Notes under the pieces: model-generated | What the model was told of the DNA's origin: nothing | The model's database searches: none | What the model saw: the letters and a program-made list of their open reading frames with translations, nothing else | Position numbers and translations under genes: made by a program | NCBI GenBank assembly: GCA_964576435.1 | Contig: CAZNUP010000001.1 | Coordinates: 378,259 to 442,258 of the forward strand | From: an uncultured Gammaproteobacteria bacterium | GTDB lineage: Bacteria > Patescibacteriota > Microgenomatia > JAMCZE01 | Reading direction: 5' to 3' | Length of the DNA stretch: 64,000 bases | Shown: one piece after another, positions 1 to 64,000 of the stretch | Position numbering within the stretch: the first letter of the stretch is position 1 | How the letters are laid out: every line of letters starts with the position of its first letter

Positions 1-874
1 GAGCCACCAGCTTACAACCACCTGGCAGCACATTAGAAGATCTCCCTATCAAGCTTTGGCTGCCATCATGATTATGACTCTCACAATGTTTGTGGGTTTA
101 ACATTTTTCCTAATCTCCCTTGGATCAGATAGGCTGCTTTCTTATTTGGAACGACGTCCACAAGTTATTGCTTTTTTTAATGACACAGTAACTTCTAAAG
201 ATGACATTACAGTAGTCGTAGCCCAGTTAAATAAAACGGGCCGCGTCGCTAGTGTTAAATTCGTCTCCAAGGACGAAGCCTTAAATATTTATAGAGATAG
301 AAATAAAAGCGACCCGCTTTTGTTGGAACTGGTTAGTGCCAATACCTTGCCAGCTAGTTTAGAGGTTTCAGGAAAAACCGTTGCTGATTTGCCAGAACTT
401 TATAAAGTCATTAAAAAAGCTCCTAACGTTGAAGAAATTTCCTATCAAAAAGATGTCGTCAATAGTTTAATTCAGGTCTTAGATAAAATCAGAAAATTTG
501 GTGTAGTTCTTGTCAGCTTTTTGGTTTTAACTTCCCTTTTTACAATTCTGACTATCATTGGCATGAAGATCTCACTAAGAAAAGATGAGATTGAGATAGA
601 GCGTCTAGTTGGAGCTTCAAAATGGTATATCAGAATGCCATTTCTGTTAGAAGGTATATTTTATGGTTTCTTTGGTGGATTAATTTCTTGGGGCGTAATC
701 TATGTGCTTTTAACTTTAGCAACACCACAAATAACTCCGTATCTTGGAGGGCTAGCTTTACTCCCTGTATCTCCAATTTTTATGCTTGAAGTACTAGGTG
801 GAACTCTTCTAGTTGGGGGTTTGGTAGGTGTTATAGGAAGTTTCCTGGCAGTTTGGCGATATTTAAAAAATTAA
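1..874 (+). CDS. ftsX: Cell division permease FtsX (5'-partial; the frame is open to the window start, and the ORF track's TTG at 56 is internal)
   Basis: Four-TM FtsX topology with a large extracytoplasmic loop and the C-terminal 'MPFLLEGIFYGFFGG' region typical of FtsX. No stop codon in frame from nt 2. Followed directly by a PcsB/EnvC-like gene. Confidence 0.85.
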   Translation, partial: SHQLTTTWQHIRRSPYQALAAIMIMTLTMFVGLTFFLISLGSDRLLSYLERRPQVIAFFNDTVTSKDDITVVVAQLNKTGRVASVKFVSKDEALNIYRDRNKSDPLLLELVSANTLPASLEVSGKTVADLPELYKVIKKAPNVEEISYQKDVVNSLIQVLDKIRKFGVVLVSFLVLTSLFTILTIIGMKISLRKDEIEIERLVGASKWYIRMPFLLEGIFYGFFGGLISWGVIYVLLTLATPQITPYLGGLALLPVSPIFMLEVLGGTLLVGGLVGVIGSFLAVWRYLKN

Positions 875-877
875 GCA

Positions 878-2056
878 ATGTGGAAAAAATTATTAATAAT
901 TTTGCTGGCATTTTTCATCTTTGTCCCCCAAGTTCGGGCCGATGAAGTTGATGATTTAGAAAAACGAATTAGTGAACTTAAACAAAATTTAGCTAACACG
1001 CAGTCACAAGGGCGAACTTTGACTTCAGAAATTAGTCGCATAAATGATCAGATTTCAATAACTCAGCTCCAAGTAAAAAACACGGAAAGCAAACTAACAA
1101 GACTGGCTGATGACATAAATGAAGTCACGGAAAAAATAACTAAAATTCAAAGTGCTTTAAATGGGGTGTCTGAAGTTCTTGCAAACAGGATTTCAAAAAC
1201 ATACATCGCAAATAGAAGTGACCCGGTGATGTATCTTCTTTCTTCAGCCGACTTCAATGATTTTATTGAACGCATGGAGTATTTGCGTATCGTACAAAAG
1301 CACGACAAAGAGCTCCTCTATGAAATGAGTGCCACTCAAAAAAACTACAACGACCAAAAAGCACTTCTTGAAGAAAAAAAAATTGAAGTTGAAAAACTAT
1401 CAAGTGACTTAAAAAGTTACAAGACAAGTTTAGATTCTCAAAACCAGGAAAAGCAAAATCTCTTAACTGTCACTAAAAATGATGAACGCCGTTATCAAGC
1501 TCTCCTTGCCCAAGCACAAGCGCAGTTAGCTGCCTTTAGCGGTTTCGTCTCTAGTCAAGGCGGAGCCTCATTGTTATCTGGACAAACTAGCTGTAACGAC
1601 TGGGGTTGCTATTACAACCAACGCGACTCGTCTTGGGGAACGATGCGTATTGGTTTATCAAGTGATTCAATGGCAGAATTTGGTTGTTTAGTTACGTCTT
1701 CTGCCATGGTTCTTTCTCATTATGGTCATAGGGTAACTCCCGCCCAAGTAGCCCAAAACACTAATGCCTTTTTCTTAAATACTGCCCTCATGAATTTAGC
1801 TCCATGGAGTATTGATGGGGTGACCTTCACTAGAAGCGGTGCTGGAACTGGAGCTATTGATGGAGAACTTTCACAAGGGCGTCCAGTTATTGTTGGAGTC
1901 GGCGCTGGTCCATCACATTATGTTGTTATAAAAGCAAAAGATGGCGATCAATATATTATGAATGATCCGTTCGTTGAAAACGGTCACGACATTAAATTCA
2001 CTGATCACTACTCCTTGGGAAGTATCTCCGCGGTCAACATTGTAAGAGTAAATTAA
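878..2056 (+). CDS. FtsEX-associated peptidoglycan hydrolase: N-terminal signal/TM, long coiled-coil (EnvC/PcsB-like), C-terminal peptidase C39-like domain
   Basis: The N-terminal ~220 aa are heptad-rich (coiled coil). The C-terminus reads 'YYNQRDSSW...GCLVTSSAMVLSHYG...PVIVGV...HYVVI...DP', matching the Peptidase_C39_2 signature (CGPTSLAMVL-like catalytic Cys). Sits 3 nt after ftsX. Confidence 0.75.
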   Translation: MWKKLLIILLAFFIFVPQVRADEVDDLEKRISELKQNLANTQSQGRTLTSEISRINDQISITQLQVKNTESKLTRLADDINEVTEKITKIQSALNGVSEVLANRISKTYIANRSDPVMYLLSSADFNDFIERMEYLRIVQKHDKELLYEMSATQKNYNDQKALLEEKKIEVEKLSSDLKSYKTSLDSQNQEKQNLLTVTKNDERRYQALLAQAQAQLAAFSGFVSSQGGASLLSGQTSCNDWGCYYNQRDSSWGTMRIGLSSDSMAEFGCLVTSSAMVLSHYGHRVTPAQVAQNTNAFFLNTALMNLAPWSIDGVTFTRSGAGTGAIDGELSQGRPVIVGVGAGPSHYVVIKAKDGDQYIMNDPFVENGHDIKFTDHYSLGSISAVNIVRVN

Positions 2057-2075
2057 GAGTGCTATCTTTAATTAA

Positions 2076-3251
2076 ATGGCGGTTAAAGTTCTTCTGGCCG
2101 TCTTATTTTTGCTGATGGTTCCGGCAAAGGTCTTTGCCGCTTTCCAAATAGAAAATATTTCTCCAACTGAAGTTACATCATCTGACCAAGAACTAACGCT
2201 TTTTGTTTCTGCGTCAAATCTATCTAGTAGTACTCAGTATTTTCAGGTAGCTATTACAAAAGAGGGTAATTCAAACTACTTTGGCTATACTCAGAATAAT
2301 TCCGGAAATTGGAATAAATACGCTTCCTCCCCAGATTTAAGTTCTATTTTAAGCTTCACACCAGTTGGTGGAGTTTGGAATGGTGAAATAAAAGCAAGGC
2401 TTGATGCTGGGGACAGTGGTTTTTCCGGACCAGGAACTTATCAAGTAAAGCTCTTAAAATATATTACTGCTTCAGGAACCAGTTCCAACAACTTCCCAAT
2501 TAATGTCACGTTTCAAAACCAAGTTGAAAATTCACCAATTCCAACGCAAGCCCAAGAAGTGGTCAAAGAAGAAAAAACTAATCCTACGGTTCAATTTTCT
2601 ATTCCAGGAAATTTGAAAGTAGGGGAGGAATTTGAAATTTCCTATTTACTGCAAAATTTCGAGTCCGGCTCATATTTTGTCAAAGCCCGCATTGGTAAAG
2701 ATGCTTCTCATCTAACTCTTGGACAAACAAATAATGGTGAGTGGCTAACTGATACTGACTCTTGGTCAAAATTTCCAAAAACCGATTCGGGAGGAAAAAT
2801 AAAAGTCAGGCTCTCTCCGCAGGTAGAAAGTGGCGACTATAAAATCAGGTTAAGCTTTAAAAAAGGGGACGACTCACCAATTCAATCAACTGACCAAACA
2901 GCGAATTTTAAGGAAAATCCAAATCCACAATCCGCTTCAGTGAAAGCTACACCTACAAAAGCTTCAACGGGAATAGTTTTAGCTGCCGCAAAAGTTAGGG
3001 ATTCTAAAGAATCGACAATCGAAGCTGAAATAGCTAAGCATTATGAAAACATAGACTTGTTGGGAACAAAATCAGCAAAGCCCGAATCAAGAAGAAGCAA
3101 AGTAAAAAAAGCGCTTAACCTTCTTTTGTCAAAAAAGACCGCAAATGATTTTCCAATTGGAATGTTGGTAGTTCTTTTGGGGATTGGATTACTTTGCACA
3201 AGTGGTGCCTATATTGTTTGGAGAAAATTTTTTATGTCCCAAGACGAGTAA
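2076..3251 (+). CDS. Secreted hypothetical protein with N-terminal signal peptide and a C-terminal 'LLLSKKTAN'-TM-basic tail
   Basis: Signal peptide 'LLAVLFLLMVPAKVFA'. No recognisable domain. The C-terminus reads 'LNLLLSKKTANDFPIGMLVVLLGIGLLCTSGAYIVWRKFF', which resembles a sorting signal. Confidence 0.55.
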   Translation: MAVKVLLAVLFLLMVPAKVFAAFQIENISPTEVTSSDQELTLFVSASNLSSSTQYFQVAITKEGNSNYFGYTQNNSGNWNKYASSPDLSSILSFTPVGGVWNGEIKARLDAGDSGFSGPGTYQVKLLKYITASGTSSNNFPINVTFQNQVENSPIPTQAQEVVKEEKTNPTVQFSIPGNLKVGEEFEISYLLQNFESGSYFVKARIGKDASHLTLGQTNNGEWLTDTDSWSKFPKTDSGGKIKVRLSPQVESGDYKIRLSFKKGDDSPIQSTDQTANFKENPNPQSASVKATPTKASTGIVLAAAKVRDSKESTIEAEIAKHYENIDLLGTKSAKPESRRSKVKKALNLLLSKKTANDFPIGMLVVLLGIGLLCTSGAYIVWRKFFMSQDE

Positions 3252-3529
3252 GCCAGATTCTGTTTTAGCAACAATCTATCTATGCCCAACAACTTCGGTC
3301 GTGAAGAAAGCTATTCATGGACCATTCGGTTGGTTGCAGCGGGGGGAATTATCGCGTTTCACCCTTAATTTAGCTTTAGGCTAAAAAAAGACTCGTCTCT
3401 GTGACTTTACCATTGCCGATAATTTCTTACCGTGCACCCCTGGTATTAACCAAGGCACCCTGCTTTCTGCTGTCTGGACTTTCCTGTACTAGCCGAGGCC
3501 AATACTAGTTGCTCTGTCTTGGGACCTCC
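3236..3529 (-). ncRNA. rnpB: RNase P RNA (bacterial type-A-like, reduced, ~295 nt)
   Basis: Read on the minus strand. It contains 'CAGGAAAGUCCAGAC' (P4 5' strand, compare AGGAAAGUCCGGGCUCC), 'GCAGGGUGCCUUGGUUAAUACCAGGGGUGCACGGUAAGA' (compare GGGCAGGGUGCCAGGUAACGCCUGGGGGG...GGGUGCGGUAAGAGCGCACC), 'UUAAGGGUGAAACGCG', and the 3' element 'ACAGAAUCUGGCUUAC' (compare ACAGAACCCGGCUUAUCGG). P1 pairs CCCAAGACAGAG (5') with CUCGUCUUGGG (3'). A TATAAT box lies immediately upstream on the minus strand (3532-3537). Confidence 0.8.
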
Positions 3530-3565
3530 CAATTATACTAAAATATATTACAATACGGAAATTGT

Positions 3566-5602
3566 ATGAAATTAGATCGCGCCCATATAGTCCAAGTCAT
3601 ATCCCTGCTCTTAATTCAGTCAGTTGTACTTTTGTTATTGTCCTTCACAACTCCAGGAGTAAAGATTGATTCCATTTGGTCTGCGATAGGAATGGCCATA
3701 ATAATCTCTGTTATAGAAAGTATTGTTTGGTGGATTTTTATTGAGTTCTTTGCCCACCTCCCAATCATTCTTTATCCACTTCTAACTTTTCTTTTAACAG
3801 GCGCTGGAGTTTTGCTGGCTGGAAATTATGTTCCAGGGGTCACAATTACTGGAATTGTCCCAGCAATTTGGATTCCAATTGTAATAACAGTGGTAAACGC
3901 TATTCTTGGTGGTCTTTTTTCTCTCGATGAGGATGAATCTTTTGATAGAAACGTTACTAGAAAAATGGTTGAAAAGTATGGACATCCTAAAAAAACAGAT
4001 ATCCCAGGTCTTCTATTTTTAGAAATTGACGGTCTAAGTATTGATACTTTAAAAATCGCCCTAGAAAGAGGAGAAATGCCAACGCTAAAAGCTTGGCTAG
4101 ATTCAGGTAGCCACAAACTTGTTTCTTGGGAAACTGATTTCACTTCTCAAACTGGAGCAATGCAAACCGGAATTCTTATGGGAAATAATGTGGACATTCC
4201 CGCTTACAGGTGGTGGGATAGAGCAACTGGGAAAATGATTATGTCAGGTAATCCCAAAGATGCTAAAAATATTGAGGCCAGGCTTTCAAGTGGTAAAGGT
4301 TTACTTTCAAATGGTGGTGCTTCAAGAGGAAACATGTTTAGTGGTGATGCGACAGAGTCACTCTTTACAATGAGTGCCATGTTGAATAAAGGGCGGGGGA
4401 GAGGACCAGGGTTCTATTTCTATCTTGTTAATCCATTTGTCGTAGCAAGACTCATAACTAGATTTATTATCGAAATAATCAAAGAGTGGTATGAAGCCTG
4501 GGATCAAAGAAGAAGATATAAAAATGGGTCCAGAGAAGATAAATATATAGTTAAATCTAGAAATTTAGGCTACGCATTTCTTCGCGCCTTTATGGGACCA
4601 TTCCTCCAAGACTTAACGACCTATGCAGTAATTAGTGATGTTATGCGTGGTGTTCCAGCAATTTATGCTTTATATGCTGGCTACGATGATCTTGGACATT
4701 TTGCAGGAATGCGATCAAGAGAAGGGTATGAGGCACTTCATGAAGCAGATAGATATTTCAATAGAATTCAAAAGGCTCTAAAGTATGCGCCAAGACCATA
4801 CAATGTTGTGGTTTTATCAGACCATGGACAAAGTGAAGGCCCAACATTCCAAAGTGCATATGGTGAGAGTCTTGATTCACTAGTCAAAAAACTTGTTGGT
4901 GGGGAAGTCCTTGCTTCCATGGACACAAACGAGGCATGGGACAACTTAAATGCTGTTTTGACTGAATCAACTCATGGTGATACTAAATCAGCTAAAGTTG
5001 TAAGGAAAGCTCTATCCAAAAAAACCAAAGACGGTATAGTCCAAGTTGGTCCAGATAGAGACGATAAAGAAAAGACCTTGGATGACAAGAAAGCAGAAGA
5101 AGCAAATATTGTTATTTTTGGATCAGGCAGTACTGGATTAATCTATTTCAAAAATGCCAAGAAGCGAATGACTTATGAAGAAATTCAAAAGGCATATCCA
5201 AGTTTGATTCGAGGTTTGATTTCTCATGAAGGCATTGGCTTTTTAATTGTTAAATCCAAAACCAAAAAAACAATGGCAATTGGTAAAAACGGCGTTAATT
5301 TTGTTGATCTCGGTAAAGTTCAAGGTACTGACCCATTAAAAGTTTATGGAAAAAATGCGGCCGCCCATGTAAAGAGAGAAAGCGGATTTGACAATTGCCC
5401 AGACATTGTCGTTTGTTCAAAGTTTGATCCAAAGACAGAAGAACTTGCAGGGTTTGAAAATCAAGTCAGCCACCATGGTGGTCTAGGCGGCCCGCAAAAC
5501 AGACCATTTGTCCTTTATCCGTCATCATTAAAATATGATGGTAAACCAATTCTTTGGGCAACTGGTGTTTACAAACTTCTATACAGTTGGAGAAAAAATT
5601 GA
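3566..5602 (+). CDS. Membrane protein: N-terminal 4-TM holin-4-like region fused to alkaline-phosphatase-superfamily (type I phosphodiesterase/nucleotide pyrophosphatase-like) domain
   Basis: The first ~120 aa form about four TM helices. The remainder carries 'LLFLEIDGLSIDTL...MPTLKAW...SWETDFTSQTGAMQTGILMG', an alkaline-phosphatase/PF01663-type motif (inference). Confidence 0.65.
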   Translation: MKLDRAHIVQVISLLLIQSVVLLLLSFTTPGVKIDSIWSAIGMAIIISVIESIVWWIFIEFFAHLPIILYPLLTFLLTGAGVLLAGNYVPGVTITGIVPAIWIPIVITVVNAILGGLFSLDEDESFDRNVTRKMVEKYGHPKKTDIPGLLFLEIDGLSIDTLKIALERGEMPTLKAWLDSGSHKLVSWETDFTSQTGAMQTGILMGNNVDIPAYRWWDRATGKMIMSGNPKDAKNIEARLSSGKGLLSNGGASRGNMFSGDATESLFTMSAMLNKGRGRGPGFYFYLVNPFVVARLITRFIIEIIKEWYEAWDQRRRYKNGSREDKYIVKSRNLGYAFLRAFMGPFLQDLTTYAVISDVMRGVPAIYALYAGYDDLGHFAGMRSREGYEALHEADRYFNRIQKALKYAPRPYNVVVLSDHGQSEGPTFQSAYGESLDSLVKKLVGGEVLASMDTNEAWDNLNAVLTESTHGDTKSAKVVRKALSKKTKDGIVQVGPDRDDKEKTLDDKKAEEANIVIFGSGSTGLIYFKNAKKRMTYEEIQKAYPSLIRGLISHEGIGFLIVKSKTKKTMAIGKNGVNFVDLGKVQGTDPLKVYGKNAAAHVKRESGFDNCPDIVVCSKFDPKTEELAGFENQVSHHGGLGGPQNRPFVLYPSSLKYDGKPILWATGVYKLLYSWRKN

Positions 5603-5838
5603 TCTAGAAAATATATATTCCAAATTTCTTCTTGTAGCTTTATAAAGACCTCATGTGGAAAGATATTCGTTTTATTGTTTTCCTTTTTGTGTTGTGTCTT
5701 GCATTAGCAATTTATGACAGGTGGTCAGGAGCATTTTTCCTGCCTCCTTGGCAACCGCCGCAAGTCTTGGGTGAATCGACTCAAAGTTCCCCTTGAATTT
5801 TTTAGTGTTCCAAATTAAACTCGTCTCACATTAAAAAT

Positions 5839-6510
5839 ATGGCAACTAAGAAAAAAACTAAATCGTCAAAAGCCGCTCCAGTAGCAGCTACTCCAAAAGT
5901 AGAATCTCAGGTTGAACAAAAAGCAGCTCCAGAAAAAAAACGCCGCATGGGTCTAATTTTATTTGTCGCTGCAGTCGTAATTATTTTAGGGTTTATCATA
6001 ATTAAAAATCGAAGTCTGTTTGTTGTGGCTACTGTAGATGGAATGCCAATTTGGAGGCCTGCATTTGAAAGTAGAATAGTTTCAGTAAATGGACAAAAAA
6101 TTCTAGACCAAATGGTCAACGAACAAATTATTTTAAATGCAGCAGCTAAAAAGGGTGTGACTGTAACTCCGCAAGAAATTGACATCCAAATAACTGAAAT
6201 TCAAAAAACTTTGCCACAGGGAACAACCCTTGAGCAAGCTCTTAGTGGCCAGGGAATTACTCTGGATGACTTGAAAAGACGACTCCTAATTCAAATGCTA
6301 GTGGAAAAAATGATGACGTCTGAAATTAAAATTTCCGATTCTGAAATTGATGAATACTTAACTCAAAATAAAGATTTCTTGACTGCAACAGATGAAGCAG
6401 GTCTAAGAAACGAAGCTAAACAAGCAATTTTAAATCAGAAGAAAAATACTGAATTCCAAACTATTTTTACAAATCTGCAAAAAAGCGCCAAGGTCAATAG
6501 ATATCTTTAA
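5839..6510 (+). CDS. SurA N-terminal-domain-like periplasmic chaperone, membrane-anchored
   Basis: Lys-rich N-terminus, one TM, then 'VATVDG.PI....F..R......GQ..LDQMVNEQIIL..A.K.G..VT..EID', which resembles the SurA_N/PpiD N-terminal chaperone domain. No PPIase domain. Confidence 0.5.
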   Translation: MATKKKTKSSKAAPVAATPKVESQVEQKAAPEKKRRMGLILFVAAVVIILGFIIIKNRSLFVVATVDGMPIWRPAFESRIVSVNGQKILDQMVNEQIILNAAAKKGVTVTPQEIDIQITEIQKTLPQGTTLEQALSGQGITLDDLKRRLLIQMLVEKMMTSEIKISDSEIDEYLTQNKDFLTATDEAGLRNEAKQAILNQKKNTEFQTIFTNLQKSAKVNRYL

Positions 6511-7715
6511 TGGACGAAAATCAGCCTGCCCCAAATCCCGAACTTCAAGCCTCCCTTAGTGAATTAAATTCAAAAAAGACTAGCAAAAAGATAATTATTC
6601 TTCTTGGAGTAATTTTAATTGCCTTTTTATTAATTGCAGGATTTATTGCCTATCAATTTTCTAAAGAAAAAATTCCAAACAAATCCGTGACTGTGGTTAA
6701 AACACAAGTAAAGATAGAAAAACCAGCAACAGCTAGTTCTGACATAAAAAAGATTGCATACGTTAAATCTAATTCTCTTTGGTTAATAAATTCTGATGGT
6801 ACCGACAAAAAAGAATTAGTTGCCTCATCAAGTTCTCTTGTGTCGGGCCTCACTTGGAAAAATAAAAATGACATTTCCTATATAAGATGTACGTTGACCT
6901 GTCAGGTTGTAACAAAAAATATTTCTACTGGTTCTGAAACTGTTGAACTTGAAAAGCCACAAATCTTAGCTTTTGCGTGGAACAGTTCAAATAATAATTT
7001 GGCTTTTATATATAAACCCACAATGCAGGAAATGAAATTAGATATGGAGTCAAATGGTGAAATAAAAACAATCAAAAATTTTTCTTTACCAAGTATTGGG
7101 ACTGGTGGCAGGGGAGGTAGTCTTGATGATGATATTTCATTAAGTTTTTCGCCAGACAACAATTATTTATTAGTTACAAATACACTAACTCAACCAAATC
7201 CAAATGACAAAAATACTATTTGGGTTCTCAATAATTCAGGAAAAGAAGAAGTCTCTCTGGAAGCCAGTGGAAGTGCTTGGCCCACTCAAGCTAGTTGGAC
7301 AGGAAACAATGTTTTTATTTTCAAAGCGGGGAACAACTTTGGTAGGCAAACATTAGGTGAAGGCAGTGAAACATTATTTTCATCAATTAATTCATACGGT
7401 CCTGTGAAACCAAACCAAGAGCCTAACATATATTATTGGGTGAACAATCCCAAAGGGTTACCTAAAGTAGTCTCTTATGAAATGGATTCAAAGGTTGGTC
7501 CGACTACAGAAGGTTTTTATAAGCCTCAATTACTAAATCCAACCTCAATGTCTCATATAAGTGCCAACAATCTTGTTGTACTAAAGGCAAAAGAGGTGGG
7601 GGAGGAAGAAACAATTCTTCCTTTTGCTCCGGACGGAATTTCAGTAATTGGTGATGGTGGCAATATAATTGATCTTGATAATGGAGAAATTGAAGAATTT
7701 GCTATCGAACCCTAA
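6510..7715 (+). CDS. Membrane-anchored beta-propeller (TolB/PD40-like) hypothetical protein
   Basis: N-terminal TM, then repeated 'LWLINSDGTDKKELV'-type segments typical of PD40/WD40-like propellers. Start overlaps the upstream stop (TAATG). Confidence 0.5.
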   Translation: MDENQPAPNPELQASLSELNSKKTSKKIIILLGVILIAFLLIAGFIAYQFSKEKIPNKSVTVVKTQVKIEKPATASSDIKKIAYVKSNSLWLINSDGTDKKELVASSSSLVSGLTWKNKNDISYIRCTLTCQVVTKNISTGSETVELEKPQILAFAWNSSNNNLAFIYKPTMQEMKLDMESNGEIKTIKNFSLPSIGTGGRGGSLDDDISLSFSPDNNYLLVTNTLTQPNPNDKNTIWVLNNSGKEEVSLEASGSAWPTQASWTGNNVFIFKAGNNFGRQTLGEGSETLFSSINSYGPVKPNQEPNIYYWVNNPKGLPKVVSYEMDSKVGPTTEGFYKPQLLNPTSMSHISANNLVVLKAKEVGEEETILPFAPDGISVIGDGGNIIDLDNGEIEEFAIEP

Positions 7716-7944
7716 GAAAATACCAAAGAATAAATTCCGCTCCAAAAGCTAAGACTGTAAATATCCCTATTCTCTTCAAATCCGAAACAACATAATCATA
7801 GTCAGATGATCTAATTTCAACTGCCTTTGGTGTTGTTGATTGGCTTTGTGCTAAGTTTAAAGAATACTGAACTTTTTCCTGTTGTCTAAGGTTTGTGGCG
7901 ATTTTTTCTGCTTTAGTTTTTCTAGCCATATCGGTTTTTAACAT
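7702..7944 (-). CDS. Small tail-anchored hypothetical protein (Lys-rich N-terminus, C-terminal TM)
   Basis: Uninterrupted ORF in an otherwise gene-free 280-nt gap. C-terminal TM 'IGIFTVLAFGAEFILWYFL'. No homology recognised. Confidence 0.3.
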   Translation of the reverse strand: MLKTDMARKTKAEKIATNLRQQEKVQYSLNLAQSQSTTPKAVEIRSSDYDYVVSDLKRIGIFTVLAFGAEFILWYFLRVR

Positions 7945-7997
7945 ATTGACTACTTTGTGTAAAGCCTGATACCATATGTGGATACAAAAAATATTCA

Positions 7998-9215
7998 ATG
8001 AAAAAGGGTAAATCGTCTTTAATTATCATCATAGTAGTAGCTTATCTGGTCTCCGCAGGTCTTTCCTATTTTGCTTTTTCCTATTTCCATCCAGGCGCTA
8101 CAGAAATGGCAATTGTAACTGAACAAACCACAACAACCCCAGGTCAATTCGCAGCCTTACAGAAAAAATATGCAGCTTTGCCAAAAACAGAAGAGTGTCC
8201 ACTTAATGGCCGAATGCAAAGTAAACCAGAACGAGAAGTTTGGGAAAAAAGACGTCCTTTGGGTATTATGGTGGAAAATTCAACTGCAGCGAGGCCACAA
8301 TCAGGTTTATCATTTGCTGACGTCGTTTATGAAGCAGTTGCCGAAGGTGGAATTACTAGATTTTTAACCGTTTTCTATTGTAAAGATGCTGAAATTGTTG
8401 GCCCAGTTCGTTCCGCAAGGACATATTACCTAGATTGGATTTCGGAATACGGTGATAATCCACTTTATGCTCACGTTGGTGGCGCAAATTCAGATGGGCC
8501 TGCCGATGCTCTGGGTCAAATTCAAAAATATGGTTGGCAGCAATACAACGATCTTGATGGTATTAGTCTTGGATTACCAGTCTTTAGAAGAGATTATGAA
8601 CGCCTAGGCGACGTAGCTACAGAGCACACCATGTACACAGTTCCAGTAACTGATTGGAATTTTGCTGCCAAACAAAGAGGGCTGACAAACACTCAAACAA
8701 ACGAACGAACTGGCGCTACAACATCGTGGGATGAAAATTTCGTGCCTTGGAAATTTAAAGACGATGCTTCTCTTGGTCAAAGACCATCCAACCTTTCCGC
8801 TAATTTCAATTTCAGCCAGACAGAGGCTTCATACCTTGATGACTACTCAGTAGGTTGGAAATATGACAAAGACAGTAACTCTTTCCTAAGAACAAATGGT
8901 GGAAAACCTTTTAAAGACTTAAATACCAATCAACAAATTTCTGCCAAAAACGTCGTCATTCAATTTATGCCCATGTCCATAGCTCAAGATGGATATAACG
9001 AAGAAGGTCACGGTGCGCACACCCTTTATCAAAATAAGGGCACAGGTAAGGCCATAATCTTAATTGACGGTAAACAAATTGTAGGAACTTGGCAAAAACC
9101 TACTAGAACAGATAGAACCATTTTCTATGATGCAGATGGTAATGAAATCAAATTTAATCGTGGTCTCATTTGGATTGAAACATTACCAACTGGACAGGCG
9201 GTTAAAATAAGCTAA
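7998..9215 (+). CDS. DUF3048 (YerB-like) secreted/lipoprotein-like protein
   Basis: N-terminal TM/signal peptide. Core reads 'RP.GIMVENS..ARPQSGLS.ADVVYEA.AEGGITRFL.VFY', matching the DUF3048 N- and C-terminal domain pattern. Confidence 0.7.
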   Translation: MKKGKSSLIIIIVVAYLVSAGLSYFAFSYFHPGATEMAIVTEQTTTTPGQFAALQKKYAALPKTEECPLNGRMQSKPEREVWEKRRPLGIMVENSTAARPQSGLSFADVVYEAVAEGGITRFLTVFYCKDAEIVGPVRSARTYYLDWISEYGDNPLYAHVGGANSDGPADALGQIQKYGWQQYNDLDGISLGLPVFRRDYERLGDVATEHTMYTVPVTDWNFAAKQRGLTNTQTNERTGATTSWDENFVPWKFKDDASLGQRPSNLSANFNFSQTEASYLDDYSVGWKYDKDSNSFLRTNGGKPFKDLNTNQQISAKNVVIQFMPMSIAQDGYNEEGHGAHTLYQNKGTGKAIILIDGKQIVGTWQKPTRTDRTIFYDADGNEIKFNRGLIWIETLPTGQAVKIS

Positions 9216-9225
9216 AATAGGCGAA

Positions 9226-9801
9226 ATGCTCGAAGATCTCATAATTTCTAGGGTCCGGGTAAAACTGCTCCAGATCTTCCTCTCTGAACCCGGTCAAATG
9301 ATTCACGTAAGGGAACTTGTAAGAAGAAGCAAAGAGGAAATTAACGCAGTTAGGCGCGAACTTGCTCACATGGACAAAGCAGGTATGGTTTCCAAAGAAC
9401 ACCGGGCAAATAGACTCTATTACACCTTTAGGAAAGATTACCCTCTCTATTATGATCTGTTAGAGCTTATTACTAAAACTACTGGTTTGGGTGGAGGAAT
9501 CCTCAAAAATAAAAATAAACTAGGAAGAATAAAATTTGCCATGCTTTCTGGAAAGTTTGCAAGAAATATTCCAGGTTCCACAGAAAAGGTTGATCTTTTA
9601 ATTGTGGGAACTGTAGTTATTCCTGAAGTTGCTGCACTTGTTCGTGAAGAGGAAGTTCGAAGAGGTAGAGAAATTTTTTTCACTCCAATGACCGAAGAAG
9701 AATTTAGTTTTAGAAAAAAGAAAAAAGATCCTTTTATTCTTGGCATTCTTGAAGGTGGCAGAGTCATGGTTGTTGGTGACGAAGAAGAGATGATCTCCTA
9801 A
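9226..9801 (+). CDS. Putative winged-helix transcriptional regulator with uncharacterised C-terminal domain
   Basis: N-terminus 'SRVRVKLLQIFLSEPGQMIHVRELVRRSKEEINAVRRELAHMDKAGMV' is wHTH-like. The C-terminal domain is not recognised. Confidence 0.45.
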   Translation: MLEDLIISRVRVKLLQIFLSEPGQMIHVRELVRRSKEEINAVRRELAHMDKAGMVSKEHRANRLYYTFRKDYPLYYDLLELITKTTGLGGGILKNKNKLGRIKFAMLSGKFARNIPGSTEKVDLLIVGTVVIPEVAALVREEEVRRGREIFFTPMTEEEFSFRKKKKDPFILGILEGGRVMVVGDEEEMIS

Positions 9802-9805
9802 AACC

Positions 9806-9991
9806 ATGTCCAAAATTATCCAATCAGGAAATAGTCTTGCAGTAACGATCCCAAAAAAATTTGCCAAACAGTTGGGAGTTAAAAAAGGTGACAACATTAG
9901 ATTAAAAAAGTTACCTCACAAAGGTGAGCTAATAATTAGTTTTGATGGTCCAAAACAATTAATTTTGTCAGAAAACAAAGATGAAAAGTAG
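9806..9991 (+). CDS. AbrB/MazE/SpoVT-type swapped-hairpin DNA-binding protein (antitoxin-like)
   Basis: 'IQSGNSLAVTIPKKFAKQLGVKKGDNIRLKK' is the AbrB/MazE SpoVT_AbrB fold signature. 61 aa. Overlaps the secD start. Confidence 0.55.
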   Translation: MSKIIQSGNSLAVTIPKKFAKQLGVKKGDNIRLKKLPHKGELIISFDGPKQLILSENKDEK

Positions 9992-11249
9992 ATTTTTACT
10001 TTGGTTTATTATTTTAATAACAGCGCTAGCTGTGTTTATTGATTTACCAAAGCCAATTCCTCAAATTAATTTTCATAAAAATCTCAAAGAAGGCTTAGAT
10101 TTGGCAGGTGGTACAAGACTCGTCCTAAATGCCGACATGTCAAAAGTAAATTCTGCAGATAGAGATCAGGCTCTCGAGTCGCTTAAAGGGATTATTGAAA
10201 GAAGAGTTAATCTTTACGGAGTTTCTGAACCAGTTGTCCAAACTTCAAAATCTGGTGGTGATTACCGAGTAATAGTTGAACTTGCTGGTGTAACAGACAC
10301 TAATGAGGCATTAAAGCTTGTTGGGAAAACAGCCGATCTAACTTTTCGTGAGGAAGTAGATGCTTCCGAATCAGCCAAGGTTTCAACAGAGTCGGCAATA
10401 ATGTTCGGTCCGTTTCAAAGACTAACAAATTTAACTGGTCGAGATGTCAAAATTGCAAAACCAGCTTTTGATTCCAAATCTGGACAGGCGATTATTGATT
10501 TAACTTTCACCGATGAAGGTGCAGAAAAGTGGGCAGACATAACTACAAGAAATGTAGGAAGACGTATCGCAATCATGCTTGACGGCCAACCAATCATGGA
10601 TCCACCAACCGTCATGGGCCCAATTCCAAACGGTCAGACACAAATCAGTGGCAGATTTACAGCCGCCGAAACTAAGCAAATTTCAACTCTTTTAAATTCC
10701 GGAGCTCTTCCAGCCCCAGTTAAAGTCGTCGAGCAAAGAACAATTGGTGCAACACTTGGTAAAGAATCAATCGATCAAAGTATATTAGCTGGCATAATCG
10801 GTCTTTCAATCGTTGCAATCTTTATGATTGCTAATTATGGCCGTCTTGGTGTGTATGCCGATATGGCATTAGTAATCTATTCTCTTATCGTTCTTGCACT
10901 ATTCAAGTTAATTCCTGTAACTCTAACGTTAGCTGGGATTGCGGGTTTTATACTTTCTATTGGTATGGCAGTAGATGCAAACATATTGATTTTTGAGCGC
11001 ATGAAAGAAGAAATACGTTGGGGAAGAACGAGGAAAGCTGCTATTGAGGCTGGATTCTCACGGGCATTTCCCTCAATTAGAGATTCAAATATTAGTTCTT
11101 TAATAACCTGTGCAATTCTTTACTGGTTTGGCACAGGTGTAGTTCGTGGTTTTGCTCTAACCCTTGGAATTGGAATCATAGTCTCACTCTTTACAGCTGT
11201 AACAGTAACCAGGACTTTTCTAAGAGTTTTTGAAAGGAGCGACAAATGA
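9981..11249 (+). CDS. secD: Protein translocase subunit SecD
   Basis: N-terminal TM, large periplasmic domain, then C-terminal 6-TM RND-like core ('GVSEPVVQ', 'LDGQPIMDPPTVMGPI', 'ILSIGMAVDANILIFERMKEE'). Confidence 0.9.
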   Translation: MKSRFLLWFIILITALAVFIDLPKPIPQINFHKNLKEGLDLAGGTRLVLNADMSKVNSADRDQALESLKGIIERRVNLYGVSEPVVQTSKSGGDYRVIVELAGVTDTNEALKLVGKTADLTFREEVDASESAKVSTESAIMFGPFQRLTNLTGRDVKIAKPAFDSKSGQAIIDLTFTDEGAEKWADITTRNVGRRIAIMLDGQPIMDPPTVMGPIPNGQTQISGRFTAAETKQISTLLNSGALPAPVKVVEQRTIGATLGKESIDQSILAGIIGLSIVAIFMIANYGRLGVYADMALVIYSLIVLALFKLIPVTLTLAGIAGFILSIGMAVDANILIFERMKEEIRWGRTRKAAIEAGFSRAFPSIRDSNISSLITCAILYWFGTGVVRGFALTLGIGIIVSLFTAVTVTRTFLRVFERSDK

Positions 11250-12082
11250 TGAATTTAATGAAATATAAAAATGTTTATTTCTTAATTTCACTAATTCTAA
11301 TTTTGCCAGGTCTCTATTTCTTGGCCCGGTATGGATTAAAGCTTTCAATTGATTTTACAGGGGGAAGTGTCATTGAAGTTTCTGAAAAAATAAAAGATCC
11401 AAAAATTGAAATCGTTTCAATTCAAAAAACTAGCAACGGAACATATATTTATAGAACAAAACCAATCGATACAAAAACTAAAGACGCAGTTTTTGGTAAA
11501 AAAGTAGAACGCTTTGAAACAGTAGGTCCTGTTATTGGTAAAGAGCTAACGATAAAAGCTCTTCAAGGAATTGCTTTAGCAAGTTTGGCAATAGTCCTTT
11601 ATATTGCCTACGCCTTTAGACAAATCCCAGCTCCCTATAAATCTTGGAAGTTTGGTGTAAGTGCGGTTGTTGCTCTTCTCCATGACGTCTTACTTGTTGT
11701 TGGAGTCTTTGCCATCTTGGGTCATTTCTGGGGAGTAGAAGTAGATGCACTTTTTGTAACAGCTCTTTTAACTATTATTGGCTTTAGTGTCCACGACACA
11801 ATCGTAGTTTTTGATAGGCTTCGAGAGAATCTAAGGAAAGATGGAAATAAAATGTCTTTTGAAGATGTTGCCAATGAGTCGTTACTTCAAACATTGGGTA
11901 GATCATTAACAACATCGTTAACTGTTCTGTTTACACTTTTGGCCTTAATCTTGTTTGGTGGTGAATCTATTAAGTGGTTCTGCGTAGCACTCTTTATTGG
12001 TGTCGCTAGTGGAACATATTCTTCTATATTCAATGCCACTCCACTTCTGGTAATTTGGGAAGAGAAGGAAAAGAAGAAATAA
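11246..12082 (+). CDS. secF: Protein translocase subunit SecF
   Basis: ATGA-coupled to secD. 'IDFTGGSVIEV' and the C-terminal 6-TM 'GFSVHDTIVVFDRLREN' motif are SecF-like. Confidence 0.9.
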   Translation: MMNLMKYKNVYFLISLILILPGLYFLARYGLKLSIDFTGGSVIEVSEKIKDPKIEIVSIQKTSNGTYIYRTKPIDTKTKDAVFGKKVERFETVGPVIGKELTIKALQGIALASLAIVLYIAYAFRQIPAPYKSWKFGVSAVVALLHDVLLVVGVFAILGHFWGVEVDALFVTALLTIIGFSVHDTIVVFDRLRENLRKDGNKMSFEDVANESLLQTLGRSLTTSLTVLFTLLALILFGGESIKWFCVALFIGVASGTYSSIFNATPLLVIWEEKEKKK

Positions 12083-12106
12083 ATTGTGCGAGTTGTAAAG
12101 ATATTT

Positions 12107-13420
12107 CTATTTGAATTTTTCAATCTGTCCCAATAAGTATTCTCGGTTATTTTTGGTTGGATCCTCAGATATATCAGTAAAAAGTTTATTCAAAACTTCT
12201 CCTACTTTTGGACCACCAGGGATATTTAAGACTTCCATTACATCTTTACCGTTTATTTTTAGATCTGTGACTGACGGGATATGTTTTTGAACTTCTATAA
12301 TTCTAGTCTTAAAATCTTCATGTCTCCAACTAGTTTTTTTTGATCCTGACCCGAGCCTATCAGCTGTTCTAAGATCTAAGATATCTGTTGTATTTTCTGC
12401 GCCAACTCGTCTAATAAATCTCCTTATAGCTGAATCAGATAAAAATTCTGATACGGAGAACATATGCCAGCGAACAAGCATCCAAATCTTCTCTCTTTGC
12501 TCCTTTGAAAAGTGTAGTCGTTCGGCAATGTCTCGGGCAATATTTGCTCCAACTAATTCGTGGTTATAAAAAGTAGCTTTTCCATTTCTTTCCCTGTAAG
12601 TTACAGGCTTTCCAATATCATGAACAAGTGTGGCAAACCTGACCACCCAATCTTTATTCTCACAAAACTGTAATGCTTTAACACTGTGAGTAAATACATC
12701 GTCAACATGGTGTGTTCCTTTTTGGTCAACTCCTTTCCCGGCAGTCAACTCAGGAAGAATATATTCCAAAATCCCAGCATTATCTAAAAGTCTTATTCCA
12801 TCCGCAGGATAGTCAGATGTTAAGATCTTAACAAGTTCATCTCTAATTCTTTCAGAGGAAATATTCTTTATAAGTGAGGCATTGTTCCAAATAGCTGCCC
12901 AGGTCTTTTCTTCGATCGTAAATCCAAGTTGTGTAGCAATTCTAATAGCCCTCATAAGTCTTAAAGCATCTTCCTGAAATCTCTTATCGGGATCACCAAC
13001 TGCTCTAATTAATTTATTTTTTAAATCCTCCTGGCCATTAAATGGGTCAATAATTTTTTGCCCATCTGTTGCCATTGCATTAATTGTGAAGTCTCGTCTT
13101 CCAAGATCTTCATCTAAAGTCTCTGCCCATTCGATTTTGTCTGGGTGTCTAAGGTCCGAATATTTACCCTCTTTTCTAAATGGAGTTATTTCAAAAATTT
13201 CAGGATCCATCTTCACTCCGACCGTGCCGTAGCTATTGTCATAAAAACTTTCGGGAAAGATTTCTTGAATTTTTTCTGGTGTTGCATTCGTTGTAAAATC
13301 CCAATCTTTAACAATCCGGTTCAAAAGAAGGTCACGAACTCCGCCTCCCACTGCAAAACATTGAAACCCTGCTTCTTGCACAGACTTCATAAAACTGGTA
13401 ACTTTGTCCGGTATCTCCAT
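12107..13420 (-). CDS. cca: CCA-adding enzyme / tRNA nucleotidyltransferase with HD domain
   Basis: 'GGGVRDLLL...DWDFTT' pol-beta head domain, plus an HD domain ('HDIGKP', 'HHVDDVFTHS'). Confidence 0.85.
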   Translation of the reverse strand: MEIPDKVTSFMKSVQEAGFQCFAVGGGVRDLLLNRIVKDWDFTTNATPEKIQEIFPESFYDNSYGTVGVKMDPEIFEITPFRKEGKYSDLRHPDKIEWAETLDEDLGRRDFTINAMATDGQKIIDPFNGQEDLKNKLIRAVGDPDKRFQEDALRLMRAIRIATQLGFTIEEKTWAAIWNNASLIKNISSERIRDELVKILTSDYPADGIRLLDNAGILEYILPELTAGKGVDQKGTHHVDDVFTHSVKALQFCENKDWVVRFATLVHDIGKPVTYRERNGKATFYNHELVGANIARDIAERLHFSKEQREKIWMLVRWHMFSVSEFLSDSAIRRFIRRVGAENTTDILDLRTADRLGSGSKKTSWRHEDFKTRIIEVQKHIPSVTDLKINGKDVMEVLNIPGGPKVGEVLNKLFTDISEDPTKNNREYLLGQIEKFK

Positions 13421-13434
13421 AGGAGAATTTTAGC

Positions 13435-14997
13435 ATGAAATGGAACATCCTATCAGAAAAATCAGATAACATTCTTGCTGTCTTATTAAAAAACCGAGGC
13501 ATTAAAGACAAGGAAGAATTTTTAAATCCAATTAATCCTTCGAACCTAACTCCAAAAGATGTAGGAATAGATTCAAAACAAGTAAAAAAAACTATAGACC
13601 GAATTAAAGAAGCTATTAAAAATCAGGAGTCAATTATTGTCTACGGAGACTATGATGCCGACGGGATGTGCTCAGCGGCAATTGTTTGGGAAACATTGGA
13701 AAAACTAGGAGCCAAGGCATTGCCATTTATTCCTCATAGAGAAAAAGACGGCTACGGTTTGTCTATTGAAGGTATAGATCAAGTTTCTGCAAGCTTAATA
13801 ATTTCAGTTGATTCAGGAATTGTTGCCCACGAAGCGGTTGATTATGCAAAATCCAAAAATATTGATGTCATAATATTGGACCATCACGAAAAACCAAAAG
13901 ATCTTCCAAAAGCTTTCGCCATAGTTCACACAACACAGCTCTGTGCAGCAGGAATTTCCTATATCTTTTGCAAAGAACTAGGTAATGAAGTTTTGGAACT
14001 TGCCGCTATAGCAACAGTTACAGATTTGATGCCATTAACAGGTGCAAATAGATCAATTGTTAAGTTTGGTCTCAAAGAGTTAAGTGCCACGGCGCGTCCT
14101 GGATTAAAAGCTTTATTTAGTGTTGCTGGAATTGACAAAGTTGGTACCTATGAAATTGGTTATATGATTGGTCCAAGGTTAAATGCCTCAGGAAGGATTG
14201 ACAGTGCTCTTCTAGGACTAAGGCTTTTATGTACAAGAGACGAGGAGAAAGCCCTTGGTTACGCAAAAGAGTTAGATCAAATCAATAAAAATCGGCAGCG
14301 CATGCTTGAAGAGCAAGTAAACCATGCATTGCTCCTAACTTTAACTAATACAGAAAAGATTATTGTGGTTGAAGACGAATCCTATCATCAAGGAGTAATT
14401 GGGCTGATAGCCGGAAAGCTAACTGAAAAGTACCATTTACCATCAATTGTTATAGCTAAAAACTCTGAGATCAGTAAAGCTTCTGCAAGATCTATTTCGA
14501 GTTTCAACATAATTGAAGCCATAAGAGAGACTGAAGATATATTAATTAATGCAGGTGGTCATCCAATGGCCGCTGGTTTCACTATTGAAACAACTCAGAT
14601 TGATAACTTTAGAAGAAGAATTATAAAAATTGCTTCTGAAAAAATCGACTCTGAAATGCTGGAAAAAGTTCTGCGTATTGATTGTGAGCTAAATTTGTCG
14701 GATTTAACCATGGACCTCTACACGGAGATTTCTCAAATGCAACCATTTGGGATAGGGAATCCGGAACCAGTTTTCGCTTCGGGTGTAACCATTCAAGATT
14801 TGAGAACTGTCGGAACTGAGGGTAAACATCTCAAGTTAAAAGCCGGAGGATTTGATTGCATAGCCTTTAATCAAGGAAAAAAAGCACAAGAATTGAAAAT
14901 AGGTAATAAAATAAACGTTGCCTATAATTTAGATTTAAATGTTTATAATGGCCGCTCAAACCTCCAGTTGAAAATTAAAGATATCGTGCTAGAATAA
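13435..14997 (+). CDS. recJ: Single-stranded-DNA-specific exonuclease RecJ (DHH/DHHA1)
   Basis: 'IVYGDYDADGMCSAAIV', 'ILDHHE', 'GGHPMAAGF' DHH/DHHA1 motifs, and the C-terminal OB-like region. Confidence 0.9.
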   Translation: MKWNILSEKSDNILAVLLKNRGIKDKEEFLNPINPSNLTPKDVGIDSKQVKKTIDRIKEAIKNQESIIVYGDYDADGMCSAAIVWETLEKLGAKALPFIPHREKDGYGLSIEGIDQVSASLIISVDSGIVAHEAVDYAKSKNIDVIILDHHEKPKDLPKAFAIVHTTQLCAAGISYIFCKELGNEVLELAAIATVTDLMPLTGANRSIVKFGLKELSATARPGLKALFSVAGIDKVGTYEIGYMIGPRLNASGRIDSALLGLRLLCTRDEEKALGYAKELDQINKNRQRMLEEQVNHALLLTLTNTEKIIVVEDESYHQGVIGLIAGKLTEKYHLPSIVIAKNSEISKASARSISSFNIIEAIRETEDILINAGGHPMAAGFTIETTQIDNFRRRIIKIASEKIDSEMLEKVLRIDCELNLSDLTMDLYTEISQMQPFGIGNPEPVFASGVTIQDLRTVGTEGKHLKLKAGGFDCIAFNQGKKAQELKIGNKINVAYNLDLNVYNGRSNLQLKIKDIVLE

Positions 14998-15039
14998 TTA
15001 AAGTAAAGCGTTGATGGCATAACAAAGCCGGAGCTTAAG

Positions 15040-15118
15040 TGAATATTTGAGAAGCAATCAAGGTGGTACCACGGAACTCTCCGTCCTTGTATACTAAATA
15101 AGTAAGGGCGGTTTTTTT
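15040..15118 (+). promoter_or_regulatory. T-box-like leader element (T-box sequence plus terminator/sequestrator hairpin) upstream of aspS
   Basis: 'AAUCAAGGUGGUACCACGG' (15056-15074) matches 15 of 19 positions of the T-box consensus AAUUAGGGUGGNACCGCGG, including the UGGN bulge. It is followed by the hairpin CCGUCCUUG...AGUAAGGGCGG (15081-15111), then a U7 tract that abuts the aspS ATG. Confidence 0.55.
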
Positions 15119-16540
15119 ATGCATATGGAAAGAACTCTAACCAAAGATACAATTAACAAAATAGGAGAAACAGTTATTCTAAAAGGCTGGGTGCAAACAC
15201 GCCGTGACCACGGAAAAATAGTCTTCATCGACTTAAGAGACAGATGGGGAGTCGTCCAGGTAGTGGCGACAGCGGATATTGCGGGGGCTGCAAACACAGA
15301 ATATGTTGTTGAAATAACAGGAAGAGTGAAAGAAAGACCAGAAAAACTTATCAACGCAAAGATAGAAACTGGAAAAATTGAACTCGAAGCAGAAAAGATA
15401 GAAGTACTCAGTAAAGCCGACACTATGCCATTTCCTATTGATACTGATGGTCTAGATATTGACGAAGAAGTTCGAATGAAGTATCGCTATCTAGATTTAA
15501 GACGCCCAAGAATGCGCAGAAATCTTGATTTGCGAAACAAAACAATTCGTAAGATGCGTCAATATTTGCTGGGTAAAGATTTCTGGGAAATTGAAACACC
15601 AATCATAACTAAAGCCACTCCAGAAGGAGCGAGAGATTTCCTTGTGCCCTCAAGAATGCACCCAGGTGAATTTTATGCGCTCCCCCAGTCGCCTCAGCAA
15701 TATAAACAACTTCTAATGGTTGCTGGAATTGAGCGGTATTTCCAAATTGCTAGGTGTTTCCGCGATGAAGATCCAAGAGCAGATAGAGCCTATGGTGAAT
15801 TCACTCAGCTTGACGTCGAAATGTCTTTCATCACCCAAGAGGAAATAAGGCGTCTTATAGAGGAGATGTATATAGAAATAGTTAAAGAAATATTTCCAGA
15901 CAAGTATATCAGCCAAGTTCCATTTCCGGTTCTAACTTATGAAGAAGCCATGAGTAAATATGGCAACGATAAGCCTGATCTACGCAAAGATAAAAATGAC
16001 CCAAATGAATTAGCATTTGGTTGGGTTGTTGATTTCCCACTATTTGAGTGGAAAGAAAAAGAAAATAGATGGGATGCAACTCATCATCCCTTTACAGCCC
16101 CCAAAAAGGAATTCATTGAAGGAATAATTAAAGCTAATCCAAAAGATAAAGACGAAAAGGTATTCCAGGAAGCTACAGCTGATCAATATGACTTTGTTTT
16201 AAATGGTTTTGAAATTGGTGGCGGAAGTATTCGAATAACAGATCCAGAACTTCAAACAAAGATATTTGAAATTTTAGGGCACACTAGAAAGCAAATTGAG
16301 GAAAAGTTTGGACACTTGATTAAAGCATTTACTTATGGCGTTCCTCCTCATGGTGGAATTGCTCCCGGTATTGATAGGTTTATCATGGCTGCACTTGGTG
16401 AGCCAAGTGTCAGAGAAGCAATGGCGTTTCCAGCTGGAGCGTCCGGTCATATTTCAGTGATGGAAGCCCCTTCTCCAGTTGAAGAAGAGCAGCTTTCTGA
16501 ACTAGGATTGAAAATCGCCCCAAAAAAGAAAAGTGAATGA
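15119..16540 (+). CDS. aspS: Aspartyl-tRNA synthetase, short archaeal/eukaryal-type (no GAD insertion), possibly non-discriminating
   Basis: N-terminal OB anticodon-binding domain and class II motifs ('FRDEDPRADR', 'GGGSIRI', 'GIDRFIMAA'). The 473-aa length matches the short AspRS type. Confidence 0.9.
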   Translation: MHMERTLTKDTINKIGETVILKGWVQTRRDHGKIVFIDLRDRWGVVQVVATADIAGAANTEYVVEITGRVKERPEKLINAKIETGKIELEAEKIEVLSKADTMPFPIDTDGLDIDEEVRMKYRYLDLRRPRMRRNLDLRNKTIRKMRQYLLGKDFWEIETPIITKATPEGARDFLVPSRMHPGEFYALPQSPQQYKQLLMVAGIERYFQIARCFRDEDPRADRAYGEFTQLDVEMSFITQEEIRRLIEEMYIEIVKEIFPDKYISQVPFPVLTYEEAMSKYGNDKPDLRKDKNDPNELAFGWVVDFPLFEWKEKENRWDATHHPFTAPKKEFIEGIIKANPKDKDEKVFQEATADQYDFVLNGFEIGGGSIRITDPELQTKIFEILGHTRKQIEEKFGHLIKAFTYGVPPHGGIAPGIDRFIMAALGEPSVREAMAFPAGASGHISVMEAPSPVEEEQLSELGLKIAPKKKSE

Positions 16541-17553
16541 AAAAGAAAAGTTCTGTCCACAAAAGAAAACGGCTTTATAAAAAAAGGCTAGCTTTGTTCT
16601 CTTCTTGGTCTAAAAAGAATTGGTATCGAATCATTACCGCGGTTGTCATCTCACTTTTTTTTCTACTCCTTCCTGGTGAAGGCTATTACGATAACCTAAG
16701 ATTAGAATATAAACCACCATTAGTAAGAGCAAGTGAATTCGACAATTTCACTCCTGCTCCTTATCCAGAAAGAGTTTATTTAGATTCCCTTCCCCAAACC
16801 ACAGCTGAAGCAATCATGATTAGAGATGTCGATTCCTTTGTCCCAATGTTTGAATTAAATCCAAACGCCAGATTAAAACCAGCTTCAATAACTAAGCTTA
16901 TGACAGCTCTTGTTGCTCTCGATTATTACGATCCAAACTCAACCATAACTGTAAAACGTCTTGCCCCGGTTGAGGCGGAAGCTGACATGGGACTAAAAGT
17001 AGGTGACACTATTTCCGTAAAGAATCTGATTTACGGACTTTTAATTCCATCCGGTGGTGATGCAGCCTATACGCTTGCAGACAATTATCCAGGTGGCATT
17101 GAAAATTTCGTAGAGGCCATGAATAAAAAAGCAGAAAGTCTCCATTTAACAAACACTCATTTCCAAAATCCTGCTGGTTTTGACCACCCAAACCAGTACA
17201 CAACAGCTAATGATTTATCTCTTCTGGCAGCAGAGGCTATTAAAAACGAAATGATTAGTAAAGCAGTATCAACAAGTGGTATAACCCTATTTGATGTAAC
17301 GGGTAAGAAAACTTATCCTCTTACTAACGTCAACCAACTACTGGGCAAAGTTGACGGTGTTGATGGTATAAAGACGGGTTTTACAGATGAGGCCGGCCAG
17401 TGTTTAATTACCTCAGTTTCCAGAGACGGTCACCGTGTAATTATTGTCCTTTTAAAATCTAATGATCGTTTTACAGAAAGTGCTCGACTTGCCGAATGGG
17501 TATTTAGAAACTTTAACTGGGTTAATTTAGGTCCTACTGGAAACGGAGTTTAG
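16537..17553 (+). CDS. D-alanyl-D-alanine carboxypeptidase (serine-type, peptidase S11 / PBP5-like)
   Basis: N-terminal TM. 'ASITKLMTALVAL' (SxxK), 'SGGD' (SxN-like) and 'KTGFT' (KTG) motifs. ATGA overlap with aspS. Confidence 0.8.
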   Translation: MKKKSSVHKRKRLYKKRLALFSSWSKKNWYRIITAVVISLFFLLLPGEGYYDNLRLEYKPPLVRASEFDNFTPAPYPERVYLDSLPQTTAEAIMIRDVDSFVPMFELNPNARLKPASITKLMTALVALDYYDPNSTITVKRLAPVEAEADMGLKVGDTISVKNLIYGLLIPSGGDAAYTLADNYPGGIENFVEAMNKKAESLHLTNTHFQNPAGFDHPNQYTTANDLSLLAAEAIKNEMISKAVSTSGITLFDVTGKKTYPLTNVNQLLGKVDGVDGIKTGFTDEAGQCLITSVSRDGHRVIIVLLKSNDRFTESARLAEWVFRNFNWVNLGPTGNGV

Positions 17554-18745
17554 TTCTAATTCCTGCAACATTTCTCTCTCTTTCAAATGCTGGAAGGACT
17601 GCCGCTCTAAAAACAGAATTCTCTCCAAACTTGTCATTCACAATATCCATTGAGCTGGTGATTTTCCCCGCACGTTGATCTTCTGGTAAAAGAGACTCTG
17701 TTAATAGGTTATTCTTTTTCAAATATGAAATACCAACTGACAACATTCGTACCACCGGAAATTCCTTTGGGAACATTTCTCTAGCTATTTCAAATATTTG
17801 AGAACCGTCATTAATGTAATGGGGAAGCATTTTTTGTTCCGAAACCCCAGTCATGGTAGGGAATCTAATATATAAACTGACAACTTTTCCAGAAAAATTG
17901 TCCGCTCTCATCCTTCTTGCCACCTTTTCGGATAATCTAAGAAGTATTGCCTCAACATAATGTTTGTCGTCAGTAGCCTTTTTAAGAGTTAGTGCGTGAG
18001 AATAAGATTTTGCTTCCTCTGCTTCAAAATCTGGGACAACTTTTGAATAGTCGATCCCAAAAGCCATATTATGTAGATGATTTCCCGAGACGTTTCCAAA
18101 TGCCGCAACTAAAATAGGTAGCGGGATTTTTCTAAGCTGATCAACATTATAGACACCAAGTGCATTTAGTCTTTTTAAAATTCTTCTGCCAATTCCACAA
18201 AAGTCCTCAAGTTTTGAAGATAAAAGCATGTAGTCTAAATTATTTTCATCTATTACAACTAACCCATCGGGTTTCTTCTTTTCAGAAGCAAGCTTTGCTA
18301 AGAATTTATTCTTCGCAATGCCAATTGAGCAGGTCATGTGTGTTCCAATTTCTTTTTTAATTTGTTCTTTAATTTCTAATGCAATTTTAGTTGTGTCTCC
18401 TTGTGTCTCTAAAAAAACTTCATCAATAGAAAAAACCTCGATAAGTGGAGAGTAATTTTTGAAAATCCTAATCAACCTTCCAGTTATGTCAATGTATTTA
18501 TTGGGATCTCCCCGTATAAAAATTAAGTTTGGGCATAACCGTTTTGCTTCAAAAGTATTCATTCCCGCTCTAACACCCAATGTCTTTGCTTCATAAGAAG
18601 CTGTGGCAACAACAGAGTGGATGCTTGGTCTGCCAGACACTGCAATTGGTTTTCCAACAAGTAGGGGATTCGCTTGTTGCTCAACCGTAGCAAAATACGA
18701 ATTCATGTCTATGTGCATTATTGCCATATCTTTTCGAGTTTCCAA
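17534..18745 (-). CDS. dinB: DNA polymerase IV (Y-family, DinB)
   Basis: 'IMHIDMNSYFATVE', 'SIDEVFLE', 'SIGIAKNKFLAKLAS' Y-family palm/finger motifs. Confidence 0.9.
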   Translation of the reverse strand: METRKDMAIMHIDMNSYFATVEQQANPLLVGKPIAVSGRPSIHSVVATASYEAKTLGVRAGMNTFEAKRLCPNLIFIRGDPNKYIDITGRLIRIFKNYSPLIEVFSIDEVFLETQGDTTKIALEIKEQIKKEIGTHMTCSIGIAKNKFLAKLASEKKKPDGLVVIDENNLDYMLLSSKLEDFCGIGRRILKRLNALGVYNVDQLRKIPLPILVAAFGNVSGNHLHNMAFGIDYSKVVPDFEAEEAKSYSHALTLKKATDDKHYVEAILLRLSEKVARRMRADNFSGKVVSLYIRFPTMTGVSEQKMLPHYINDGSQIFEIAREMFPKEFPVVRMLSVGISYLKKNNLLTESLLPEDQRAGKITSSMDIVNDKFGENSVFRAAVLPAFERERNVAGIRTKLRFQ

Positions 18746-18996
18746 ATAAGGTTAATATTGTCAAAGGAGAGTTCGTAGAAATTTCCAGAAGCCATTATAG
18801 AAAAGCAGAATAAAATATTATCGCCTCTTTTTTCTGTGTGTTCGAGATTAATGCTGTCAACTGAGTATTTTCTGCCTTTCCAAAGAAAAGAGCGGGGGAG
18901 AGCATGGCCATTTCGAAAAACAGCTGCCACAACAATCTGTTCTTTTATATCCTCATACATTAACCATAATATGACCGAATTTAAACCATAAGTCAA
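18718..18996 (-). CDS. Hypothetical small protein translationally overlapping the dinB start (possible polymerase accessory factor)
   Basis: 92-codon ORF whose end overlaps the dinB start by 28 nt on the same strand. No recognised domain. Confidence 0.4.
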   Translation of the reverse strand: MTYGLNSVILWLMYEDIKEQIVVAAVFRNGHALPRSFLWKGRKYSVDSINLEHTEKRGDNILFCFSIMASGNFYELSFDNINLIWKLEKIWQ

Positions 18997-19000
18997 TTGA

Positions 19001-19014
19001 TGTAAAATATATCA
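19001..19014 (+). promoter_or_regulatory. -10 hexamer (TGTAAAAT) 6 nt upstream of tsaE ATG: candidate leaderless promoter
   Basis: TTTAAA-17-TAAAAT-atatca-ATG(19015). Confidence 0.35.
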
Positions 19015-19437
19015 ATGAAAGTTAAAACAGCATCTTTCAAAGAAACCCAAAAAACAGGGGAGGGGATAGGGGAAAATTTAAAAAATGGCGGCATTGTTTG
19101 CTTGTATGGCGATATGGGAGCAGGGAAGACAACTTTAACTCAAGGGATTGCTAAAGGTTTAGGAGTTAAACAAAACATAATTAGCCCAACCTTTATATTA
19201 ATGCGTAGATATGAAGTAGGGGACAATTTTCTTTATCATATTGACCTATACAGATTAAATGATTTAGAAGAGGCGAGGGGACTAGGCATTGATGAAATTT
19301 TAGCTAATCCAAAAAACATAGTTATAATAGAGTGGCCCGAAAAAATTGAATCACGTCTCCCCCGCCAAAGGATTGAAGTTAAACTAACTGGTATTTCTGA
19401 AAACGAAAGGGAAATTGAATATGAAACTTTACATTAA
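19015..19437 (+). CDS. tsaE: tRNA threonylcarbamoyladenosine biosynthesis ATPase TsaE
   Basis: Walker A 'GDMGAGKTTLTQGIAKGLG' and 'SPTFILMRRY'. ~140 aa, typical TsaE. Confidence 0.85.
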   Translation: MKVKTASFKETQKTGEGIGENLKNGGIVCLYGDMGAGKTTLTQGIAKGLGVKQNIISPTFILMRRYEVGDNFLYHIDLYRLNDLEEARGLGIDEILANPKNIVIIEWPEKIESRLPRQRIEVKLTGISENEREIEYETLH

Positions 19438-19726
19438 TACCGGTTCCAATGAAAAAACTATCGTCCGTCTTGACGACCTAGAGTTAGGTGAAGATTCTAG
19501 AATTGAACATTCTCAAGTTGTTCTTCCAATGATTAAAGAGCTCTTGGCTAAAGAAAATAAAAAACTAGAAGACTTAACTGAAATCGAAGTTTTTGAGGGT
19601 CCGGGAAGTTTTACAGGACTACGAGTTGGCGCTGCAATTGCCAATGCTTTAGGTTATGCCTTAAAAATACCGGTAAATGGCAAAAAACCTTGGGAAATGG
19701 AAATTGTAGAGCCAGTTTATGAGTGA
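19415..19726 (+). CDS. tsaB: TsaB (YeaZ)-like, short form
   Basis: 'LYINTGSNEKTIVRLDD...EGPGSFTGLRVGAAIANALGYALKIP' matches the TsaB/YeaZ N-terminal ASKHA half. Truncated relative to canonical TsaB. Overlaps the tsaE end. Confidence 0.6.
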   Translation: MNMKLYINTGSNEKTIVRLDDLELGEDSRIEHSQVVLPMIKELLAKENKKLEDLTEIEVFEGPGSFTGLRVGAAIANALGYALKIPVNGKKPWEMEIVEPVYE

Positions 19727-19729
19727 AAA

Positions 19730-21019
19730 TTAAGCAACGTAAGCTCTTAACTTTGCATTTTCACCTTTTCCTTGAACTTCATCTACAGATTTCTTCAATA
19801 AATCGCAACCTTTAATTAGGTCTTCTTGAGATATTGTAAGTGCTGGCATCAATTGAATCACGCCATCATCTCCGTAGATAACATCTAGCCCATTAGACCT
19901 ACATTTTTCAGCAACTACACTGGCTAATTCGGGGTTAGAAATTTTTGTTTCTGCCGCTTTGACAAACTGCAAACCTATCTCAAGCCCCTGGCCCCGCACA
20001 TCACCAATAAGTTTATTGTCTTTAAATCTATCCTTTAACTCTTTCATCAAGATTTCCCCTTTAGATTTAGATTGTTCCCAAGTTTTTTCTCTTTTGTGAA
20101 TTTTAAGAGTTTCCAGCCCGGCGGCACAGCTTAGTGGGGTCCATCCAAATGTGGAAATAAGAAAACAGTCTCCCATTGTGTCTTCAGCTATTTTCTTTTT
20201 CATTGCAACTGCACCAAGTGGTGCTGCCCCATTAGAGATTCCCTTAGCAAATGTTGCAATATCAGGAACAAAGTCTTTTTCTAAATACATTCCAAACATT
20301 TCTCCACACCTTCCAAATCCAGTTCCAACTTCATCTAAAATTAGAACCACACCATATTTTTTAGTAAGTCTTGAAAGGACACTTAAATAACCTTTTGGGG
20401 CAACTAGTGCCGATCCCCACCCAGTTATCATTCCTGCTTCAGTTATAACAGCAGCAAAGGTTTCCTCTTTTAAGATTGATTCAAGTTTAATAGAAAAATC
20501 TTCAAGTATTTCCTGTTCGGTTTTATCCGAATGAAACACTGAGGGGAATTCCATTTGTACGAATTCATTTGGTATTTTGCCAAGTCTTTTTAGAAATTCT
20601 CTGGGAACCCCAAGTGATAACTCGGTGAATGACTCTCCATTATAAGATGGAGTAAAGGCAAGAATTTTCTCTTTACCTGTGTAAGCTCTTGCGAGTTTTA
20701 TTGCTTGTTCGTTTGCTTCCGTCCCTCCCGTGCATCTGGAAAAAGTATTTAGTTCTTGTGGAAGTTCTGATGCTAGGGCGTCTGCATAATCTTGAATAAT
20801 TGGATTCGGTTCCCACATTGGTGAGTATGGGTTTTCTTTAGCTTGTTTAGCAACAGCAGCATTTACCTCAGGGTGGTTCCATCCTAAATTAGTAACATTC
20901 CAACCAGAGGTAAAATCTAAATACCTTTTACCATTTACATCCCAAATGTGTGAACCTTTTGCTTTTGCAAATTCAAAGTGCCAGTCACCGAAAACAACTT
21001 TTCCCTGAAGCATGTCCAA
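19730..21019 (-). CDS. Class-III (acetylornithine/GABA-type) PLP-dependent aminotransferase
   Basis: 'DEVGTGFGRCGEMF' and PLP-Lys context 'TFAKGISNG'. Class III fold. Substrate not assignable. Confidence 0.85.
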   Translation of the reverse strand: MDMLQGKVVFGDWHFEFAKAKGSHIWDVNGKRYLDFTSGWNVTNLGWNHPEVNAAVAKQAKENPYSPMWEPNPIIQDYADALASELPQELNTFSRCTGGTEANEQAIKLARAYTGKEKILAFTPSYNGESFTELSLGVPREFLKRLGKIPNEFVQMEFPSVFHSDKTEQEILEDFSIKLESILKEETFAAVITEAGMITGWGSALVAPKGYLSVLSRLTKKYGVVLILDEVGTGFGRCGEMFGMYLEKDFVPDIATFAKGISNGAAPLGAVAMKKKIAEDTMGDCFLISTFGWTPLSCAAGLETLKIHKREKTWEQSKSKGEILMKELKDRFKDNKLIGDVRGQGLEIGLQFVKAAETKISNPELASVVAEKCRSNGLDVIYGDDGVIQLMPALTISQEDLIKGCDLLKKSVDEVQGKGENAKLRAYVA

Positions 21020-21129
21020 ATATTACATCACAAAGAATAGATTTAAAATAGTTATAAAACCGCTCTTGCAATTTATCATATAAAACTGTATCATCCATTT
21101 AATTCTCTGCCCAAGAATTTATTAAACCT

Positions 21130-21483
21130 ATGGCAGACGAAACAACTCTTCCAGAACCAAAATCCGATACATCAGACATTTTGCGAAAAGTCGTGGCAGC
21201 AATTGTGGGTTTGATTGTAATTATTCTCATTGTTCTTGCTGCTAAATGGATTGGTGACAGGATTAGAGAAAGGTTTTTCCCAGGAACAATTACACCTACA
21301 CCAACTCCAGTTGTAACCATAACTCCAATCCCAACTGGCTATATTAGTCCAATGCCAACTAGAGTTCCAAGTTACTCACACATTCCAGCAACAGGAACTG
21401 AAGACTATATATATGTTCTCGTAGGACTCATGGCAATCGGAGGAACTTCCGCTCTAGTTCTTGCAAAAAAGAAAGCTCTATAG
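21130..21483 (+). CDS. Small Pro/Thr-rich surface protein with canonical C-terminal cell-wall-sorting-like signal (IPATG + hydrophobic + KKK)
   Basis: N-terminal TM/signal-anchor. PT linker 'TITPTPTPVVTITPIPTG'. C-terminus 'HIPATGTEDYIYVLVGLMAIGGTSALVLAKKKAL' is an LPXTG-like pentapeptide, then ~17 hydrophobic residues, then a basic tail. Confidence 0.55.
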   Translation: MADETTLPEPKSDTSDILRKVVAAIVGLIVIILIVLAAKWIGDRIRERFFPGTITPTPTPVVTITPIPTGYISPMPTRVPSYSHIPATGTEDYIYVLVGLMAIGGTSALVLAKKKAL

Positions 21484-21498
21484 TATCTTCCTTGACGT

Positions 21499-21909
21499 AT
21501 GTTTCTTGCCGAAAGTACTGTCAACACAAATGTAACAAGTAATGTTAATTCCTCACAAACTTCAACGGGTGGTTCTTCCTCTCATACATCTATAACAACT
21601 ACAACAAATGGTGAAACAACACATATTGAAAGTAACGAACAAGGCTCAATTCATGTTGAAACAATAAATGGTGAAACTACTGTTAAAACTAGTCCAGGTA
21701 TGAAAGTGGAAGTTAAAAAAGGTGAAGCAAAAGTTGAAGACAATCTTAAACCCACTCCAAAAGCCAGCAGTTCTCCAGAAGTTAAAGGTGTCGCAACTAT
21801 AAATACTGAAGATGTTAAATCAGAGACAAAAGAGGTAAAACAAAATATTTTAGAACAGATTAAAGAAATGTTTGAAAACTTCTTTAAAAAGCTGCAGTTT
21901 CCTAGTTGA
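21499..21909 (+). CDS. Ser/Thr-rich hypothetical protein (no signal peptide detected)
   Basis: ORF with low-complexity S/T/N composition like its neighbours. Start uncertain. Confidence 0.3.
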   Translation: MFLAESTVNTNVTSNVNSSQTSTGGSSSHTSITTTTNGETTHIESNEQGSIHVETINGETTVKTSPGMKVEVKKGEAKVEDNLKPTPKASSSPEVKGVATINTEDVKSETKEVKQNILEQIKEMFENFFKKLQFPS

Positions 21910-21964
21910 CACATTTAGAATTGGCTTGTATCATTGCGTTTAACTTCTGCCCAAAAGTTTTTTT

Positions 21965-22687
21965 ATGAAAACTCGAAGGGCAACCACTATTACTTTAGAA
22001 ATTCCCCAAAATCCAATTCCTGAAATTCTTTCAATGGTTCAAGACTTTGCTTCTGACACTCAAAGTAAAGGCTCAAACATTATTTCAAATATAAAATCAA
22101 AACTTTCTTCCGGAAGAAACGGAAATAAATTTAAAAACTACCTCCCTATTGTTATTGTTGCCATAGTTGCTCTTGGAGCAATTTTCTTCGTCGGCAAATT
22201 TATAACTTCAGCAATTGCGAACTCACACGCTAATTCAGTAGATAATAGAGTTGAGTTGAAAGGTCCAAGAGCAAAAATGACCGTTAATAAAACTTTTGAA
22301 TTCCCTCTTAAAGATGATAAAGGAAAGACAATCGCCACTCTCAAATTCTTATTAGGTGACGCTGAACTTCGAGACGAAATAATTCTCCAAGGACAAAAAG
22401 CAGTTGCTGTAAAAGGTAGAACTTATTTAATAACCACAATTAAATTAACAAATAGTTCTGACAAATTTATTCAAATGAAAGTCAGAAACTATGTAAGACT
22501 TAATGTCAACGGTAATAAAGATGAATGGTTGGCTGCTGAAATTCATAACGATCCAGTTGAAGTGCAACCAGAATCCACAAAACAAACTCGTCTTGGATTT
22601 CCAATTAACGACACAGATAAAGATTTAATCCTAAGAGTTGGTGATCTTGAAGGCAAGAAAGAATCCATTCCCCTAAACTTTAACTAA
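21965..22687 (+). CDS. Membrane-anchored hypothetical protein with extracytoplasmic beta-rich (DUF4352-like) domain
   Basis: Cytoplasmic N-terminus, TM 'LPIVIVAIVALGAIFFVGKFI', then a ~150-aa domain 'LKGPRAKMTVNKTFEF...YLITTIKLTN'. Confidence 0.5.
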   Translation: MKTRRATTITLEIPQNPIPEILSMVQDFASDTQSKGSNIISNIKSKLSSGRNGNKFKNYLPIVIVAIVALGAIFFVGKFITSAIANSHANSVDNRVELKGPRAKMTVNKTFEFPLKDDKGKTIATLKFLLGDAELRDEIILQGQKAVAVKGRTYLITTIKLTNSSDKFIQMKVRNYVRLNVNGNKDEWLAAEIHNDPVEVQPESTKQTRLGFPINDTDKDLILRVGDLEGKKESIPLNFN

Positions 22688-22691
22688 GTTT

Positions 22692-22877
22692 ATGCAAGGA
22701 CAATCTAAAAAACCATCATTAAACGACGAAATACAAGCCGCTCTCCAAAATATCCGTTTCGGTAGTGTTGAAATCTACATTCAAGATGGAGTTGTCACCC
22801 AAGTAACTGCAAGAAATATTAAGAAGACAAAATTTGAAATTTCTAAAGATTTAAAACCGGCCAAGAGTAAAAGTTAG
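22692..22877 (+). CDS. DUF2292/YezD-like small protein
   Basis: 'IRFGSVEIYIQDGVVTQVTARNIKKTKF' matches the YezD (DUF2292) core 'YGSV.I.IQDGKVVQIE'. Confidence 0.5.
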   Translation: MQGQSKKPSLNDEIQAALQNIRFGSVEIYIQDGVVTQVTARNIKKTKFEISKDLKPAKSKS

Positions 22878-22970
22878 AGGATAGATTTGACATATTGACA
22901 AAGCTATTTTCAAATTGTAAAACTGTTTACAAGTAAATATAGTATAAATATTTAGGACGTCTACCGCAAA

Positions 22971-23040
22971 CGGAGACTTCTTTATCTGAAATTCATAGAA
23001 AATCTATTGAAGATTCAGGTCAGGAAGCCTCCGTTTTTTT
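22971..23040 (+). promoter_or_regulatory. Long leader hairpin plus U7 (intrinsic-terminator-like) upstream of the repeat-protein gene; attenuator or upstream-operon terminator
   Basis: CGGAGACTTC...(43-nt loop with internal pairing)...GAAGCCTCCG followed by TTTTTTT. Candidate promoter TTGACA-17-TAAAAC lies upstream at about 22900-22934. A CCCGATCGGG palindrome sits at 23064-23073. Confidence 0.4.
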
Positions 23041-23128
23041 ATTTTATTTGTCGCGAAGATCAACCCGATCGGGAGTGACAAATAAAAGGACGGAAAGGAA
23101 AAAAATTGAAAGGGGGTGAATCGATAAA

Positions 23129-24358
23129 ATGACAAACTTTAAAAAACAATTAGTAGGTGCTCTCGCAACCGGCCTCTTGGTCGCCAATATTTTGGCCCCA
23201 GTCGCCTATGCAGAAGATGGAATCCATCTTGAAGTGAGTGGAAATGGAGCAAAATCCGATTCCACAATCAACGCAGCTGTTTCAAACACTACTGCCGTTA
23301 CCCAAAGTAACGTAGCTAATGTCACAAACAATGTTGATTCAACATCCAATAGCGGAGGAAACAAGGCTAGTGGAAACACTTCTGGAGACGTTTTAATCAA
23401 GACTGGTAAAGCTACATCTAATGTAGAAGTCGCCAATAACTTGAACACAAACGTAGCCAATGTTGATTGCTGCGGAGCCACTTCCACTAACGTTACTATT
23501 TCTGGAAATGGAAAGAAATCAGATAATGATGTAAACCTTTCACAGACCAATGCTAACGTTGTTGCACAAACAAATGAAGCAAACGTCTTAAACAACGTTG
23601 ATTCAAAAGCAAACAGTGGAAAAAACAAAGCTAATGCAAACACTGGAGGCGATGTCACAGTTGTGACAGGAGCAGCCACTGCAGGAGCCGATGTTTCCAC
23701 ACATGCTAATACTAATGTTGCAAACATTGGTGGAGGACATATGGGAGATGAAGGAGAAGTTTCCTTGATCATCTCAGGAAATGGAGAGAAGTCAGACAAT
23801 GATATTGCCTTGGCACTCTCTAACGCTAATTCACTCATTCAAGCAAACGAAGCTAACGTCACTAATGACGTTGATGCAAAAGCTAATTCAGGATACAACA
23901 AAGCCAACGCTAATACCGGAGGCGAAGTTGCAATCTTAACTGGAAAAGCAGACGCAATGGTCGGAGTTGACAATGATGTTAACTTTAACTGGGCAGACGT
24001 TGATTGCGGATGTGTTACCGATTTGAAAGCTAAAGTAGCTGGAAATGGCAAAGAATCTGACAATGATATCAATGCCTCACTCGTTAATACTAAGTTAGCT
24101 GAACAAGTGAATGCAGCAGCTCTACAAAATAATGTAGACGCAAAAGCCAAATCTGGTTGGAATAAAGCAAACGATAACACCGGATCAGTTGAAGGAAGTG
24201 ATCCAGCTATCTTAACTGGGGATTCGTCCTCAAACACAGAAGTTGGAAATTCCAGTAACTGGAACGTGTTTGGAAATGGAGAACTTACTCCTTTGCCAGA
24301 ATTCGACTTTGATTTTGACTGGAGTACATTCATGTTCTGGATGGTTCAACATTCATAA
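23129..24358 (+). CDS. Secreted tandem-repeat surface protein (novel 'SGNG...NSGxNKxNxNTGG' repeat family, ~89-aa period, Cys-pair junction motifs)
   Basis: Strong SD (AAGGGGGTG). Signal peptide 'LLVANILAPVAYA'. Four repeats start at aa 37, 125, 216 and 305, each with '[IV]SGNGxKSD.....N.VD..ANSG.NKANANTGG[DE]V.[IV].TG'. Cys motifs 'VDCCGATS' and 'VDCGCVTD' sit at repeat junctions. Confidence 0.75.
   Translation: MTNFKKQLVGALATGLLVANILAPVAYAEDGIHLEVSGNGAKSDSTINAAVSNTTAVTQSNVANVTNNVDSTSNSGGNKASGNTSGDVLIKTGKATSNVEVANNLNTNVANVDCCGATSTNVTISGNGKKSDNDVNLSQTNANVVAQTNEANVLNNVDSKANSGKNKANANTGGDVTVVTGAATAGADVSTHANTNVANIGGGHMGDEGEVSLIISGNGEKSDNDIALALSNANSLIQANEANVTNDVDAKANSGYNKANANTGGEVAILTGKADAMVGVDNDVNFNWADVDCGCVTDLKAKVAGNGKESDNDINASLVNTKLAEQVNAAALQNNVDAKAKSGWNKANDNTGSVEGSDPAILTGDSSSNTEVGNSSNWNVFGNGELTPLPEFDFDFDWSTFMFWMVQHS
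23225..24280 (+). repeat. Four ~267-nt coding tandem repeats inside the 23129-24358 gene
   Basis: Periodicity of the SGNG/NTGG motif blocks in the translated protein. The nucleotide level is diverged (not identical copies). Confidence 0.6.
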
Positions 24359-24372
24359 CTGAAATCTCAAAC

Positions 24373-24418
24373 TTCGTAAGGGTCTTTGCTTGAGCACTTC
24401 AGGCAAAGCCCCTACGAA
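24373..24418 (+). terminator. Strong stem-loop (16-17 bp near-perfect inverted repeat) downstream of repeat-protein gene; candidate terminator without U-tract
   Basis: TTCGTAAGGGTCTTTGC - 13-nt loop - GCAAAGCCCCTACGAA. Starts 15 nt after the stop codon at 24358. Confidence 0.4.
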
Positions 24419-24447
24419 ATAGAGAAAAATAAAATTAAAACTAGATA

Positions 24448-26679
24448 ATGAAAAATCTTAAAAATAAAATTACAAAATCGCTAAGCATACTATTAATTGT
24501 GATTCTCTTTTTGGGTCACATGTCTCCCCTTGCTGTTTTAGCAGAAGAAGGAACACCAACGCCAGAGCCCACTCAACAAGTTCAACAAGAAGCAACACCA
24601 ACTCCTCAACCTGAAGCAACTCAAATACCAGCACCTGTTGCAACACCAGTTGCACCAACCACGCCAACAGCACCAGTAACTCCTGTAGCACCAACTAACC
24701 CAAATCCAGTTGTTGTAGCACCAGTAACTCCAGTGGCTCCAGTAGCGCCAAGTAATTCAAATAATAATTCAAATAACGAAGAATCTAAAAATAAAGAGGC
24801 CAATAAAGAGAAGAAAAGATCAGAAAATAAATCCAACAACAATAGTGGTGGAAACGTTGGTGATACAACTGTAAATACTGGTAGCACAAATACTAACGGA
24901 GCAATCGTAACAGATGCTAATTCAAATCTTGCTGGCACAAACGGAGGATCAACAAATGGAGTAAGTATCGTAAATGCAAATAATGGCCAGGCTTCAGACA
25001 ATAGTGGTTCAGCGTCAGTTGTTAACAACGACAATACCAATCAAAACAACAATGCCAACGTTTCAAACGGACTTAGTCTAAGTTCTGATTCCGGAAGTAA
25101 CAAAAGTAATGGCAATGTTGGTGATACAACTATTAAAACTGGAGATTCAAATGTTTCAGGAACAATAATCACAGCAGTGAACACAAATGTTGACGGCGTC
25201 ATGGTCTCAGAATTTAATATCGCTGATGATCACGTTGGAGACATCGTCTTAGACTTTGGTGCAAATTGTGTCTCTGGTTGTGGTAACAGCAACGTATCAG
25301 CAAACAACACAGGTAATGGAGCAAATTCAAATAATACGGCCAATTCTGATTTAACAAACAACACAAACACTTTCCAAAATAATGACGCCAATGTTGGTAA
25401 TGACCTTGTCTTGTCAGCAAATAGTGGGAACAACAAGGCTAACGCAAATACTGGTGGAGATAGTTCCATTCAAACTGGCGACGCGAATGTTTCAGGAAAC
25501 GTTCTGACAATGGCTAACAACAATTTTGCAGGGAATGTCGTTTACGGGGTAGTCAACATTTATGGAGATCTTCATGGAGATATCGTTTTCCCAGAAGAAC
25601 AAATGACAGGTTGTTGTGGAACTGGAAGTCTCGCTGCAAACAATATTGGCAATGGATCCAATTCAACAAATTCTGCTAATGGAAGTGCAACCAACAATAA
25701 CAACACGACACAAAACAATAACGCCAATATTACAAACACACTTGATCTAGATGCAGTTACTGGAGACAATAAATTGAATGCAAATACTGGTGGTAATTCC
25801 GAAGTCACAACAGGCAACACCAATGTTCAAGCCAATGTCTTGAATGTCGCCAACAATAATCTTGATGGCGGTAATATGTGGCTTGTCTTAATTAACGACG
25901 CAGGTAAATGGATTGGTAAATTAGTTGGAGCCGATGGAAATATGGCTGCTTCTGGTGGAACAGTTCTAACAGTTGACGAAAATGGTCAGATAACTGCTTC
26001 CAATAACGGAAATGGTAGCGGTTCAACAAATTCAACAGATGGTAGTGTCACAAACAACAACAATACGACTCAAAACAATAATGCCAACATAAATAACAAT
26101 GTTAACCTCTCAGCAAATACAGGTGGCAATTCAACAAGTTATAACACTGGGGGAGATAATGCAATTCAAACTGGAGATGCCAATATCATTGTTAACATGG
26201 TTAACTTTGTAAACAATAATATTACTGGCAATGGAAAATTGTTTGTCACAGTCGTTAACGTATTTGGTAGTTGGACTGGTGATTTCTTAACACCAGGACA
26301 AAAGAAAGAATCAAAGCCAGCTGCTCAAACTGTAGCTAACTCACAAAGTTCACAGTCAACAAATAATAGTAATCAAACACAGCAAGAACAAAGTTCGGTA
26401 CTTGGTTGGACACAGACTAATACACAAACAACACAAACTGTAAAAACAACTCAAACAAATCCTGCTGGCGGAGTACTCTCTTTCTTTGCTGGAGCACAAA
26501 ATAAAACTAACACTTTGAAAGAATCTGTTGGAGTTAAAGATGCAAAAATCACTAAATCTTCTAAATCAAAAGTAAAAATAAACTTGGCATGGTTGATTTT
26601 GGCTTTGCCATTTGCTATACTCTTCCTGTTAAGGAAAAGAGTGGCTCAAGTAGTCACCAAAATGACCGCTCTTCTCTAA
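24448..26679 (+). CDS. Large secreted N/S/T-rich repeat protein of the same 'NKxNxNTGG' family, Pro/Thr-rich N-terminal linker, C-terminal TM + basic tail
   Basis: Signal peptide 'ILLIVILFLGHMSPLAVLA'. 'PTPEPTQQ...TPVAPTTPTAPVTPVAPT' linker. At least 5 repeats 'SxNKxN.NTGGDSSIQTGDANVSGNVLTMANNNFAGN'. Cys motifs 'GANCVSGCG' and 'MTGCCGTG'. C-terminus 'INLAWLILALPFAILFLLRKRVA'. Confidence 0.75.
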   Translation: MKNLKNKITKSLSILLIVILFLGHMSPLAVLAEEGTPTPEPTQQVQQEATPTPQPEATQIPAPVATPVAPTTPTAPVTPVAPTNPNPVVVAPVTPVAPVAPSNSNNNSNNEESKNKEANKEKKRSENKSNNNSGGNVGDTTVNTGSTNTNGAIVTDANSNLAGTNGGSTNGVSIVNANNGQASDNSGSASVVNNDNTNQNNNANVSNGLSLSSDSGSNKSNGNVGDTTIKTGDSNVSGTIITAVNTNVDGVMVSEFNIADDHVGDIVLDFGANCVSGCGNSNVSANNTGNGANSNNTANSDLTNNTNTFQNNDANVGNDLVLSANSGNNKANANTGGDSSIQTGDANVSGNVLTMANNNFAGNVVYGVVNIYGDLHGDIVFPEEQMTGCCGTGSLAANNIGNGSNSTNSANGSATNNNNTTQNNNANITNTLDLDAVTGDNKLNANTGGNSEVTTGNTNVQANVLNVANNNLDGGNMWLVLINDAGKWIGKLVGADGNMAASGGTVLTVDENGQITASNNGNGSGSTNSTDGSVTNNNNTTQNNNANINNNVNLSANTGGNSTSYNTGGDNAIQTGDANIIVNMVNFVNNNITGNGKLFVTVVNVFGSWTGDFLTPGQKKESKPAAQTVANSQSSQSTNNSNQTQQEQSSVLGWTQTNTQTTQTVKTTQTNPAGGVLSFFAGAQNKTNTLKESVGVKDAKITKSSKSKVKINLAWLILALPFAILFLLRKRVAQVVTKMTALL

Positions 26680-26703
26680 CACTCCTGCCCCCAATTTATT
26701 TTA

Positions 26704-27273
26704 GTGCAAAAAACTCTTTTTACAATTTTTGCGTTCCTCTTAGTGTTAGCTCTTGTCAAAACCCAAGTACAAGCAATCGACTACAGTGTTGAAAATAATG
26801 GTGCCAACTCCCAAAACAACGTAAATGTTCAAAACACCAACAATAACTCCAATAGCCAAAGTAATACCACAAATATCACTAACAATGTAAATGCTAATGC
26901 AAATACAGGTGGCAACAGTGCTTCAGGTAATTCTGGAGACAGTACTATTATTACTGGCGATTCAACAGTTAGTATTTCCATAACTAATAATGGAAACGGC
27001 AACAATACTCAAACTGGTTGCTGTAAAACTCCTACGCCAACAAAAACACCAACTAAGGTTCCAACTCCAGATCCAACAGGCACTCCAAACTCAGGAGGAA
27101 GTAATGGAGGATCGTCTGGTGGAAGTAGTTCTGGTGGTAGTTCAGGAAGTTCTTCAAGTCCACAAGTCCTGGGCCTTTCTAAGACCGCAGGCACTCAAAA
27201 AGTTGACGTCGCATTCTATTTAGCTGGAATCTTATGCCTAGGTCTCGCCGGAAAAAGACTTCTAAAAAGTTAA
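26704..27273 (+). CDS. Small secreted repeat-family protein with PT linker and C-terminal 'LGLSKTAG'-TM-basic sorting-signal-like tail
   Basis: Signal peptide 'AFLLVLALVKTQVQA'. One 'ANANTGGNSASGNSGDSTIITGDSTV' repeat. 'TGCCKTPTPTKTPTKVPTPDPTGTP' linker. C-terminus 'VLGLSKTAGTQKVDVAFYLAGILCLGLAGKRLLKS'. Confidence 0.6.
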   Translation: MQKTLFTIFAFLLVLALVKTQVQAIDYSVENNGANSQNNVNVQNTNNNSNSQSNTTNITNNVNANANTGGNSASGNSGDSTIITGDSTVSISITNNGNGNNTQTGCCKTPTPTKTPTKVPTPDPTGTPNSGGSNGGSSGGSSSGGSSGSSSSPQVLGLSKTAGTQKVDVAFYLAGILCLGLAGKRLLKS

Positions 27274-27803
27274 CCCTCAAGGACTATCTGCCCATTCTCT
27301 TAATAGTAATTGGCCTAGTTCTATTAATGGTTCCCCTAGCAACGAAAAACATTGCTTCTGCTCAATCTAACCCTATAAAGATAAAATCAGAACTTCTTTC
27401 CAAAAAAGACACTAGGGAAGTCCCAATCAGGATTTTAGTCCCTAAATATAAAGTTGATCTTCCCATAATTGAAGCAAAAGTAGTAAATGGGTTGTGGGAA
27501 CTTTCAGAAACAACCGCCTCCCATGGTGTTGGATCGGCTAATCCCGGTGACAAAGGTAATATCGTTGTTTTTGCTCATGCAAGGGACGATCTATTTGGTC
27601 CAATTAGATATATTCAAAAAGATGACGAGATTTATCTTCTAACTAAAGATAAATGGCACAAATACAAAGTTGAGGAAACAAAGCTTGTTGACCCGAGTGA
27701 AGTGAAAGTAATTGCTCCCACCAAAAAAGAAACCCTGACTTTGTACACTTGTTCAGGATTTCTTGATTCCAAGAGGCTTATTGTTGTTGCAAAGCCATCT
27801 TAA
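27234..27803 (+). CDS. Sortase family transpeptidase (N-terminal signal-anchor; catalytic His/Cys/Arg present)
   Basis: Basic N-terminus plus TM. 'NIVVFAHARDD' (His), 'LTLYTCSG' (TLxTC Cys), 'RLIVVA' (Arg). Overlaps the upstream gene by 40 nt. Confidence 0.8.
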   Translation: MPRSRRKKTSKKLTLKDYLPILLIVIGLVLLMVPLATKNIASAQSNPIKIKSELLSKKDTREVPIRILVPKYKVDLPIIEAKVVNGLWELSETTASHGVGSANPGDKGNIVVFAHARDDLFGPIRYIQKDDEIYLLTKDKWHKYKVEETKLVDPSEVKVIAPTKKETLTLYTCSGFLDSKRLIVVAKPS

Positions 27804-27810
27804 TTGCTTG

Positions 27811-27838
27811 CCCCGGGGTCAGATTGCTGTTCCCGGGA
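27811..27838. terminator. GC-rich hairpin between convergent genes (sortase and repeat protein); candidate bidirectional terminator
   Basis: CCCCGGGG - 12 nt - TCCCGGGA gives a 7-bp G/C stem. A U-rich run follows on the + strand (AUCAGCUUUUAAGUUU). Confidence 0.4.
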
Positions 27839-27851
27839 TCAGCTTTTAAGT

Positions 27852-28457
27852 TTAGAGCACTGTATTGCCCTCTCCAGTTACTGTAGTTTCAACACTAGAA
27901 TCAGCTGGGCCAGTTACGACTCCATTTGTTCCATTGGTGTTGTCTTTCACAGTGTTTCCGCCGGTATTAGCGACTGAGGAAACTGCTGTAACAGCAACGG
28001 TGTTACTCTTTTGTTTCACGACGTTTGTAGTGCCGGAAACGACTGTCACTGTGTTAACGGATTTTTTACCGTTTCCGGTAATGCTAACGTCAGTAGAATC
28101 GCCACATCCACAAGATGGAGCAACTGCTTCATTGGATCCACCCATAACAGTAGTTGTAACTGTTGATGTGGAAGCGCCAGTTGTAACTCCATTTGTTCCA
28201 CCAGTGTTTCCATTAACTTTGTTGTTTCCACTGTTAGCTACAGAAGAGACGAATGTTAATGCCATGGTGTTACTTGTTTGCTTGGTGATATTTTTATTTG
28301 CAGAGATAGCAGTCACTGTGTTAACGGATTGTTTTCCATTTCCACTAATGTTAACTGTGTTTGCTGCAAATGCTGCGGATGCTGTGGTAGCGACCAAAAG
28401 GCCAATTGCCAAAGCTCCTGTTGTTCCTTTCAAAATTAGTTTGTTCATATTATTCAC
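27852..28457 (-). CDS. Secreted repeat-family protein (two ~85-aa SGNG/NTGG repeats separated by 'PSCGCGDSTD' Cys motif)
   Basis: Signal peptide 'ALAIGLLVATTASAAFA'. Repeats 'ISGNGKQSVNTVT...ANSGNNKVNGNTGGTNGVTTG' and 'ITGNGKKSVNTVT...ANTGGNTVKDNTNGTNGVVTG'. The + strand ORF over the same DNA translates to P/V/T nonsense. Confidence 0.65.
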   Translation of the reverse strand: MNNMNKLILKGTTGALAIGLLVATTASAAFAANTVNISGNGKQSVNTVTAISANKNITKQTSNTMALTFVSSVANSGNNKVNGNTGGTNGVTTGASTSTVTTTVMGGSNEAVAPSCGCGDSTDVSITGNGKKSVNTVTVVSGTTNVVKQKSNTVAVTAVSSVANTGGNTVKDNTNGTNGVVTGPADSSVETTVTGEGNTVL

Positions 28458-28466
28458 CCCCTTTCA

Positions 28467-29504
28467 TCAAAGTTCACATTTAATTCGAGTTTCTGCTTCA
28501 CATGTGTCTTTTCCATTTCCTCCGTTAGCTTTGTCAGTTCCTGTTTCCCCAAATAACTTGTCATCACCGTTTCCGCCGTCAATGATGTCGTTTCCCCCGC
28601 CGGCATGAACTTCATCCCTGTCATTACCAACGTCAATTGTGTCAACTCCTGATCCTGAAACTATTAGATCATTTCCATTTCCACCAATAATGTTGTTGTT
28701 CCCGTCCCCTGCAGAGATATTGTCATCCTCATTTCCCCCATCGATTGTGTCGTTGCCACTTTCTGCCGTGATAACATCTTTCCCATTTCCCCCATCAAGT
28801 TTGTTATTTCCCATTCCCCCAACGATACAGTCATCATTATTTCCTCCATCAATTGTGTCGTTTCCTTCAAGACCAATTATCAAGTCTTTTTTATTTGTTC
28901 CATTAAGTTTGTCATTACCTGAGGTGCCCATTATTGTTGAAGTGTATTGGCTGATATCCCCACAAGCTGCGGGTAGAGAAAACGCGACACCGATTTGTAA
29001 ATCAAAAACTATTTTTGTGTTTTGAAATTCATTTCCAGCATTTGGATCAAAATCTAATTTAAATGTATATTGTTTAGTGGCTCCTGAATTTAAATTGCCT
29101 AAGGCCATTCCGTCTGGTCCATTGCTTTCACTAAAAAATTGACTAAGTGTTTTCGGGCCATAAACCGTAGTAGCTCCTTGTGTGATTGTTATTTCTAAAA
29201 CTCCAGACAAACTAGCTGTTTCGGAAGTTAAAAGACCCCGAACTGCGATGGGTTTAAGGTCTGGTGATGAATTTGTGACATTAACATTCCTATTTTCCGA
29301 TTGTCCCGGTGCAGCATTAGCTATATTAAATAGTGGTGTTCCAGGTGGAACTCCCCAGTCAACTGTTAGGTCCCCAACAGCGTAAGCGGTAGGGGATTTG
29401 AAAATATTCATAACTCCCCCACTAGCCCAAACTAATATTGCTATTACTCCTAAAACAATTCCAATTCTGATAAATCTTTTTGTCATATATTTAGCATGAA
29501 CCAT
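28467..29504 (-). CDS. TasA/camelysin-like N-terminal domain fused to RTX-type (GGxGxD) calcium-binding beta-roll repeats; SipW-cognate-like signal peptide
   Basis: Signal region 'WASGGVMNIFKSPTAYAVGDLTV' (compare TasA 'GGGTWAAFNDIKSKDATFASGTLDL'). 'NIANAAPGQSE...NVTN' and '...FDLQIGVAF' are TasA-like. The C-terminal half carries at least 10 nonapeptide-like repeats 'GGNGNDLIVSG', 'GGNGDDKLFG', 'GGMGNNKLDGGNGKD'. Confidence 0.7.
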   Translation of the reverse strand: MVHAKYMTKRFIRIGIVLGVIAILVWASGGVMNIFKSPTAYAVGDLTVDWGVPPGTPLFNIANAAPGQSENRNVNVTNSSPDLKPIAVRGLLTSETASLSGVLEITITQGATTVYGPKTLSQFFSESNGPDGMALGNLNSGATKQYTFKLDFDPNAGNEFQNTKIVFDLQIGVAFSLPAACGDISQYTSTIMGTSGNDKLNGTNKKDLIIGLEGNDTIDGGNNDDCIVGGMGNNKLDGGNGKDVITAESGNDTIDGGNEDDNISAGDGNNNIIGGNGNDLIVSGSGVDTIDVGNDRDEVHAGGGNDIIDGGNGDDKLFGETGTDKANGGNGKDTCEAETRIKCEL

Positions 29505-30126
29505 TATTTGTTAACCCTTTTGTTGACGTGTTGCAGTTTTTGAATGAACCGGTACCATCGATATTTCGACCTATTGAAACATTTGCACTGCTTGAGGCGT
29601 AAGTTTGCGCGCTGACTGTAGCTCCTAAATTATTTTCTAAATTTAATCCATCTCCGGCATTGTTAAGCCAACCCGCGCTATGGTTAAAAGCAAGTATTTG
29701 ACCTGGTGTAATTGTCCCAGTTAGCGCTAAGTCATCAGCTCTAGTGTTATTTGCGTCAAAAATCCCCCAGCCTGTCAAATTTATTGAGGTGTTACCAATG
29801 TTAATTATTTCTACCCATTCATCTCCAATGCTCGGTTGAGTCATAAACTCATTAATTTGCAGATTAGTGATTGGTGCGGGAGTTGGGATTGGGGATATTG
29901 TCGGCGTGGGGGTCAATGACGGTGTTGCAGTTGGAGTAGTGGCTTCAATTGGTGTTACAGTTGGTGTAATTTCTTGTGGTGGAGTTTGCGGAAAAAGGCT
30001 AGCTGCAGTAAACAAATTTCCGCTATTAGAATTAGTGCTGGAAAATAATGCATATGTGACACGATAAGATATTAATGTCAAAAACACTAAAATCATTCCT
30101 ATTAATAAAAAGTGTTGTTGTTTCAT
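29491..30126 (-). CDS. Lamin-tail-domain (LTD) protein with SipW-cognate-class signal peptide and PT-rich linker
   Basis: 'YALFSSTNSNSGNLFTAASL' matches the SipW-cognate signal pattern (AxFxD/S...N.FTAG.L). 'TPTVTPIEATTPTATPSLTPTPTISPIPTPAPIT' linker. 'INEFMTQPSIGDEWVEIINIGNTSINLTGWGIFD' is LTD-like (PF00932). Confidence 0.7.
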   Translation of the reverse strand: MKQQHFLLIGMILVFLTLISYRVTYALFSSTNSNSGNLFTAASLFPQTPPQEITPTVTPIEATTPTATPSLTPTPTISPIPTPAPITNLQINEFMTQPSIGDEWVEIINIGNTSINLTGWGIFDANNTRADDLALTGTITPGQILAFNHSAGWLNNAGDGLNLENNLGATVSAQTYASSSANVSIGRNIDGTGSFKNCNTSTKGLTNNGSC

Positions 30127-30671
30127 GGTGTAGCTGCAATCTCATTTCTAACTTTTTTCTCAATTTGGACTTCCATCTCCTTTTTAATATTCCAAATTTC
30201 AAAGCCCATGAAAATAAAAGCTGGAATGGCGATCGCAATAATAAATCCTGTTGGAGTTTTTAAATTTTGAGACAAATTTCCAATATAAGGTATAGTCGCA
30301 ATCCACTTACCCTTTATGGAACTGCTATTCACTGGATCCAAGTCAGCTGCATTATTAGCGTCTCCTTTTGTTTTAAAACTCACGATATCGTTTGTCATAA
30401 TGGTCTGGTTAATTCTGTGAGCGATTGTCCTTTTGTTTATGTCTTCAAAAACAACTAAGTCGTTTAATTCATAGTTTTTTTGAGGGCTAGTAAAAATTAC
30501 AGACCCAACAGGTACAGAAGGCTCCATGCTTCCCGAGGCTATTGCAAAGCTCCGAATGCCACCTAGCACATTAGAATTTGAAGTGATAACGGTTGCCCCG
30601 ACCAAAATAAGGATCAAAGCCAATGTTGATTTAAGAAAGATTCCTAAGCCAGTTAGTATTTTTTTGTTCAT
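30123..30671 (-). CDS. sipW: SipW-type (ER/archaeal-type) signal peptidase I with C-terminal TM
   Basis: N-terminal TM. 'SGSMEPSVPVGSVIF' (the catalytic-Ser SGSMxP box of S26B/SipW-type peptidases). Second TM near the C-terminus 'FIIAIAIPAFIFMGF'. ATGA overlap with the downstream LTD gene. Confidence 0.8.
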   Translation of the reverse strand: MNKKILTGLGIFLKSTLALILILVGATVITSNSNVLGGIRSFAIASGSMEPSVPVGSVIFTSPQKNYELNDLVVFEDINKRTIAHRINQTIMTNDIVSFKTKGDANNAADLDPVNSSSIKGKWIATIPYIGNLSQNLKTPTGFIIAIAIPAFIFMGFEIWNIKKEMEVQIEKKVRNEIAATP

Positions 30672-30706
30672 CTAATTTCAAATATATAATCGTATGTTCC
30701 CGGGTG

Positions 30707-30723
30707 GCGGGGCCATCCCCGCC
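30707..30723 (-). other. Intercistronic GC hairpin between tasA-like and sipW (no U-tract): possible partial terminator or processing site
   Basis: GGCGGGG-CCAU-CCCCGCC 7-bp G/C stem, plus an adjacent CCCGGG palindrome, inside the 58-nt gap. Confidence 0.35.
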
Positions 30724-30729
30724 AAAGTT

Positions 30730-31281
30730 TTACTGTGACGCGGTGAAAGCCATATTGAATGCTACACTTTGTCCTTGAAACGAATCGTCAGTTGTTGGAT
30801 CAAAAGTTAGTTGAGCTGCTAAGTTGTATGAACCTCCTGCGGGTAATGTTGCTCCTGAAAGAACAAAATTAGCCCAAGTTGGGTCGTCCAATGCTCCACT
30901 GCCTAGTGATGTGTCGCCTGCGTCAAAAACGCCATTGTCATTTGCGTCTTTAAAGAGCATTAGATTGAGTTTTGCTGCCAATCCAGGGTTTGCACCCCCA
31001 ATGGCAATCGAACCCACCTTAACAAAATTTGCATCAACAGTTCCTGTATTTTGCAAAGTCAGTTTTTGGGAAAAGACATCGCCAGGTGCTGCTGATGGAA
31101 TGGTAAATACGCCAGTTGATGGGGAGACCTGAGTGTTTATTCTCAAGACCATATTACCGGCTCCAAAAGTATTTCCAGTGTTGGTATTAGTTGAACTAAA
31201 TGCTGCAAAAGCACTACCTCCAAGCATGGCTAAGCAAGCCACGATTGAAACTGCACTAATTGCTATTTTTCGATTTAACAT
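30730..31281 (-). CDS. TasA/camelysin-family protein with SipW-cognate-class signal peptide
   Basis: Strong SD GGAGGTGAG. 'MLGGSAFAAFSSTNTNTGNTFGAGNMVL' signal (TIGR04088-like). 'IPSAAPGDVFSQKLTLQNTGTVDA' (compare TasA NLKPGDKLTKDFQFENNG). C-terminal '...VAFNMAFTASQ'. Confidence 0.75.
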   Translation of the reverse strand: MLNRKIAISAVSIVACLAMLGGSAFAAFSSTNTNTGNTFGAGNMVLRINTQVSPSTGVFTIPSAAPGDVFSQKLTLQNTGTVDANFVKVGSIAIGGANPGLAAKLNLMLFKDANDNGVFDAGDTSLGSGALDDPTWANFVLSGATLPAGGSYNLAAQLTFDPTTDDSFQGQSVAFNMAFTASQ

Positions 31282-31305
31282 AAATTTTTCTCACCTCCTT
31301 CACAC

Positions 31306-31342
31306 AAAAAACCAGCTATCTGGGCAGATAAAGCTGGTTTTT
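31306..31342 (-). promoter_or_regulatory. Long near-perfect hairpin with A5/U5 flanks in the 5' leader of the tasA-like operon (candidate attenuator/operator)
   Basis: AAAAACCAGCTATCTG-GGC-CAGATAAAGCTGGTTTTT. Lies between a candidate minus-strand promoter (TTGCCA-17-TAATAA, about 31352-31380) and the SD. The 'TGGGCAGA' core recurs at about 31391. Confidence 0.4.
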
Positions 31343-31562
31343 CATTAGATTTTATTAATTTTTTAAAATTGAATTGGCAAACTTTCATTTGGGCAGAATT
31401 TCCAAATAAACTTTTTGTGTTTGCCTCCGATGGCGGTCAGCAAGAATAACCATATCAAGACCAAGTCCATGACTGTCAACAAGACAAATTACATCGAAAC
31501 TATGTCATGGTTTTTTGCCATTTTCACTGAATAAAAATCAATTTTTGAAGCGGGAAAAATAT

Positions 31563-31576
31563 GCTAGAATAAATTA
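31563..31576 (+). promoter_or_regulatory. Extended -10 (TGcTAGAAT) placed 6 nt upstream of ATG: candidate leaderless promoter for 31577 gene
   Basis: TGCTAGAAT-aaatta-ATG. No Shine-Dalgarno sequence. Confidence 0.4.
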
Positions 31577-32512
31577 ATGAAACCTCACGAACATCTTCTT
31601 CACATCTTTACTCCAAGGCATACTAATAACCACAGAGCCAAGATTCTTCATTTTTCTGGATTAACTTTCTGCATAGCACTTTTGCTAGTTTTTCAATTAG
31701 CTTTAACCTTTGTTCACGCAGTTGATCCCGAGGTTTTAGGATATGCATCTAATATCAATGTCTCAGATCTTTTAAGTCAAACAAATTCGAGACGCGCACA
31801 AGCAGGTGTTGGTGCACTAGCTTTAAATGATCAATTAACAAACGCCGCTTCAGGTAAAGGTGCTGATATGTTTCAAAACCAATATTGGGCGCATGTATCC
31901 CCATCTGGAAAAGAACCATGGGCTTTCATAACTGGAGCTGGTTATAACTACGTTTTCGCTGGTGAAAATTTAGCAAGAGATTTCGGGGATTCTAAAGGTG
32001 TTGTTGATGCTTGGATGAATTCACCTTCACATAAAGAAAATCTTTTGAACGAAAGGTTTAAAGATGTCGGTTTTGCCATTGTTAATGGTAAATATGGAGA
32101 TTCTGAAACAACGCTTGTAGTACAAATGTTTGGTTCAAAGGCGAGTGATGCTCCATCAATTTCTGAAGTAGCAGCTGTTAATACTCCAATCCCATCAGAA
32201 ACTCCAACATTAACACCGACCACAACCATAACCCCTGTCGCTCCAGTAAATCCTGCCAACGGACAACCTCCAACGGGGGTAGTTCTTAGGACAGAGACTC
32301 AGATTACCAATCCAAAATTTGATATCTTATCTCTCTCAAAAACTCTAGCCTTTGGAATAACAATGTTACTTCTAGCAGCATTAGTTATTGACGCAGTTCT
32401 AATCTACAAAAGAAAAACTGTCCGTATTTCTGGTCACAACATTGCTCACATGTTGATTTTAATTACAGTGCTAGTTGCAGTAACCTTAATTGGAAGGGGG
32501 ATAATTATTTAA
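31577..32512 (+). CDS. CAP/SCP (YkwD-like) domain secreted protein with PT linker and C-terminal 'LSLSKTLA'-TM-basic tail plus second TM
   Basis: N-terminal TM/signal. 'QYWAHVSPSG...WMNSPSHKENLLNERFKDVGFAIV' is a CAP/PR-1 signature. 'IPSETPTLTPTTTITPVAPVNP' linker. C-terminus 'ILSLSKTLAFGITMLLLAALVIDAVLIYKRKT'. Confidence 0.7.
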   Translation: MKPHEHLLHIFTPRHTNNHRAKILHFSGLTFCIALLLVFQLALTFVHAVDPEVLGYASNINVSDLLSQTNSRRAQAGVGALALNDQLTNAASGKGADMFQNQYWAHVSPSGKEPWAFITGAGYNYVFAGENLARDFGDSKGVVDAWMNSPSHKENLLNERFKDVGFAIVNGKYGDSETTLVVQMFGSKASDAPSISEVAAVNTPIPSETPTLTPTTTITPVAPVNPANGQPPTGVVLRTETQITNPKFDILSLSKTLAFGITMLLLAALVIDAVLIYKRKTVRISGHNIAHMLILITVLVAVTLIGRGIII

Positions 32513-32778
32513 TGAATACCAATCACACAGTTCGTCACGGTTTTGATTTCTTCCTTCTGGTTTTAATTTTATGTTTAGGTTTAGGAGGACTACTCTATTT
32601 TAATTTCAACAAAGCTGCACAGATAAGTATTGTAATTATTATGTCTGCTATGTACATCTTTTGGGGAATTTATCACCACCATCATGATGGAAATCTGACA
32701 TTTAAAACACTATTTGAGTATATTGGAATTGCTTCTTTAGTTGCAGCAGTGCTAATTGTAATGGTTACAAGGATTTAA
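32512..32778 (+). CDS. Small 2-3 TM membrane protein, His-rich loop (HHHHD), hypothetical
   Basis: ORF overlapping the upstream stop. Hydrophobic helices. No homology recognised. Confidence 0.35.
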   Translation: MNTNHTVRHGFDFFLLVLILCLGLGGLLYFNFNKAAQISIVIIMSAMYIFWGIYHHHHDGNLTFKTLFEYIGIASLVAAVLIVMVTRI

Positions 32779-33401
32779 TTTTCTTTTCTCCACTCATCAA
32801 TTTTCCCGTGGTTTCCAGATAAAAGTATTTCTGGAACTTTCCACCCATTAAATTCTTCTGGCCTAGTATATTGTGGGTGCTCTAGTGAAGTTTCTGACTC
32901 TGAAAAAGATTCAAACTTAACTGCGTCGGGTTTTTCCAAGACACCTGGGATAAGTCTGGTAACAGCATCAACTATTGCCATTGACGGAATCTCTCCACCT
33001 GTTAAGACGAAATCACCCATGCTAATTGACTCATTGACCAGGTGTTCTCGGACTCTTTCATCAACGCCTTCATATCTTCCGCAAATTATTGTAAGTTGAT
33101 CTAGTTTTGCAAACTCCCTGGCCTTGGCTTGGGTAAATCTTGTACCTCTTGGGTCCATAAGTATTACCTTGGAGCTTTTAATTTTTTGCAAAGCTTTAAA
33201 AACAGGTTCGACCATAAGGACCATTCCGACGCCACCACCGTATGGTCTATCGTCAACAGTTCCTCGTTCATCGGAAGCAAAATCCCGGAGGTCATGGTAA
33301 TTGATTTTAACCAGGCTTTTATCCTGTGCTCTTTTTATGATGCTCTGGTCAAATGGTCCAGAAAACATATATGGAAAGAGAGTGACAATATCAAACGTCA
33401 T
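32775..33401 (-). CDS. trmD: tRNA (guanine37-N1)-methyltransferase TrmD
   Basis: 'FDIVTLFP.MF', 'RPYGGGVGMVL', 'IICGRYEGVDERV' SPOUT/TrmD motifs. Confidence 0.9.
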   Translation of the reverse strand: MTFDIVTLFPYMFSGPFDQSIIKRAQDKSLVKINYHDLRDFASDERGTVDDRPYGGGVGMVLMVEPVFKALQKIKSSKVILMDPRGTRFTQAKAREFAKLDQLTIICGRYEGVDERVREHLVNESISMGDFVLTGGEIPSMAIVDAVTRLIPGVLEKPDAVKFESFSESETSLEHPQYTRPEEFNGWKVPEILLSGNHGKIDEWRKEN

Positions 33402-33425
33402 AACTGTATTTTAGCCCTATTGCCT

Positions 33426-33439
33426 GATATACTCAAATT
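33426..33439 (+). promoter_or_regulatory. Extended -10 (TGaTATACT) 6 nt upstream of ATG: candidate leaderless promoter of the glycosylation super-operon
   Basis: TGATATACT-caaatt-ATG(33440). No Shine-Dalgarno sequence. Confidence 0.4.
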
Positions 33440-34195
33440 ATGACCAAGCCCAAAATAGTGATTGCCATGCCCACCTATAATGAGGCGGAAAGCATTGGGA
33501 AAATGCTGGATGTGCTAACTAAAGATATTTTTCCAAAAATCAAAGACCATGATGTCCAGGTTTTAGTAATTGATGGGCACTCTCCTGATGGAACCTGGAA
33601 AATAGTTGCCGAAAAAGCCAAAAAGAATAAATCAGTAGTTCTCCTAGATGAAGGTAAAAAAAGCGGCCTAGGTGCTGCTTATACTAATGGTTTTAACTAC
33701 GCCATAAAAACTCTTAAAGCTGATGCAATTATGGAAATGGATTCCGATTTCCAACATGATCCACAAGACATCCCAAGATTCATTGCAGAATTTGATAAAG
33801 GCCATGACTATATCTTGGGATCAAGGTATATCAAAGGTGGTTCAATTCCAAAAGAATGGGGATTAGATCGTAAATTCTTATCAGTTGTTGGTAACCTTGT
33901 TTATCAATTTGGTCTTTTGATGTTTGATATCCATGATTTTACAACTGGTTATCGCCTAGCAAGGGTAAAGGATTATTTAGATTCAATAAACTTTGAAAAA
34001 GTTTTTTCTAAATCTTTTGCCTATAAAACTCGTCTGCTTTATGAAATGAAAAAGAGAGGTGCCAAGATTGAAGAAATCCCAATTAAGTTTGGAGTAAGAG
34101 GTGCGGGAGATAGTAAGATGACTACAAATACATTAACTGAAAGCGTCAAAATTATCGCAGTGATTTGGGCAGATCGTCTAGGATTGTCAAAATGA
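33440..34195 (+). CDS. GT2 polyprenyl-phosphate sugar synthase (Dpm1/GtrB/ArnC-like), soluble form
   Basis: 'IVIAMPTYNEAESI', 'VIDGHSPDGT', 'MDSDFQHDP' DXD-type GT-A motifs of dolichol-phosphate mannose synthase-like enzymes. Confidence 0.85.
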   Translation: MTKPKIVIAMPTYNEAESIGKMLDVLTKDIFPKIKDHDVQVLVIDGHSPDGTWKIVAEKAKKNKSVVLLDEGKKSGLGAAYTNGFNYAIKTLKADAIMEMDSDFQHDPQDIPRFIAEFDKGHDYILGSRYIKGGSIPKEWGLDRKFLSVVGNLVYQFGLLMFDIHDFTTGYRLARVKDYLDSINFEKVFSKSFAYKTRLLYEMKKRGAKIEEIPIKFGVRGAGDSKMTTNTLTESVKIIAVIWADRLGLSK

Positions 34196-34938
34196 AAAAA
34201 CTTGTCATAGTTGCCCCTACTTTCAATGAAGAAGAAAACATCGAGGACTTCATCACAAACACCCTAGCTCAGCAAATAAGACTAAACAATGTGGATTTGG
34301 AACTTCTTATTTCAGATAGTATTTCCAATGACAAAACAAAAGAGATTGTTCAAAAAATGCAAAAAAAAGAAAAGAAACTCCACTTTTTAGAGTCTAAAAC
34401 TCCAGGTCCTGGAAAGTTGGGTGCCGGTCTAATTGAGGGTCTAGATTATGCGACTTCAAATCTTAAAGCAGATTACCTGATCACTATGGAGGCAGATTTA
34501 ACAAATGACGTCAATAAAATTCCTGAGATTGCAGATCTACTAAGTAAGTTTGAAGTGGTAATCTGTAGCAGATATATAAATGGTGGCCGTGTTGTTAATT
34601 GGTCGCTGTGGAGGAAGTTTTTAAGCTACTTTGCAAACTTAATTTTGCGAACTCTTTCCGGAGGCTCTAAATTGCATGAATTTACCAACCTTTACAGGGG
34701 CTTCCATAAAGATGTCTGGCAAAAGCTCCGTCCGGAGTTAATAGCTCAAACTGATTGGCTTTTTGTTCCGGCATTCGTTTTTGCAGTAATTCAGGGCAAG
34801 TTCAAAACGGTTGAGATTCCCTATACGTTTTATGATCGTTTTGGTGGCAGATCTAAGATGCAAACTCCCTCATATACAAAAAACTTGCTTATATTTGCGC
34901 TAAAATATAGACTAAACCGTCATGGAGCATTTTCTTAA
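34192..34938 (+). CDS. GT2 polyprenyl-phosphate sugar synthase paralogue (Dpm1-like)
   Basis: Start chosen at the ATG that overlaps the upstream TGA (ATGA). 'LVIVAPTFNEEENI', 'MEADLTND'. Confidence 0.8.
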   Translation: MKKLVIVAPTFNEEENIEDFITNTLAQQIRLNNVDLELLISDSISNDKTKEIVQKMQKKEKKLHFLESKTPGPGKLGAGLIEGLDYATSNLKADYLITMEADLTNDVNKIPEIADLLSKFEVVICSRYINGGRVVNWSLWRKFLSYFANLILRTLSGGSKLHEFTNLYRGFHKDVWQKLRPELIAQTDWLFVPAFVFAVIQGKFKTVEIPYTFYDRFGGRSKMQTPSYTKNLLIFALKYRLNRHGAFS

Positions 34939-35422
34939 ATTCTTAGTAGTAGGTTCAATTGGATTTCTAATTAACACCACGGTGTTAATTTTTGGCGTTC
35001 GCAAGTTCAATCTTAAGCCATCAATTGCTGGTCCAATTGGTGCCGAACTTGCGATTATCTCCAACTTTATTTTGAATAATTTTTGGACCTTTTCAGATAA
35101 AACAATCACTTCCTGGTCAGTTCTCCCCCAAAAATTTATTGCCTTTAATATTCTTTCCCTAGGGTCTGCTGTAATTCAATTCATTTTCTTAAAAGCTGGA
35201 GAAATCATCTTTGGACTAGAAAAGTATAAAAAACCTGTTTTAACAGTTATTCCAGTCAAAAAGATACCAGTAGTTAACAGTATTGTCGAAGCGCTTTTAA
35301 AGATCAAAATATTCAATAAACTCTCTCAAAAAATGACTGTATATTTTGTTTTCTATATTGCTGGTGTTGGTGTTGGTTTAATTGTAAATTTCTTTATCTA
35401 TAGCCTAATAATTTGGAGATGA
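34922..35422 (+). CDS. GtrA-family small membrane protein (polyprenyl-P-sugar translocation component)
   Basis: 'KFLVVGSIGFLINTTVLIF...ISNFILNNFWTF' GtrA (PF04138) pattern, 4 TM. Confidence 0.75.
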   Translation: MEHFLKFLVVGSIGFLINTTVLIFGVRKFNLKPSIAGPIGAELAIISNFILNNFWTFSDKTITSWSVLPQKFIAFNILSLGSAVIQFIFLKAGEIIFGLEKYKKPVLTVIPVKKIPVVNSIVEALLKIKIFNKLSQKMTVYFVFYIAGVGVGLIVNFFIYSLIIWR

Positions 35423-36894
35423 AAAAAAAGTTAGTCCTTTTAACATTCGGGCTAATTATTGTTCTGGGATTCCTACTTCGCTTCTATAGATTAGAAGCTT
35501 ACTTAACTTTTCTCGGTGATCAAGGACGAGATCTTTTAGTGGTTAAAAGAATGATTGTCGATCATATACCAACTCTTTTAGGTCCAACGGCTTCAGTCGG
35601 TGGATTTTATGTAGGCCCAGCTTATTACTATTTTCTGGTGCCATTTATGTTTGTCTTTAGGCTAGATCCCTTTGGTTCTGCCTTTATGTCAGCAACAATT
35701 GGACTGGCAACATTGATTTTGACCTATTTCTTTGTAAAGGAGCTAACAAGTAGTAAGAAGATTTCACTATTGGCAGCATTTTTAACAACAATTGCTCCCA
35801 AGTTTGTAGGAATCTCGCGTTTTTCTTGGAACCCAAATCCAATGCCTCTATTTACAATTCTGACTCTCTATTTAACCCTCCTCGGCGCTAAAAGAAATAA
35901 ACTAATTTATACGCTCTTTGCTGGAGTCTCATTTGGAATCCTTCTCCAACTTCACTATATGTCTTTAGTTCTTGTTCCCGTACTGGCTGTAGCTGCTGTG
36001 CTACTATTTTGGAGAAAAAGATTGCTTCTCAATCTGGGAATGGCTGTGCTTGGTGTTTTAATTGGCCTAAGCCCATTCCTTCTTTACGAACTTCGCCATA
36101 GTTTTCCAAACTTGATTAGTGCTACAGAGTTTTTAACTAGGGGAACTACAGTAGCTCCAAAATCCTATAATCCTTTTGAGCTCTACAACAACACGGGAAG
36201 AATTCTTTTTGATACTCTCATTGGCTTCATGGGTGTAGTGCCTAATTTTTTCTTTTTGACTTCGCTTTTAGGATCAGCAATTTTAATTTTCAAAAAGAAG
36301 CTATCAAGATCCACAGTCATAATAGTTTTAAGTTATTTCCTCTTAGGAATCATAACGATGGGTCTTTATAGAGGACAAATTCTTGACCATTATTATGGCG
36401 TTCTTTTCCCACTAGCCATTTTAATGCTTGCTCTCACCGGCATGTTGCTTATTTCTTATGGCAAAGTAGGTAAAGTTATTGCCATAATCTATTTCGGAGC
36501 TTTCACAGTCTTTTCCTTAAAAAATGAATTTTATGTATTTCCAGCAAACAACTTGGTTCAACAAACTAGAGCAGTTTCTGAAATAGCCCTTGGTCTAACA
36601 AATCATGAACCATTCAATTTTGCATTGATTACTCCAGGAAATAGTGACCACGCCTATAGGTACTTCATGGAGACAAAAGGCATAAAACCTGAAGTTATTC
36701 AAAACGAAATTATTGACCCAAAAAGATTTTCAGTCACCAAGCAACTTATTGTCGTCTGTGAAGATCCAAAGTGTGAGCCTCTTGGTAATCCTCTTTGGGA
36801 AGTTGCTGGTTTTGGTAGAGCTGAGATCAAGGAAACGAGGAACGGTCCAGCTGGGATTAAAGTGTTTAAACTGGTACACTACGAGGGTGAATAA
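35413..36894 (+). CDS. GT-C fold polytopic membrane glycosyltransferase (ArnT/PMT-like)
   Basis: About 12 TM. N-terminal 'LRFYRLEAYLTFLGDQGRDLLVVKRM' loop with acidic residues, as in polyprenyl-P-sugar-dependent GT-C enzymes. Confidence 0.65.
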   Translation: MEMKKKLVLLTFGLIIVLGFLLRFYRLEAYLTFLGDQGRDLLVVKRMIVDHIPTLLGPTASVGGFYVGPAYYYFLVPFMFVFRLDPFGSAFMSATIGLATLILTYFFVKELTSSKKISLLAAFLTTIAPKFVGISRFSWNPNPMPLFTILTLYLTLLGAKRNKLIYTLFAGVSFGILLQLHYMSLVLVPVLAVAAVLLFWRKRLLLNLGMAVLGVLIGLSPFLLYELRHSFPNLISATEFLTRGTTVAPKSYNPFELYNNTGRILFDTLIGFMGVVPNFFFLTSLLGSAILIFKKKLSRSTVIIVLSYFLLGIITMGLYRGQILDHYYGVLFPLAILMLALTGMLLISYGKVGKVIAIIYFGAFTVFSLKNEFYVFPANNLVQQTRAVSEIALGLTNHEPFNFALITPGNSDHAYRYFMETKGIKPEVIQNEIIDPKRFSVTKQLIVVCEDPKCEPLGNPLWEVAGFGRAEIKETRNGPAGIKVFKLVHYEGE

Positions 36895-37663
36895 TATCTT
36901 TCTATCAGTTGTAATACCTTCTTATAATGAAACCGCGAACTTAAAGCGTGGTGTTCTGGAAGAAGTTTATAACTACCTAAAAGACCAAAAATATACTTGG
37001 GAAGTAATTGTCTCTGATGATGGTTCCCCTGAAGAAGAAAGTAGAAAGCTAGCTAAAGAGTTTTGCGATGGTCATAAGGGATTTAAATTTGTCCAAAATG
37101 AACATGCAGGTAAACCATTTGCTGTTTGGTCAGGAATTCAAAAATCTCAAGGTGAAATAGTCCTTTTCACTGATATGGATCAATCAACCCCAATTTCTCA
37201 AGTTGAGAAGCTTCTTCCAAAATTTGATGCAGGTTATGATGTTGTAATTGGTAGTCGTGGCCTAAAAAGAAATAACGCTTCAGTTTTAAGAAAATTAGCG
37301 TCAGGAACTTTCTCCACCTTTAGAAGAGTAATGCTCTTGAGAAGTATTAGTGACACTCAAGCTGGTTTTAAATCTTTTAAAGCACCAGTGATTAAAGAAA
37401 TATTTCCACTTTTAGAAATAATTAAAAATCACGGATCAAAAAAAGTTGTTGGCTGGACACCAACGTCTTTTGATGTTGAGCTTCTTGTTGCAGCCAAAAG
37501 ACGTGGCTATAAAATTGCTGAAGTCCAAATTGATTGGGAAGATAGAGATGTTTCAACAGGCAAAGCAAGAGGAAATAAGAAGTTTGCCAAAGAGTCCGCT
37601 GATATGATGAAAGAAATCTTCCGCGTAAAGCTAAACGACATTCGCGGTGCTTACAAAAAATGA
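36887..37663 (+). CDS. GT2 polyprenyl-phosphate sugar synthase (Dpm1-like); GTG start proposed
   Basis: The GTG at 36887 gives 'MNNIFLSVVIPSYNETANL'; the ORF-track start at 36713 would overlap the upstream gene by 180 nt. 'SDDGSPEE', 'TDMDQSTP'. Confidence 0.75.
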   Translation: MNNIFLSVVIPSYNETANLKRGVLEEVYNYLKDQKYTWEVIVSDDGSPEEESRKLAKEFCDGHKGFKFVQNEHAGKPFAVWSGIQKSQGEIVLFTDMDQSTPISQVEKLLPKFDAGYDVVIGSRGLKRNNASVLRKLASGTFSTFRRVMLLRSISDTQAGFKSFKAPVIKEIFPLLEIIKNHGSKKVVGWTPTSFDVELLVAAKRRGYKIAEVQIDWEDRDVSTGKARGNKKFAKESADMMKEIFRVKLNDIRGAYKK

Positions 37664-38655
37664 TAGCAGTCTTATATTTACTTGTTCTAATTGCTCTAGG
37701 AGTTTACTCCTATTCTCAAATTGATTTAAATCTTACTCTTTTTCAAAACCCAGTCTTTCTAAATTTCCAAAACTCCATGATTCAACTTGGTTATTTCCAT
37801 CGTCCGGAGTCTGGATTAATTTTTGTTGTCTTAACATTACTCTTGTCACTTTTCTATTTTCTATTAATTCGCTCACCAAAAGACTGGAAATTAGTCGTTG
37901 GTGGACTGATTGTCCTTGGGCTTATTTGTTATCCAGCATTTTCGCATGACATTTTTAACTACATATTTGACGCGAGAATTTTTGCTTATCATCATCAAAA
38001 TCCATACACGCACACTGCCTTAATGTTTAAAGGTGATGACTGGACCAGGTTTATGAATTGGACGCATAGAGTTTATCCCTATGGTCCATCATTTTTAGCA
38101 ATAACCATAGGTTTTTATTTCTTAGGTCTTGGAAAGTTTATCCTAACCCTTCTTTCTTTTAAGATAATGTCTCTTTTGGCTTTTGGTGGTAGCTCATACA
38201 TTATTTACAAGTTAGCTGGAAAAAGAGGATTAATGTTTTTTGCGGCTAACCCTCTAATTATTTACGAGGTAATAATTTCTGACCATTTGGATATATTGAT
38301 GTTGTTCTTTGCTCTCCTTGGTTGGTACCTTCTTATAAAGCCTCAAAAAAAAGTTTTGTCTTATCTCTCCCTCCTTGTGTCAGTGGGAATTAAATTTGTA
38401 ACAGTTCTTTTAGTGCCCGCATTTATCTTGAAGAATTTGAAGTTGGCCGTCATTCTAGCCTTTGTTGGTGCGGGTTTGCAGGTTTTGTCTCGTGAGGTCT
38501 TGCCACATTATCTAATTGTTCCAATTGGTTTTGCTGCTTTAATGCCTGAGAATAAAAAACTAATTTACGGAACAGCTATTGCCTCAATTCTTATTCTTTT
38601 CATCCGTTACTACCCATTTATTTCAACAGGTAAATGGTTACCTTTAAGCTTTTAA
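37660..38655 (+). CDS. DUF2029/GT87-like (PimE-like) GT-C membrane glycosyltransferase
   Basis: 'HDIFNYIFDARIFAYHHQNPYTH...RVYPYGP' conserved DUF2029 loop motif. About 9 TM. Confidence 0.65.
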   Translation: MIAVLYLLVLIALGVYSYSQIDLNLTLFQNPVFLNFQNSMIQLGYFHRPESGLIFVVLTLLLSLFYFLLIRSPKDWKLVVGGLIVLGLICYPAFSHDIFNYIFDARIFAYHHQNPYTHTALMFKGDDWTRFMNWTHRVYPYGPSFLAITIGFYFLGLGKFILTLLSFKIMSLLAFGGSSYIIYKLAGKRGLMFFAANPLIIYEVIISDHLDILMLFFALLGWYLLIKPQKKVLSYLSLLVSVGIKFVTVLLVPAFILKNLKLAVILAFVGAGLQVLSREVLPHYLIVPIGFAALMPENKKLIYGTAIASILILFIRYYPFISTGKWLPLSF

Positions 38656-40331
38656 TTCTTGGAGATTAAACCCTGCTCTAGAAGTTTCTTCACCATCTCT
38701 GGGTATACATCTTTTCTGAAGTTAAAATTATCATCTAAGTTAAAGTCACCCCTTTTAGATTCGTTAAAATGATAGCCTTTAAGTCTTGTGTAGTTGTTAT
38801 CAAGGAAATTAACGAAGAAATTATTAAACTCACTGGAGAGCCCGAATGCACTATAGTCCCTCCTAAAAACAATCACTTTTGCCGAATTATTTTTATAGTC
38901 AGAAAGTATTTGATTTTTAATCAAAGGAATACCTGCAAACTGCGGCAAGATCCAATGGTATTTTGAAGGTGCCTTACATTTCAAATAAAACATTTCTTCA
39001 AATTCAAATGGTCCCGCCCAACAATACTCATTTGGTGAAACGAGTCCGTTAATAATTGGAGCGACAATCGGTCTGTCATAAACAAGCGGTGCGGTCCCCA
39101 TGTATCTGTTGTATGTGATCCTCCAGTTTTCTGAAAAAATAAATATAGCAGCAAACACCCAATAAATAGCAAGAATAATTCCAAGAATTGTGAATGCTGA
39201 TTTAGCAAGGTGGTCAGAGATTCCATTTATTTCTTTTCTCAAAAGATCAAAAACCAAAGCAAAATTCAAAATGCTCAAAATAAAGTAAACAGATGTTTGA
39301 TAGTCAGTAACTTTTATTTCTGCTGGGTTCCCGCGAGCATTTGCAAAAATTAAAAGTCCGAGAACAAGGAAGAATAGCAGTATCTTTCTTCTATAAAGAA
39401 GCCACGCAAATAAGACCATGTTTGCAAGGGCAAGTGCATGAGTCATTGGGAATCTTGGGTTAAATGAAATGATTCCGCTAACTGCAAGTTGGAAATTGTT
39501 GAAGAAGTTATTAAAGATAACTATCGCATATCTAATTGGGTTTATTGTTTCCACCCCAGCAGCTCTTGGGTAATTATAAATGTAATATTTCTGGTTATAT
39601 CCAATAGCTTCGTACATAAAATCATTGATGGATCCAGAAACTAAAAGATACAATCCAAAAGCTAAGTAAGGGACCACTAACACCAAACCAAATATGATAA
39701 GAGGCTTGATTTCAGATTTAAGTTTCGCTTTATTAAATGGCAAGAAAATTTGTCTAAGATAATAAATTGCCAATATTGCGTACACAACAATTCCTGCATA
39801 TGTGTATGTCATGGAATTTAAAATAGAAAGGAAGGTAAACCCAGAGATAACTACAATATCCGAAAGGCTAACCTTTTCCTGAAAATACATTCTGTAAAAT
39901 AGAAGTAGATAAGCAGGAACTAGAAAGAATCCACTCATCGGATCAGCAAGGAACATGTGTCCCCAAAAATAAATTGCAGCAAATGAAGTTAGAAATGCAA
40001 AAAGCCAAAAAGCCAAAATATCGAGTTTTGGCATTTTCTTCCTAAAAAGTAAAAATATTCCAACGAAATAAGCCAAAAATACTAAGCTTGTGAGAAGTCT
40101 GAATTTTACAAACGACCCTCCACCTATAAGTACTAAAGGTGCTGACAAAAAGTAAGCTAGTGGTCCATGATGTGAGAAAAATCCAGAATATGGCAATATT
40201 CCTTCGAGAATTAACTTCCCCCCAAGAATGTTATCAAATTCATCTGGATAGCTTGCAAATAGGCAGTTGGCAAGAAGAACTAAAAATAGTGCTCCAAAAA
40301 GTGCGATTGTTATTAACTTAATGTTTTTCAT
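38652..40331 (-). CDS. Polytopic membrane protein, GT-C-like, inverted within the + strand operon
   Basis: About 13 TM plus a C-terminal soluble domain. Stop codon shares the TTAA at 38652-38655 with the convergent gene. Its start is 13 bp from the divergent start at 40345. Confidence 0.55.
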   Translation of the reverse strand: MKNIKLITIALFGALFLVLLANCLFASYPDEFDNILGGKLILEGILPYSGFFSHHGPLAYFLSAPLVLIGGGSFVKFRLLTSLVFLAYFVGIFLLFRKKMPKLDILAFWLFAFLTSFAAIYFWGHMFLADPMSGFFLVPAYLLLFYRMYFQEKVSLSDIVVISGFTFLSILNSMTYTYAGIVVYAILAIYYLRQIFLPFNKAKLKSEIKPLIIFGLVLVVPYLAFGLYLLVSGSINDFMYEAIGYNQKYYIYNYPRAAGVETINPIRYAIVIFNNFFNNFQLAVSGIISFNPRFPMTHALALANMVLFAWLLYRRKILLFFLVLGLLIFANARGNPAEIKVTDYQTSVYFILSILNFALVFDLLRKEINGISDHLAKSAFTILGIILAIYWVFAAIFIFSENWRITYNRYMGTAPLVYDRPIVAPIINGLVSPNEYCWAGPFEFEEMFYLKCKAPSKYHWILPQFAGIPLIKNQILSDYKNNSAKVIVFRRDYSAFGLSSEFNNFFVNFLDNNYTRLKGYHFNESKRGDFNLDDNFNFRKDVYPEMVKKLLEQGLISKN

Positions 40332-40344
40332 GAGATAATCAATT

Positions 40345-41934
40345 ATGGCACGTTTAGCTCTAATTGCAATTTTCGTTTTAGCTCTTCTCCTTAGAGTTTA
40401 CAGTCTTTCAACCATTCCAAATGGTTTTCACATTGATGAAGCAGCTAATGGATATATTGGTAGATATATTTTATTAAATGGCCACGACTTAGCAAATAGG
40501 CCCTGGCCGATTGACTATTCAGATAAATTTGAAGATTATCCACCAGTAATTCCCATGTATCTATCAGCACTCCCAACTTTTGTCATGGGAGTTAATGAAT
40601 TTGCAGTGAGGCTACCATCGGCAATTTTTGGTGCAATCTTAGTAGTTCTTGTTTACCAACTAGTAGTCGTTTTAACTAAAAGTAAAAGAGCTTCTCTTGT
40701 GGCTGCACTTTTAACCGCAGTCTTGCCCTGGAGTATTGTCCTTTCCAGAACAACTTCTGAAACCAGTTTCGGATTGGTTTTCTTTGCCCTTGGTTTAATT
40801 CTGGTTTTCAAAAACAAGATCGGTTGGTCAATTCCAATATTTTTACTTTCCTATTTAGTCTATCCAACCTTTAGAACTGTTATTCCAATGGTGTTTTTCG
40901 GACTTCTTTTTGTAACTGCAAGACCTTCAAGAAAAATGATTGTCACAGGTCTAGTTATAACTCTGTTGGCAACAATTCTTGCCTCTCAAACTGTTTGGGG
41001 TCAAGCAAGATTTAAAAAGATTTCCCTGTTAACAGATCCAAATACAGTAACAAGACTTGAGAAGAAGTCACAGGCATTAGGCTTTGAAGAAGGACCAAAT
41101 AATGTTTTTATAGCTCGTTTCTATCACAATAAAATAACCACAACCGCTGAAGAGTTTACTAAAAACTATCTTGACTATCTCTCTCCAAGATTCTTGTTTT
41201 TCCAAGGAGGTTTGCCTGATCGTGTTGTAGTTCCTGAGCGGGGAGTGTTATTAATATTTACTGCCTTTGTAATCATATTGGGACTTTTAATAAGTTCAAA
41301 AAACAAAAAACTAATCTACTTTTTCACATATCTATTACTGATCTCAATTATTCCAGCCGCTTTAACAATAGACGAAATCCCAAGCATAAATAGAGCTGCC
41401 CCCATGATTATTCCAATTGTCGTCTTAGTGGGTCTTGCTGCTGATGAGATTTTGGCATTAAAGTTTAAAAAACCAATTTGGATTGCTCTATCACTTGGAG
41501 CATCAGCTTTTTTGGCAATCGAACTCTTATTTTTCCTTCATTACTATTTTATTCATGCAGCCTCCTATAGAAGCTTTTCAAGAAATGATGGTGCCAAGGA
41601 AATGGCAGAATATCTAATCTCAGAGAAAAATTCAGGGAAGAAGATTCTAGCTACTGCTTCCGACTGGGAACCCATCTACTATTTATTTTATTCAAATAAT
41701 TTTTCAAAAAATTTAACACCATTTGGTAAAAAACTTTATATTAAGAACGTAGACAACATAACTTTTGTTCCAACCCTTTGCGTTACGGGTTCTGAAAGTA
41801 AAGAAACAATTTCAAAGTTCGATATCATTCTTGAGGGCGGAGGTTGTGATGAAAAGGCTGTAGGGAAAACATTAAAAGTCTTTACAAGGCAGGATGAGAG
41901 TAAGTCCTACAAAGTAATAGAAGTTAATAGATGA
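40345..41934 (+). CDS. GT39-like (PMT/ArnT family) membrane glycosyltransferase, paralogue 1
   Basis: 'RLALIAIFVLALLLRVYSLSTIPNGFHIDEAANGYIGRYIL' is the N-terminal DE-motif loop typical of GT39/GT83. Confidence 0.75.
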   Translation: MARLALIAIFVLALLLRVYSLSTIPNGFHIDEAANGYIGRYILLNGHDLANRPWPIDYSDKFEDYPPVIPMYLSALPTFVMGVNEFAVRLPSAIFGAILVVLVYQLVVVLTKSKRASLVAALLTAVLPWSIVLSRTTSETSFGLVFFALGLILVFKNKIGWSIPIFLLSYLVYPTFRTVIPMVFFGLLFVTARPSRKMIVTGLVITLLATILASQTVWGQARFKKISLLTDPNTVTRLEKKSQALGFEEGPNNVFIARFYHNKITTTAEEFTKNYLDYLSPRFLFFQGGLPDRVVVPERGVLLIFTAFVIILGLLISSKNKKLIYFFTYLLLISIIPAALTIDEIPSINRAAPMIIPIVVLVGLAADEILALKFKKPIWIALSLGASAFLAIELLFFLHYYFIHAASYRSFSRNDGAKEMAEYLISEKNSGKKILATASDWEPIYYLFYSNNFSKNLTPFGKKLYIKNVDNITFVPTLCVTGSESKETISKFDIILEGGGCDEKAVGKTLKVFTRQDESKSYKVIEVNR

Positions 41935-44210
41935 AAAAGTTCCTAATTCCATTCTTAGTTTTGCTTGTAGCAAATATCATTTTAAATTGGCAATTTTATT
42001 TCCATGGTTTAATTCCATTCCCGGGTGACCTTTTAGTATCATTCTATTTTCCATGGAACTCCGGCGGTTTTCCCGAATTTAATTCTTGGACTACTCACAA
42101 AGAAGTTGTTGGTGCCGATGCTATTAGACAAATTTATCCCTGGAAAGAACTGGTGATAAATCAGTTGAAAATAGGCGAGTGGCCACTTTGGAACCCTTAT
42201 AATTTTTCTGGCACCCCCCTTTTGGCAAACCTTCAATCATCAGTCTTCTCCCCTGTTAATTTAGTATTTTTTGTTCTGCCATTTGTTTGGGGTTGGATCA
42301 GTCTTGTAATGTTCCTGCCAGTAATTTTTGGGTTTGGTTTTTATCTTTTCTTTAAATCTTTAAATTTAAAAACGATCCCGTCACTTTTTGGCGCACTGGT
42401 TGTCATGAATATTTCTTACATCACAATTTGGGAAGAGCAATTAATTCATATTCAAAGTATTTTATTTTTACCCTTCATCCTTCTTGCTATAAATTACAAA
42501 AAATATTGGTTTGTACCCATTTTTATTGCTCTAAGTGTCTTTGGTGGTCACATTCAAACAGTTACCTATATTTGTATTCTAACTTTCCTTTTTAGTCTAT
42601 TTAAAAAAGTCCCACTTAAATGGATTGCTTTTATATTTGTAACTGGTCTATTAGCTGCAAGTGTCCAACTACTTCCGACATTGGAATTATTCATGAGTTC
42701 AGCTAGAGACGGTTCGGAAACTTTAAGACTGTTTCCAACAACCATAATTCCCTCACAATCTTTCATTACCCTATTAATTCCTGATTTTTTCGGTAACCCT
42801 GCCACTGGGAATTTTTGGGGAGTCGATTACGCAAACTTTGAGCTTTTTGCCGGTGCTTTAGCAATATTTTTTGGTCTAATTGGTTTAATTTCTGGTTGGA
42901 AAAGATCGTTTGTGAAATTTTTTACTTTAATTTTTGTCATAGGTCTAGTTTTTGCAGCGACTCCCCTAGCTTACATTTGGCCAACACTTCATGTTCCTGT
43001 ATTGTCTTCAAGTAATGCCTCAAGAATTTTCTTGTTATCATTCATTTCAATTTCAGTTCTAGCTGCAGTGGGTTTAGAAAATACTCTCTACTATTTTAAT
43101 GAACATAAGAAATCTATATTTGTGAGTTGTTCTATTTTTATAGGAGTCTTTTTATTAATAATTTCCTATTCTATATTTTTACCTTCAGCCTTTAGGTCAA
43201 TTGCTATTAGGAATACATTTATCCCAGGGGTTGTAGTTGGTGTCGGGCTTTTTGTGGTCGCTATAAATTTGATTTTCAAAAACAAAAAGACAGTTTTAAT
43301 TCTTTCAGCAATTTTGATATTCATGGCAGCTAGTTTTGAATACACAATTTTCTACAACAAGTATCAGCCCTTTTCGAGTCCTAGTTTTGTTTTCCCAAAT
43401 CACCCTGTTTTTACTTTTCTTGAAGATAAAGCAGATGAAAATAGATTTTTTGGTTCCAGTGGTTCTTATGTTGAAACAAATTTTGCTACTAAGTTCAAAG
43501 TATTTGCTCCAGAAGGATATGACTCTCTCTATATTAAAAGATATGGAGAATTACTGGCTTCTAGTGATAAAGGAACGCTACCAAAGTCAGTCATGCGCTC
43601 TGACGCTTATGTAGGTAGGTTAGAAAACAAAAATAGGGAAAAATTGTTTGATCTACTGGGTATTAAATATATTCTTGAGAAAAATGATGCAGCAACAGGC
43701 AGTGCCATTATTGGTGATAGGATGGTTTGGCACGATGGAAAATTTTTCGCTTTCGAAAGAAAGTCAGTTTCGCCTAGAGTTTTTCTAGCAAGTGACTACG
43801 AAGTATTAACTAAAAATATTTTAGATCGCTTCTATGAAAAAGATTTTGACTATAAAGACTCTCTGATTCTCGAAAAGTCTCCAACACTAAAACCTGAAGA
43901 GGGGGGCTCACCAAGTGCAAATATTACTTTCTACTCGCCAAATAAAGTGATAATAAATACAACATCAACTAAACCAAAAATTCTTTTCCTTTCTGATGTC
44001 TATTTCCCAGGTTGGCAAGTAAATATAGACGGAAAACAAGCTGAAATATACAGAGCTGACTACACATTTAGAGCTGTGCCTATTTCAGCTGGTAATCATG
44101 TTGTTACATTTATTTATGATCCAAAAAACTTTAAACTTGGTTTATTAATTTCCGTTTTGACATTGTTGTCACTTTTAGGTTTATGTTTAAAAAAATCCTT
44201 CCATTCTTAA
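41931..44210 (+). CDS. YfhO-family GT-C membrane glycosyltransferase, paralogue 1
   Basis: 759 aa, about 14 TM. The C-terminal extracytoplasmic domain ending 'FFPGWQVNIDGKQAEIYRADYTFRAVPISAGNHVVTF' is characteristic of YfhO. Confidence 0.7.
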   Translation: MKKFLIPFLVLLVANIILNWQFYFHGLIPFPGDLLVSFYFPWNSGGFPEFNSWTTHKEVVGADAIRQIYPWKELVINQLKIGEWPLWNPYNFSGTPLLANLQSSVFSPVNLVFFVLPFVWGWISLVMFLPVIFGFGFYLFFKSLNLKTIPSLFGALVVMNISYITIWEEQLIHIQSILFLPFILLAINYKKYWFVPIFIALSVFGGHIQTVTYICILTFLFSLFKKVPLKWIAFIFVTGLLAASVQLLPTLELFMSSARDGSETLRLFPTTIIPSQSFITLLIPDFFGNPATGNFWGVDYANFELFAGALAIFFGLIGLISGWKRSFVKFFTLIFVIGLVFAATPLAYIWPTLHVPVLSSSNASRIFLLSFISISVLAAVGLENTLYYFNEHKKSIFVSCSIFIGVFLLIISYSIFLPSAFRSIAIRNTFIPGVVVGVGLFVVAINLIFKNKKTVLILSAILIFMAASFEYTIFYNKYQPFSSPSFVFPNHPVFTFLEDKADENRFFGSSGSYVETNFATKFKVFAPEGYDSLYIKRYGELLASSDKGTLPKSVMRSDAYVGRLENKNREKLFDLLGIKYILEKNDAATGSAIIGDRMVWHDGKFFAFERKSVSPRVFLASDYEVLTKNILDRFYEKDFDYKDSLILEKSPTLKPEEGGSPSANITFYSPNKVIINTTSTKPKILFLSDVYFPGWQVNIDGKQAEIYRADYTFRAVPISAGNHVVTFIYDPKNFKLGLLISVLTLLSLLGLCLKKSFHS

Positions 44211-45577
44211 TAGTTATAATTCTGACTCTTCCGGTAGTGGTCCCATTGCTGATGCCTGGTTTTTTTAAATCAGACGATGGGGGATGGATGGTTATTAGAC
44301 TTTCAGCTTTCCACCAAACTCTAAAGACCGGTCAATTTCCAGTTCGATTCTTAGAACCGCTCAATCATGGCTATGGTTATCCAGTGACTAATTTTCTTTA
44401 CCCACTACCATTCTATATGGGAGAAATAATTCATCTATTAGGTTTTAGTTTTATAAATACGGTAAAGCTACTTTTTGCCTTTGGATTTATATTCGGCGCA
44501 ATCTTCATGTATCTATGGACCAGAAAATGGGGACAACTGCCAGGGATTGTTTCCGCAACAATTTATACATTTTTCATCTATAGAATTACCGATGTCTATC
44601 AAAGAGGTTCCCTTGGTGAATCAGTGGCTTTTATGTTTGTTCCGCTAATTTTCCTGTTTATTGATAAAAAGAAAATCCCCTTGGCGGCTTTAGCAACAGC
44701 TGCCTTAATTATGTCTCACAACTCACTGGCATTGATGTTTTTGCCAATAATACTTTTGTACGGATTTTTTATTACAAAGTTAAACTTTAAAGCTCTAGGA
44801 ATAATGTTAGCTTTGTCTCTAGGTGTGTCTGCTTTTTTCTGGATTCCTGCTCTTTATGACCTACAGTACACCAAGGCTTTTGAAACACAGGTTTCTGATT
44901 TCCAAAACTACTTCCTCTCAGATTGGCTAGTAATTTTAGAAATATTTGTTCCCCTTGTGGTTGGTTTCATCCTTTTAAAGAAAAAATTAATTTTCTGGGG
45001 GGTAATAACAGTGGGTGCAGTTTTTCTAGCACTTCCAATTAGTAATTTCTTATGGGAAATTTTGCCGCTTCCAAAGTTGATTCAGTTTCCTTGGCGCTTT
45101 TTAGCGATACCAACTTTTACGATTGCAGTAGTAGCTGGATTAATTGCACAAAAAAATAAATATCTAGGTATTGGTCTATTAATTATTTTTCTAGTGATTG
45201 GCGTCTCAGTTCTCCGCATTGACAGAACTTTCGAGCCAGATAATTACTATTATACAAATGATGACACTACAACGGTTAAAAATGAATATATGCCTATTTG
45301 GGTTAAATCAAATCCTACAGAAAAGCCTCCAGTTGAGTTTCAAATAGTTGATGGACGAATGCAAATAAATAAAGTCTATTTTCCAGGGGCAACAGTTTTA
45401 GTGAATGGGGAAAGTGTCCCAATAAATTATTCCTATAACGGCTTTGTCCAAATTGAAGTTCCAGGAAGCCAAGACGATGTTCAATTTAAATATTATGAAC
45501 CGCCACTTCACTTAATAGCAGATACCATCTCAGTAATAGCATTTATTATAGTTCTATTTCTATGCGTAAACTCATAA
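44183..45577 (+). CDS. Polytopic membrane protein ('GQFPVRF...GYGYP' family), GT-C-like, paralogue A
   Basis: 'FHQTLKTGQFPVRFLEPLNHGYGYPVTNFLYPLPFYMG' is shared with the 47479 gene. C-terminal 'FPGATVLVNGESV'. Confidence 0.6.
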   Translation: MFKKILPFLIVIILTLPVVVPLLMPGFFKSDDGGWMVIRLSAFHQTLKTGQFPVRFLEPLNHGYGYPVTNFLYPLPFYMGEIIHLLGFSFINTVKLLFAFGFIFGAIFMYLWTRKWGQLPGIVSATIYTFFIYRITDVYQRGSLGESVAFMFVPLIFLFIDKKKIPLAALATAALIMSHNSLALMFLPIILLYGFFITKLNFKALGIMLALSLGVSAFFWIPALYDLQYTKAFETQVSDFQNYFLSDWLVILEIFVPLVVGFILLKKKLIFWGVITVGAVFLALPISNFLWEILPLPKLIQFPWRFLAIPTFTIAVVAGLIAQKNKYLGIGLLIIFLVIGVSVLRIDRTFEPDNYYYTNDDTTTVKNEYMPIWVKSNPTEKPPVEFQIVDGRMQINKVYFPGATVLVNGESVPINYSYNGFVQIEVPGSQDDVQFKYYEPPLHLIADTISVIAFIIVLFLCVNS

Positions 45578-46980
45578 TTTTTGGCATTTGGCTTCTTGGT
45601 ACAGTTGTAGTTTTAAGAAGCATAATGTTTGGCGGAATCCCCTTTTGGTTTGACCCAGCAAGAGACATGTTACTCGCTGTAGCCAATCTTTCGAAGTTGA
45701 CTCTTCTAGGTGTGCCAACAGGTATTCCCGGTTTAAACTACGGTCCTTATTGGGTTTGGTTTTTAAGTTTTGCTACCATTTTTTCAAAAGACCCAAGACT
45801 TGCTTCATTTCTAGTTTTAGGGGTTCCTTATCTTTTTATTCTGCCAGCGCTTCTATTTAAATTGCGAGGAACTTTTAAACTTGAAGCCGCATTAGCTATC
45901 TGGTTAATTTTGATTTGTAACTTTGAATCTTATGCGTCATTTATTTGGAATCCGCATCTTGCACCATTTCTATTTTTTCTCCTCTTCTTTATTTCAGTAA
46001 AAGCATTCACAAAAAAAGCGTCATCACCTTTAATCTTCATTGCCTTTGGTTTTGTTGCTGGTTTGATCTTTAATTTTAGTTTCGCTTTTGGAATTGCTGC
46101 CTTTTTTGCTTCATTTATAACTTTAATTTTCTATCGTGTGCATTTGAAAAATTTTGCGGCTTTCATCCTTGGTGCGGGTGTAGCATTTCTACCTACACTA
46201 ATCTTTGAACTAAGACACGGCTTTAATGAGGTTCAAACATTATTTAGAGATGTAACAAACACCCTCTTCTATAACACAGCAATTGTTGGTCAACATGGTC
46301 TTTCTCAAACAAGCATAAAAATGGAACTGATTGGAGTCATTTCTAAAACCTTTGTGATTCCTTGGCAACTTTCTTGTCTGATTTTTGTTCTACTTTTAGC
46401 TTTAGCTTGGAAAAGAAGAAAAGATTTAAAACCAATTCTCCTCCCAGCCCTAACCCTCCTCATATTGGTAGTTATTCTCTTGTCATCAAAAAATCCCGTT
46501 TGGGGATATCACACAATTGGAATTGAAAGCATTCTATTAATTATCACAGGGTATTTAGTAAGCAGGTTTAGGTTTCTGCCAACAATTTTTCTATTTTTTG
46601 CCTGTTTGCTCTTAATTCAAAAACTAATACCAGTAATAAAAGATCCAACTCCAGACTTTACAACATTTTCTTCACTTGCCTCAAAAGAATTGGTTACCAG
46701 AGGAGTTGTTTCTGATGCTGGGAATAACCCATACGCCGTGGCGGCAAGAGACCCCGGAATCTATACCTATGATTTTGACTATCTTTTCTCCTGGTTAGCA
46801 AGTAAAAACAAGCCATCCCCGGTCGGAGAAGTCAAAACTGTCTATTTAATTATTCCAAAAACTGGTAAAGGAGAAGAGTTAGATTTTATTCACTATAAAA
46901 CTCCAGATAGAGACTATAAAACAGTTTGGAGAAAAACATTTCCTGACCAGACATTAGTTATAAAAAGATTTAATGATTAA
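45562..46980 (+). CDS. Polytopic membrane protein, GT-C-like, hypothetical
   Basis: About 12 TM. No named family recognised. Confidence 0.5.
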   Translation: MRKLIIFGIWLLGTVVVLRSIMFGGIPFWFDPARDMLLAVANLSKLTLLGVPTGIPGLNYGPYWVWFLSFATIFSKDPRLASFLVLGVPYLFILPALLFKLRGTFKLEAALAIWLILICNFESYASFIWNPHLAPFLFFLLFFISVKAFTKKASSPLIFIAFGFVAGLIFNFSFAFGIAAFFASFITLIFYRVHLKNFAAFILGAGVAFLPTLIFELRHGFNEVQTLFRDVTNTLFYNTAIVGQHGLSQTSIKMELIGVISKTFVIPWQLSCLIFVLLLALAWKRRKDLKPILLPALTLLILVVILLSSKNPVWGYHTIGIESILLIITGYLVSRFRFLPTIFLFFACLLLIQKLIPVIKDPTPDFTTFSSLASKELVTRGVVSDAGNNPYAVAARDPGIYTYDFDYLFSWLASKNKPSPVGEVKTVYLIIPKTGKGEELDFIHYKTPDRDYKTVWRKTFPDQTLVIKRFND

Positions 46981-47432
46981 ACCTCAAAGTTTTTTACTTT
47001 GACATCTTTTACTAACTTTTTACTCTCTTCAAATCTTAAGTTTGTTATCGCCTCATCAATTTCAAACCACCTTACATCCTTTTGAGTTAATTTTTCATTG
47101 TCAGTCAGTTTAACAGTCTCTTTGTTAACCGGTCCACCGGTTGCTAAAAACCAATAAACGGTTTTTTCTCGCAAAATTCCATCAGCTAGCTTAAAGTGAA
47201 ACTTGCTTATGTCGATTTGTTCCATTATTTTTAAATTTTCTATCCCTGTTTCTTCAATAGTTTCTCGGTATGCTGCCTGTTCGGGCGTCTCTCCACTTTC
47301 TACGGTTCCCTTTGGTAACACCCATCCGAAGTCTTTTTTATTCCATTCTTTGTAGATAAGGAGAACGAGTATTTTGTCTTTGTCTTTTCTTAATACGACA
47401 CAACCAGCCGAAATATAGTGTTTGTCCTTCAT
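46977..47432 (-). CDS. NUDIX hydrolase
   Basis: Nudix box 'GTVESGETPEQAAYRETIEETGI'. Stop codon shares the TTAA at 46977-46980 with the convergent gene. Confidence 0.8.
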   Translation of the reverse strand: MKDKHYISAGCVVLRKDKDKILVLLIYKEWNKKDFGWVLPKGTVESGETPEQAAYRETIEETGIENLKIMEQIDISKFHFKLADGILREKTVYWFLATGGPVNKETVKLTDNEKLTQKDVRWFEIDEAITNLRFEESKKLVKDVKVKNFEV

Positions 47433-47466
47433 ATTTGAATTTTACCTGGTTTTATTCCCAAAAGGG

Positions 47467-47478
47467 TATAATGTACTA
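47467..47478 (+). promoter_or_regulatory. -10 hexamer TATAAT 6 nt upstream of ATG(47479): candidate leaderless promoter
   Basis: GGTATAAT-gtacta-ATG. No Shine-Dalgarno sequence. Confidence 0.35.
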
Positions 47479-49188
47479 ATGTCCTGGAAAAGGGATCTTT
47501 TAGCCCTATTTTTACTCCTAATTTTGAGCGTATTTGCAGTTTTGCCGCTATTCCATGCAGGGTATTTCACAATGCACGACGATCAGCATATCGTTCGCTT
47601 GTTTGAGTTCGATAAAGCACTTCTTGCCGGTCAATTTCCAGTCCGCTGGATAGCAGGCCTTGGTTTTGGCTTTGGATATGCTCTTTTCAACTTTTACCCA
47701 CCCCTTATCTATTATGTTGGAGAATTTTTCCATCTCATAGGTTTTAGCCTTATTGATTCTGTAAAAGCAGTTTGGTTTTTAGCAATTGTCGGATCGGGTT
47801 TTGCCATGTACTTTCTGGCAAAAAATTTCTTCGGTCGTATAGGAGCTCTTGTAGCAGCTCTTTTCTACATGTATGCCCCATATCATGCAGTTGATGCCTA
47901 TGTAAGAGGGGCCTTGGCAGAACTCGCTTCGTTTGTTTGGCTGCCTCTAATTCTCCTCTTTGCAAAAAAAGCAGCAGAAACAGGTAAGTTAAAGTACTCT
48001 CTTTGGACTGGGATTTTTCTTGGCCTTTTAATGCTTACCCATAACCTAATTTTCCTTCCATTCTTTGGTCTTTCGGTTTTGTGGTTTGGTGCGATGGTCT
48101 TAATTTATAAAACCAAATTAAAAACCGCTATTGGCCTTTTTTTATTATCCACAGTTTTATGTTTTGGATTAACTGCATTTTTCTGGCTGCCAAGCCTTTG
48201 GGAAAAACAGTTCACTTTAGTTGATAGTCTGCTTATTAAAAATCTAGCCTCATATAACATTCACTTTGTATGCCCAAGTCAGTTGTGGGACAGCCTGTGG
48301 GGATTTGGTGGTTCAATTCCAGGTTGTGTCGATGGTTTATCCTTTAAGATTGGCAAGCTTCATATTCTTGTATCAATTGCGGCAGCTTTTGTTGCCATCT
48401 ATCTTTGGATAAAAAACCAACGCAAGCTATCTTTAGTTGTTTTAACCGGATTGATGCTTTTATCTTTTAGCATTTTTATGACTACCAACTATTCCAAATT
48501 TATTTGGGATAATATTTCACTTTTGTGGTATCTCCAGTTTCCGTGGAGATTCCTAGAATTTGTCACTCTATTTTCATCTTTTTTGGTTGCCAGCCTTTTT
48601 ATTGTCTTGCCAAATAAATACGCCAAGGCAGGATTAGGAGCTTTCCTTATTGCCTTACTGTTTTTTGTAAATCTAAAACTTTTTGTCCCCCAACAATATT
48701 TGGAAGACGCTACAGATAAAAAGTTAACAACTAATGAAGAAATCAAGTGGCGAGTGAGTGGAACCTCATTTGAGTATATGCCAAAAGGTGTTGCTACTAA
48801 GCTAACTGACAAAGGAGCTGTTTGGGTAGACATCGAAAAAGAACAGATTCCAAACCTACCATATAAGACAACTCTCAGCACCACTTCACAAAAGTTTACC
48901 CCCTCAAGTTTTACTTTCATAACGGACAACTTGAACGCTGGTACAGTTCAAATTCAAACCACTAACTTCCCAGGATGGAAAGTTTGGATTGACGGAAAAG
49001 AAGTAAAGATTACTGACAACAATAAATATAAATTGATCACGATATCTGTTCCAGCTGGAAACCATGAAGTTGTTGGTAAATTTGAAAATACAAATGTTCG
49101 AACGCTTGGCGATTCAATTACCCTAATTACACTTTTTGCGCTTATAATTTTTACAGTATTTAACCTATGGAAATTGAAGAAACAGTAA
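47479..49188 (+). CDS. Polytopic membrane protein ('GQFPVRW' family), GT-C-like, paralogue B (alternative start 47422)
   Basis: 'FEFDKALLAGQFPVRWIAGLGFGFGYALFNFYPPLIYY' is paralogous to the 44183 gene. C-terminal 'FPGWKVWIDGKEVKI'. Confidence 0.6.
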   Translation: MSWKRDLLALFLLLILSVFAVLPLFHAGYFTMHDDQHIVRLFEFDKALLAGQFPVRWIAGLGFGFGYALFNFYPPLIYYVGEFFHLIGFSLIDSVKAVWFLAIVGSGFAMYFLAKNFFGRIGALVAALFYMYAPYHAVDAYVRGALAELASFVWLPLILLFAKKAAETGKLKYSLWTGIFLGLLMLTHNLIFLPFFGLSVLWFGAMVLIYKTKLKTAIGLFLLSTVLCFGLTAFFWLPSLWEKQFTLVDSLLIKNLASYNIHFVCPSQLWDSLWGFGGSIPGCVDGLSFKIGKLHILVSIAAAFVAIYLWIKNQRKLSLVVLTGLMLLSFSIFMTTNYSKFIWDNISLLWYLQFPWRFLEFVTLFSSFLVASLFIVLPNKYAKAGLGAFLIALLFFVNLKLFVPQQYLEDATDKKLTTNEEIKWRVSGTSFEYMPKGVATKLTDKGAVWVDIEKEQIPNLPYKTTLSTTSQKFTPSSFTFITDNLNAGTVQIQTTNFPGWKVWIDGKEVKITDNNKYKLITISVPAGNHEVVGKFENTNVRTLGDSITLITLFALIIFTVFNLWKLKKQ

Positions 49189-50651
49189 ATAAAACAATTC
49201 GAAGCATTGTAGCCTTAATGGGTAGGTCAATTTTTTTGCAGCTTATAAATTTCGTTGCTTTCTTCTTTCTTGGGATTTTCCTAACCCCAAGTGCATTCGG
49301 TGCCTTCATTGTTGTTGCTGCATTAATGAAAATATTCACTCTTTTTACAGACGTTGGTTTGGGTGCTGCTTTAATTCAACAAAAAGACGAACCGTCAAAA
49401 GAAGAACTGTCAACGGCTTTTGTCATTCAAATGGCCCTAGTCATTACAGTTGTTGCCATAGGACTAATTCTGACACCAGTTGTAGCTTCATATGCTAAAT
49501 TAACTAGTCCCGAAGTAGTTCTCTATCAAGTTCTTCTTGTTGTCTTAATTATTTCCTCCCTCAAAACCATTCCTTCAATCCTCATGGAAAGGCGCCTAGC
49601 CTTTGATAAACAGATTATTCCTCAAATTGTGGAATCAATTGTTTTTAATACTATTGTTGTAGTCCTGGCTTTTAAAGGGTTTGAAGTTGCCTCCTATTCC
49701 TACGCAATTCTAATTTCCGCTTTGATTGGCCTCCCTATTTATTATTTAGTTTCACCCTGGAGAATATCTCTCAAATTTTCAAAGAATCTTGCGGGCAAGC
49801 TTTTCTCATATGGTATCTTTTTCCAAGGAAAAAGTACTCTAGCTGTCATCAAAGACGACCTTTTAATATTCGTGGTCTCAGGAATTGTTGGCACGTCGGG
49901 TATCGGTTTTTGGGGATGGGCTCAGAGATGGAGTTATTTCCCCTTTAGGTTTACGGTTGATTCGATAACTAAAGTCACTTTCCCAGCCTATTCGAGAGTC
50001 CAGCATGACAAAAACGCCCTAAGAGTTGGCATCGAGAAGTCTCTTTTAGCAACCAGTCTTATATTATTCCCAATTATTGTCCTTATGATGACCCACATCC
50101 AAAGATTCATCGAACTCATCCCAAAATACATTAAATGGGAGCCAGCCTTACCATCATTTTATTTACTCTGTCTAACAGCCTGCATAGCTGCCCTCTCAAG
50201 TATCCTTATAAATGCACTGGACGCTACAGGAAGAGTCAAGACGACACTTGGACTAATGGTCTTTTGGATAATTTTGACTTGGGGATTAACTCTAAGTTTG
50301 ACTTACAAAATTGGTTTTACTGGAATTGCTCTTGCTTCATTTTTAGTATCTCTAACGATCGTCTTAACTATCTATATAGTTAAAAGAGTTGTAGATTTCA
50401 CTTTCTTTAAAAATATTATCCATGCAATAATTGGATCGGTTGCAATTGCTGTTGTGGTAATCCCAGTTACCAAACTCTTACCAAATAACCTCATAACCTT
50501 TGCCCTAACACTTGGCCTAGGCTGTATAATTTATGGAATCGTGATTTACCTAATTGCTGGAAATGAACTTCGCGATAATTTAAAGATTGTAATTGGTGCC
50601 TTTAAAAAGCCTGCAGCTATAGAAAAACCAGACGAAGAAATTTATGACTAA
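49167..50651 (+). CDS. Wzx-like polysaccharide/oligosaccharide flippase (MOP superfamily)
   Basis: About 14 TM. 'GAALIQQKDEPSKEELSTAF' loop and overall Wzx/MATE-like topology. Confidence 0.7.
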   Translation: MEIEETVNKTIRSIVALMGRSIFLQLINFVAFFFLGIFLTPSAFGAFIVVAALMKIFTLFTDVGLGAALIQQKDEPSKEELSTAFVIQMALVITVVAIGLILTPVVASYAKLTSPEVVLYQVLLVVLIISSLKTIPSILMERRLAFDKQIIPQIVESIVFNTIVVVLAFKGFEVASYSYAILISALIGLPIYYLVSPWRISLKFSKNLAGKLFSYGIFFQGKSTLAVIKDDLLIFVVSGIVGTSGIGFWGWAQRWSYFPFRFTVDSITKVTFPAYSRVQHDKNALRVGIEKSLLATSLILFPIIVLMMTHIQRFIELIPKYIKWEPALPSFYLLCLTACIAALSSILINALDATGRVKTTLGLMVFWIILTWGLTLSLTYKIGFTGIALASFLVSLTIVLTIYIVKRVVDFTFFKNIIHAIIGSVAIAVVVIPVTKLLPNNLITFALTLGLGCIIYGIVIYLIAGNELRDNLKIVIGAFKKPAAIEKPDEEIYD

Positions 50652-51537
50652 GTTGTCAGTTGCTATTGCTACATATAACGAAGAAAAAAACATTGAAAGA
50701 TGCCTAAAGTCAGTTAGCTTTGCTGATGAAATTGTAGTAGTTGATGAATCTTCAATTGATAAAACTGCAGAAATTGCTAAGATGCTTGGTGCAAAAGTCT
50801 TTAAAGTAAAAAAGGAAGAGAATTTTCATAATACAAAACAAACTGCGATTGAAAAATGCACATCTGATTGGATTCTTGTAATGGACGCGGATGAAGAAGT
50901 GTCAAAAGAACTTAAGTCCGAAATCCAAGCAACCATAGAATCAAATACTGACTTTAGTGGTTTCGAAATCCCAAGAAGAAACAAAATTTTCGGCAAGTGG
51001 TTTGGTCACACTGGTTTTTATCCGGATTACCAAGTAAGACTATTTAAAAAAGGCAAAGGTAAACAACCTGGAAAAAGTTTTCATGAAATGATTGAAGTAA
51101 GTGGTGACAGGGGCAAATTGACGAACGACTTACTTCACTATCACTACACTTCAATTGACCAGTTTGTAACAAGATTAAATAGATATACAACAAATGATGC
51201 GAATTATTTGCTTTCTAAAGGAGAAAAGGTAGTTTGGTCAGACAGTATAAAATTCCCAACTGATGAATTTCTTAAAAGATTCTTTTTCTGGGAGGGTTAC
51301 AAAGACGGACTTCATGGTTTAATGTTATCTTTATTGCAAGCATTAAGTAGGGCAGTCGTTTTTGCAAAAATGTGGGAAGCACAAGGCTTTTTTGAATATC
51401 AAGGATCAGACTTCTTGGGAGATGTTAAGATGGAAGGCCAGAAAGTTAAAGCAGATTTAGATCACTACTTAATTCAAACCACAAAAAACCCCGCCAAGAA
51501 ACTTTCATTAAAATTAAAAAGAAAATTAAACATTTAA
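50644..51537 (+). CDS. GT2 glycosyltransferase (WaaE/KdtX-like subgroup)
   Basis: 'LSVAIATYNEEKNIERCLKSV', 'VMDADEEV', C-terminal 'GYKDGLHGLMLSLLQA...AKMWE'. Confidence 0.8.
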   Translation: MTKLSVAIATYNEEKNIERCLKSVSFADEIVVVDESSIDKTAEIAKMLGAKVFKVKKEENFHNTKQTAIEKCTSDWILVMDADEEVSKELKSEIQATIESNTDFSGFEIPRRNKIFGKWFGHTGFYPDYQVRLFKKGKGKQPGKSFHEMIEVSGDRGKLTNDLLHYHYTSIDQFVTRLNRYTTNDANYLLSKGEKVVWSDSIKFPTDEFLKRFFFWEGYKDGLHGLMLSLLQALSRAVVFAKMWEAQGFFEYQGSDFLGDVKMEGQKVKADLDHYLIQTTKNPAKKLSLKLKRKLNI

Positions 51538-51572
51538 CTTCCAATTTAGTAGCAGCCATTGGGACCTGCCTA

Positions 51573-53123
51573 GTGGTTTTTTTTCAAACCCGTTTTCTAG
51601 TAGCAAGCGGTCTGCGTGACGTATCTGGAAACTTAGTTTTCCATGGTATTGTTCTTTTCAGGGATAGCTCAATCCATTTAGCCCTAATTACTGAGCTTTT
51701 GAAATCATTCCCCCCTAAAAATTTCACATATACAGCTCTTGGAATTGAACCATTAAAAAACTATCATTTTCTCTACGACATAATCCTAGCAAGCCTAATT
51801 AAAATAACAGGTTTAAATATTAATTTTGTCTATTTTCAACTTGCCCCTGTTATTATCTCTTTCCTTCTTTGCCTGACAATCTATATAACAACCTTAAAGC
51901 TTAGTAAAAATCGTTGGGCCGCAGCCCTTTCAATTTTCTTTGTAGTTTTTGGAACTGGTGTAAGTCAGATCCCTAATCAGTTCATGGCCGATCAGATTTT
52001 GAGTAACCTCGTAAATCCTCATGGTGGACTAAGTTTGGCTCTTTTTTTAACTCTTTTCCTTTTACTTTTCTCATATGAGAAGGGAAATAAAAAAGCTTTA
52101 ATTTTTTATGCACCACTTCTGGCTCTATCATTCTCTTTAAAAGCTTATGGGGGAATAGTTTTTGCCGGTGGTGCAGTTGTAGCCGCACTTGGCTTTTATA
52201 TCTTAAAAAAAGATAGGCTAATGCCATTAGTCACTCTTTGTTCGCTCTTTGGCATGGCAGCGCTTATCTTCCTCACGATTGACAACAAAGCAGCTGGCCT
52301 ATCCTTTGCCCCACTTTGGACACTAAATCATTTGGCAGCTGATTCAGATAAACTGAATAATCCAAGTTTCCTTACAGGTTCAATTGTTAAGCTTATTCCA
52401 GCTTACTTTTTAGTTTTTGCAGTCTATTTGTGCGGCAATTTGGGGATTAGGATACTTGGATTCTTCGCAATTTTTGAAAAGATAAAAAAACCTTCTAAAA
52501 TCTCCCCTGCCTTTCTCTTTCTTTTGTCAGTGGCTCTTGCCTCACTAACAATTCCTCTAGTTTTTAACCAGGGTAAAAAGGCCTATGACATAATCCAATT
52601 CACTTCTTATTTCCTGCTCTTTATGGGAATTATGTTCTCAGTAGCTCTATTTGATTTATTGCCAAAGCTAAAATTCAAATTTCTTCAAATACTCATTGTG
52701 GTACTCACAATCCTATTTTTAGTTTTTATGAATTGGCCAAAAATGACAGGATCTGTGGAAAAGGTTGTCATAAGTAAAAATCTTGTCACGGCTGGAGATT
52801 TTATTCAAAAAAATTCCGAGCCTTATGCAATTTTCCTCCTGGCACCGACTGACTTTAATCTAGAATCAAACTGGTTTAACTATTTGTCAGCAAGAAGAAC
52901 CGTCTATTCTGGTTGGCGTATGGCAGATCAGATAGGAGTTCCTAAAGACTCTGGGGTTAAACTTATAACAACTGTGTTTGATTGCAAGAATAAGGAAGTA
53001 AAGTTTGACCTCGTCTTCCTAGAAGACAAAGATCGTCAGATGTTTGATAGAATTAATAGGTGCTATAAATTCACGGAGTGGTATAACAAAGATAAGGTAT
53101 TAATTTTGAAAAGAAAATCATGA
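51573..53123 (+). CDS. Polytopic membrane protein, GT-C/O-antigen-polymerase-like, hypothetical
   Basis: About 13 TM. No named family. Confidence 0.5.
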   Translation: MVFFQTRFLVASGLRDVSGNLVFHGIVLFRDSSIHLALITELLKSFPPKNFTYTALGIEPLKNYHFLYDIILASLIKITGLNINFVYFQLAPVIISFLLCLTIYITTLKLSKNRWAAALSIFFVVFGTGVSQIPNQFMADQILSNLVNPHGGLSLALFLTLFLLLFSYEKGNKKALIFYAPLLALSFSLKAYGGIVFAGGAVVAALGFYILKKDRLMPLVTLCSLFGMAALIFLTIDNKAAGLSFAPLWTLNHLAADSDKLNNPSFLTGSIVKLIPAYFLVFAVYLCGNLGIRILGFFAIFEKIKKPSKISPAFLFLLSVALASLTIPLVFNQGKKAYDIIQFTSYFLLFMGIMFSVALFDLLPKLKFKFLQILIVVLTILFLVFMNWPKMTGSVEKVVISKNLVTAGDFIQKNSEPYAIFLLAPTDFNLESNWFNYLSARRTVYSGWRMADQIGVPKDSGVKLITTVFDCKNKEVKFDLVFLEDKDRQMFDRINRCYKFTEWYNKDKVLILKRKS

Positions 53124-53920
53124 TTTCAGCAGTTGTATTCACAAAAGATGGAGACGAGGAAATAATTGAACCTTGTCTAAAGACAGTCGCTTGGGCAGAT
53201 GAAGTGATAGTTATTGAAGACAATGCCTCTCCCAAACTTATGGTACTTCTTAAAAAATATGCGACAAAGATTGAAACGAGTAAAACCAGTGACTTTGCTA
53301 AAAGACATAATCAGGGTCAAGAACTAGCTAAAGGAGATTGGATTTTATATGTCGATTCTGATGAAAGAGTTTCCAAAGAACTTCAAAACCAAATTACAAA
53401 AGAACTAGAATCCCCTAAAGCAGATGCCTACGAGGTAAATAGAGTTAATTATTTCCTAGGCAAAAAAGTTCGCTACGGTGATAGATACCCTGACTATGTG
53501 ACTAGGCTATTTAAGAAGGCCAATCTTAAAGGTTGGACAGGGGAAATTCATGAATCGTCCCATGTTGAGGGGAGTATTGGCAAGTTAACTGGTCCACTGT
53601 ATCACTTAACTCACACCAATATATTTTCCATGATGGCAAAAACCAAAGACTATGCAGAAACAGAAGCTAAATTGAGGCTAGCAGCTAACCACCCTCCAGT
53701 TGTCGGATGGCGATTAGTTAGGGTTTTTGTGACTGAATTTTTCCATAGAATTTTTGGGCTGCAAGGATATAGACAAGGCACCGAAGGTTGGATTGATGGA
53801 ATATTCCAAGCATTTTCCATGTTTATTGTTTACGCGAGACTTTGGGAGATGCAAAGAAAGGAAACTTTAAAAGAAACCTACAAAGACATCGACAAAAAGA
53901 TCTTGGAGGAATGGTCATGA
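53120..53920 (+). CDS. GT2 glycosyltransferase (WaaE/KdtX-like), paralogue of 50644
   Basis: 'ISAVVFTKDGDEEIIEPCLKTVAWADEVIVIED', 'VDSDERV', C-terminal 'GYRQGTEGWIDGIFQA...ARLWE'. Confidence 0.8.
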   Translation: MISAVVFTKDGDEEIIEPCLKTVAWADEVIVIEDNASPKLMVLLKKYATKIETSKTSDFAKRHNQGQELAKGDWILYVDSDERVSKELQNQITKELESPKADAYEVNRVNYFLGKKVRYGDRYPDYVTRLFKKANLKGWTGEIHESSHVEGSIGKLTGPLYHLTHTNIFSMMAKTKDYAETEAKLRLAANHPPVVGWRLVRVFVTEFFHRIFGLQGYRQGTEGWIDGIFQAFSMFIVYARLWEMQRKETLKETYKDIDKKILEEWS

Positions 53921-54948
53921 AAGTTGGCATCTATAGCCCGTATTTAGATAGCCTTGGAGGTGGGGAACGCTACATTTTGACAATAGCGGAATTTTTTCTA
54001 AAAAAAGGTGACACGGTCGATATTTTTTGGAATAAATCAGGAGATCTTATAGACATGGGCAAGCGTTTTGGTTTGGATCTTCGCGGCGGAAAATTTGTTA
54101 GTAATCCGTTTTCCAAAAATCTTCTTGAGAAAATAAAGATTACACAAAGTTATGATTTAGTTGTTGCTCTCTCTGATGGAAGCATTCCTTTATCTTTCGG
54201 TAAAAAAAACTGGCTACACCTTCAAGTCCCCTTCCAAAAATCTAATAGACCAAAAACAATCGACAAGCTTAAATTTAAGTTTTATGAGCACATAATATGT
54301 AATTCAAATTTTACAAAAAAAGTGATCGACAAGACTTATGGCATAAATAGTACCGTTGTTTATCCACCTGTTGACGTAGAAGTATTTAAAAAAGGGAAAA
54401 AAGAAAATTTAATTATTTCTGTAGGCAGATTCGCCGCCTCTAAAAAGCAACAAGATTTAATTAAAGCATTTAAAAAGCTAAATACTTGGAAACTTATTTT
54501 TTTAGGGTCCCACACTCCAGATGTTTCTTTAGATATGGATAAACTTAGATCAAACGCCAAGGGCTTTAAAATTGAATTCAAGTTAAATGTCTCGTATGAC
54601 GTCCTTAAGGAAAGTTTTGAACAAGCCTCAATTTATTGGCATGGGGCTGGTTTTGGTGAGGATTTAAATGCGCATCCAGAAAATGCTGAACATTTTGGCA
54701 TTACAACCGTTGAGGCAATGAGCGCAGGATGTGTCCCCGTTGTTTTTGGGGGTGGTGGACAGTTGGAAATTATTGAAGAAGGTAAAACTGGATTCTTTTG
54801 GCAAACACAAGATGAATTAATTGAAAAGACGAGTAAATTAATTACTGATCCTAAACTTAGAGAAAAAGTTGCCGGAGAAGCTGTTTTAGCTTCCAAAAAA
54901 TTCAGTAAACAAAATTTCTATAATGCCCTAGAAAAACTTTTAATATGA
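53917..54948 (+). CDS. GT4 (GT-B) glycosyltransferase
   Basis: ATGA-coupled start. The C-terminus 'FGITTVEAMSAGCVPVV...GGGQLEII' carries the EX7E-type motif region of GT4. Confidence 0.8.
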   Translation: MKVGIYSPYLDSLGGGERYILTIAEFFLKKGDTVDIFWNKSGDLIDMGKRFGLDLRGGKFVSNPFSKNLLEKIKITQSYDLVVALSDGSIPLSFGKKNWLHLQVPFQKSNRPKTIDKLKFKFYEHIICNSNFTKKVIDKTYGINSTVVYPPVDVEVFKKGKKENLIISVGRFAASKKQQDLIKAFKKLNTWKLIFLGSHTPDVSLDMDKLRSNAKGFKIEFKLNVSYDVLKESFEQASIYWHGAGFGEDLNAHPENAEHFGITTVEAMSAGCVPVVFGGGGQLEIIEEGKTGFFWQTQDELIEKTSKLITDPKLREKVAGEAVLASKKFSKQNFYNALEKLLI

Positions 54949-57020
54949 AAAAATTTATACCACTATTTTTTCTATTTATTTTTACGTTCCTAGCATTCAA
55001 GCCGTTTTTTATTGACGGCAAATTACCAATTCCAGCTGACACATTAGTTGGCCTTTACCATCCTTGGCGAGATCAACAAAGTGCAAACTATCCAAATGGT
55101 GTTCCGTTCGATAATTTTCTAATAACTGACCCAATCCGCCAGCAGTATCCTTGGCGAAAATTAGCAGTCGAAAGTTTTAAAAATAACGAGTGGCCCAACT
55201 GGAATCCTTATCAATTATCAGGCACACCACTTCTAGCAAATTTGCAAACCGCCGCCCTTGCCCCTCTTAATGTTCTCTATTTTGTTCTACCATTTGAAAC
55301 TTCTTGGAGTATCCAAATTATTCTTCAAGTTCTCCTTGGTGGATTTTTTATGTATCTCTATTTGAGAAGTTTAAAGCTAGATATTTGGGCTATAACTCTC
55401 GGGACATTGTCTTGGGTTGGAAGTGGGTTTTTTGTAGGCTGGTTAGAATGGAACACTCTTGTTCAAGTCGCACTTTGGCTTCCACTAAGTCTCTATTTAG
55501 TTGATAAAGTATTTTTCTCCAAAAAGAAAATTATCTTTTCTGGTCTTTTTGCTCTTTCACTGGCGGCCAGTTTTCTTTCTGGGCATTTGCAGATCTTCTC
55601 CTATGTATTAGTTTTTGTAGTAGTTTACTCTCTTGCCAGATTCATCCAAACAAAAAAGATAAAAAGTCTATTATTACTCTTGTTAGCAGGTATTGTTTTC
55701 GTAATTTTAACCTCTCCTCAATGGATGCCAATGCTCACGCTTTTTGGTGAAAGTTCAAGAAGCCTTTCTCCAAATAGTTGGCAAAATCCAGGGTGGTTCC
55801 TTCCAGTTCAAAACTTAGCCCAGTTTATAGCACCTGATTTTTTTGGAAATCCTGCAACTTTGAACTATTTTGGAGTTTGGAACTACTTGGAATTTGTTGG
55901 TTACATAGGACTCGTTGGTTTGTTCTTTGCGCTTTTAGCACTAATTGGTAGGAGAGATAAAAAAACATTATTTTTTGGAGTTATCGTAGTAGTTTCTTTA
56001 GTTTTTATGCTTCCCACATTTTTTGCGAAACTTCCTTTTATATTTAATTTTCCCTTACTCTCGCAGGCACAACCAACCAGACTTATTGTATTAGTTGATT
56101 TCTCCCTGTCCGTTTTAGGAGCGTTGGGTTTGGATCATCTTTTAAAAAATAAAGACAAAAAGTCTGCCTTAATTTCACTTGGCATAATGTTCTTTGCACT
56201 TCTATTCCTTTGGGGAATTGCCTTAAGAAACGACTTTCCAGTCAGCTTAAGGAATCTCGTTTTACCATCGGGCACATTTTTGATCCTGGCACTGCTAGTC
56301 TTTGGGTTAGTTCTAGGAGGGACGCGGAAGAAGATGGTTTTATTAATTAGCATTTGTCTAATTTTTGTAGCATTTTTTGATATTTATAGATTTTTTGGGA
56401 AGTTTGAGTCTTTTTCAAATCCTGAATGGCTCTACCCAAAAAACAAAACCTTAACTTTCTTGATGAAAAACACTTCCTCTAACGAGGGTCCAACTAGGAT
56501 TGCCACTCTTGATGATAGGATCTTGCCACCAAACACCAATCTTCCATACAAACTTCAGTCAGTCGACGGCTATGACTCATTCTTTTTGACAGGTTATGCA
56601 AGTCTTGTTTCAAAGTACGAGAAAAACTATTCCTGGAATAGAATTTTGACTCCTAAAAATTTAACCACCCCACTTTTTGATACTTTGGGAGTTAAATATG
56701 TTCTCTCTTTGGATGCTGTAAAAAATCCAGGGTACAAATTAGTTTATGAGGAAGGACAAACTAAAGTTTATGAAAATATTTCGAGGAATCCTCGCGTAAA
56801 GGTATCGAGTGGCAAAGCTAAGATTATTAGTTACCAACCAAATGAAGTAATAATAACTGTAAATACCCCAAAAGCCAGTAAATTAGTTCTTTATGATCCT
56901 TATTATTCTTCATGGAAAGCAGCTGTGGACGGGAAGGAAACTGATATCCTCTTAACAGAACAAGCGTTTCGTGGAATAATGGTTCCACAAGGGAAGCACA
57001 CTGTCCGCTTTTTCTTCTAA
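54945..57020 (+). CDS. YfhO-family GT-C membrane glycosyltransferase, paralogue 2
   Basis: 691 aa. 'GLYHPWRDQQ...IRQQYPWRKLAVESFKNNEWPNWNPYQLSGTPLLANLQ' aligns with the 41931 paralogue ('FYFPWNSGG...IRQIYPWKELVINQLKIGEWPLWNPYNFSGTPLLANLQ'). Confidence 0.75.
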   Translation: MKKFIPLFFLFIFTFLAFKPFFIDGKLPIPADTLVGLYHPWRDQQSANYPNGVPFDNFLITDPIRQQYPWRKLAVESFKNNEWPNWNPYQLSGTPLLANLQTAALAPLNVLYFVLPFETSWSIQIILQVLLGGFFMYLYLRSLKLDIWAITLGTLSWVGSGFFVGWLEWNTLVQVALWLPLSLYLVDKVFFSKKKIIFSGLFALSLAASFLSGHLQIFSYVLVFVVVYSLARFIQTKKIKSLLLLLLAGIVFVILTSPQWMPMLTLFGESSRSLSPNSWQNPGWFLPVQNLAQFIAPDFFGNPATLNYFGVWNYLEFVGYIGLVGLFFALLALIGRRDKKTLFFGVIVVVSLVFMLPTFFAKLPFIFNFPLLSQAQPTRLIVLVDFSLSVLGALGLDHLLKNKDKKSALISLGIMFFALLFLWGIALRNDFPVSLRNLVLPSGTFLILALLVFGLVLGGTRKKMVLLISICLIFVAFFDIYRFFGKFESFSNPEWLYPKNKTLTFLMKNTSSNEGPTRIATLDDRILPPNTNLPYKLQSVDGYDSFFLTGYASLVSKYEKNYSWNRILTPKNLTTPLFDTLGVKYVLSLDAVKNPGYKLVYEEGQTKVYENISRNPRVKVSSGKAKIISYQPNEVIITVNTPKASKLVLYDPYYSSWKAAVDGKETDILLTEQAFRGIMVPQGKHTVRFFF

Positions 57021-57024
57021 TTTA

Positions 57025-57708
57025 ATGAAGCTTTCAGTGATCATACCCGTTTTCAATGAGAAGAAGACTATCTCCAAGGTTATAAAAACAATTAAGAAAA
57101 CCACCTTCTTTGGATGGAAAAAAGAAATAATTGTTGTTGATGATGGTTCAACAGACGGGACAGTGGAAAGTTTGAGTCACTTTAAAGGCATTTATTCCCT
57201 AAAACACAAGAAAAATCTTGGCAAAGGAGCAGCCATAAAAAGTGGTCTTAGAAAAGCAAACGGTGACTACATAATTATTCAAGATGCTGATTTGGAGTAC
57301 AACCCATCAGAGATAGAAATACTCATTGCTGCGGCCAAACACAATCCAAAAGCTGTAATTTATGGCTCAAGGTTTAGAGGTAAACATGAAGACACTATTT
57401 TTGGCCACAAATTTGGAAATATGGCTTTAACCAAATTAACAAACCTCCTTTATGGCTCTCAGTTGTCCGATATGCAGACTTGCTATAAACTTATTCCAAG
57501 AGCGTTTCTAAGGAAAATAAAAATTGACAGTATGCGCTTTAATTTTGAGCCTGAAGTAACCGCTAAGCTTCTTTTGGCAAAGAAGGATATCCTAGAGGTA
57601 CCGATTTCTTATAAGAAACGAAGTTTTAGCGAAGGAAAAAAACTTTTTTGGTTCAAAGACGGAACTAGTGCAGTATGGACACTATTAAAATATCGATTCT
57701 TCTCTTAA
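57025..57708 (+). CDS. GT2 polyprenyl-phosphate sugar synthase (Dpm1-like)
   Basis: 'LSVIIPVFNEKKTI', 'VVDDGSTDGT', 'QDADLEYNP'. Confidence 0.85.
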   Translation: MKLSVIIPVFNEKKTISKVIKTIKKTTFFGWKKEIIVVDDGSTDGTVESLSHFKGIYSLKHKKNLGKGAAIKSGLRKANGDYIIIQDADLEYNPSEIEILIAAAKHNPKAVIYGSRFRGKHEDTIFGHKFGNMALTKLTNLLYGSQLSDMQTCYKLIPRAFLRKIKIDSMRFNFEPEVTAKLLLAKKDILEVPISYKKRSFSEGKKLFWFKDGTSAVWTLLKYRFFS

Positions 57709-59255
57709 TACTATTTTTAGCATTCTTGGTGCGTGGTTTTAACTTCGGTTCAAATCCACCATCCCTGAATTCTGACGAAGCTGCAATTGGCTACAACGCC
57801 TATTCCATTTTGAAAACCGGTAAAGACGAATATGGGCAATCTTTCCCATTAGCTTTCAGATCATTTGACGATTACAAGCCACCACTCTATATTTACTTAA
57901 CTGTTCCCTCAGTGGCCGTTTTTGGTCCTACAAGTTTCGGAATAAGATTGCCGGCCCTTATTTTGGGTCTCCTTTCAATTGTTTCAGTCTTTCTGTTGGT
58001 TAAAGAAGTATCGAAGAAATTCTATCTTGGAGCACTTGCCGCATTTCTTTTGGCAATAAGTCCCTGGCACATTCTTTTTTCAAAAGTGGCCTTTGAAGCA
58101 GGCGGATTAGTCTTTTTGTTCTCTTTAGGTTCCTATTTCTTTCTTAAAGCAAAAACTAGGCCCTGGTTTTATACAGGAGCTCTCATTTGTTTTGCTCTAG
58201 CTCCATTTTTGTATCAAGCAGGTAAAGTAATAGCTCCATTATTGGTTATTATTCTGATCTTAACTAACTGCTCCAAAAAACTATTAGTCTCAATTCTTTT
58301 TGCCATAGTTCTCTTACCCGGTTTTTTAACACTAGTATCAAGTGAAGGCTCACTTCGCTATAGAGGTTTAAGTGTTCTTAGTGACCCAGGTATTGAAAGC
58401 CAGACAACAAGCGACCGAAAAATTGACTGGCTTAGAGGGGACAACAAGTCCGCGCTTCTCTTCCACTCCGAGATAAAAACTGCCGGTCTTAAAGTTGCAA
58501 ACAACTACTTCTCATATTTTAGACCTGACTTTCTTTTTCTAGCAAATGGAGACAACAGATTACCATACGTCCCAGACACAGGATTTCTCTATCTAATTGA
58601 GCTTCCACTCCTTTTTATTGGTGTCTACTTTTTGTGGCGTAAAACTTCAAAGAACCTGGCCATTTTTATTACATTGTGGCTAGTGATAGCTCCAATTCCA
58701 GCAAGCATTGTAATTGGTTCACCAAATTCAATTAGAGCATCGTTAATGATTGTTCCTTTGTACACAATGATTGCCTATGGTATTTACTATTTAACAAAAG
58801 AATTTTCAAAAGTATCTAAGTTTGTCTTTCCAATTCTTTTTGCAATTTCTCTAGCATTTTATCTCCATGAGCTTTTGATTCATGCACCAGTTGTTAACAG
58901 TAAAACTTGGTATTACTCACTTGAAGACACAGTAAAGTACACGGAAAGTATAAAAGGGGGTTATGACAAAATTTATGTTTCTAACTCCATTGACGAACCA
59001 TATATTTTCTTTTTGCTTTACTCAGCAAAAGACCCAGCTAAGTATTTAAAACAAGGGGGCACTGTCTCTGGTGGATTTAAAGAAGATAGAAATAAATTTG
59101 ATAAATACAAATTCGTTTTCCTAGACTTTGAAAAACTAAAAAAACAACCAAATACTCTGATAGTTGGAACTCCCAAAGATTTTCCAAATGATGCTGTGCC
59201 ATCGAAGACCCTTAATTATTTAAATGGTGAACCTTCCATTTTCATTTTCCAATGA
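57675..59255 (+). CDS. GT39-like membrane glycosyltransferase, paralogue 2
   Basis: 'LVRGFNFGSNPPSLNSDEAAIGYNAYSILKTGKDEYGQSFP'. Confidence 0.75.
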   Translation: MDTIKISILLLILFLAFLVRGFNFGSNPPSLNSDEAAIGYNAYSILKTGKDEYGQSFPLAFRSFDDYKPPLYIYLTVPSVAVFGPTSFGIRLPALILGLLSIVSVFLLVKEVSKKFYLGALAAFLLAISPWHILFSKVAFEAGGLVFLFSLGSYFFLKAKTRPWFYTGALICFALAPFLYQAGKVIAPLLVIILILTNCSKKLLVSILFAIVLLPGFLTLVSSEGSLRYRGLSVLSDPGIESQTTSDRKIDWLRGDNKSALLFHSEIKTAGLKVANNYFSYFRPDFLFLANGDNRLPYVPDTGFLYLIELPLLFIGVYFLWRKTSKNLAIFITLWLVIAPIPASIVIGSPNSIRASLMIVPLYTMIAYGIYYLTKEFSKVSKFVFPILFAISLAFYLHELLIHAPVVNSKTWYYSLEDTVKYTESIKGGYDKIYVSNSIDEPYIFFLLYSAKDPAKYLKQGGTVSGGFKEDRNKFDKYKFVFLDFEKLKKQPNTLIVGTPKDFPNDAVPSKTLNYLNGEPSIFIFQ

Positions 59256-60745
59256 AAACAAATTTAGTTTTAATCGCAATACTACTGCTTTCCAGCCTGC
59301 TGCGCTTTTACAACATCACTAAAGTTCCTCCCAATTTAAATTGGGACGAAGTGGCAATTGGCTATAACGCCTTTTCCATAAATGAAACGGGTAAAGATGA
59401 ATGGGGGAATAAGTACCCTGTTTTATTTAAATCTTTTGGTGACTATAAACCACCAGTCTATATTTATTCTGTAGCACTAGCAGAGAAACTATTCGGTCAG
59501 ACAGATTTTTCAGTTCGCTTGCCATCAGCTCTAGCTGGTATTTTTACTACTTGTGTAGTCTTCCTCTTGGTAAGAGAGCTTTTTAATTCTTCAAAAAAGA
59601 AAACAAAACTCGCACTGATGGCCGCTTTTTTATTTGCAGTTTCGCCATGGGCACTACAATTCAACAGGGCTGGATTTGAAGCAAGTCTCGCGTTATTTCT
59701 CGTAACAACTGGTGTTTATTTTTTTCTATTGGCATTGAAAGAAAAAATTATTTGGCTCCTACCATCATTAATCTTTTTTTCTTTGGCAACAGCCACTTAT
59801 CACAATGCTAGAATTTTTGTCCCACTTTTTGTAGGAGTTCTATTTTTGCTAAATTTCCGTTATCTATGGAAAAAGATATTGCCCATCGCTCTAATTTTAA
59901 TTTTTGTTTTTATTCTTAATATCCCTTATCTTGGAACCTGGGTTTCAAATGAAGGCAGAGCAAGATTTGTTTCAGAAAGTGTAATTAATCAGCCAGGTAA
60001 CTTAGTGGAAAACCTGCAAACTAACTATCTGGGCAATTTTAGTTCCGATTATTTGTTTTTCAGAGGCGATCAAAACGGTCGTCACTCCGTAAAAAAGCTC
60101 GGTCAAAATTATCTTTGGGAACTACCATTTTTCCTCTTTGGTGCTTATATCCTAATTAAAAAAAGAAACAAAGCATCGTGGCTAATAATTTCCTGGCTTC
60201 TTTTAGCTGCAATCCCTCCAACTATGACAAAAGTTTCTCCTCACGCTCTTCGTGGACTGTTGATGGTAATTCCTATTTTGACAATTACTGCTCTTGGGCT
60301 AGTAACAATTAACAGAAAAAAGCTGTTAACAGTTATTGTTCTGCCAATATTTCTCTTTTTCTTTGTCCTATATCTACACACTTACTTTGAACATTATCCA
60401 AAAGCCTACGCACTTGATTGGCAGGATGGTAGTAAGCAAGCAGTGGAGGATTTAACAAAACTAAGTCCAAGTTATGATCAGATTTTTGTACATCCATCAC
60501 TTGATCCAACTTTCATTCTTTTTTACAACTCTTACCCTCCAGAAAAATTATATGAAAAGCATCATGTGACCAAGAATTTAGGAAAATTCTATTATCATGA
60601 CTTAAATACTCAGCCAATAAAGAAAAATCCCACTAAGAAAAGTCTCATTTTAGCTCCCGCCACAACCACTCCAGGTAACTCAAAACAACTTGAAGAAATT
60701 GATATGACTAATGGTGAAGCCATTTTTAAAATATATGAATTTTAA
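59252..60745 (+). CDS. GT39-like membrane glycosyltransferase, paralogue 3 (tandem duplicate)
   Basis: 'LLRFYNITKVPPNLNWDEVAIGYNAFSINETGKDEWGNKYP'. ATGA-type overlap with the upstream gene. Confidence 0.75.
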   Translation: MKTNLVLIAILLLSSLLRFYNITKVPPNLNWDEVAIGYNAFSINETGKDEWGNKYPVLFKSFGDYKPPVYIYSVALAEKLFGQTDFSVRLPSALAGIFTTCVVFLLVRELFNSSKKKTKLALMAAFLFAVSPWALQFNRAGFEASLALFLVTTGVYFFLLALKEKIIWLLPSLIFFSLATATYHNARIFVPLFVGVLFLLNFRYLWKKILPIALILIFVFILNIPYLGTWVSNEGRARFVSESVINQPGNLVENLQTNYLGNFSSDYLFFRGDQNGRHSVKKLGQNYLWELPFFLFGAYILIKKRNKASWLIISWLLLAAIPPTMTKVSPHALRGLLMVIPILTITALGLVTINRKKLLTVIVLPIFLFFFVLYLHTYFEHYPKAYALDWQDGSKQAVEDLTKLSPSYDQIFVHPSLDPTFILFYNSYPPEKLYEKHHVTKNLGKFYYHDLNTQPIKKNPTKKSLILAPATTTPGNSKQLEEIDMTNGEAIFKIYEF

Positions 60746-61157
60746 TCCCTATACCTGTATAAATAGCCGAATCAAACTTGATCTTCCAAATCAGTTTTGG
60801 GAAGCAAGAAGCTTTGACGATCCAGGAAGTCTTTTGGCAAAAGTCCTTCACAACAAGGCTTATCTAATTTTCGATAACTACACGAGGTGTTACACCAGTT
60901 TCTTTTCCCCAGAAACTATTGCCATGGTTTTTACAATTGTAAGTGTTCCTCTATTTTTCGCAGGTATTTACTTCCTTATCTCGAAGAAGGTGTATTGGCC
61001 ATTAATTGTTCTTCTTTTATCTCCCATGCCGATATTATTTGAGTTTCCACAAAATACTTTCATTAGGCAAATTCCACTTTTGTTATCTCAATCTGCGATA
61101 ATGATATACGGTCTATGGCATTTATTAAAAACACTAAAGTCATCCTGGCGGGCATAG
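60735..61157 (+). CDS. Small 3-TM membrane protein, hypothetical (possible remnant or accessory subunit)
   Basis: ORF bridging two GT39 paralogues, overlapping both. No homology recognised. Confidence 0.35.
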   Translation: MNFNPYTCINSRIKLDLPNQFWEARSFDDPGSLLAKVLHNKAYLIFDNYTRCYTSFFSPETIAMVFTIVSVPLFFAGIYFLISKKVYWPLIVLLLSPMPILFEFPQNTFIRQIPLLLSQSAIMIYGLWHLLKTLKSSWRA

Positions 61158-62734
61158 TTTTGGTAGCTAGCCTTTTAAGGCTTTTTAATCTTGGAACTAA
61201 TCCACCTGCACTATACTGGGACGAAAGCAGTTTAGGTTTTAATGCGTTTGCAATTTCTGAAAGCCTGCATGATGAACATGGGGAATTTTTACCGTTTTCC
61301 AGGTTCATTGCGTATGGTGACTACAAGCCACCTCTCTATATTTATGCGGCCGCACCTTTTGTAAAAATATTTGGATTAAATGAGTTTACAACTCGTTTAC
61401 CGTCAGCCCTTTCAGGTATTGCTTTAACAGTTCTTGGTTATTTCCTGGTTTTAGAAATACTAAGATCTTCCAAATTAAGAAAGAGAGCAGCTCTTTTAAC
61501 AAGTTTCATAATTGCAATTTCCCCTTGGATGCTTCAAATATCAAGGGCAGCCTTTGAAGCAAACCTAGCAACGGCTCTCATGTGTGCTGGGGTCCTATTT
61601 CTGTTAAAGTTTTTTAGAACCTACGAATATAAATTCCTTTTTCTTGGTGGTTTGTTTGCGACTCTTCCTGTATACACGTTTAATTCCCACAGAGTTAGTA
61701 TCCCGCTTTTAGTTGGTTTAATTTTTATCTTAAATCTCAAACGGCACCTTCCTTGGAAAAAATTGATCATTTTGGTGGCTTTCATGGGAGTTTTAGTTTT
61801 ACCAGCAATTCCTCATTTAGTTTCCCCAGAAGGTAGGTTGCGTTTCCAAGAAGTTGCTTGGGTAAATGATCTTGCACCCATTATTCAGTCCAATGATCGG
61901 ATTGCAACAGATAGTGGAAGTTTAGCGGGAAAAATTCTGCACAACCGCCGGATCGTCTACGGTTTAGAATTTCTAAACCATTTTTCGGATCATTTAAATC
62001 CGGACTATCTATTTGTGTCAGGGGACGAGAATCCAAAGTTATCAATACAAAAAATAGGGGAGTTCTATTGGTTTGATTTAGCTCTCATCCTTTTGGGCCT
62101 AGTCTTTCTTATAAAATTTCAAAAAAAAGCAGGCCTTCTTCTTGTTGGCTGGATCATTATTGGGATAATTCCAGCTGCCCTGGCAAGAGAAACTCCCCAT
62201 GCACTAAGAACTGCTGCAAGTCTTCCAGCTCCACAAATAATAATTGGCGTAGGACTTGCTTATGGAATGAGTCTTATAAGTGGAAAATATCGGAAATTAG
62301 CAGCTGCTGTTCTCAGTATTATTGTCGTGCTTTTCTTAGCAAACTATCTGACCCTCTACTACAAATGGTACCCGCTTCGTTATGCTTCAGCTTGGCAATA
62401 CGGTTATAAACAGATGGTTTTGGAAGTTACCAAAGATCTCCCAAGATATAAAGGCGTGGTAGTGACTAAGGAATTGGGTCGCCCCTATATTTATTTCCTT
62501 TTCTACAATCAAGTTACCCCAGAAGAATATTTAAAAAATTCCGATGTCACTCATGATTCGTTTGGGTTTTATGACGTTAACCGTTTTGGGAAAATCTATT
62601 TCACCGAATCAGATAAGCCTGGTAAGGGATGGTTGTATGTGAGAGTTCCAGGAAAAAGTCCTCAAGGATCAAAAGTGATAAAGACAATTACAGATTTAGA
62701 GGGCAAAAAAGTATTTGAAATAAGTACAAGATGA
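61115..62734 (+). CDS. GT39-like membrane glycosyltransferase, paralogue 4
   Basis: 'LLRLFNLGTNPPALYWDESSLGFNAFAISESLHDEHGEFLP'. Confidence 0.75.
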   Translation: MAFIKNTKVILAGIVLVASLLRLFNLGTNPPALYWDESSLGFNAFAISESLHDEHGEFLPFSRFIAYGDYKPPLYIYAAAPFVKIFGLNEFTTRLPSALSGIALTVLGYFLVLEILRSSKLRKRAALLTSFIIAISPWMLQISRAAFEANLATALMCAGVLFLLKFFRTYEYKFLFLGGLFATLPVYTFNSHRVSIPLLVGLIFILNLKRHLPWKKLIILVAFMGVLVLPAIPHLVSPEGRLRFQEVAWVNDLAPIIQSNDRIATDSGSLAGKILHNRRIVYGLEFLNHFSDHLNPDYLFVSGDENPKLSIQKIGEFYWFDLALILLGLVFLIKFQKKAGLLLVGWIIIGIIPAALARETPHALRTAASLPAPQIIIGVGLAYGMSLISGKYRKLAAAVLSIIVVLFLANYLTLYYKWYPLRYASAWQYGYKQMVLEVTKDLPRYKGVVVTKELGRPYIYFLFYNQVTPEEYLKNSDVTHDSFGFYDVNRFGKIYFTESDKPGKGWLYVRVPGKSPQGSKVIKTITDLEGKKVFEISTR

Positions 62735-64000
62735 AAAAGCTATTAGTTCTTGGTTTTATCTTTTATGTTTTTCTCTCTTGGGTCGTGTTCTTTAGGTTTG
62801 AGTGGGCTCTTTCAATCTATGCCAAAAATTATCCCGATGTCGCCCTTTTATTGCCACAAATTAGAGATTTTCTTCTTAAACTTTATCTAAACACCGTCCC
62901 CACTTTGCTTTTTGGGGCTTTGGTTGTTGGCTTGTTTGCTGCCTACTTGTATAGCCTAAGAGACAAATTGACTGCTAAATCAGTCATCATCTACGCAATT
63001 CTTTTTCAAATTATTGTCCTTTTTTCCTATCCAATTCTTTCAACTGATATTTATGGCTACATAGTTTCAGATAGGCTAGCCATTGTTCACAATTCTAACG
63101 TTTGGACAACGAAACCGAATGCGTTCCCGGAAGACAAGTTTTACAATTTAGCTGATTACACAGATCAAGTTAGAATTTATGGACCGGTAAATCAGGGTAT
63201 TTATGCTATCCCCACAGTTTTATCTGGAGACGATGTCTTAACGAATGTTTTAGTTCACAAACTTGTGGTTATGGTTTTTGTCATAGCTAGTTTGTTTGTA
63301 GTGAAAAAAATAAATTCTGATCCGAAAATTTTGGCACTAATTTTTTGGAACCCTCTTCTAGTTTTAGAAACTGCAGGTTCAGGTCACAACGACATAATAA
63401 TGCTGTTTTTCCTACTCCTTTGTTATTTGTTCTTTACTAATAAGCGCTATCTCTTAGCGGGTCTTATGGCCGCTCTTTCAGTGCAAGTTAAGGCAACACC
63501 ACTGCTCCTATTGCCTTTTATTTTTATATTTTTTATCAAAAATACCAGTTGGAAAGCTATGCTTCAATTCTTCGTGTCATTCGTGGCGGTTTATCTAATA
63601 ACTTTCTTGCCAATGCAGACATCCTTTGGTGCGCTTTTAAGTCGTCAAGCACAAGCAACCGGTGCCTATTGGCAATCATTGCCACTATTAATTGACAGGT
63701 ACATTCAACCATTAGCATTCTTATTAAAAATAGCCTTGCCCTTAGTCTTATTAGTCCAGGCGACCAGGACATTTCTTGGAGAAAATCCATGGAGAATGTT
63801 TGTCCAAACGCTATTTATCTATCTTCTTTTCTTCTTGCCAACTCTTTGGAACTGGTATCCACTTTGGGTATTAGCTCTTGCCCCGCTGCTATTTTCTCTT
63901 AAGTCCCGCACAGTTTGGGCCATAGTTGGAATGACCTTTGGCGCCCTTTTTGCATACGTTGTCTATTGGACAGGTCAAAGAATTGATTACTTTCAAAGCC
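62731..64000 (+). CDS. DUF2029/GT87-like GT-C membrane protein (3'-partial, runs off window); paralogue of 37660
   Basis: ATGA overlap. 'TDIYGYIVSDRLAIVHNSNVWTTKPNAFPED...RIYGP' parallels the 37660-gene motif. No stop codon before the window end, so it is absent from the ORF track. Confidence 0.6.
   Translation, partial: MKKLLVLGFIFYVFLSWVVFFRFEWALSIYAKNYPDVALLLPQIRDFLLKLYLNTVPTLLFGALVVGLFAAYLYSLRDKLTAKSVIIYAILFQIIVLFSYPILSTDIYGYIVSDRLAIVHNSNVWTTKPNAFPEDKFYNLADYTDQVRIYGPVNQGIYAIPTVLSGDDVLTNVLVHKLVVMVFVIASLFVVKKINSDPKILALIFWNPLLVLETAGSGHNDIIMLFFLLLCYLFFTNKRYLLAGLMAALSVQVKATPLLLLPFIFIFFIKNTSWKAMLQFFVSFVAVYLITFLPMQTSFGALLSRQAQATGAYWQSLPLLIDRYIQPLAFLLKIALPLVLLVQATRTFLGENPWRMFVQTLFIYLLFFLPTLWNWYPLWVLALAPLLFSLKSRTVWAIVGMTFGALFAYVVYWTGQRIDYFQS

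Follow-up and report, generated by a model that had tools for sequence, protein, structure and literature searches.

A drastically reduced T-box leader before aspS in a CPR bacterium, with a probable role in sensing tRNA-Asn

Introduction

T-boxes are a model system for how an RNA recognises a structured ligand that is itself RNA. An Asn T-box of Clostridium acetobutylicum, which Saad et al. are said to have described in 2012 (JBC), reportedly controls an operon for a non-discriminating AspRS and GatCAB, and it is reportedly a T-box of the full Firmicutes size. Two rules have been drawn for these RNAs. The first is that a truncated Stem I cannot bind tRNA unless Stem II and IIA/B assist it, and the second is that co-transcriptional switches need a platform that binds the tRNA elbow for fast capture. 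RNAs with a truncated Stem I and no Stem II show barely detectable binding of tRNA, removing the pseudoknot costs about 1200-fold in binding, shortening of Stem II abolishes it, and transcriptional T-boxes need the platform of a long Stem I (PMC7583486; PMC11297988). The ileS leaders of Mycobacterium tuberculosis and Nocardia farcinica carry an ultrashort Stem I (Sherwood 2015, Battaglia 2019 and Suddala & Zhang 2019, as reviewed in PMC7583486).

Here, we examine a leader located before aspS in what we call the window, i.e., the whole 64-kb stretch of DNA that was analysed. All coordinates are those of the window, and all features lie on its + strand. We think it reasonably probable that an extremely reduced T-box at this locus senses tRNA-Asn and controls the transcription of aspS. 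We searched the literature for T-boxes in combination with CPR or Patescibacteria and found no report.

A T-box leader between recJ and aspS

The aspS gene (15119..16540) follows recJ (13435..14997; TIGR00644, 471 bits), and the spacer from the recJ stop codon (14995-14997) to the first aspS ATG (15119) is 121 nt long. The initial annotation had pointed in this spacer to a T-box match followed by a hairpin and seven U, and we found all of these features where it had placed them. It had the element begin at 15040; the features there are real, but the element starts some 33 nt further upstream, with a Stem I at 15007-15035. The T-box core is AAGGUGGUACCACGG (15060-15074). Judged from its sequence and from that of its relatives, the spacer is a true T-box leader in a drastically reduced form.

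A promoter-like site can be found in the 3' end of recJ (14968..14995), with TTGAAA at 14968-73, a 16-nt spacer and TGnTAGAAT at 14987-95. It matches the consensus at 10/12 positions and has in addition the TG of an extended -10, which would place the transcription start at about 15002. Since this promoter lies directly upstream, there is no room for a longer Stem I. Four related leaders that do not have recJ upstream (L164, L166, L168 and L172) have their own TTGACA-type promoter at an equal distance to the K-turn, and an upstream extension of Stem I is therefore impossible.

The Rfam covariance model RF00230, proposed as a check in the initial annotation, gave a divided answer. It finds the T-box with an E-value of 1.1e-5 in the 401-nt region and of 0.0018 when the whole window is searched on both strands against 4227 families, which is significant, but its score in the window (32.6 bits) does not reach the gathering score of 93. 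As this score is so far below the gathering score, a default Rfam scan stays silent: scanning the window at gathering scores returned zero hits, and the T-box is visible in E-value mode only. The 3' half of the model (Stem III, T-box sequence and antiterminator) is aligned with high posterior probability, and most of the Stem I part is either deleted or wrongly placed in recJ. The leader of a relative, L090, scores 38.8 bits against the same gathering score. With scores below the gathering score and a Stem I part that is misfitted, T-boxes of this clade in CPR genomes are missed by standard annotation.

A second covariance model, R1, was built from seven related leaders, the window being left out. 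It matches 15005-15119 with 50.4 bits and an E-value of 6.8e-10 (261 kb searched), and its alignment to the window leader covers the full length, with a deletion of 46 model positions and no inserted nt. A search for further T-boxes with a pattern for the T-box core and with R1 in the window and in 35 other loci found none. Two other foldings were considered and rejected. Stretching the Rfam Stem I into recJ (14894-15000) gives poor pairs and encloses the promoter, and the relatives have promoters of their own. The minimum free energy (MFE) fold of the whole spacer, in which the U-tract and the AUG pair at long range with the specifier region, has a z-score of -0.82, and 46 of 200 shuffled sequences fold equally well.

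An ultrashort Stem I and its specifier

The Stem I of the window (15007..15035) was recovered by RNAalifold on ten leaders and by manual comparison of K-turns. It consists of a C-stem AGC/GCU (15007-09 with 15033-35), a K-turn with the bulge GUU (15010-12), the sheared pairs G15013.A15032 and A15014.G15031 and then U15015.G15030, and a 3-bp hairpin stem GGC/GCC (15016-18 with 15027-29) closed by an apical loop of 8 nt, AUAACAAA (15019-26), which holds AAC-A. The K-turn with its GA motif at the base of Stem I, a feature of T-boxes, is thus present (AGC-GUU-GA-U ... G-GA-GCU). The long Stem I of class I, whose distal AG bulge and apical loop make up an interdigitated T-loop platform that contacts the tRNA elbow, is absent, the 8-nt loop coming after only 3 bp.

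The folding of a Stem I with a specifier loop, on which the initial annotation had made its T-box proposal depend, succeeded in the form of this ultrashort stem, and compensatory changes support it across the ten CPR leaders that share it. RNAalifold recovers both helices, with compensatory changes in 5 of the 7 pairs. The Stem I cells are paired at 88%, vs 69% in shuffled alignments and at most 40% in slid controls, and the covariation score is 0.498 vs 0.202, a level reached in 0/500 shuffles. In the K-turn, the G.A pair is kept in 9/10 leaders and the A.G pair in 6/10, while the C-stem covaries between AU and GC.

The candidate specifier is the AAC at 15021..15024, counted with its conserved 3' purine A, and comes from the comparison of the ten leaders. 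AAC is an Asn codon and pairs with the anticodon GUU. Eight of the ten distinct leaders have AAC as their loop triplet and the other two GAC, so that one of these triplets stands before aspS in 10/10. The NAC triplet occupies loop positions 3-5 in nine leaders and positions 4-6 in L164. AAC also has the C that the "C rule" places at the third specifier position (PMC7583486). The AACA at 15021-24, previously suggested as an Asn specifier, is hence still the best candidate, with a conserved position in the loop and GAC as the sole variant, and we infer that the specifier is Asn and the ligand tRNA-Asn.

This reading has a consequence for the enzyme. The product of aspS (473 aa from the ATG at 15119) was previously taken for an archaeal-type AspRS, a view that the protein models contradict: TIGR00459 and NF001750, which are bacterial, give 569 and 635 bits, vs 192 bits for the archaeal/ND model TIGR00458, whose cut-off is 368. 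Likewise, it scores 442 bits against AspRS1 of T. thermophilus (PDB 1efw) vs 146 bits against the archaeal-type AspRS2 (1n9w). These comparisons make it an AspRS of the bacterial type that lacks the GAD insertion domain. Its homologues begin where the window has its second ATG (15125, MERTL...). An Asn specifier before aspS fits only a non-discriminating AspRS; as the sensor appears to read tRNA-Asn, the enzyme is most likely non-discriminating and would also make Asp-tRNA-Asn for GatCAB. No asnS or gatCAB was found among the 27 ORFs scanned in the window, and no tRNA gene in the 64 kb or in 15 related loci. More generally, an Asn (or Asp) specifier on aspS could indicate, from the sequence alone, the tRNA that is limiting for a non-discriminating AspRS in organisms that cannot be cultured.

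Antiterminator and terminator

The T-box discriminator, or antiterminator, spans 15059..15089 according to the RF00230 alignment and the covariation, with a predicted dG of -8.5 kcal/mol. Its helix A1 (CAAGG/CCUUG, 15059-63 with 15085-89) and helix A2 (ACGGA/UCCGU with the loop ACUC, 15071-75 with 15080-84) both show compensatory changes in the ten leaders. Between them lies the 7-nt bulge UGGUACC (15064-70), in which UGGU is predicted to pair with the tRNA's NCCA end; this is the UGGNACC bulge of T-boxes in its usual place between A1 and A2 (CAAGG-UGGUACC-ACGGA...UCCGU-CCUUG). UGGU or UGGC would suit the G73 of bacterial tRNA-Asn and tRNA-Asp. The L164 bulge has AUC in place of the otherwise invariant ACC. 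Just before A1, the purine-rich string AGAAGCAAU (15050..15058), identical in the window, L163 and L173, may correspond to the discriminator's RAG/purine string, a motif described in PMC7583486 and PMC11297988.

The intrinsic terminator (15081..15118) is the MFE fold of its segment, at -13.4 kcal/mol. Its stem pairs 15081-87 with 15105-11 and, further in, 15092-95 with 15101-04, and it is followed by U7 (15112-18), which abuts the ATG. Because the terminator takes the 3' half of the antiterminator for its 5' arm, only one of the two structures can form at a time. In all ten leaders the terminator is the MFE fold and exceeds the antiterminator in stability, and a run of 5-8 U directly follows the hairpin in 10/10, as in the intrinsic terminators of transcriptional (class I) T-boxes. 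Its 3' arm contains AAGGG at 15104-15108, a sequence which is also forced by the complementarity to the 3' strand of the T-box.

Between Stem I and the discriminator, the 23-nt linker can form a small hairpin (CUUAAGU-GAAU-AUUUGAG, 15034..15051) in the MFE and centroid folds. It overlaps the last two bases of the C-stem and has the position of Stem III, as which the cmscan alignment to RF00230 identifies it. This hairpin is weak, and L164 has an analogous one of 4 bp.

The loss of Stem II and the conservation of what is left

AspRS-based searches of loci in GTDB genomes and JGI metagenomes gave, among the matches listed, best relatives with 50-63% identity. No leader was found in the CPR loci L001-L010, and among those matches only L090 has one. 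Closer relatives were found via a protein database and the contigs encoding their proteins. In total, ten distinct leaders are located before aspS or aspS operons in CPR bacteria (Microgenomates-like), whose AspRS are 50-85% identical. The T-box is absent at the loci of other relatives (L167, L169, L170/171 and L179/180).

Eight of these relatives have a Stem II with an S-turn and a Stem IIA/B pseudoknot domain, which the window leader does not have. In these long forms, Stem II carries a conserved GAAGAA / UAGA.C motif resembling an S-turn, and the IIA element is CGGG-N4-CCCGU. The positions deleted in the R1 alignment are those forming Stem II/IIA, which are cleanly excised in the window, and a 12-nt segment able to form a hairpin was gained at the deletion site. 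What is left is a sensor core of 83 nt, from the first base of Stem I to the last base of the antiterminator. A second leader without Stem II, L164, measures 79 nt and reads GAC. Its AspRS falls in another clade and its discriminator is of another subtype, so the loss of Stem II happened twice. The short forms could also be a step towards complete loss, since L169, the sister of L164, has no leader at all. The antiterminator and the terminator have the same energies as in the long-form relative, with no thermodynamic compensation in the short forms by a weaker terminator or a stronger antiterminator.

The modules that remain are well conserved between the window and L163, a long-form relative: 26/29 positions are identical in Stem I, 39/42 in the string before A1 and the discriminator (the three differences all falling in the A2 loop), and 18/18 in the 3' arm of the terminator with U7 and ATG, that is 83/89 constrained positions overall. 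In the adjoining aspS, identity at four-fold synonymous sites is 32%, where chance gives 30%, and these sites are thus saturated. This contrast indicates that the modules of the window leader are under purifying selection. Because of this conservation beside saturated sites, and of the existence of a second leader without Stem II, the mini form is probably functional, and we infer that its RNA has kept a response to tRNA despite the shortening. Counting against a function, the window has neither of the two domains that grip the tRNA, and its specifier codon is A/U-rich.

How the leader may work

In the mechanism that we propose, transcription would start at about 15002, and the nascent RNA would fold into the K-turn and the 3-bp hairpin, showing AAC-A in an apical loop that resembles an anticodon loop. 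Uncharged tRNA-Asn (GUU) would pair with AAC, and its free NCCA end with the UGGU bulge. The antiterminator (15059-15089) would be stabilised in this way, and the RNA polymerase would read into aspS. Aminoacylated tRNA-Asn could not stabilise the antiterminator, and the more stable terminator (15081-15118) would then form and stop transcription at U7. As to its origin, the leader descends from a longer CPR form, made of ultrashort Stem I, Stem II (S-turn-like), IIA/B and discriminator, from which a clean deletion took out the Stem II domain. The full proposal, namely a T-box of about 80 nt for tRNA-Asn charging, with neither platform nor Stem II/IIA-B and hence relying on just the codon loop mounted on the K-turn and the UGGN bulge, which evolved twice from an undescribed CPR clade of terminator-type leaders with an ultrashort Stem I, is one that we advance tentatively, its chances being a little short of even.

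The most serious competitor, although an unlikely one, is that the deletion of Stem II/IIA-B ended tRNA binding and left a relic, which would now be either a leaky attenuator working constitutively or a leader in the course of disappearing. The requirement for Stem II when Stem I is truncated (PMC7583486; PMC11297988) speaks for it, as do the repeated losses of the whole leader (L167, L169, L170 and L179, among them L169 as the sister of L164), the lack of energetic compensation and the altered ACC in L164. However, an essential aspS lies directly behind a terminator of -13.4 kcal/mol and U7, and a leader that did not respond would be selected against or disrupted. Moreover, with the modules intact and the neutral sites saturated, a neutral relic would need to be very recent; the same reduced layout is kept in two independent lineages, and the window has gained its hairpin-forming segment where Stem II was deleted. 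A working sensor of tRNA-Asn is thus the reading that we prefer.

The other alternatives carry far less weight. The switch might be mainly translational, the hairpin taken here as a terminator sequestering the start region, with AAGGG as the SD and the AUG 7 nt past the stem. Ultrashort Stem I elements have so far been tied to translational T-boxes (PMC7583486), such as the actinobacterial ileS leaders, AAGGG does lie in the 3' arm, and the U-tract abuts the AUG in the window, L163 and L168. SD-like motifs, even as 4-mers, are however found in only 7 of the 51 genes of the window, which tells against the sequestration previously suggested; the U-run conserved after the hairpin in every leader is the signature of an intrinsic terminator, the start codon is 10-120 nt past it in L165, L166, L172, L173, L164 and L090, and 13-16 nt separate the G-rich arm from the likely true start at 15125. 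We consequently hold a mainly translational switch to be improbable, though the hairpin may have a translational side-effect on the adjoining AUG. It is more improbable still that the specifier is another codon of the loop (ACA or ACC for Thr, CAA for Gln) or two overlapping codons, even though nine loops contain ACA and the remaining one ACC, and a two-codon T-box is said to have been described (Saad 2013). The triplet at the fixed position varies only between A and G in its first base, i.e., between Asn and Asp, the downstream gene is always aspS, before which a Thr or Gln sensor would have no rationale, and ACA would violate the C rule (PMC7583486). Finally, the spacer could hold no riboswitch, the hairpin and U7 being the terminator of recJ and the T-box likeness a product of chance, a reading suggested by the score below the Rfam threshold and the unremarkable z-score of the whole-spacer fold. 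The match of the independent model R1, the K-turn, specifier hairpin and discriminator that covary in the relatives, and the occurrence of the leader with a promoter of its own at loci that lack an adjacent recJ leave it hardly any credit, and from these comparisons we regard it as effectively refuted.

If the full proposal is true, this is the smallest known tRNA-sensing riboswitch, in contradiction with the Stem II and platform rules. The CPR leaders break the platform rule as a family, since in them an ultrashort Stem I goes together with an intrinsic terminator, and the window copy and one other break in addition the rule that a truncated Stem I needs Stem II. A functional window copy would be a minimal tRNA sensor, useful for the engineering of compact tRNA-responsive switches, and it would point to a compensating factor in CPR bacteria, e.g., a high tRNA concentration, a slow RNA polymerase or a protein that binds the K-turn.

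Relation to the described T-boxes

The leader had initially been likened to the compact ileS type, and this holds for its ultrashort Stem I with an apical specifier loop, but not for the Stem II/IIA-B domain that defines this type and enables its function, a domain that docks on the codon-anticodon duplex and is absent in the window. In the ileS T-boxes, as in the window, Stem I has a basal K-turn and bears the specifier in its apical loop; they likewise have no distal platform for the tRNA elbow, and their discriminator core with its UGGN bulge is the same. With the long-form CPR relatives, they also share a Stem II with an S-turn-like motif and a IIA element. Unlike them, the window has neither Stem II nor IIA/B, it most likely uses an intrinsic terminator with U7 as its expression platform rather than an SD sequestrator, and it associates Asn and aspS in a CPR host, where they associate Ile and ileS in actinobacteria. 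Its sensor core is 83 nt, vs 166 nt for the M. tuberculosis construct (PMC11297988).

The glyQS T-boxes have, like the window, no Stem II or IIA/B, and they are made of Stem I, a linker, a small Stem III and the antiterminator/terminator, with a control by transcription attenuation that is predicted for the window. Unlike it, they have a long Stem I whose interdigitated T-loop platform stacks on the tRNA elbow, and their specifier forms a strong GGC:GCC duplex (PMC7583486), whereas the AAC:GUU duplex of the window would be weak. The window is thus not of the glyQS type, as it lacks Stem II but also the platform, and its specifier is AAC. It is to the Asn T-box of C. acetobutylicum that it comes closest in physiological logic, both being leaders that read, or in the window would read, tRNA-Asn before an AspRS that has to charge, or in the window would charge, tRNA-Asn, although the window element has about half the reported size of the clostridial one and belongs to a different phylum.

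Identity and layout of the leader

The decisive test of the T-box identity, which the initial annotation had proposed for this leader, came from a covariance model for which seven related leaders, but not the window, were used. In a search of 261 kb, this model finds positions 15005-15119 with 50.4 bits (E 6.8e-10) and is aligned over its full length, with 46 consecutive model positions deleted and 0 nt in their place. A default Rfam scan of the 64-kb window at gathering thresholds reports no match at all; in E-value mode, RF00230 gives 32.6 bits, with an E of 1.1e-5 for a 401-nt region and of 0.0018 for the whole window, and its alignment is good over the 3' half only, the long Stem I of the model being pulled into recJ.

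The spacer between recJ and aspS measures 121 nt, and the first ATG of aspS is at 15119. The upstream gene recJ (13435-14997; TIGR00644, 471 bits) contains within its end a promoter-like site at 14968-14995 (TTGAAA, 16 nt, TGnTAGAAT). Stem I (15007-15035) is made of a C-stem AGC/GCU, a 3-nt bulge (GUU), a K-turn with tandem sheared G.A and A.G pairs, and a top with a U.G pair, a 3-bp helix (GGC/GCC) and an 8-nt apical loop, AUAACAAA. A 23-nt linker, which includes a weak hairpin (15034-15051), leads to helix A1 of the T-box discriminator (15059-15089), which reads CAAGG-UGGUACC-ACGGA-ACUC-UCCGU-CCUUG. The 3' strands of this antiterminator are reused as the 5' arm of the terminator (15081-15087), whose 3' arm (15105-15111) is followed by U7 (15112-15118), abutting the ATG. 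The positions and details of the initial annotation were all right, including AACA at 15021-15024 and AAGGG at 15104-15108.

Elsewhere in the window, a bacterial class A RNase P RNA is matched at 3233-3524 on the minus strand (87.7 bits, E 3e-25), which the default scan missed because the gathering score is 100; its 292 nt, for a model of 367 positions, suggest a reduced RNA of the CPR type. From about 35400 to 62700, at least seven paralogous PMT/PMT_2-type (dolichyl-phosphate-mannose-like) glycosyltransferase genes follow in a run, accompanied by a polysaccharide flippase-like gene and several ORFs without family. We also observed an RTX calcium-binding repeat protein (28467-29504, minus strand) and a fusion of a holin-like 4-TMS part with a type I phosphodiesterase (3566-5602, plus strand).

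A family of leaders in CPR genomes

Relatives from GTDB and JGI at 50-63% AspRS identity are mostly leaderless, L090 being the exception, and the nearer ones (71-85% AspRS identity) were reached via a protein database and contig look-ups. Ten distinct T-box leaders were found (the window and loci L161, L163, L164, L165, L166, L168, L172, L173-178 and L090), preceding aspS or a small operon with aspS last; none was found before aspS in L167, L169, L170/171 and L179/180. Eight of the ten are long: the same ultrashort Stem I as in the window is followed by Stem II, whose invariant strands GAAGAA and UAGA.C look like an S-turn, by a CGGG-N4-CCCGU hairpin, counterpart of IIA and the F-box, and by a conserved AACAGCA. 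The window and L164 are short, with 23 and 19 nt from Stem I to A1, where the long forms that were measured have 63-77 nt, and with 83 and 79 nt from the start of Stem I to the end of the antiterminator, versus 121-136 nt. In the AspRS NJ tree, the window clusters with the long-form L161 and L163 while L164 lies elsewhere, and the two short leaders have different discriminator subtypes (UGGUACC-ACGGA versus UUGGCAUC-GCGA), which indicates that the Stem II domain was lost twice.

The predicted structure is well supported by covariation. RNAalifold finds both helices in the ten Stem I modules, with compensatory changes in 5 of the 7 pairs; 88% of the cells are paired versus 69% in shuffles, the covariation score (0.498 versus 0.202) is reached by 0 of 500 shuffles, and pairing is at most 40% in controls where the 3' partner was moved by 1-3 columns. 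Nine leaders retain the sheared G.A pair in the K-turn, and covariation is also seen in A2 (A-U/G-C and A-U/G-C, 2 of 4 pairs) and in A1 (C-G/G-C/U-A and A-U/G-C). In all ten, the terminator is the MFE structure, exceeds the antiterminator in stability and is followed by a U-run. The A2 pair next to the T-box bulge (15071/15084 in the window) is A-U in four leaders and G-C in six, with a G.U wobble in none of the ten; the review PMC7583486 describes such a wobble as the main element that senses the aminoacyl group sterically.

Several genes occupy the place between these leaders and aspS. L161 (2673-2999) and L164 (2644-2988) have a small ORF of 108 and 114 aa, respectively; they show weak homology to each other (24% identity, E 2e-6, common F.GH.R...GEP.YG) and match no Pfam family. 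An unrelated 90-aa ORF is found in L165, and a glyoxalase/VOC gene in L090. In one related lineage (L179/L180, 1539-2963), a RelA/SpoT-type gene (HD_4, RelA_SpoT, TGS) stands between recJ and aspS, 37 nt upstream of the latter, at the place that the T-box has in other lineages.

The specifier and the synthetase

NAC is found at loop positions 3-5 in nine leaders and is moved by one base in L164. The triplet is GAC in L164 and L090 and AAC in the other eight, and the sole variation is therefore the one base by which the Asn codon differs from the Asp codon. The following base is A in nine leaders, and the third base is C in all ten, C being expected there by the T-box "C rule" (PMC7583486). The possible Asn specifier of the initial annotation thus gains support, and it suggests an AspRS that would charge both tRNA-Asp and tRNA-Asn. 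As a precedent, Saad reportedly described in 2012 a clostridial Asn T-box on an operon of non-discriminating AspRS and GatCAB. No tRNA gene was found in the 64-kb window, nor asnS or gatCAB among its 27 scanned ORFs.

The enzyme itself is bacterial-type, and its earlier labelling as archaeal-type was wrong, because the archaeal/non-discriminating model TIGR00458 gives only 192 bits (cut-off 368), versus 569 bits for TIGR00459 and 635 bits for NF001750, and because, among PDB entries, T. thermophilus AspRS1 scores 442 bits versus 146 bits for the archaeal-type AspRS2. Both bacterial models match in two stretches, jumping over the GAD insertion. The closest sequences all come from uncultured Patescibacteria/CPR (of the Microgenomates, Shapirobacteria and Gottesmanbacteria kind), and an identical protein is encoded on a 709,729-bp contig.

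Close relatives of this AspRS have at their C-terminus an aminoacyl-tRNA editing domain of the YbaK/ProX type, PF04073 (residues 492-610 of P0002, the AspRS of L161, 3001-4878), and others have a free-standing PF04073 gene adjoining aspS (L164 4429-4899; L170 4888-5349), which in L168 (2535-2999) lies between T-box and aspS. This editing factor is thus associated with an AspRS that is probably non-discriminating. The window AspRS has neither the fused domain nor such a gene beside aspS.

Mode of control

In view of the conserved U-run, intrinsic termination is the likely mechanism. The SD sequestration put forward initially appears weak, because an SD-like motif (even a 4-mer, within 25 nt of the start) precedes only 7 of the 51 window genes in this very SD-poor genome, because AAGGG is dictated by complementarity to the CCUU of the T-box, and because six of the ten leaders have their start codon well past the U-run. 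The hairpin may have a secondary effect on initiation at the adjoining AUG.

A functional switch or a relic

We lean towards a short form that still works as a switch in the window. Comparison with the long-form L163 gives 26 of 29 identical positions in the Stem I module, 39 of 42 in the purine string and discriminator (all three differences being in the A2 loop), 18 of 18 in the terminator 3' arm, U7 and ATG, and 7 of 13 in the terminator loop. In the adjacent aspS, identity at four-fold synonymous sites is 32%, for a chance expectation of 30%, which means that neutral sequence has been completely randomised between the two genomes. That all the presumed functional modules are intact despite this counts for function and against a relic, as does the separate origin of the short form of L164. 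The position of aspS, an essential gene, directly behind the terminator and the small hairpin immediately 3' of the K-turn in both short forms were also counted for function.

A relic T-box, which we judge rather improbable, would nevertheless agree with what is known of tRNA binding: it is barely detectable in truncated Stem I RNAs without Stem II, falls about 1200-fold upon pseudoknot deletion and is abolished by Stem II shortening in the M. tuberculosis ileS T-box, and fast tRNA capture by transcriptional T-boxes depends on a long Stem I platform (PMC7583486, PMC11297988). No energetic compensation is seen in the window antiterminator and terminator, and the leader is absent altogether from the sister lineage of L164, both of which also favour decay. 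For a working switch, the specifier loop might provide the compensation. It is largest in the two short leaders, with 8 nt in the window (15019-15026) and 9 nt in L164 (2545-2553), the eight long forms all having 6-7 nt. UAACA (15020-15024) is complementary to UGUUA, which we take to be positions 33-37 of a typical tRNA-Asn anticodon loop, and such an extended pairing might offset the missing Stem II.

Comparison with known T-box classes

The long CPR leaders have the same decoding-module layout as the actinobacterial ileS T-boxes (PMC7583486), and a CPR clade that combines an ultrashort Stem I with a terminator counts as a finding by itself; what would surprise specialists is the window copy, devoid of Stem II, if shown to respond to tRNA. 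This copy escapes detection at the Rfam threshold, TBDB discards sequences under 100 nt and runs its class II model in Actinobacteria only, and our literature search for T-boxes together with CPR or Patescibacteria found no paper. Compared with class I, the window leader lacks the Stem I platform, yet has a terminator; unlike actinobacterial class II, it has neither the Stem II/IIA-B domain nor a sequestrator; and unlike glyQS, it has neither a long Stem I nor a G/C-rich codon. By its sequence, it is homologous to T-boxes and T-box-like in its predicted working, and as it fits no described class, we call it a new form of a known riboswitch.

Follow-up and report, generated by a model that had tools for sequence, protein, structure and literature searches.

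The 64-kb stretch of DNA analysed here (the window), from an uncultured, ultra-small bacterium of Microgenomates type within the candidate phyla radiation (CPR), encodes only one sortase, and several of its secreted proteins end in a hydrophobic segment, which raises the question of which proteins this enzyme recognizes and by what signal. The original prediction held that, besides one IPATG signal, a string L(L/S/G)LSK(K)T common to three unrelated surface proteins is a non-canonical sorting motif used across the surface proteome of the organism.

The sortase, its overlapping neighbor and the surrounding operon

ORF 27234..27803 (+) encodes a 189-aa protein with an N-terminal basic tail, a transmembrane (TM) anchor and a catalytic domain. 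It matches PF04203 at 5.8e-25 and scores above the TIGR01076 cutoff, and its AF2 model (pLDDT 81) adopts a sortase fold, with Foldseek matches to class A, C and E enzymes. The intact His, Cys and Arg residues originally noted, i.e., H115 (27576-27578, +), C173 (27750-27752, +) and R181 (27774-27776, +), are invariant across 24 sortase homologs, which also keep the MPRSRRK start and a P-I-x-I-D-x-x-L-L segment between the TM and the catalytic domain. The ORF is a sortase with an intact catalytic triad; because it reaches no class-specific NCBIfam cutoff, its specificity is not readable from class membership.

The sortase start overlaps by 40 nt the gene 26704..27273 (+), whose ORF, synteny and repeat alignment mark its 189-aa product as the putative cognate substrate. 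Its signal peptide, MQKTLFTIFAFLLVLALVKTQVQA, is followed by one N-rich repeat unit alignable with 10 other units of the window, a CC pair, a PT-rich linker, a G/S-rich linker and a C-terminal candidate sorting signal. The latter comprises the motif VLGLSKTAG (27166..27192, +) and, at 27193..27270 (+), a spacer TQKVD, a hydrophobic segment VAFYLAGILCLGLAG and a basic tail KRLLKS. The predicted structure of the substrate is unreliable (pLDDT 49.7), and orthologs either vary in the N-terminal domain or lack it; in this low-complexity, domain-swapping family the motif positions hold most of the information.

To place the pair in its context, we used 80 genome loci retrieved via the sortase from Gottesman-, Levy-, Woese- and Amesbacteria, 77 of them with upstream sequence. 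Just 5' of the substrate gene, 24448..26679 (+) is a conserved operon partner. Its 743-aa product is an N-rich repeat protein that carries a signal peptide and, lacking any sortase motif, ends in a plain C-terminal TM anchor (KINLAWLILALPF...RKR); homologs occur in 58/80 loci, with a median offset of -2853 relative to the start of the sortase gene, and keep the "INLAWLLL" tail. Another conserved operon member, 23129..24358 (+; 50/80 loci, offset -4224), encodes a secreted 409-aa protein with four ~88-aa N-rich repeats (SGNGxxSxN...ANSGxNKAxxNTGG...TG), no anchor and no Pfam family match, and repeat alignment identifies a secreted 201-aa paralog with two copies of the repeat on the opposite strand (27852..28457, -). 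Two further conserved operon genes lie upstream at 21965..22877 (+), encoding a 240-aa single-TM protein (21965-22687, +; homologs in 41/80 loci, offset -5454) and a 61-aa DUF2292/YezD-like protein (22692-22877, +; PF10055 at 4e-10; homologs in 49/80 loci, offset -4704).

The VLGL-type signal and its linkage to the sortase

Among 59 sequences of the substrate family, the consensus reads V-L-G-L-[S/A]-x-[T/A]-[S/A/G]-[G/S], with V52, L44, G58 and L58 at the first four positions and S44/A13, T52/A7, S40/A9/G9 and G35/S22 at the later ones. All 59 members have a tripartite sorting-signal architecture, with a spacer of 1-10 aa, an uncharged stretch of 11-22 aa (median 15) and at least one K/R among the first 8 tail residues. 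The layout (motif, hydrophobic segment, basic tail) is that of canonical LPXTG signals, yet the tails go undetected by TIGR01167, giving either no match or one of 10.9 bits restricted to the TM (cutoff 15.9). The strict motif, defined as the regex VLGL[SA]xT[SAG][GS], matches 50 times in 381,573 aa, where 0.15 matches would be expected; every match lies 37-49 aa from a C-terminus and in the sortase-adjacent gene, and all six frames of the window contain a single match. These alignments support the view that 26704..27273 carries a conserved non-canonical sorting signal missed by existing LPXTG models, so that the non-canonical motif originally proposed survives for this protein, redefined as above. 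In 7/59 orthologs (12%), Ala takes the place of the presumed P1 Thr, which is unusual for sortase substrates and makes the scissile bond uncertain. VLG lacking xxTG is also found ahead of plain TM anchors.

In 66 of the 77 Microgenomates loci (51 strict, 15 relaxed), the gene immediately 5' of the sortase encodes the tag, and substrate and sortase genes overlap in 54/58 loci. In a reverse scan, metagenomes were searched for DNA encoding GPxVLGLSxTSG, a GP-prefixed, mostly Levybacteria-like subset. This returned 46 stretches, 20 of them genuine (low GC, ORF, TM, basic tail), and 18 of these 20 have this sortase immediately downstream; of the other two, one is followed by a truncated sortase N-terminus and one lies on a contig that ends too early to be informative. 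In place of this tag, the most divergent sortases (HMM 142-151 bits) are paired with VLGxSTLGxTG or LASTG signals; sortase paralogs of the retrieved loci adjoin LPATG, FAPTG, LATTG or LPDTG proteins, and the type of signal co-varies with sortase divergence. Canonical xPxTG proteins occur less than 10 kb from these sortases only in L008, L016, L081 and the window. These data show that the motif is linked exclusively to this sortase family and that signal and enzyme co-vary. Because it is found once in the window and elsewhere only in the sortase-adjacent gene, VLGLSxTSG is a dedicated-substrate tag, not the proteome-wide motif first envisaged. The window covers 64 kb of a ~710-kb contig, and further VLGLSxTSG proteins may be encoded elsewhere in this genome.

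Alternative substrates and alternative readings

The strings LLLSKKTAN, LGLSKTAGT and LSLSKTLAF do exist in 2076..3251, 26704..27273 and 31577..32512, each ahead of a hydrophobic segment, and were originally read as one sorting motif that either this sortase or some unknown system would cut, a reading that we now consider very improbable. The 391-aa secreted protein 2076..3251 (+) has a plain C-terminal TM anchor; alignment with its 11 orthologs shows conservation of LNLL[LI] alone, with SKKT in 2/12 sequences and, after LNLL[LI], variable residues such as SKKTAND, PEKK-EE, SNAIEED and IKPKEEN. The CAP/YkwD-domain membrane protein 31577..32512 (+; PF00188 at 8e-18), a cluster member in 34/80 loci at offset +1705, has, after the motif, a first TM (TM1), a loop with KRK...SGH..AH and then another TM reaching the C-terminus, so the proposed TM plus basic C-terminal tail does not hold here. 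Its 32 orthologs conserve the two-TM hairpin with RRKxxRxSG(H/R)xFAH, whereas the LSLSKT segment, at the juxtamembrane start of this conserved two-TM domain, varies (SPFESTR, FKLTKT, TSLPRL and others). The V-L-G-L core and the T-[SAG]-[GS] end are absent from both proteins. In the window, LSK(K)T occurs four times in real reading frames, once internal to the 3566-5602 protein, and four times in non-coding frames; the window and the 80 related loci (402,027 aa) hold 12 occurrences, and the K of LSKT falls on the variable position x of VLGL[SA]xT. Because LSK(K)T is low-information, its recurrence in three proteins is not above chance. The CAP and 2076..3251 proteins, rejected as substrates, are ordinary membrane-anchored non-substrates in which LSKT is a coincidence.

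The IPATG signal fared better. The small protein 21130..21483 (+; 117 aa) begins with a TM helix that is highly conserved, followed by a PT-rich linker and, as originally noted, IPATG (21382-21396, +), a TM and KKKAL; it passes the PF00746 and TIGR01167 cutoffs as a member of the canonical LPXTG type, and its 8 orthologs show no variation in I-P-x-T-G or the N-terminal TM. IPATG is a true LPXTG-type signal, and the protein is probably a second, canonical-type substrate of the sortase 27234..27803, in line with the earlier view that this enzyme has more than one plausible substrate. A smaller yet appreciable chance is that it is processed by another sortase paralog encoded outside the window: L008, L009, L011, L013, L016 and L069 carry divergent paralogs beside LPATG, LATTG, FAPTG, FAATG, LPDTG or LASTG proteins, several of them at a position syntenic with the IPATG gene. 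Against this, the 64-kb window holds a single sortase, and in L081 an IPNTG homolog is encoded directly 3' of a sortase of this family with no paralog nearby.

Could the IPATG protein, or LPXTG proteins elsewhere, be the true substrate, with VLGLSxTSG an uncleaved juxtamembrane interaction motif? The Thr-to-Ala replacements, the VLG ahead of plain anchors and the detection by TIGR01167 of IPATG but not of the VLGLSxTSG tails would fit, yet we find this improbable, given the near-absence of xPxTG proteins within 10 kb, a VLGLSxTSG gene almost always present beside the sortase and translationally coupled to it, and the co-variation of signal type with sortase divergence; moreover, the IPxTG protein cannot explain the clade-wide pairing because its orthologs are limited to close relatives. 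A class C-like polymerase that joins substrate copies, and perhaps the N-rich repeat proteins of the operon, into a covalent surface fibre instead of only attaching monomers to the wall is somewhat less remote but still unlikely. The pair shares its operon with three paralogous repeat proteins, Foldseek matches to pilus-specific class C sortases are as good as those to class A, and the P-I-x-I-D-x-x-L-L segment might be lid-like; however, the other repeat proteins carry no sorting signal, the C-terminal TM usual in class C enzymes is missing from the sortase, the substrate N-terminal domain is inconstant, and no conserved Lys or pilin motif was found in the 59 substrates, five of which have no Lys in the mature part and many only one.

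Relation to known sortases and a proposed mechanism

The Streptomyces coelicolor class E enzymes SrtE1/E2 use LAXTG signals to anchor the long chaplins ChpA-C (PMC5148588, PMC8225981). Like them, the window sortase is a housekeeping-type enzyme with a single TM, its substrate, a surface protein, is small and of low complexity and may nucleate a larger assembly, and position 2 of the signal is not proline (Ala in 13/59 orthologs). The differences from LAXTG are the predominance of Ser at position 2, an S/A that separates Thr from G, an obligatory V-L-G prefix, and the overlap of enzyme and substrate genes as a dedicated pair. The NCBIfam class E model is a joint top class match, at 54.5 far under its cutoff of 160; the other is the "LPxTATN-specific" SrtD model (NF058671; 1.1e-14), with 54.5 well under its cutoff of 140. 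The Bacillus anthracis class D sortase SrtC recognizes LPNTA signals on BasH/BasI (PMC8225981). The window's LSKT-A-G likewise has Ala, not Gly, after Thr, and both enzymes are specialised for very few substrates, but here position 2 holds no Pro, the VLG prefix has no counterpart in class D signals, and the CPR organism is non-sporulating. An operon-encoded dedicated pair is also known in S. aureus SrtB-IsdC (NPQTN; PMC8225981). The common feature is one sortase linked to one substrate with a deviant signal unrecognisable to the housekeeping enzyme. The same feature is shared by the "class GN/marine" sortase (TIGR03784) and its adjacent target protein. The window sortase belongs to a different clade (class GN model 42.6 versus cutoff 158), the motif chemistry differs from both systems, and the pairing here is conserved across a superphylum-level lineage.

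We consider it likely that the two genes, which belong to a conserved operon for surface proteins, encode a dedicated sortase-substrate pair that co-evolves; for this pair we infer cleavage, scissile bond, acceptor and biological role as follows. Sec would export the small protein 26704..27273, its C-terminal hydrophobic segment and K/R tail would keep it in the membrane, and the 9-residue tag VLGLSKTAG would be offered to the membrane-anchored sortase of the next, overlapping gene. If the enzyme works like all characterised sortases, the thiolate of Cys173 would attack the bond after the conserved Thr (LSKT|AG), and the resulting acyl-enzyme would be resolved by the amine of a cell-wall precursor, leaving a low-complexity N/G/S/T/P-rich stalk protein covalently fixed to the wall.

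The best explanation for the gene neighborhood is that the window carries a Microgenomates-wide surface-protein operon with the sortase-substrate pair as its core. The VLGLSKTAG-type tag, in which Ser/Ala occupies position 2, S/A/G follows Thr, a further G/S is added and a V-L-G prefix is obligatory, is best explained as an elaboration, specific to this lineage, of LAXTG/LPXTA-type signals, and VLGL-S/A-x-T-S/A-G appears to be a lineage-wide, previously undescribed variant of the classic LPXTG signal.

The sortase and its clade

The open reading frame at 27234-27803 (forward strand) matches the sortase family PF04203 with 87.9 bits (cutoff 26.6; E = 5.8e-25) and the generic model TIGR01076 with 47.5 bits, above its cutoff of 39.35. 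Its catalytic triad, H115 (FAHAR), C173 (LYTC) and R181 (KRLIV), is invariant among 24 homologs, all of which also keep the MPRSRRK... start of the protein; together with the family models passed, the triad bears out the original prediction of a sortase with intact His, Cys and Arg residues. The AF2 model (pLDDT 81.3) comprises an N-terminal helix (residues 15-43) and a beta core/beta-barrel, in line with the membrane anchor and eight-stranded barrel of the sortase superfamily, and a Foldseek search with this model returns sortases as best matches (E~1e-10), with classes A, C and E about equal. PDB sequence matches are likewise scattered over these three classes. Among the NCBIfam models for the named classes A-F and GN, none comes near its cutoff (bits/cutoff: SrtD, 54.5/140; class E, 54.5/160; class D, 52.7/165; class C, 51.1/160; GN, 42.6/158; class F, 22.2/166). 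Since the family models, the triad and the fold all agree and no class cutoff is reached, 27234-27803 is, by these measures, a genuine sortase with predicted transpeptidase activity, and its clade is unclassified. At 50% identity (E<=1e-30), this clade falls into 89 clusters.

The window has a G+C content of 37%, and homologs come from Gottesman-, Levy-, Woese-, Ames- and Roizmanbacteria (Microgenomates, CPR). A near-ubiquitous occurrence of sortase in Microgenomates has been reported (PMC6744442), as has its presence in a genome (PMC7143001); in the searchable literature, which holds only such generic mentions of the enzyme, we found no description of the substrates or signal of a Microgenomates sortase. 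The public calls for the sortase and for the gene just upstream, the substrate described below, both appear truncated: the 158-aa sortase call in the NCBI record lacks the conserved basic tail and some of the TM anchor, and the substrate starts at 26743 instead of 26704 (176 aa), losing most of its signal peptide.

A nine-residue tag on the upstream neighbour

Through the sortase we collected 80 genome loci and inspected its upstream neighbour gene, for which 77 loci provide sequence. In nearly all of them, this neighbour ends in V-L-G-L-[S/A]-x-T-[S/A/G]-[G/S]: the strict motif VLGL[SA]xT[SAG][GS] is found in 51 and relaxed variants in the same register in 15 (66/77 in total). Residue counts in 59 sequences are V52/I7, L44, G58, L58, S44/A13, x, T52/A7, S40/A9/G9 and G35/S22, often with G-P-x before the motif and E/D after it. 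In all 59 family members a spacer of 1-10 aa comes after the motif, then an uncharged stretch of 11-22 residues (median 15) and finally a K/R tail. The window substrate, 26704-27273 (forward strand), carries VLGLSKTAG (27166-27192, within PQVLGLSKTAGTQK) as its putative sorting motif, and this is the only strict match across the six frames of the window. The strict expression matches 50 times in 381,573 aa, as against 0.15 in shuffles, and every match lies 37-49 aa from a C-terminus in a sortase-adjacent gene.

The window substrate has no L-P-x-T-G pentapeptide, reading L-S-K-T-A-G, and its tail gives no match to the LPXTG models PF00746 and TIGR01167; the tail of a relative reaches 10.9 bits against the TIGR01167 cutoff of 15.9, over the TM portion only. 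NCBIfam comparisons of isolated tails (E<=10) turned up no model for a C-terminal sorting domain dedicated to VLGLSxTSG. A non-Gly residue after Thr is already known from class D LPXTA signals, and a non-Pro residue at position 2 from class E LAXTG signals (PMC5148588, PMC8225981). Three features are new: a Ser in the second position, an ending of T-[S/A]-G and an obligatory VLG prefix. Among the most divergent sortases, six are paired with VLGxSTLGxTG or LASTG signals instead of VLGLSxTSG, indicating that signal and enzyme co-vary.

The gene for the substrate overlaps that for the sortase in 54 of 58 related loci. In the window the two share 40 nt (27234-27273), read out of frame, and this A-rich DNA encodes both the basic tail of the substrate (GKRLLKS, then stop) and the basic N-terminus of the sortase, MPRSRRKKTSKK. 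As a reverse test, metagenome contigs were scanned with a degenerate DNA pattern for GPxVLGLSxTSG, yielding 46 stretches. About 26 are chance matches, high-GC contigs without ORF context that were discarded on that basis, and 20 are genuine. This sortase lies immediately downstream in 18 of the latter; of the other two, one is followed by a truncated sortase N-terminus and one sits on a contig that stops 161 nt past the gene. The sortase is thus next door in 19/19 informative loci, and tag and sortase predict each other with equal strength. As judged from gene neighbourhood in both directions, VLGLSxTSG and the sortase are a dedicated pair, not a general signal of the proteome.

Other C-terminal signals: LSKT, IPATG and V-L-G

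The original prediction had taken L(L/S/G)LSK(K)T strings near the ends of three secreted proteins, namely the substrate, the CAP protein (31577-32512, forward strand) and a 391-aa protein (2076-3251, forward strand), for a motif shared across the surface proteome. The three strings are present, but by ortholog alignments and background counts their recurrence has no meaning. Real reading frames of the window contain LSK(K)T four times, once within 3566-5602, and non-coding frames another four; the window and related loci together contain 12 occurrences in 402,027 aa. In the 11 orthologs of 2076-3251, LNLL[LI] is kept and the residues after it vary freely, and in 32 orthologs of the CAP protein the segment at the LSKT position is variable. 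The CAP orthologs (n = 32) do share a strongly conserved C-terminal hairpin, TM1-Asp...RRKxxRxSG(H/R)xFAH-TM2-GxIL, so that the CAP protein has two TM segments and ends in G-x-I-L, with no basic tail. This hairpin is, by its conserved layout, a membrane domain instead of a sorting signal, and we rejected a signal in both the CAP protein, which lacks a terminal basic tail, and 2076-3251, as the motif is unconserved in either. LSKT as a proteome-wide surface motif is thus a false generalisation, corrected here; the observation behind it stands in part, and so does the interpretation.

In neighbouring observations, the CAP/YkwD protein is always followed by a membrane protein of ~85 aa with a WGxxHH motif (31577-32778 in the window), and the two are conserved in the sortase gene cluster, in 34/80 and 30/80 loci, respectively.

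The IPATG signal on the 117-aa protein at 21130-21483 (forward strand) was correctly called. This protein passes the LPXTG-anchor models PF00746 (22.9, cutoff 20) and TIGR01167 (25.2-27, cutoff 15.9), and I-P-x-T-G is invariant in nine sequences, the window protein and eight orthologs; these orthologs also keep the hydrophobic segment, the basic tail and a strikingly conserved N-terminal TM helix. The window protein consists solely of this helix (RKIVAAVVGLIVIILIVLAAKWIGDRVRERFFPG), a PT-rich linker of ~45 aa and the sorting signal, and would be a covalent membrane-to-wall tether if both ends were used.

Which enzyme would process IPATG can be weighed from related loci. In several of them, a second, divergent sortase adjoins a protein with a signal of its own. 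These paralogs are at 3677-4288 in L008, 3662-4219 in L009, 3557-4099 in L011, 7740-8402 in L013, 5625-6281 (reverse strand) in L016 and 11226-11816 in L069, each handle denoting a genome locus retrieved through the sortase, and the signals beside them are LPATG, LATTG, FAPTG, FAATG, LPDTG plus LSSKTG, and LASTG. Each sortase in these bacteria is thus paired with its own signal, and some paralogs occupy a position syntenic with the IPATG gene of the window; IPATG may be processed by such a paralog encoded outside the window. The 64-kb window itself encodes a single sortase, and in another retrieved locus, L081, the gene directly behind a sortase of the 27234-27803 type specifies a homolog of the small IPxTG protein; these two points favour one enzyme for both signals. 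On balance, the sortase at 27234-27803 probably handles both VLGLSKTAG and IPATG here.

Of the 22 xxxTG-type signals in the loci, 18 have V-L-G within 15 aa, such as VLGASTELPATG, VLGTASFAPTG and VLGASTLGATG. The element also shows a 5.6-fold enrichment over the 60 aa that precede plain C-terminal TM anchors in unrelated proteins. V-L-G with polar residues (VLGAST, VLGATS, VLGETS and others) is general upstream of Microgenomates C-terminal anchors in the window and in loci L004-L082, and is often duplicated (VLGASTGPQVLGLSTTSG); in the window, 24448-26679 has SSVLGWTQTN and 2076-3251 has GIVLAAAK.

Substrate architecture, predicted processing and genomic setting

Mature substrates are about 80-140 aa in most cases, rich in N, G, S, T and P, and usually have exactly two Cys residues. 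They vary in their N-terminal module: the window protein and its relatives have one N-rich repeat unit there, and the rest have other modules or none. Eleven units of this Asn-rich repeat (~88-115 aa) are distributed over 23129-24358, 24448-26679, 26704-27273 and 27852-28457, following the pattern SGNGxxSxN...QxNxAxVxNxV...ANSGxNKAxxNTGG...TG...N with ten invariant positions and with Cys pairs (CC, CGC) at the unit ends. Neither Pfam nor NCBIfam has a family that matches this repeat, and an AF2 model of the substrate, built with an alignment of the 11 window units, has no confident fold (pLDDT 49.7). The operon has a conserved gene order, running from a 240-aa TM protein through a DUF2292 protein, the secreted four-repeat protein (23129-24358) and a repeat protein of 743 aa whose TM anchor is a plain INLAWLLL type (24448-26679) to the substrate and the sortase, and further on to the CAP protein and an 88-aa membrane protein.

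By established sortase chemistry (PMC8225981), the substrate would be exported by Sec and retained in the membrane by its hydrophobic segment and basic tail; Cys173 would then attack the bond after Thr (LSKT/AG), and the acyl substrate would be transferred to an amine of a wall precursor. The scissile bond is uncertain, as Thr is replaced by Ala in 12% of substrate orthologs. Pilus polymerisation of the class C type was down-weighted: no conserved Lys column, as expected of a pilin motif, is found among the 59 mature substrates, five of which lack Lys altogether, which argues against pilin-type polymerisation.

A broader reading, which we consider rather doubtful, is that sortase signals of Microgenomates, and perhaps of CPR more broadly, are bipartite and that the operon builds the core wall-attached surface structure of such ultra-small cells. 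V-L-G would then be a second, lineage-specific recognition determinant placed 0-6 residues before an L-x-x-T-G-like element; its presence at 18 of 22 xxxTG-type signals and its enrichment ahead of plain anchors speak for this. The structure would comprise the TM, DUF2292, secreted and membrane-bound N-rich repeat, stalk, sortase and CAP proteins, with repeat proteins assembling on the VLGLSxTSG stalk protein as their covalent base, much as long chaplins anchor chaplin fibres.

A second specialised processing module (28467-31281, reverse strand) adjoins the sortase. All its genes are on the reverse strand: that for an archaeal/SipW-type signal peptidase I (30123-30671) is flanked by those for a camelysin/TasA-like protein (30730-31281; PF12389), a protein with a lamin-tail domain (29491-30126) and one with RTX calcium-binding repeats (28467-29504). 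The camelysin/TasA-like and lamin-tail proteins share an N-terminal ...A(A/L)FSSTN(T/S)N(T/S)GN(T/L)F, reminiscent of SipW-dependent signal peptides. Downstream, a long glycosylation array (33440-50651) includes two GT2 proteins, at least three PMT/PMT_2 membrane proteins (GT-C, protein-O-mannosyltransferase-like), a YfhO-like protein and several unassigned polytopic paralogs, and could glycosylate S/T/P-rich surface proteins or wall polymers. Elsewhere in the window, 878-2056, directly upstream of 2076-3251, encodes a secreted protein that combines a PcsB-like coiled coil with a C39-like peptidase domain, and 3566-5602 a holin-superfamily-IV-like four-TM N-terminus fused to a type I phosphodiesterase domain.

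The sortase/tag pair has an unusual predicted specificity and could be orthogonal to the LPXTG systems of protein engineering. Knowing the tag and substrate allows a conserved operon to be annotated correctly across hundreds of genomes, and the cognate substrate with its nine-residue tag offers a testable handle on how uncultured, ultra-small and probably host-attached bacteria build their surface.

Follow-up and report, generated by a model that had tools for sequence, protein, structure and literature searches.

A Pro/Thr-bearing surface-protein cluster adjoining a large membrane glycosyltransferase locus in a Patescibacteria genome

Surface-protein island and flanking genes

The window, a 64-kb stretch of a Patescibacteria (CPR) genome, contains a cluster of surface proteins, several of them bearing Pro/Thr tracts (PT tracts), that adjoins a large membrane glycosyltransferase (GT) locus. 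The surface island (21130–31281) comprises a sortase with its substrates, a tasA-like/sipW/LTD/RTX operon and four paralogues with Asn-rich repeats of about 80 aa. The genes of the island and those between it and the GT locus are listed below; proteins are named by the first coordinate of their genes.

21130–21483, plus strand: 117-aa mini surface protein with an N-terminal TM segment, a PT tract, an IPATG sorting signal, a C-terminal TM segment and a KKKAL tail
21499–22687, plus strand: two proteins of unknown function, 136 aa (Thr/Ser-rich) and 240 aa (single TM segment), without a PT tract
23129–24358, plus strand: 409-aa secreted protein with four Asn-rich repeats of about 80 aa and CC/CxC motifs, without a PT tract
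24448–26679, plus strand: 743-aa secreted protein with a signal peptide, a PT tract, four or five Asn-rich repeats and a C-terminal TM anchor
26704–27273, plus strand: 189-aa sortase-adjacent substrate with a signal peptide, one Asn-rich repeat, CC, a PT tract and a Gly/Ser tract
27234–27803, plus strand: sortase (transpeptidase), class not assignable; PF04203, 87.9 bits
27852–28457, minus strand: 201-aa secreted protein with two Asn/Thr-rich repeats and a CGC motif, without a PT tract
28467–31281, minus strand: four-gene operon, consisting of the next four entries
28467–29504, minus strand: RTX Ca-binding repeat protein; PF00353, 80.3 bits
29491–30126, minus strand: LTD protein with an N-terminal PT tract; PF00932, 45.1 bits
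30123–30671, minus strand: SipW signal peptidase; TIGR02228, 80.2 bits (cut-off 51.85)
30730–31281, minus strand: TasA/camelysin-like protein; PF12389, 56.1 bits
31577–32512, plus strand: membrane-tethered CAP/YkwD-domain protein; PF00188, 65.8 bits
32512–32778, plus strand: 88-aa 3-TM protein, paired with the CAP gene
32775–33401, minus strand: trmD (tRNA m1G37 methyltransferase), housekeeping; PF01746, 192.8 bits

The 117-aa protein matches Pfam Gram_pos_anchor (22.9 bits, cut-off 20) and TIGR01167 (25.2, cut-off 15.9); its orthologues in the related loci L051, L055, L137 and L139 keep IP[AS]TG, and their linkers vary in composition. The 136-aa and 240-aa proteins matched no Pfam or NCBIfam family. 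Both have orthologues in identical order in L051, and the 240-aa family also occurs in L101 and L112.

Repeat dissection and alignment of the 409-aa protein, which has no Pfam or NCBIfam match, gave the pattern GNGxxSxN...NSGxNKANxNTGG...TG. No Pfam or NCBIfam model covers this repeat family; a search with the repeat profile matched 3147 representatives. For the 27852 protein, a word-based search returned only six full-length homologues, and its AF2 model (pLDDT 37) is unusable. Long spurious antisense ORFs arise from the Asn-rich repeat genes, for example, at 23206–24333 (minus strand) and 27865–28608 (plus strand).

The sortase and the SipW peptidase named in the preliminary description were both confirmed, the former at 27234–27803 by PF04203 and TIGR01076 (47.5, cut-off 39.35) and the latter at 30123–30671 by TIGR02228 above its cut-off. 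Every class-specific sortase model scored below its cut-off. The C-terminus of the 26704 protein consists of a PQVLGLSKTAG box, a TM segment and a basic tail; a ‘QVLG[AL]S...TG’ box followed by a TM segment and a K/R tail recurs in sortase-adjacent proteins of many related loci. The cassette would supply the sortase with two substrates bearing sorting signals (21130 and 26704).

The four-gene sipW operon is collinear in L051, L052, L066, L096 and L135. The SipW-type motif A[AL]FSSTN[TS]N[TS]GN.F.A is common to the N-termini of the 30730 and 29491 proteins. The likely clients of SipW would be a TasA/camelysin-like fibre subunit and the LTD protein. The latter could be an accessory subunit comparable to TapA. 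The match of the 30730 protein to the TasA equivalog is weak (20 vs. a cut-off of 450 bits). The RTX protein, predicted to bind calcium, is a further component of the cassette.

The CAP gene and its 88-aa partner are both present in each of the 48 loci whose downstream flank spans 2 kb or more, and trmD has the same position in most relatives. Since trmD is on the minus strand between the island and the GT genes, the two groups constitute separate transcription units.

Pro/Thr tracts

All five PT tracts quoted in the preliminary description were found in the ORFs to which they had been assigned:

21271–21339: aa 48–70 of the 21130 protein
about 24553–24753: about aa 36–102 of the 24448 protein, with a Pro/Thr/Ala/Val composition
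27007–27096: aa 102–131 of the 26704 protein
29866–29994: aa 45–87 of the 29491 protein (minus strand)
32180–32254: aa 202–226 of the 31577 protein, between the CAP domain and TM2

With a criterion of at least 10 Pro + Thr per 15 residues, tracts were detected in 5 of the 57 window proteins, exactly those quoted, against 0.007 expected from 300 within-protein shuffles. All five proteins are encoded within 21–32.5 kb, and the arrangement of signal peptides and TM segments in their sequences predicts an extracytoplasmic location for each tract. Thr, which accounts for about 30% of the residues of each tract, is retained in the L051 orthologues.

The region is compositionally unusual because of the Asn-rich repeat genes with their spurious antisense ORFs, and the tracts might be a biologically meaningless product of composition, reading frame or chance. 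Such an origin is extremely improbable: the tracts are in frame within ORFs that have recognised domains and orthologues, and it is refuted by the shuffles and by the identical tract positions in L051. No DNA tandem repeats underlie the five tracts.

The statement that every secreted protein of the region carries a tract proved false. The exported or membrane-anchored proteins 21965, 23129, 27852 (minus strand), 28467 (minus strand) and 30730 (minus strand) and the sortase (27234) have none; more than half of the island’s exported proteins are tract-free, and so are the exported proteins encoded upstream in the window (878, 2076, 5839, 6510, 7998 and 16537).

In the L051 orthologues (about 55% identity) tract positions are kept and tract sequences differ, as in the 24448 orthologue, where the tract lies at the equivalent place. 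In distant orthologues of the 21130 and CAP proteins, the linker becomes a mixed T/S/P/V/K segment or is lost; a PT tract is present in only 8 of the 79 CAP orthologues. Changes of this kind are typical of a spacer. The tracts would be disordered extracytoplasmic spacers between an attachment point (a TM segment, sorting signal or signal-peptide cleavage site) and a folded domain, most likely extended protease-resistant stalks carrying domains through or above the wall.

Glycosyltransferase locus

The GT locus consists of a core module and an extended array:

33440–38655, plus strand: core glycosylation module, consisting of the next five entries
33440 and 34165, plus strand: two polyprenol-P-sugar-synthase-like GT2 genes
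34922, plus strand: GtrA-family protein
35413, plus strand: ArnT-like GT-C with a C-terminal soluble domain
36713–37663, plus strand: ORF of a third GT2, the real start probably near 36890
37660, plus strand: MptA/B-like GT-C
38652–64000, mixed strands: extended array, consisting of the remaining entries
38652 (minus strand), 44183, 45562 and 51573: unclassified multi-TM ORFs
40345, 47422, 57675, 59252 and 61115: PMT/PMT_2-type GT-Cs
41931 and 54945: YfhO-type GT-Cs
46977, minus strand: NUDIX protein
49167: Wzx-like Polysacc_synt_3 protein
50644, 53120 and 57025: GT2 genes
53842: GT4
62731 to the window end: GT87/MptA-like GT-C

The gene order of the core module is conserved in L044, L001, L052, L055 and L137–L140. 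About 15 membrane proteins of GT-C type are encoded in the locus, and they fall into at least four families (PMT/PMT_2, YfhO, GT87/MptA-B-like and unclassified). PMT/PMT_2 matches were obtained for six ORFs (35413, 40345, 47422, 57675, 59252 and 61115), YfhO matches for two and a GT87 match for one; about six more multi-TM proteins are unclassified. Instead of the four GT39-like paralogues said to lie immediately downstream, the GT-Cs belong to several families and are 2.9 to more than 30 kb away, with trmD intervening.

The glycosylation machinery that had been postulated is encoded as far as GT2 synthase-like enzymes, a GtrA-family protein and GT-Cs are concerned, but none of the GT-Cs passes as a true GT39 Pmt. 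The PMT_4TMC domain was not found in the GT-Cs of the locus, and their score against the NCBIfam Pmt equivalog is 15 bits (cut-off 800). The AF2 model of 35413 (pLDDT 90.5) has ArnT (5f15) as its best PDB match, with Pmt structures ranking 21st or lower; the loop-1 Asp-Glu motif found in four GT-C paralogues is common to PMT and ArnT. Against the PgfM1/M2 equivalogs, the GT-Cs reach 36 bits (cut-off 1400), over the C-terminal 70 aa only, and the match to PgfS scores 62 bits (cut-off 500). Weak MptA/MptB similarity and the GT87 hit characterise 37660 and 62731, and orthologues of 37660 have a precomputed MptA_B_family annotation. In L001, L137, L139 and L140, dTDP-sugar genes fill the interval from the 88-aa gene to trmD.

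The cytoplasmic GT2 enzymes would load sugars onto polyprenol phosphate, the GtrA-family protein and, further on, the Wzx-like protein would move lipid-linked sugars outward, and the approximately 15 GT-Cs would transfer them on the extracytoplasmic side. So large and diverse a set of GT-Cs, with MptA/B- and GT87-like members (weak similarities below curated cut-offs), points to a pathway that assembles or decorates a polymer or lipoglycan instead of to simple protein O-mannosylation.

Synteny among relatives

The interval between tsaB and the CAP gene (the slot) was compared in 17 related loci in which both anchors are visible. It is empty (at most 62 bp) in five, holds a 21130-like mini-protein alone in two, measures 1.1–1.3 kb in two, and in eight is 4.8 kb or longer and houses a cassette of sortase or TasA type. 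Other adhesins fill the slot in relatives, such as a SpaA/SdrD-like 2022-aa protein in L044 and L138. Of the 19 metagenome loci whose upstream flank spans 8 kb or more, 13 contain at least one island family. In 80 related loci, PT tracts are present in 25 of the 321 ORFs encoded on the same side of CAP as the island.

The preliminary description had proposed a dedicated co-evolving unit, with export by SipW, anchoring by the sortase and GT39-type O-mannosylation of the PT linkers. The two gene groups are adjacent in the window, in L052 and L055 and in 6 of the 10 metagenome loci with both flanks visible, in agreement with this proposal. The proposal, however, failed the test of co-conservation set in the preliminary description. 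The trmD–GT module is retained whether the slot is empty or filled by a cassette, and it occurs in L003, L071, L076, L137, L139 and L140, where the slot is empty or minimal; in L051 the whole island occurs as a block with different flanking genes. Apart from trmD, unrelated genes intervene in relatives. The frequency of tract-free exported proteins and the non-GT39 character of the GT-Cs also speak against a dedicated unit, and some 15 GT-Cs of several families go far beyond the need of one protein O-mannosylation step. A single functional unit is therefore improbable; the retention of the GT module beside an empty slot and of the island within other flanks favours two neighbouring modules. 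Since the synteny of the housekeeping genes tsaE/B and trmD is as strong as that of the surface and GT genes, the adjacency reflects general synteny.

Comparison with known systems

The assertion that no described system has this combination does not hold, since the S. mutans pgf cluster and C. bescii Cbes_1864/celA are precedents. The pgf cluster of S. mutans encodes GT-A and GT-C enzymes and, in strain Xc, the LPXTG adhesins that they glycosylate (PMC5856776, PMC12041528). In Pgf (PgfS, PgfM1, PgfE, PgfM2) and GtrB/PgtC2, a GT-A polyprenol-P-sugar synthase and a YfhO-family GT-C modify Ser/Thr-rich extracytoplasmic disordered tracts of membrane proteins and of sortase-anchored adhesins (Cnm, WapA), shielding them from proteolysis (PMC5856776, PMC12041528). 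Counterparts in the window are GT2 synthase-like genes, a pair of YfhO-family GT-Cs, a sortase and candidate substrates with tracts. It differs in that matches to Pgf proteins are far below curated cut-offs, the tracts are Pro/Thr-rich instead of poly-Ser/Thr, the core module has no epimerase gene and the host of the predicted system is a CPR bacterium.

In Caldicellulosiruptor bescii, the gene for the GT39 protein Cbes_1864 is close to celA; its deletion abolishes glycosylation of secreted enzymes, including CelA with its alternating Thr-Pro linkers, and increases cleavage (PMC6151902). A GT-C annotated as GT39 and encoded near its acceptor follows the logic of the original proposal. C. bescii, however, has a single GT39 gene, unlike the window with its multiple GT-Cs, none demonstrable as GT39, and the acceptors there are cellulases instead of clients of a sortase or of SipW. 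Actinobacterial Ppm1/Pmt systems pair a polyprenol-phosphate-mannose synthase with a GT-C, and the residues modified are Thr/Ser within stretches of exported proteins that are rich in Pro/Thr/Ala (PMC5882110, PMC11727336, PMC12331936); the window differs from these in its lack of PMT_4TMC, its Pmt score and the ArnT neighbour of 35413.

The B. subtilis tapA-sipW-tasA biofilm-fibre operon has a dedicated SipW encoded beside TasA (PMC9674648, PMC10151520, PMC9245690), and TasA homologues have already been reported in Patescibacteria. The window SipW similarly adjoins a TasA/camelysin-family protein and a second putative client with the common N-terminal motif. In contrast, the accessory proteins are LTD-domain and RTX proteins instead of TapA, the TasA equivalog match is weak, and any fibre formation is putative.

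In the mycobacterial LM/LAM and arabinogalactan sets (MptA/MptB, PimE/GT87, Emb/Aft) and in Firmicute CsbB/GtrB-YfhO teichoic-acid glycosylation, many GT-Cs build or decorate extracytoplasmic envelope polymers with sugars from polyprenol-P-monosaccharide donors. The window resembles these sets in its YfhO proteins, its GtrA and GT2 partners, a GT87 hit and weak MptA/B-like hits, but all the similarities are below curated equivalog cut-offs. To our knowledge, no acceptor polymer is known in Patescibacteria.

Glycosylation systems of these kinds have been documented to modify disordered Pro/Thr or Ser/Thr tracts (PMC6151902, PMC5882110, PMC12041528), and O-glycosylation of the PT linkers, as in Gram-positive bacteria, is plausible by analogy. 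One or a few GT-Cs (YfhO-type 41931/54945 or PMT_2-type) might glycosylate Thr/Ser of the tracts after export with a polyprenol-phosphate donor from GT2 33440 or 34165, shielding the spacers from proteolysis, the island proteins being clients among others. All component types are encoded in the window, including two members of the YfhO family, which O-glycosylates Ser/Thr-rich tracts in streptococci; the Thr retained in L051 and the tracts in related loci are in agreement, and Cbes_1864/CelA, Streptomyces Ppm1/Pmt (PMC5882110), GtrB/PgtC2 and PgfS/PgfM1 are precedents. Against this stand the subthreshold Pmt and PgfM1/M2 scores, the ArnT-like 35413 and the variable linker composition beyond close relatives, in the CAP and mini-proteins alike; island-side tract enrichment may merely mirror where exported proteins are encoded. 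This general O-glycosylation is a tentative possibility. The idea of linker glycosylation beside a GT locus has close precedents and is not new in kind.

Interpretation

The surface island and the GT locus are, on a cautious preference, two side-by-side modules in a neighbourhood typical of Microgenomates-type Patescibacteria. The first (21130–31281) would be a variable, swappable surface-protein cassette in a conserved slot between tsaE/tsaB and the membrane-tethered CAP gene, and the second (33440 to the window end) a general envelope-glycan system. Against this reading, roughly half of the informative loci have a surface cassette beside the CAP–trmD–GT backbone, and their proximity may confer some selective advantage. 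The two YfhO-family GT-Cs and the loop-1 Asp-Glu motif of four paralogues likewise count against it. If glycosylated, the PT tracts would be ordinary clients of the general machinery and not partners in a dedicated unit.

Layout of the Locus and the tsaB–CAP Slot

The island of surface-protein genes lies between tsaB and the gene of a membrane-tethered CAP-domain protein, and a large glycosyltransferase locus follows. The layout of this part of the window is as follows:

Upstream: genes for SecDF and a D-Ala-D-Ala carboxypeptidase
19015–19726: tsaE and tsaB
19730–21019 (−): aminotransferase
21130–31281: surface-protein island
31577–32512: membrane-tethered CAP/YkwD-domain protein
32512–32778: 88-aa protein with three TM helices
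32775–33401 (−): trmD, overlapping the 88-aa ORF tail to tail by 4 nt
33440 to window end: glycosyltransferase locus

Further upstream, ORF 3566–5602 encodes a 678-aa protein with an unusual fusion of an N-terminal 4-TM holin-like domain (Phage_holin_4_2) and a type I phosphodiesterase/nucleotide pyrophosphatase. The GC content of the window is low (35–41%), rising slightly at 28–30 kb (0.41 versus about 0.37). No tRNA gene is present in the 64 kb, and Pfam and NCBIfam searches revealed no integrase or transposase family among the island ORFs. The TrmD of the window is nearest to proteins of uncultivated Patescibacteria, with the best match in a MAG (68%), followed by Ca. Blackburnbacteria (60%) and Ca. 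Shapirobacteria (53%). Orthologues of 35413, the conserved GT-C (multi-TM glycosyltransferase) gene of the locus, bear names such as Microgenomates, Gottesmanbacteria and Curtissbacteria. Both proteins thus place the source among CPR bacteria of the Microgenomates type.

Synteny was analysed in three samples: TrmD-anchored loci of GTDB species representatives, contigs with orthologues of GT-C 35413, and 80 CAP-anchored metagenome loci, which were scanned with HMMs of the window families. The six GTDB relatives reached through TrmD only had suggested that the island is absent elsewhere; wider sampling replaced this view with that of a variable cassette in a conserved slot. The common backbone consists of tsaE–tsaB, the slot, the CAP gene with the 88-aa gene, a second variable gap, trmD, and a GT2–GT2–GtrA–GT-C–GT2–MptA/B-like GT-C series. 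The CAP protein (one N-terminal and two C-terminal TM helices) is followed by an 84–92-aa 3-TM protein in 48 of 48 loci with enough flank; this pair is strictly conserved and stands at the border of the glycosylation locus. Of the 19 loci that extend about 10 kb downstream, 16 contain GT2a.

The slot itself, compared between the window (19726–31577) and 16 relative loci (L003, L055, L065, L071, L076, L091, L092, L101, L103, L112, L117, L120, L136, L137, L139 and L140), varies in length between 24 bp and about 12 kb. Both anchors are visible in these 17 loci. Five of them have a slot of no more than 62 bp (L003, L071, L076, L136 and L140), two have only a mini-protein like 21130, the first protein of the island, in the slot (L137 and L139), and another two have slots of 1.1–1.3 kb. 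In the remaining eight, among them the window (11.9 kb), the slot is 4.8 kb or longer and is occupied by a cassette of the sortase and/or TasA type. Slot contents vary between a sortase with Asn-repeat proteins, a TasA–SipW–LTD set, SpaA-like giant adhesins, and nothing; in L044/L138, the slot encodes a sortase and a 2022-aa SpaA/SdrD-like protein with a PT/PS-rich N-terminus. HMM searches of the metagenome loci yielded no further 21130-like mini-proteins, which may be too short or divergent for such detection. In locus L051, the entire island is found in the same order, with 13 genes at about 55% identity and one extra repeat-protein gene, and other genes lie at both its ends. The tsaB–CAP interval behaves as a hot spot.

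The second gap, between the 88-aa gene and trmD, is absent in the window. In relatives, it carries genes of the dTDP-rhamnose type (RmlA/B/C/D-like), a GDP-mannose dehydratase-like gene or a UDP-glucose dehydrogenase gene, dTDP-sugar genes being frequent (L001, L137, L139 and L140). Its coordinates in the related loci are as follows:

L001: 11538–15720
L137: 2454–5923
L139: 4020–7525
L140: 3319–8823
L044: 10672–11706

The preliminary description had read the adjacency of surface-protein and glycosyltransferase genes as a sign of one functional unit, a view that it would have given up if the two loci were not conserved together across related genomes. Such co-conservation largely fails, since the glycosyltransferase module is constant, also where the slot is empty, and the island is exchangeable. 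In addition, tsaE, tsaB and trmD are equally syntenic, so the adjacency represents conserved gene order and is not evidence of functional coupling. The presence of a cassette at the slot in about half of the loci makes a benefit of proximity possible; a dedicated unit as originally proposed is nonetheless improbable.

Secretion Modules and Repeat Proteins of the Island

The island comprises two modules for secretion and attachment, together with a single family of repeat proteins. The first module is a four-gene operon on the (−) strand encoding a TasA/camelysin-like protein, the signal peptidase SipW, an LTD-domain protein and an RTX calcium-binding protein. The TasA-like protein (30730–31281), whose gene adjoins sipW, matches PF12389 over its full length (56.1 bits, cut-off 22.5). 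SipW scores 80.2 bits against TIGR02228 (cut-off 51.85), the model of SipW-type, archaeal/ER-type signal peptidase I, and 95.5 bits against the SipW equivalog model, below its cut-off of 190. The SipW-cognate signal model TIGR04088 gives 14.8 bits on 30730, just under the cut-off of 19. By eye, both the TasA-like protein and the LTD protein (29491) contain A[AL]FSSTN[TS]N[TS]GN.F.A after the hydrophobic core, at the position of a SipW signal. By analogy with the tapA–sipW–tasA operon (PMC9674648, PMC10151520), the TasA-like protein probably serves as the subunit of a fibre, and the LTD protein would be a second subunit with an accessory or initiating role. Patescibacteria were already known to encode TasA homologues (PMC9245690).

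The second module is centred on a sortase (PF04203, 87.9 bits; TIGR01076, 47.5 bits with a cut-off of 39.35) that falls below the cut-offs of all the class models. It has two substrates, 21130 and 26704. Protein 21130 consists essentially of a TM helix, a spacer and the LPXTG-type signal IPATG (TIGR01167, 25.2 versus 15.9 bits), and 26704 ends with a PQVLGLSKTAG box, a TM helix and a KRLLKS tail. The pattern QVLG[AL]S...TG recurs in proteins encoded beside sortase genes in related loci, and we infer that the box of 26704 is a sorting signal.

The Asn-rich repeat of about 80 aa is found in four paralogues (23129–24358, 24448–26679, 26704–27273 and 27852–28457 (−)). It has the consensus GNGxxSxN...Q.N.A...NSGxNKANxNTGG...TG, with CC/CxC motifs at repeat boundaries, and matched no Pfam or NCBIfam model. 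Among 1.84 billion proteins, a profile of the 11 window repeats matched 3147 cluster representatives with E ≤ 1e-3, of which 2019 had E ≤ 1e-10; the matches are mostly about 410 aa (4–5 repeats) or 750 aa (5 repeats) long. It looks like a large uncharacterised family of surface proteins. An AF2 model of 27852, built from 6 sequences, was unusable (pLDDT 37). Long antisense ORFs overlying the Asn-rich repeat and RTX genes (23206–24333 (−), 24621–25040 (−), 27865–28608 (+) and 28639–29025 (+)) are rich in Pro, Phe, Leu, Val, Ser and Thr; they are by-products of composition bias and not genes. N-glycosylation of the repeats was considered and rejected: N-x-S/T sequons are not above shuffled expectation (z from −2.2 to +1.3), and the C-terminal domain of 35413 lacks a WWDxG-type motif.

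Pro/Thr-Rich Tracts

All five Pro/Thr-rich linkers quoted in the preliminary description are present in the respective ORFs. With a criterion of at least 10 Pro plus Thr per 15 residues, exactly five of the 57 window proteins contain a tract, all of them in the island or in the CAP protein, against 0.007 expected from 300 within-protein shuffles. The tracts are 23–67 aa long, with about 30% Thr and 30% Pro (examples are TITPTPTPVVTITPIPTG and TPTPTKTPTKVPTPDPTGTP), and are Pro/Thr-rich, not poly-Ser/Thr. According to the layout of signal peptides and TM helices, all five are predicted to be extracytoplasmic, and each is placed between the attachment point and the folded part:

21130: between TM1 and the IPATG sorting signal
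24448: directly after the signal peptide
26704: between the repeat domain and a Gly/Ser tract with the sorting signal
29491 (−): directly after the signal peptide
31577: between the CAP domain and TM2

The tracts are not slippage-prone DNA repeats, as Tandem Repeats Finder located no repeat in them. They are real and non-random; the generalisation that every secreted protein of the island bears one was overstated. The exported or anchored proteins 21965, 23129, 27852 (−), 28467 (−), 30730 (−) and the sortase have no tract, nor do six exported proteins upstream in the window.

Conservation of the tracts is loose. In L051, the Pro/Thr tracts of the four island orthologues differ in sequence but not in position, and at greater distance (L055, L137 and L139) the mini-protein linker is a mixture of Thr, Ser, Pro, Val and Lys. 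Only eight of 79 CAP orthologues carry a tract, and the CAP protein of L003 is essentially without a linker. Within the 80 metagenome loci, 25 of the 321 ORFs lying on the island side of CAP contain a tract, compared with two of 421 on the glycosyltransferase side. Pro/Thr spacers are thus the usual kind of linker among surface proteins of the lineage; the island side is also simply the one that encodes exported proteins. This pattern of linker evolution fits disordered spacers under a loose compositional constraint and speaks neither for nor against glycosylation. In L003, a Blackburnbacteria relative with an empty slot, a 285-aa secreted protein encoded just past tsaE (13613–14470) is anchored at its C-terminus and contains a (TPTP)n-type tract of great length. 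Its location outside the slot means that surface proteins with Pro/Thr linkers are not tied to the slot.

Glycosyltransferase Locus

About a dozen GT-C-type membrane proteins are encoded within 25 kb (38652–64000), in addition to three in the conserved core. The main components are as follows:

33440 and 34165: GT2 proteins
35413 (35413–36894), 40345, 47422, 57675, 59252 and 61115: GT-Cs matching PMT/PMT_2 models
37660: weak MptA/MptB similarity in NCBIfam
41931 and 54945: YfhO family (PF09586, cut-off 28.5; 52.7 and 93.7 bits, respectively)
62731: GT87 match and weak MptA/MptB similarity
About five further ORFs: 9–14 TM helices, no family
Also in the locus: six GT2 genes in all, GT4, a GtrA-family protein, a Wzx-like Polysacc_synt_3 protein and a NUDIX hydrolase

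No family was detectable for 38652 (−), 45562 and 51573 even at E ≤ 1. Orthologues of 37660 carry a precomputed PF26314 (MptA_B_family) annotation, and the local Pfam copy gave no match for 37660 or its orthologues.

In place of the four GT39-like paralogues proposed earlier, six ORFs match PMT or PMT_2, next to the other GT-Cs. Three of them exceed the gathering score of PF02366, the PMT N-terminal model (cut-off 22.7), namely 35413 (29.3 bits), 40345 (38.6) and 61115 (42.0). PF02366 scores higher than the generic PMT_2 model PF13231 for 40345 and 61115; the reverse holds for 35413, and PF13231 is the sole match for 47422, 57675 and 59252. The architecture of bacterial and eukaryotic PMTs includes a C-terminal four-TM domain (PMT_4TMC). 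This domain was not found by Pfam (E ≤ 0.01) in any of 15 multi-TM ORFs, and the best score against the NCBIfam Pmt equivalog NF058602 (cut-off 800 bits) was 15.3 bits, for 35413. For the other GT-Cs scanned with NCBIfam, the matches listed were weak: ArnT and Agl23, PgfM1/PgfM2 for 41931, and MptA/MptB for 37660 and 62731; several gave none. PDB sequence searches returned no match for 35413, 40345 and 61115, and a profile of four paralogues retrieved only ArnT (E = 4.7).

Protein 35413, the one paralogue modelled (AF2, pLDDT 90.5), is structurally nearest to ArnT (5f15, E 1.6e-7, TMq 0.63), followed by STT3/PglB, ALG12 and Emb/Aft; Pmt4 and Pmt1/2 rank 21–32 (E about 2e-3, TMq 0.30–0.50). The loop-1 DE motif present in 40345, 57675, 59252 and 61115 (GDQGRD in 35413, family consensus GDEGRD) is shared with ArnT and therefore does not discriminate Pmt. 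Tests of GT39 membership mostly fail.

The first loop of 35413 has an invariant G-D-x-G-R-D, and its C-terminal soluble α/β domain (about aa 400–493) has invariant C449, E450, C454, W462 and E463. A GT2 domain is joined to some orthologues (P0120, 733 aa), and L138 and L140 each have a fusion of the GT2 gene with the GtrA gene. The following ORF (36713–37663) has a TTG start 182 nt inside the preceding GT-C gene; its Pfam match begins at residue 65 and its orthologues are 256–264 aa long, and the true start is probably near 36890.

In NCBIfam, GT2 proteins 33440 and 34165 come closest to AglJ, PgfS, ArnC and Dol-P-hexose transferase, with every score far under its cut-off; they resemble polyprenol-phosphate-sugar synthases. 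It is safe to state that the locus is a glycosylation system that acts outside the cytoplasm and depends on polyprenol-phosphate sugars, and that its GT-C set is unusually large and diverse. The size and diversity of the locus, together with the members similar to MptA/B and GT87, would suit the assembly of a polymer or lipoglycan better than a single protein O-mannosylation step. Papers on CPR genomes interpret multiple Dol-P-mannosyltransferase-like genes and GT87 as serving glycolipid or polyprenol modification.

Comparison with Known Systems

The combination of anchored surface proteins with GT-C glycosylation, previously thought to be undescribed, has precedents. In Streptococcus mutans, PgfS (GT-A) and the GT-Cs PgfM1 and PgfM2 glycosylate the sortase-anchored Cnm and WapA, and strain Xc has adhesin genes within the Pgf cluster (PMC5856776, PMC12041528). 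In S. pyogenes and S. pneumoniae, disordered regions that are extracytoplasmic and rich in Ser/Thr receive glucose from GtrB and the YfhO-family PgtC2, which protects them against proteolysis. A GT39 gene near celA in C. bescii is needed to glycosylate secreted enzymes with alternating Thr-Pro linkers (PMC6151902), and Ppm1 with Pmt has the same role in Actinobacteria (PMC5882110, PMC11727336).

The likeness of the window to the Pgf and Pmt systems is one of analogy: family-level tests (GT2, YfhO and PMT_2) are positive, but the curated tests for Pmt, PgfS and PgfM1/M2 are not (41931 scores 36 bits with a PgfM1/M2 equivalog cut-off of 1400). Unlike the poly-Ser/Thr targets of the streptococcal systems, the window tracts are Pro/Thr-rich. 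Should proteins be glycosylated here, the YfhO paralogues would be candidates at least as good as those of the PMT_2 type. Literature searches found no account of protein glycosylation in CPR.

The original interpretation is partly supported: the type of machinery is present and the precedents are strong, but the GT39 identity, the single unit and the novelty did not hold. We lean towards a reading as two adjacent modules in which the tracts serve as stalks. That some GT-C of the locus O-glycosylates the tracts as general clients is plausible yet less likely.

Significance

What emerges is a conserved tsaB–CAP slot in Microgenomates-type genomes, in which different adhesin or fibre cassettes are exchanged beside a very large GT-C locus. 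As a glycosylation system, it appears to be a plausible analogue of known ones and not a new kind; what it chiefly offers is a CPR surface locus that is defined and testable, the variable-slot architecture and a large unmodelled repeat family. Patescibacteria are mostly uncultivated and those cultivated live attached to other microbes, so their surface is central to their biology, yet it is almost uncharacterised. The five tracts are candidate acceptors, and candidate enzymes are named for testing. If the tracts are glycosylated, CPR would join Actinobacteria and Firmicutes as groups with lipid-linked GT-C protein O-glycosylation; if not, the locus points to an envelope glycopolymer.

A bolder and unlikely reading is that the neighbourhood constitutes the first recognisable CPR protein O-glycosylation system. 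Fast-evolving accessory GT-Cs, together with a conserved core of two polyprenol-P-sugar synthases, GtrA, and one ArnT-like and one MptA/B-like GT-C, would then assemble a diversity of glycans on the Pro/Thr stalks of exchangeable surface proteins that depend on sortase and SipW. If so, episymbiotic cells would bear a glycoprotein coat that varies and serves to attach to hosts or evade phages.
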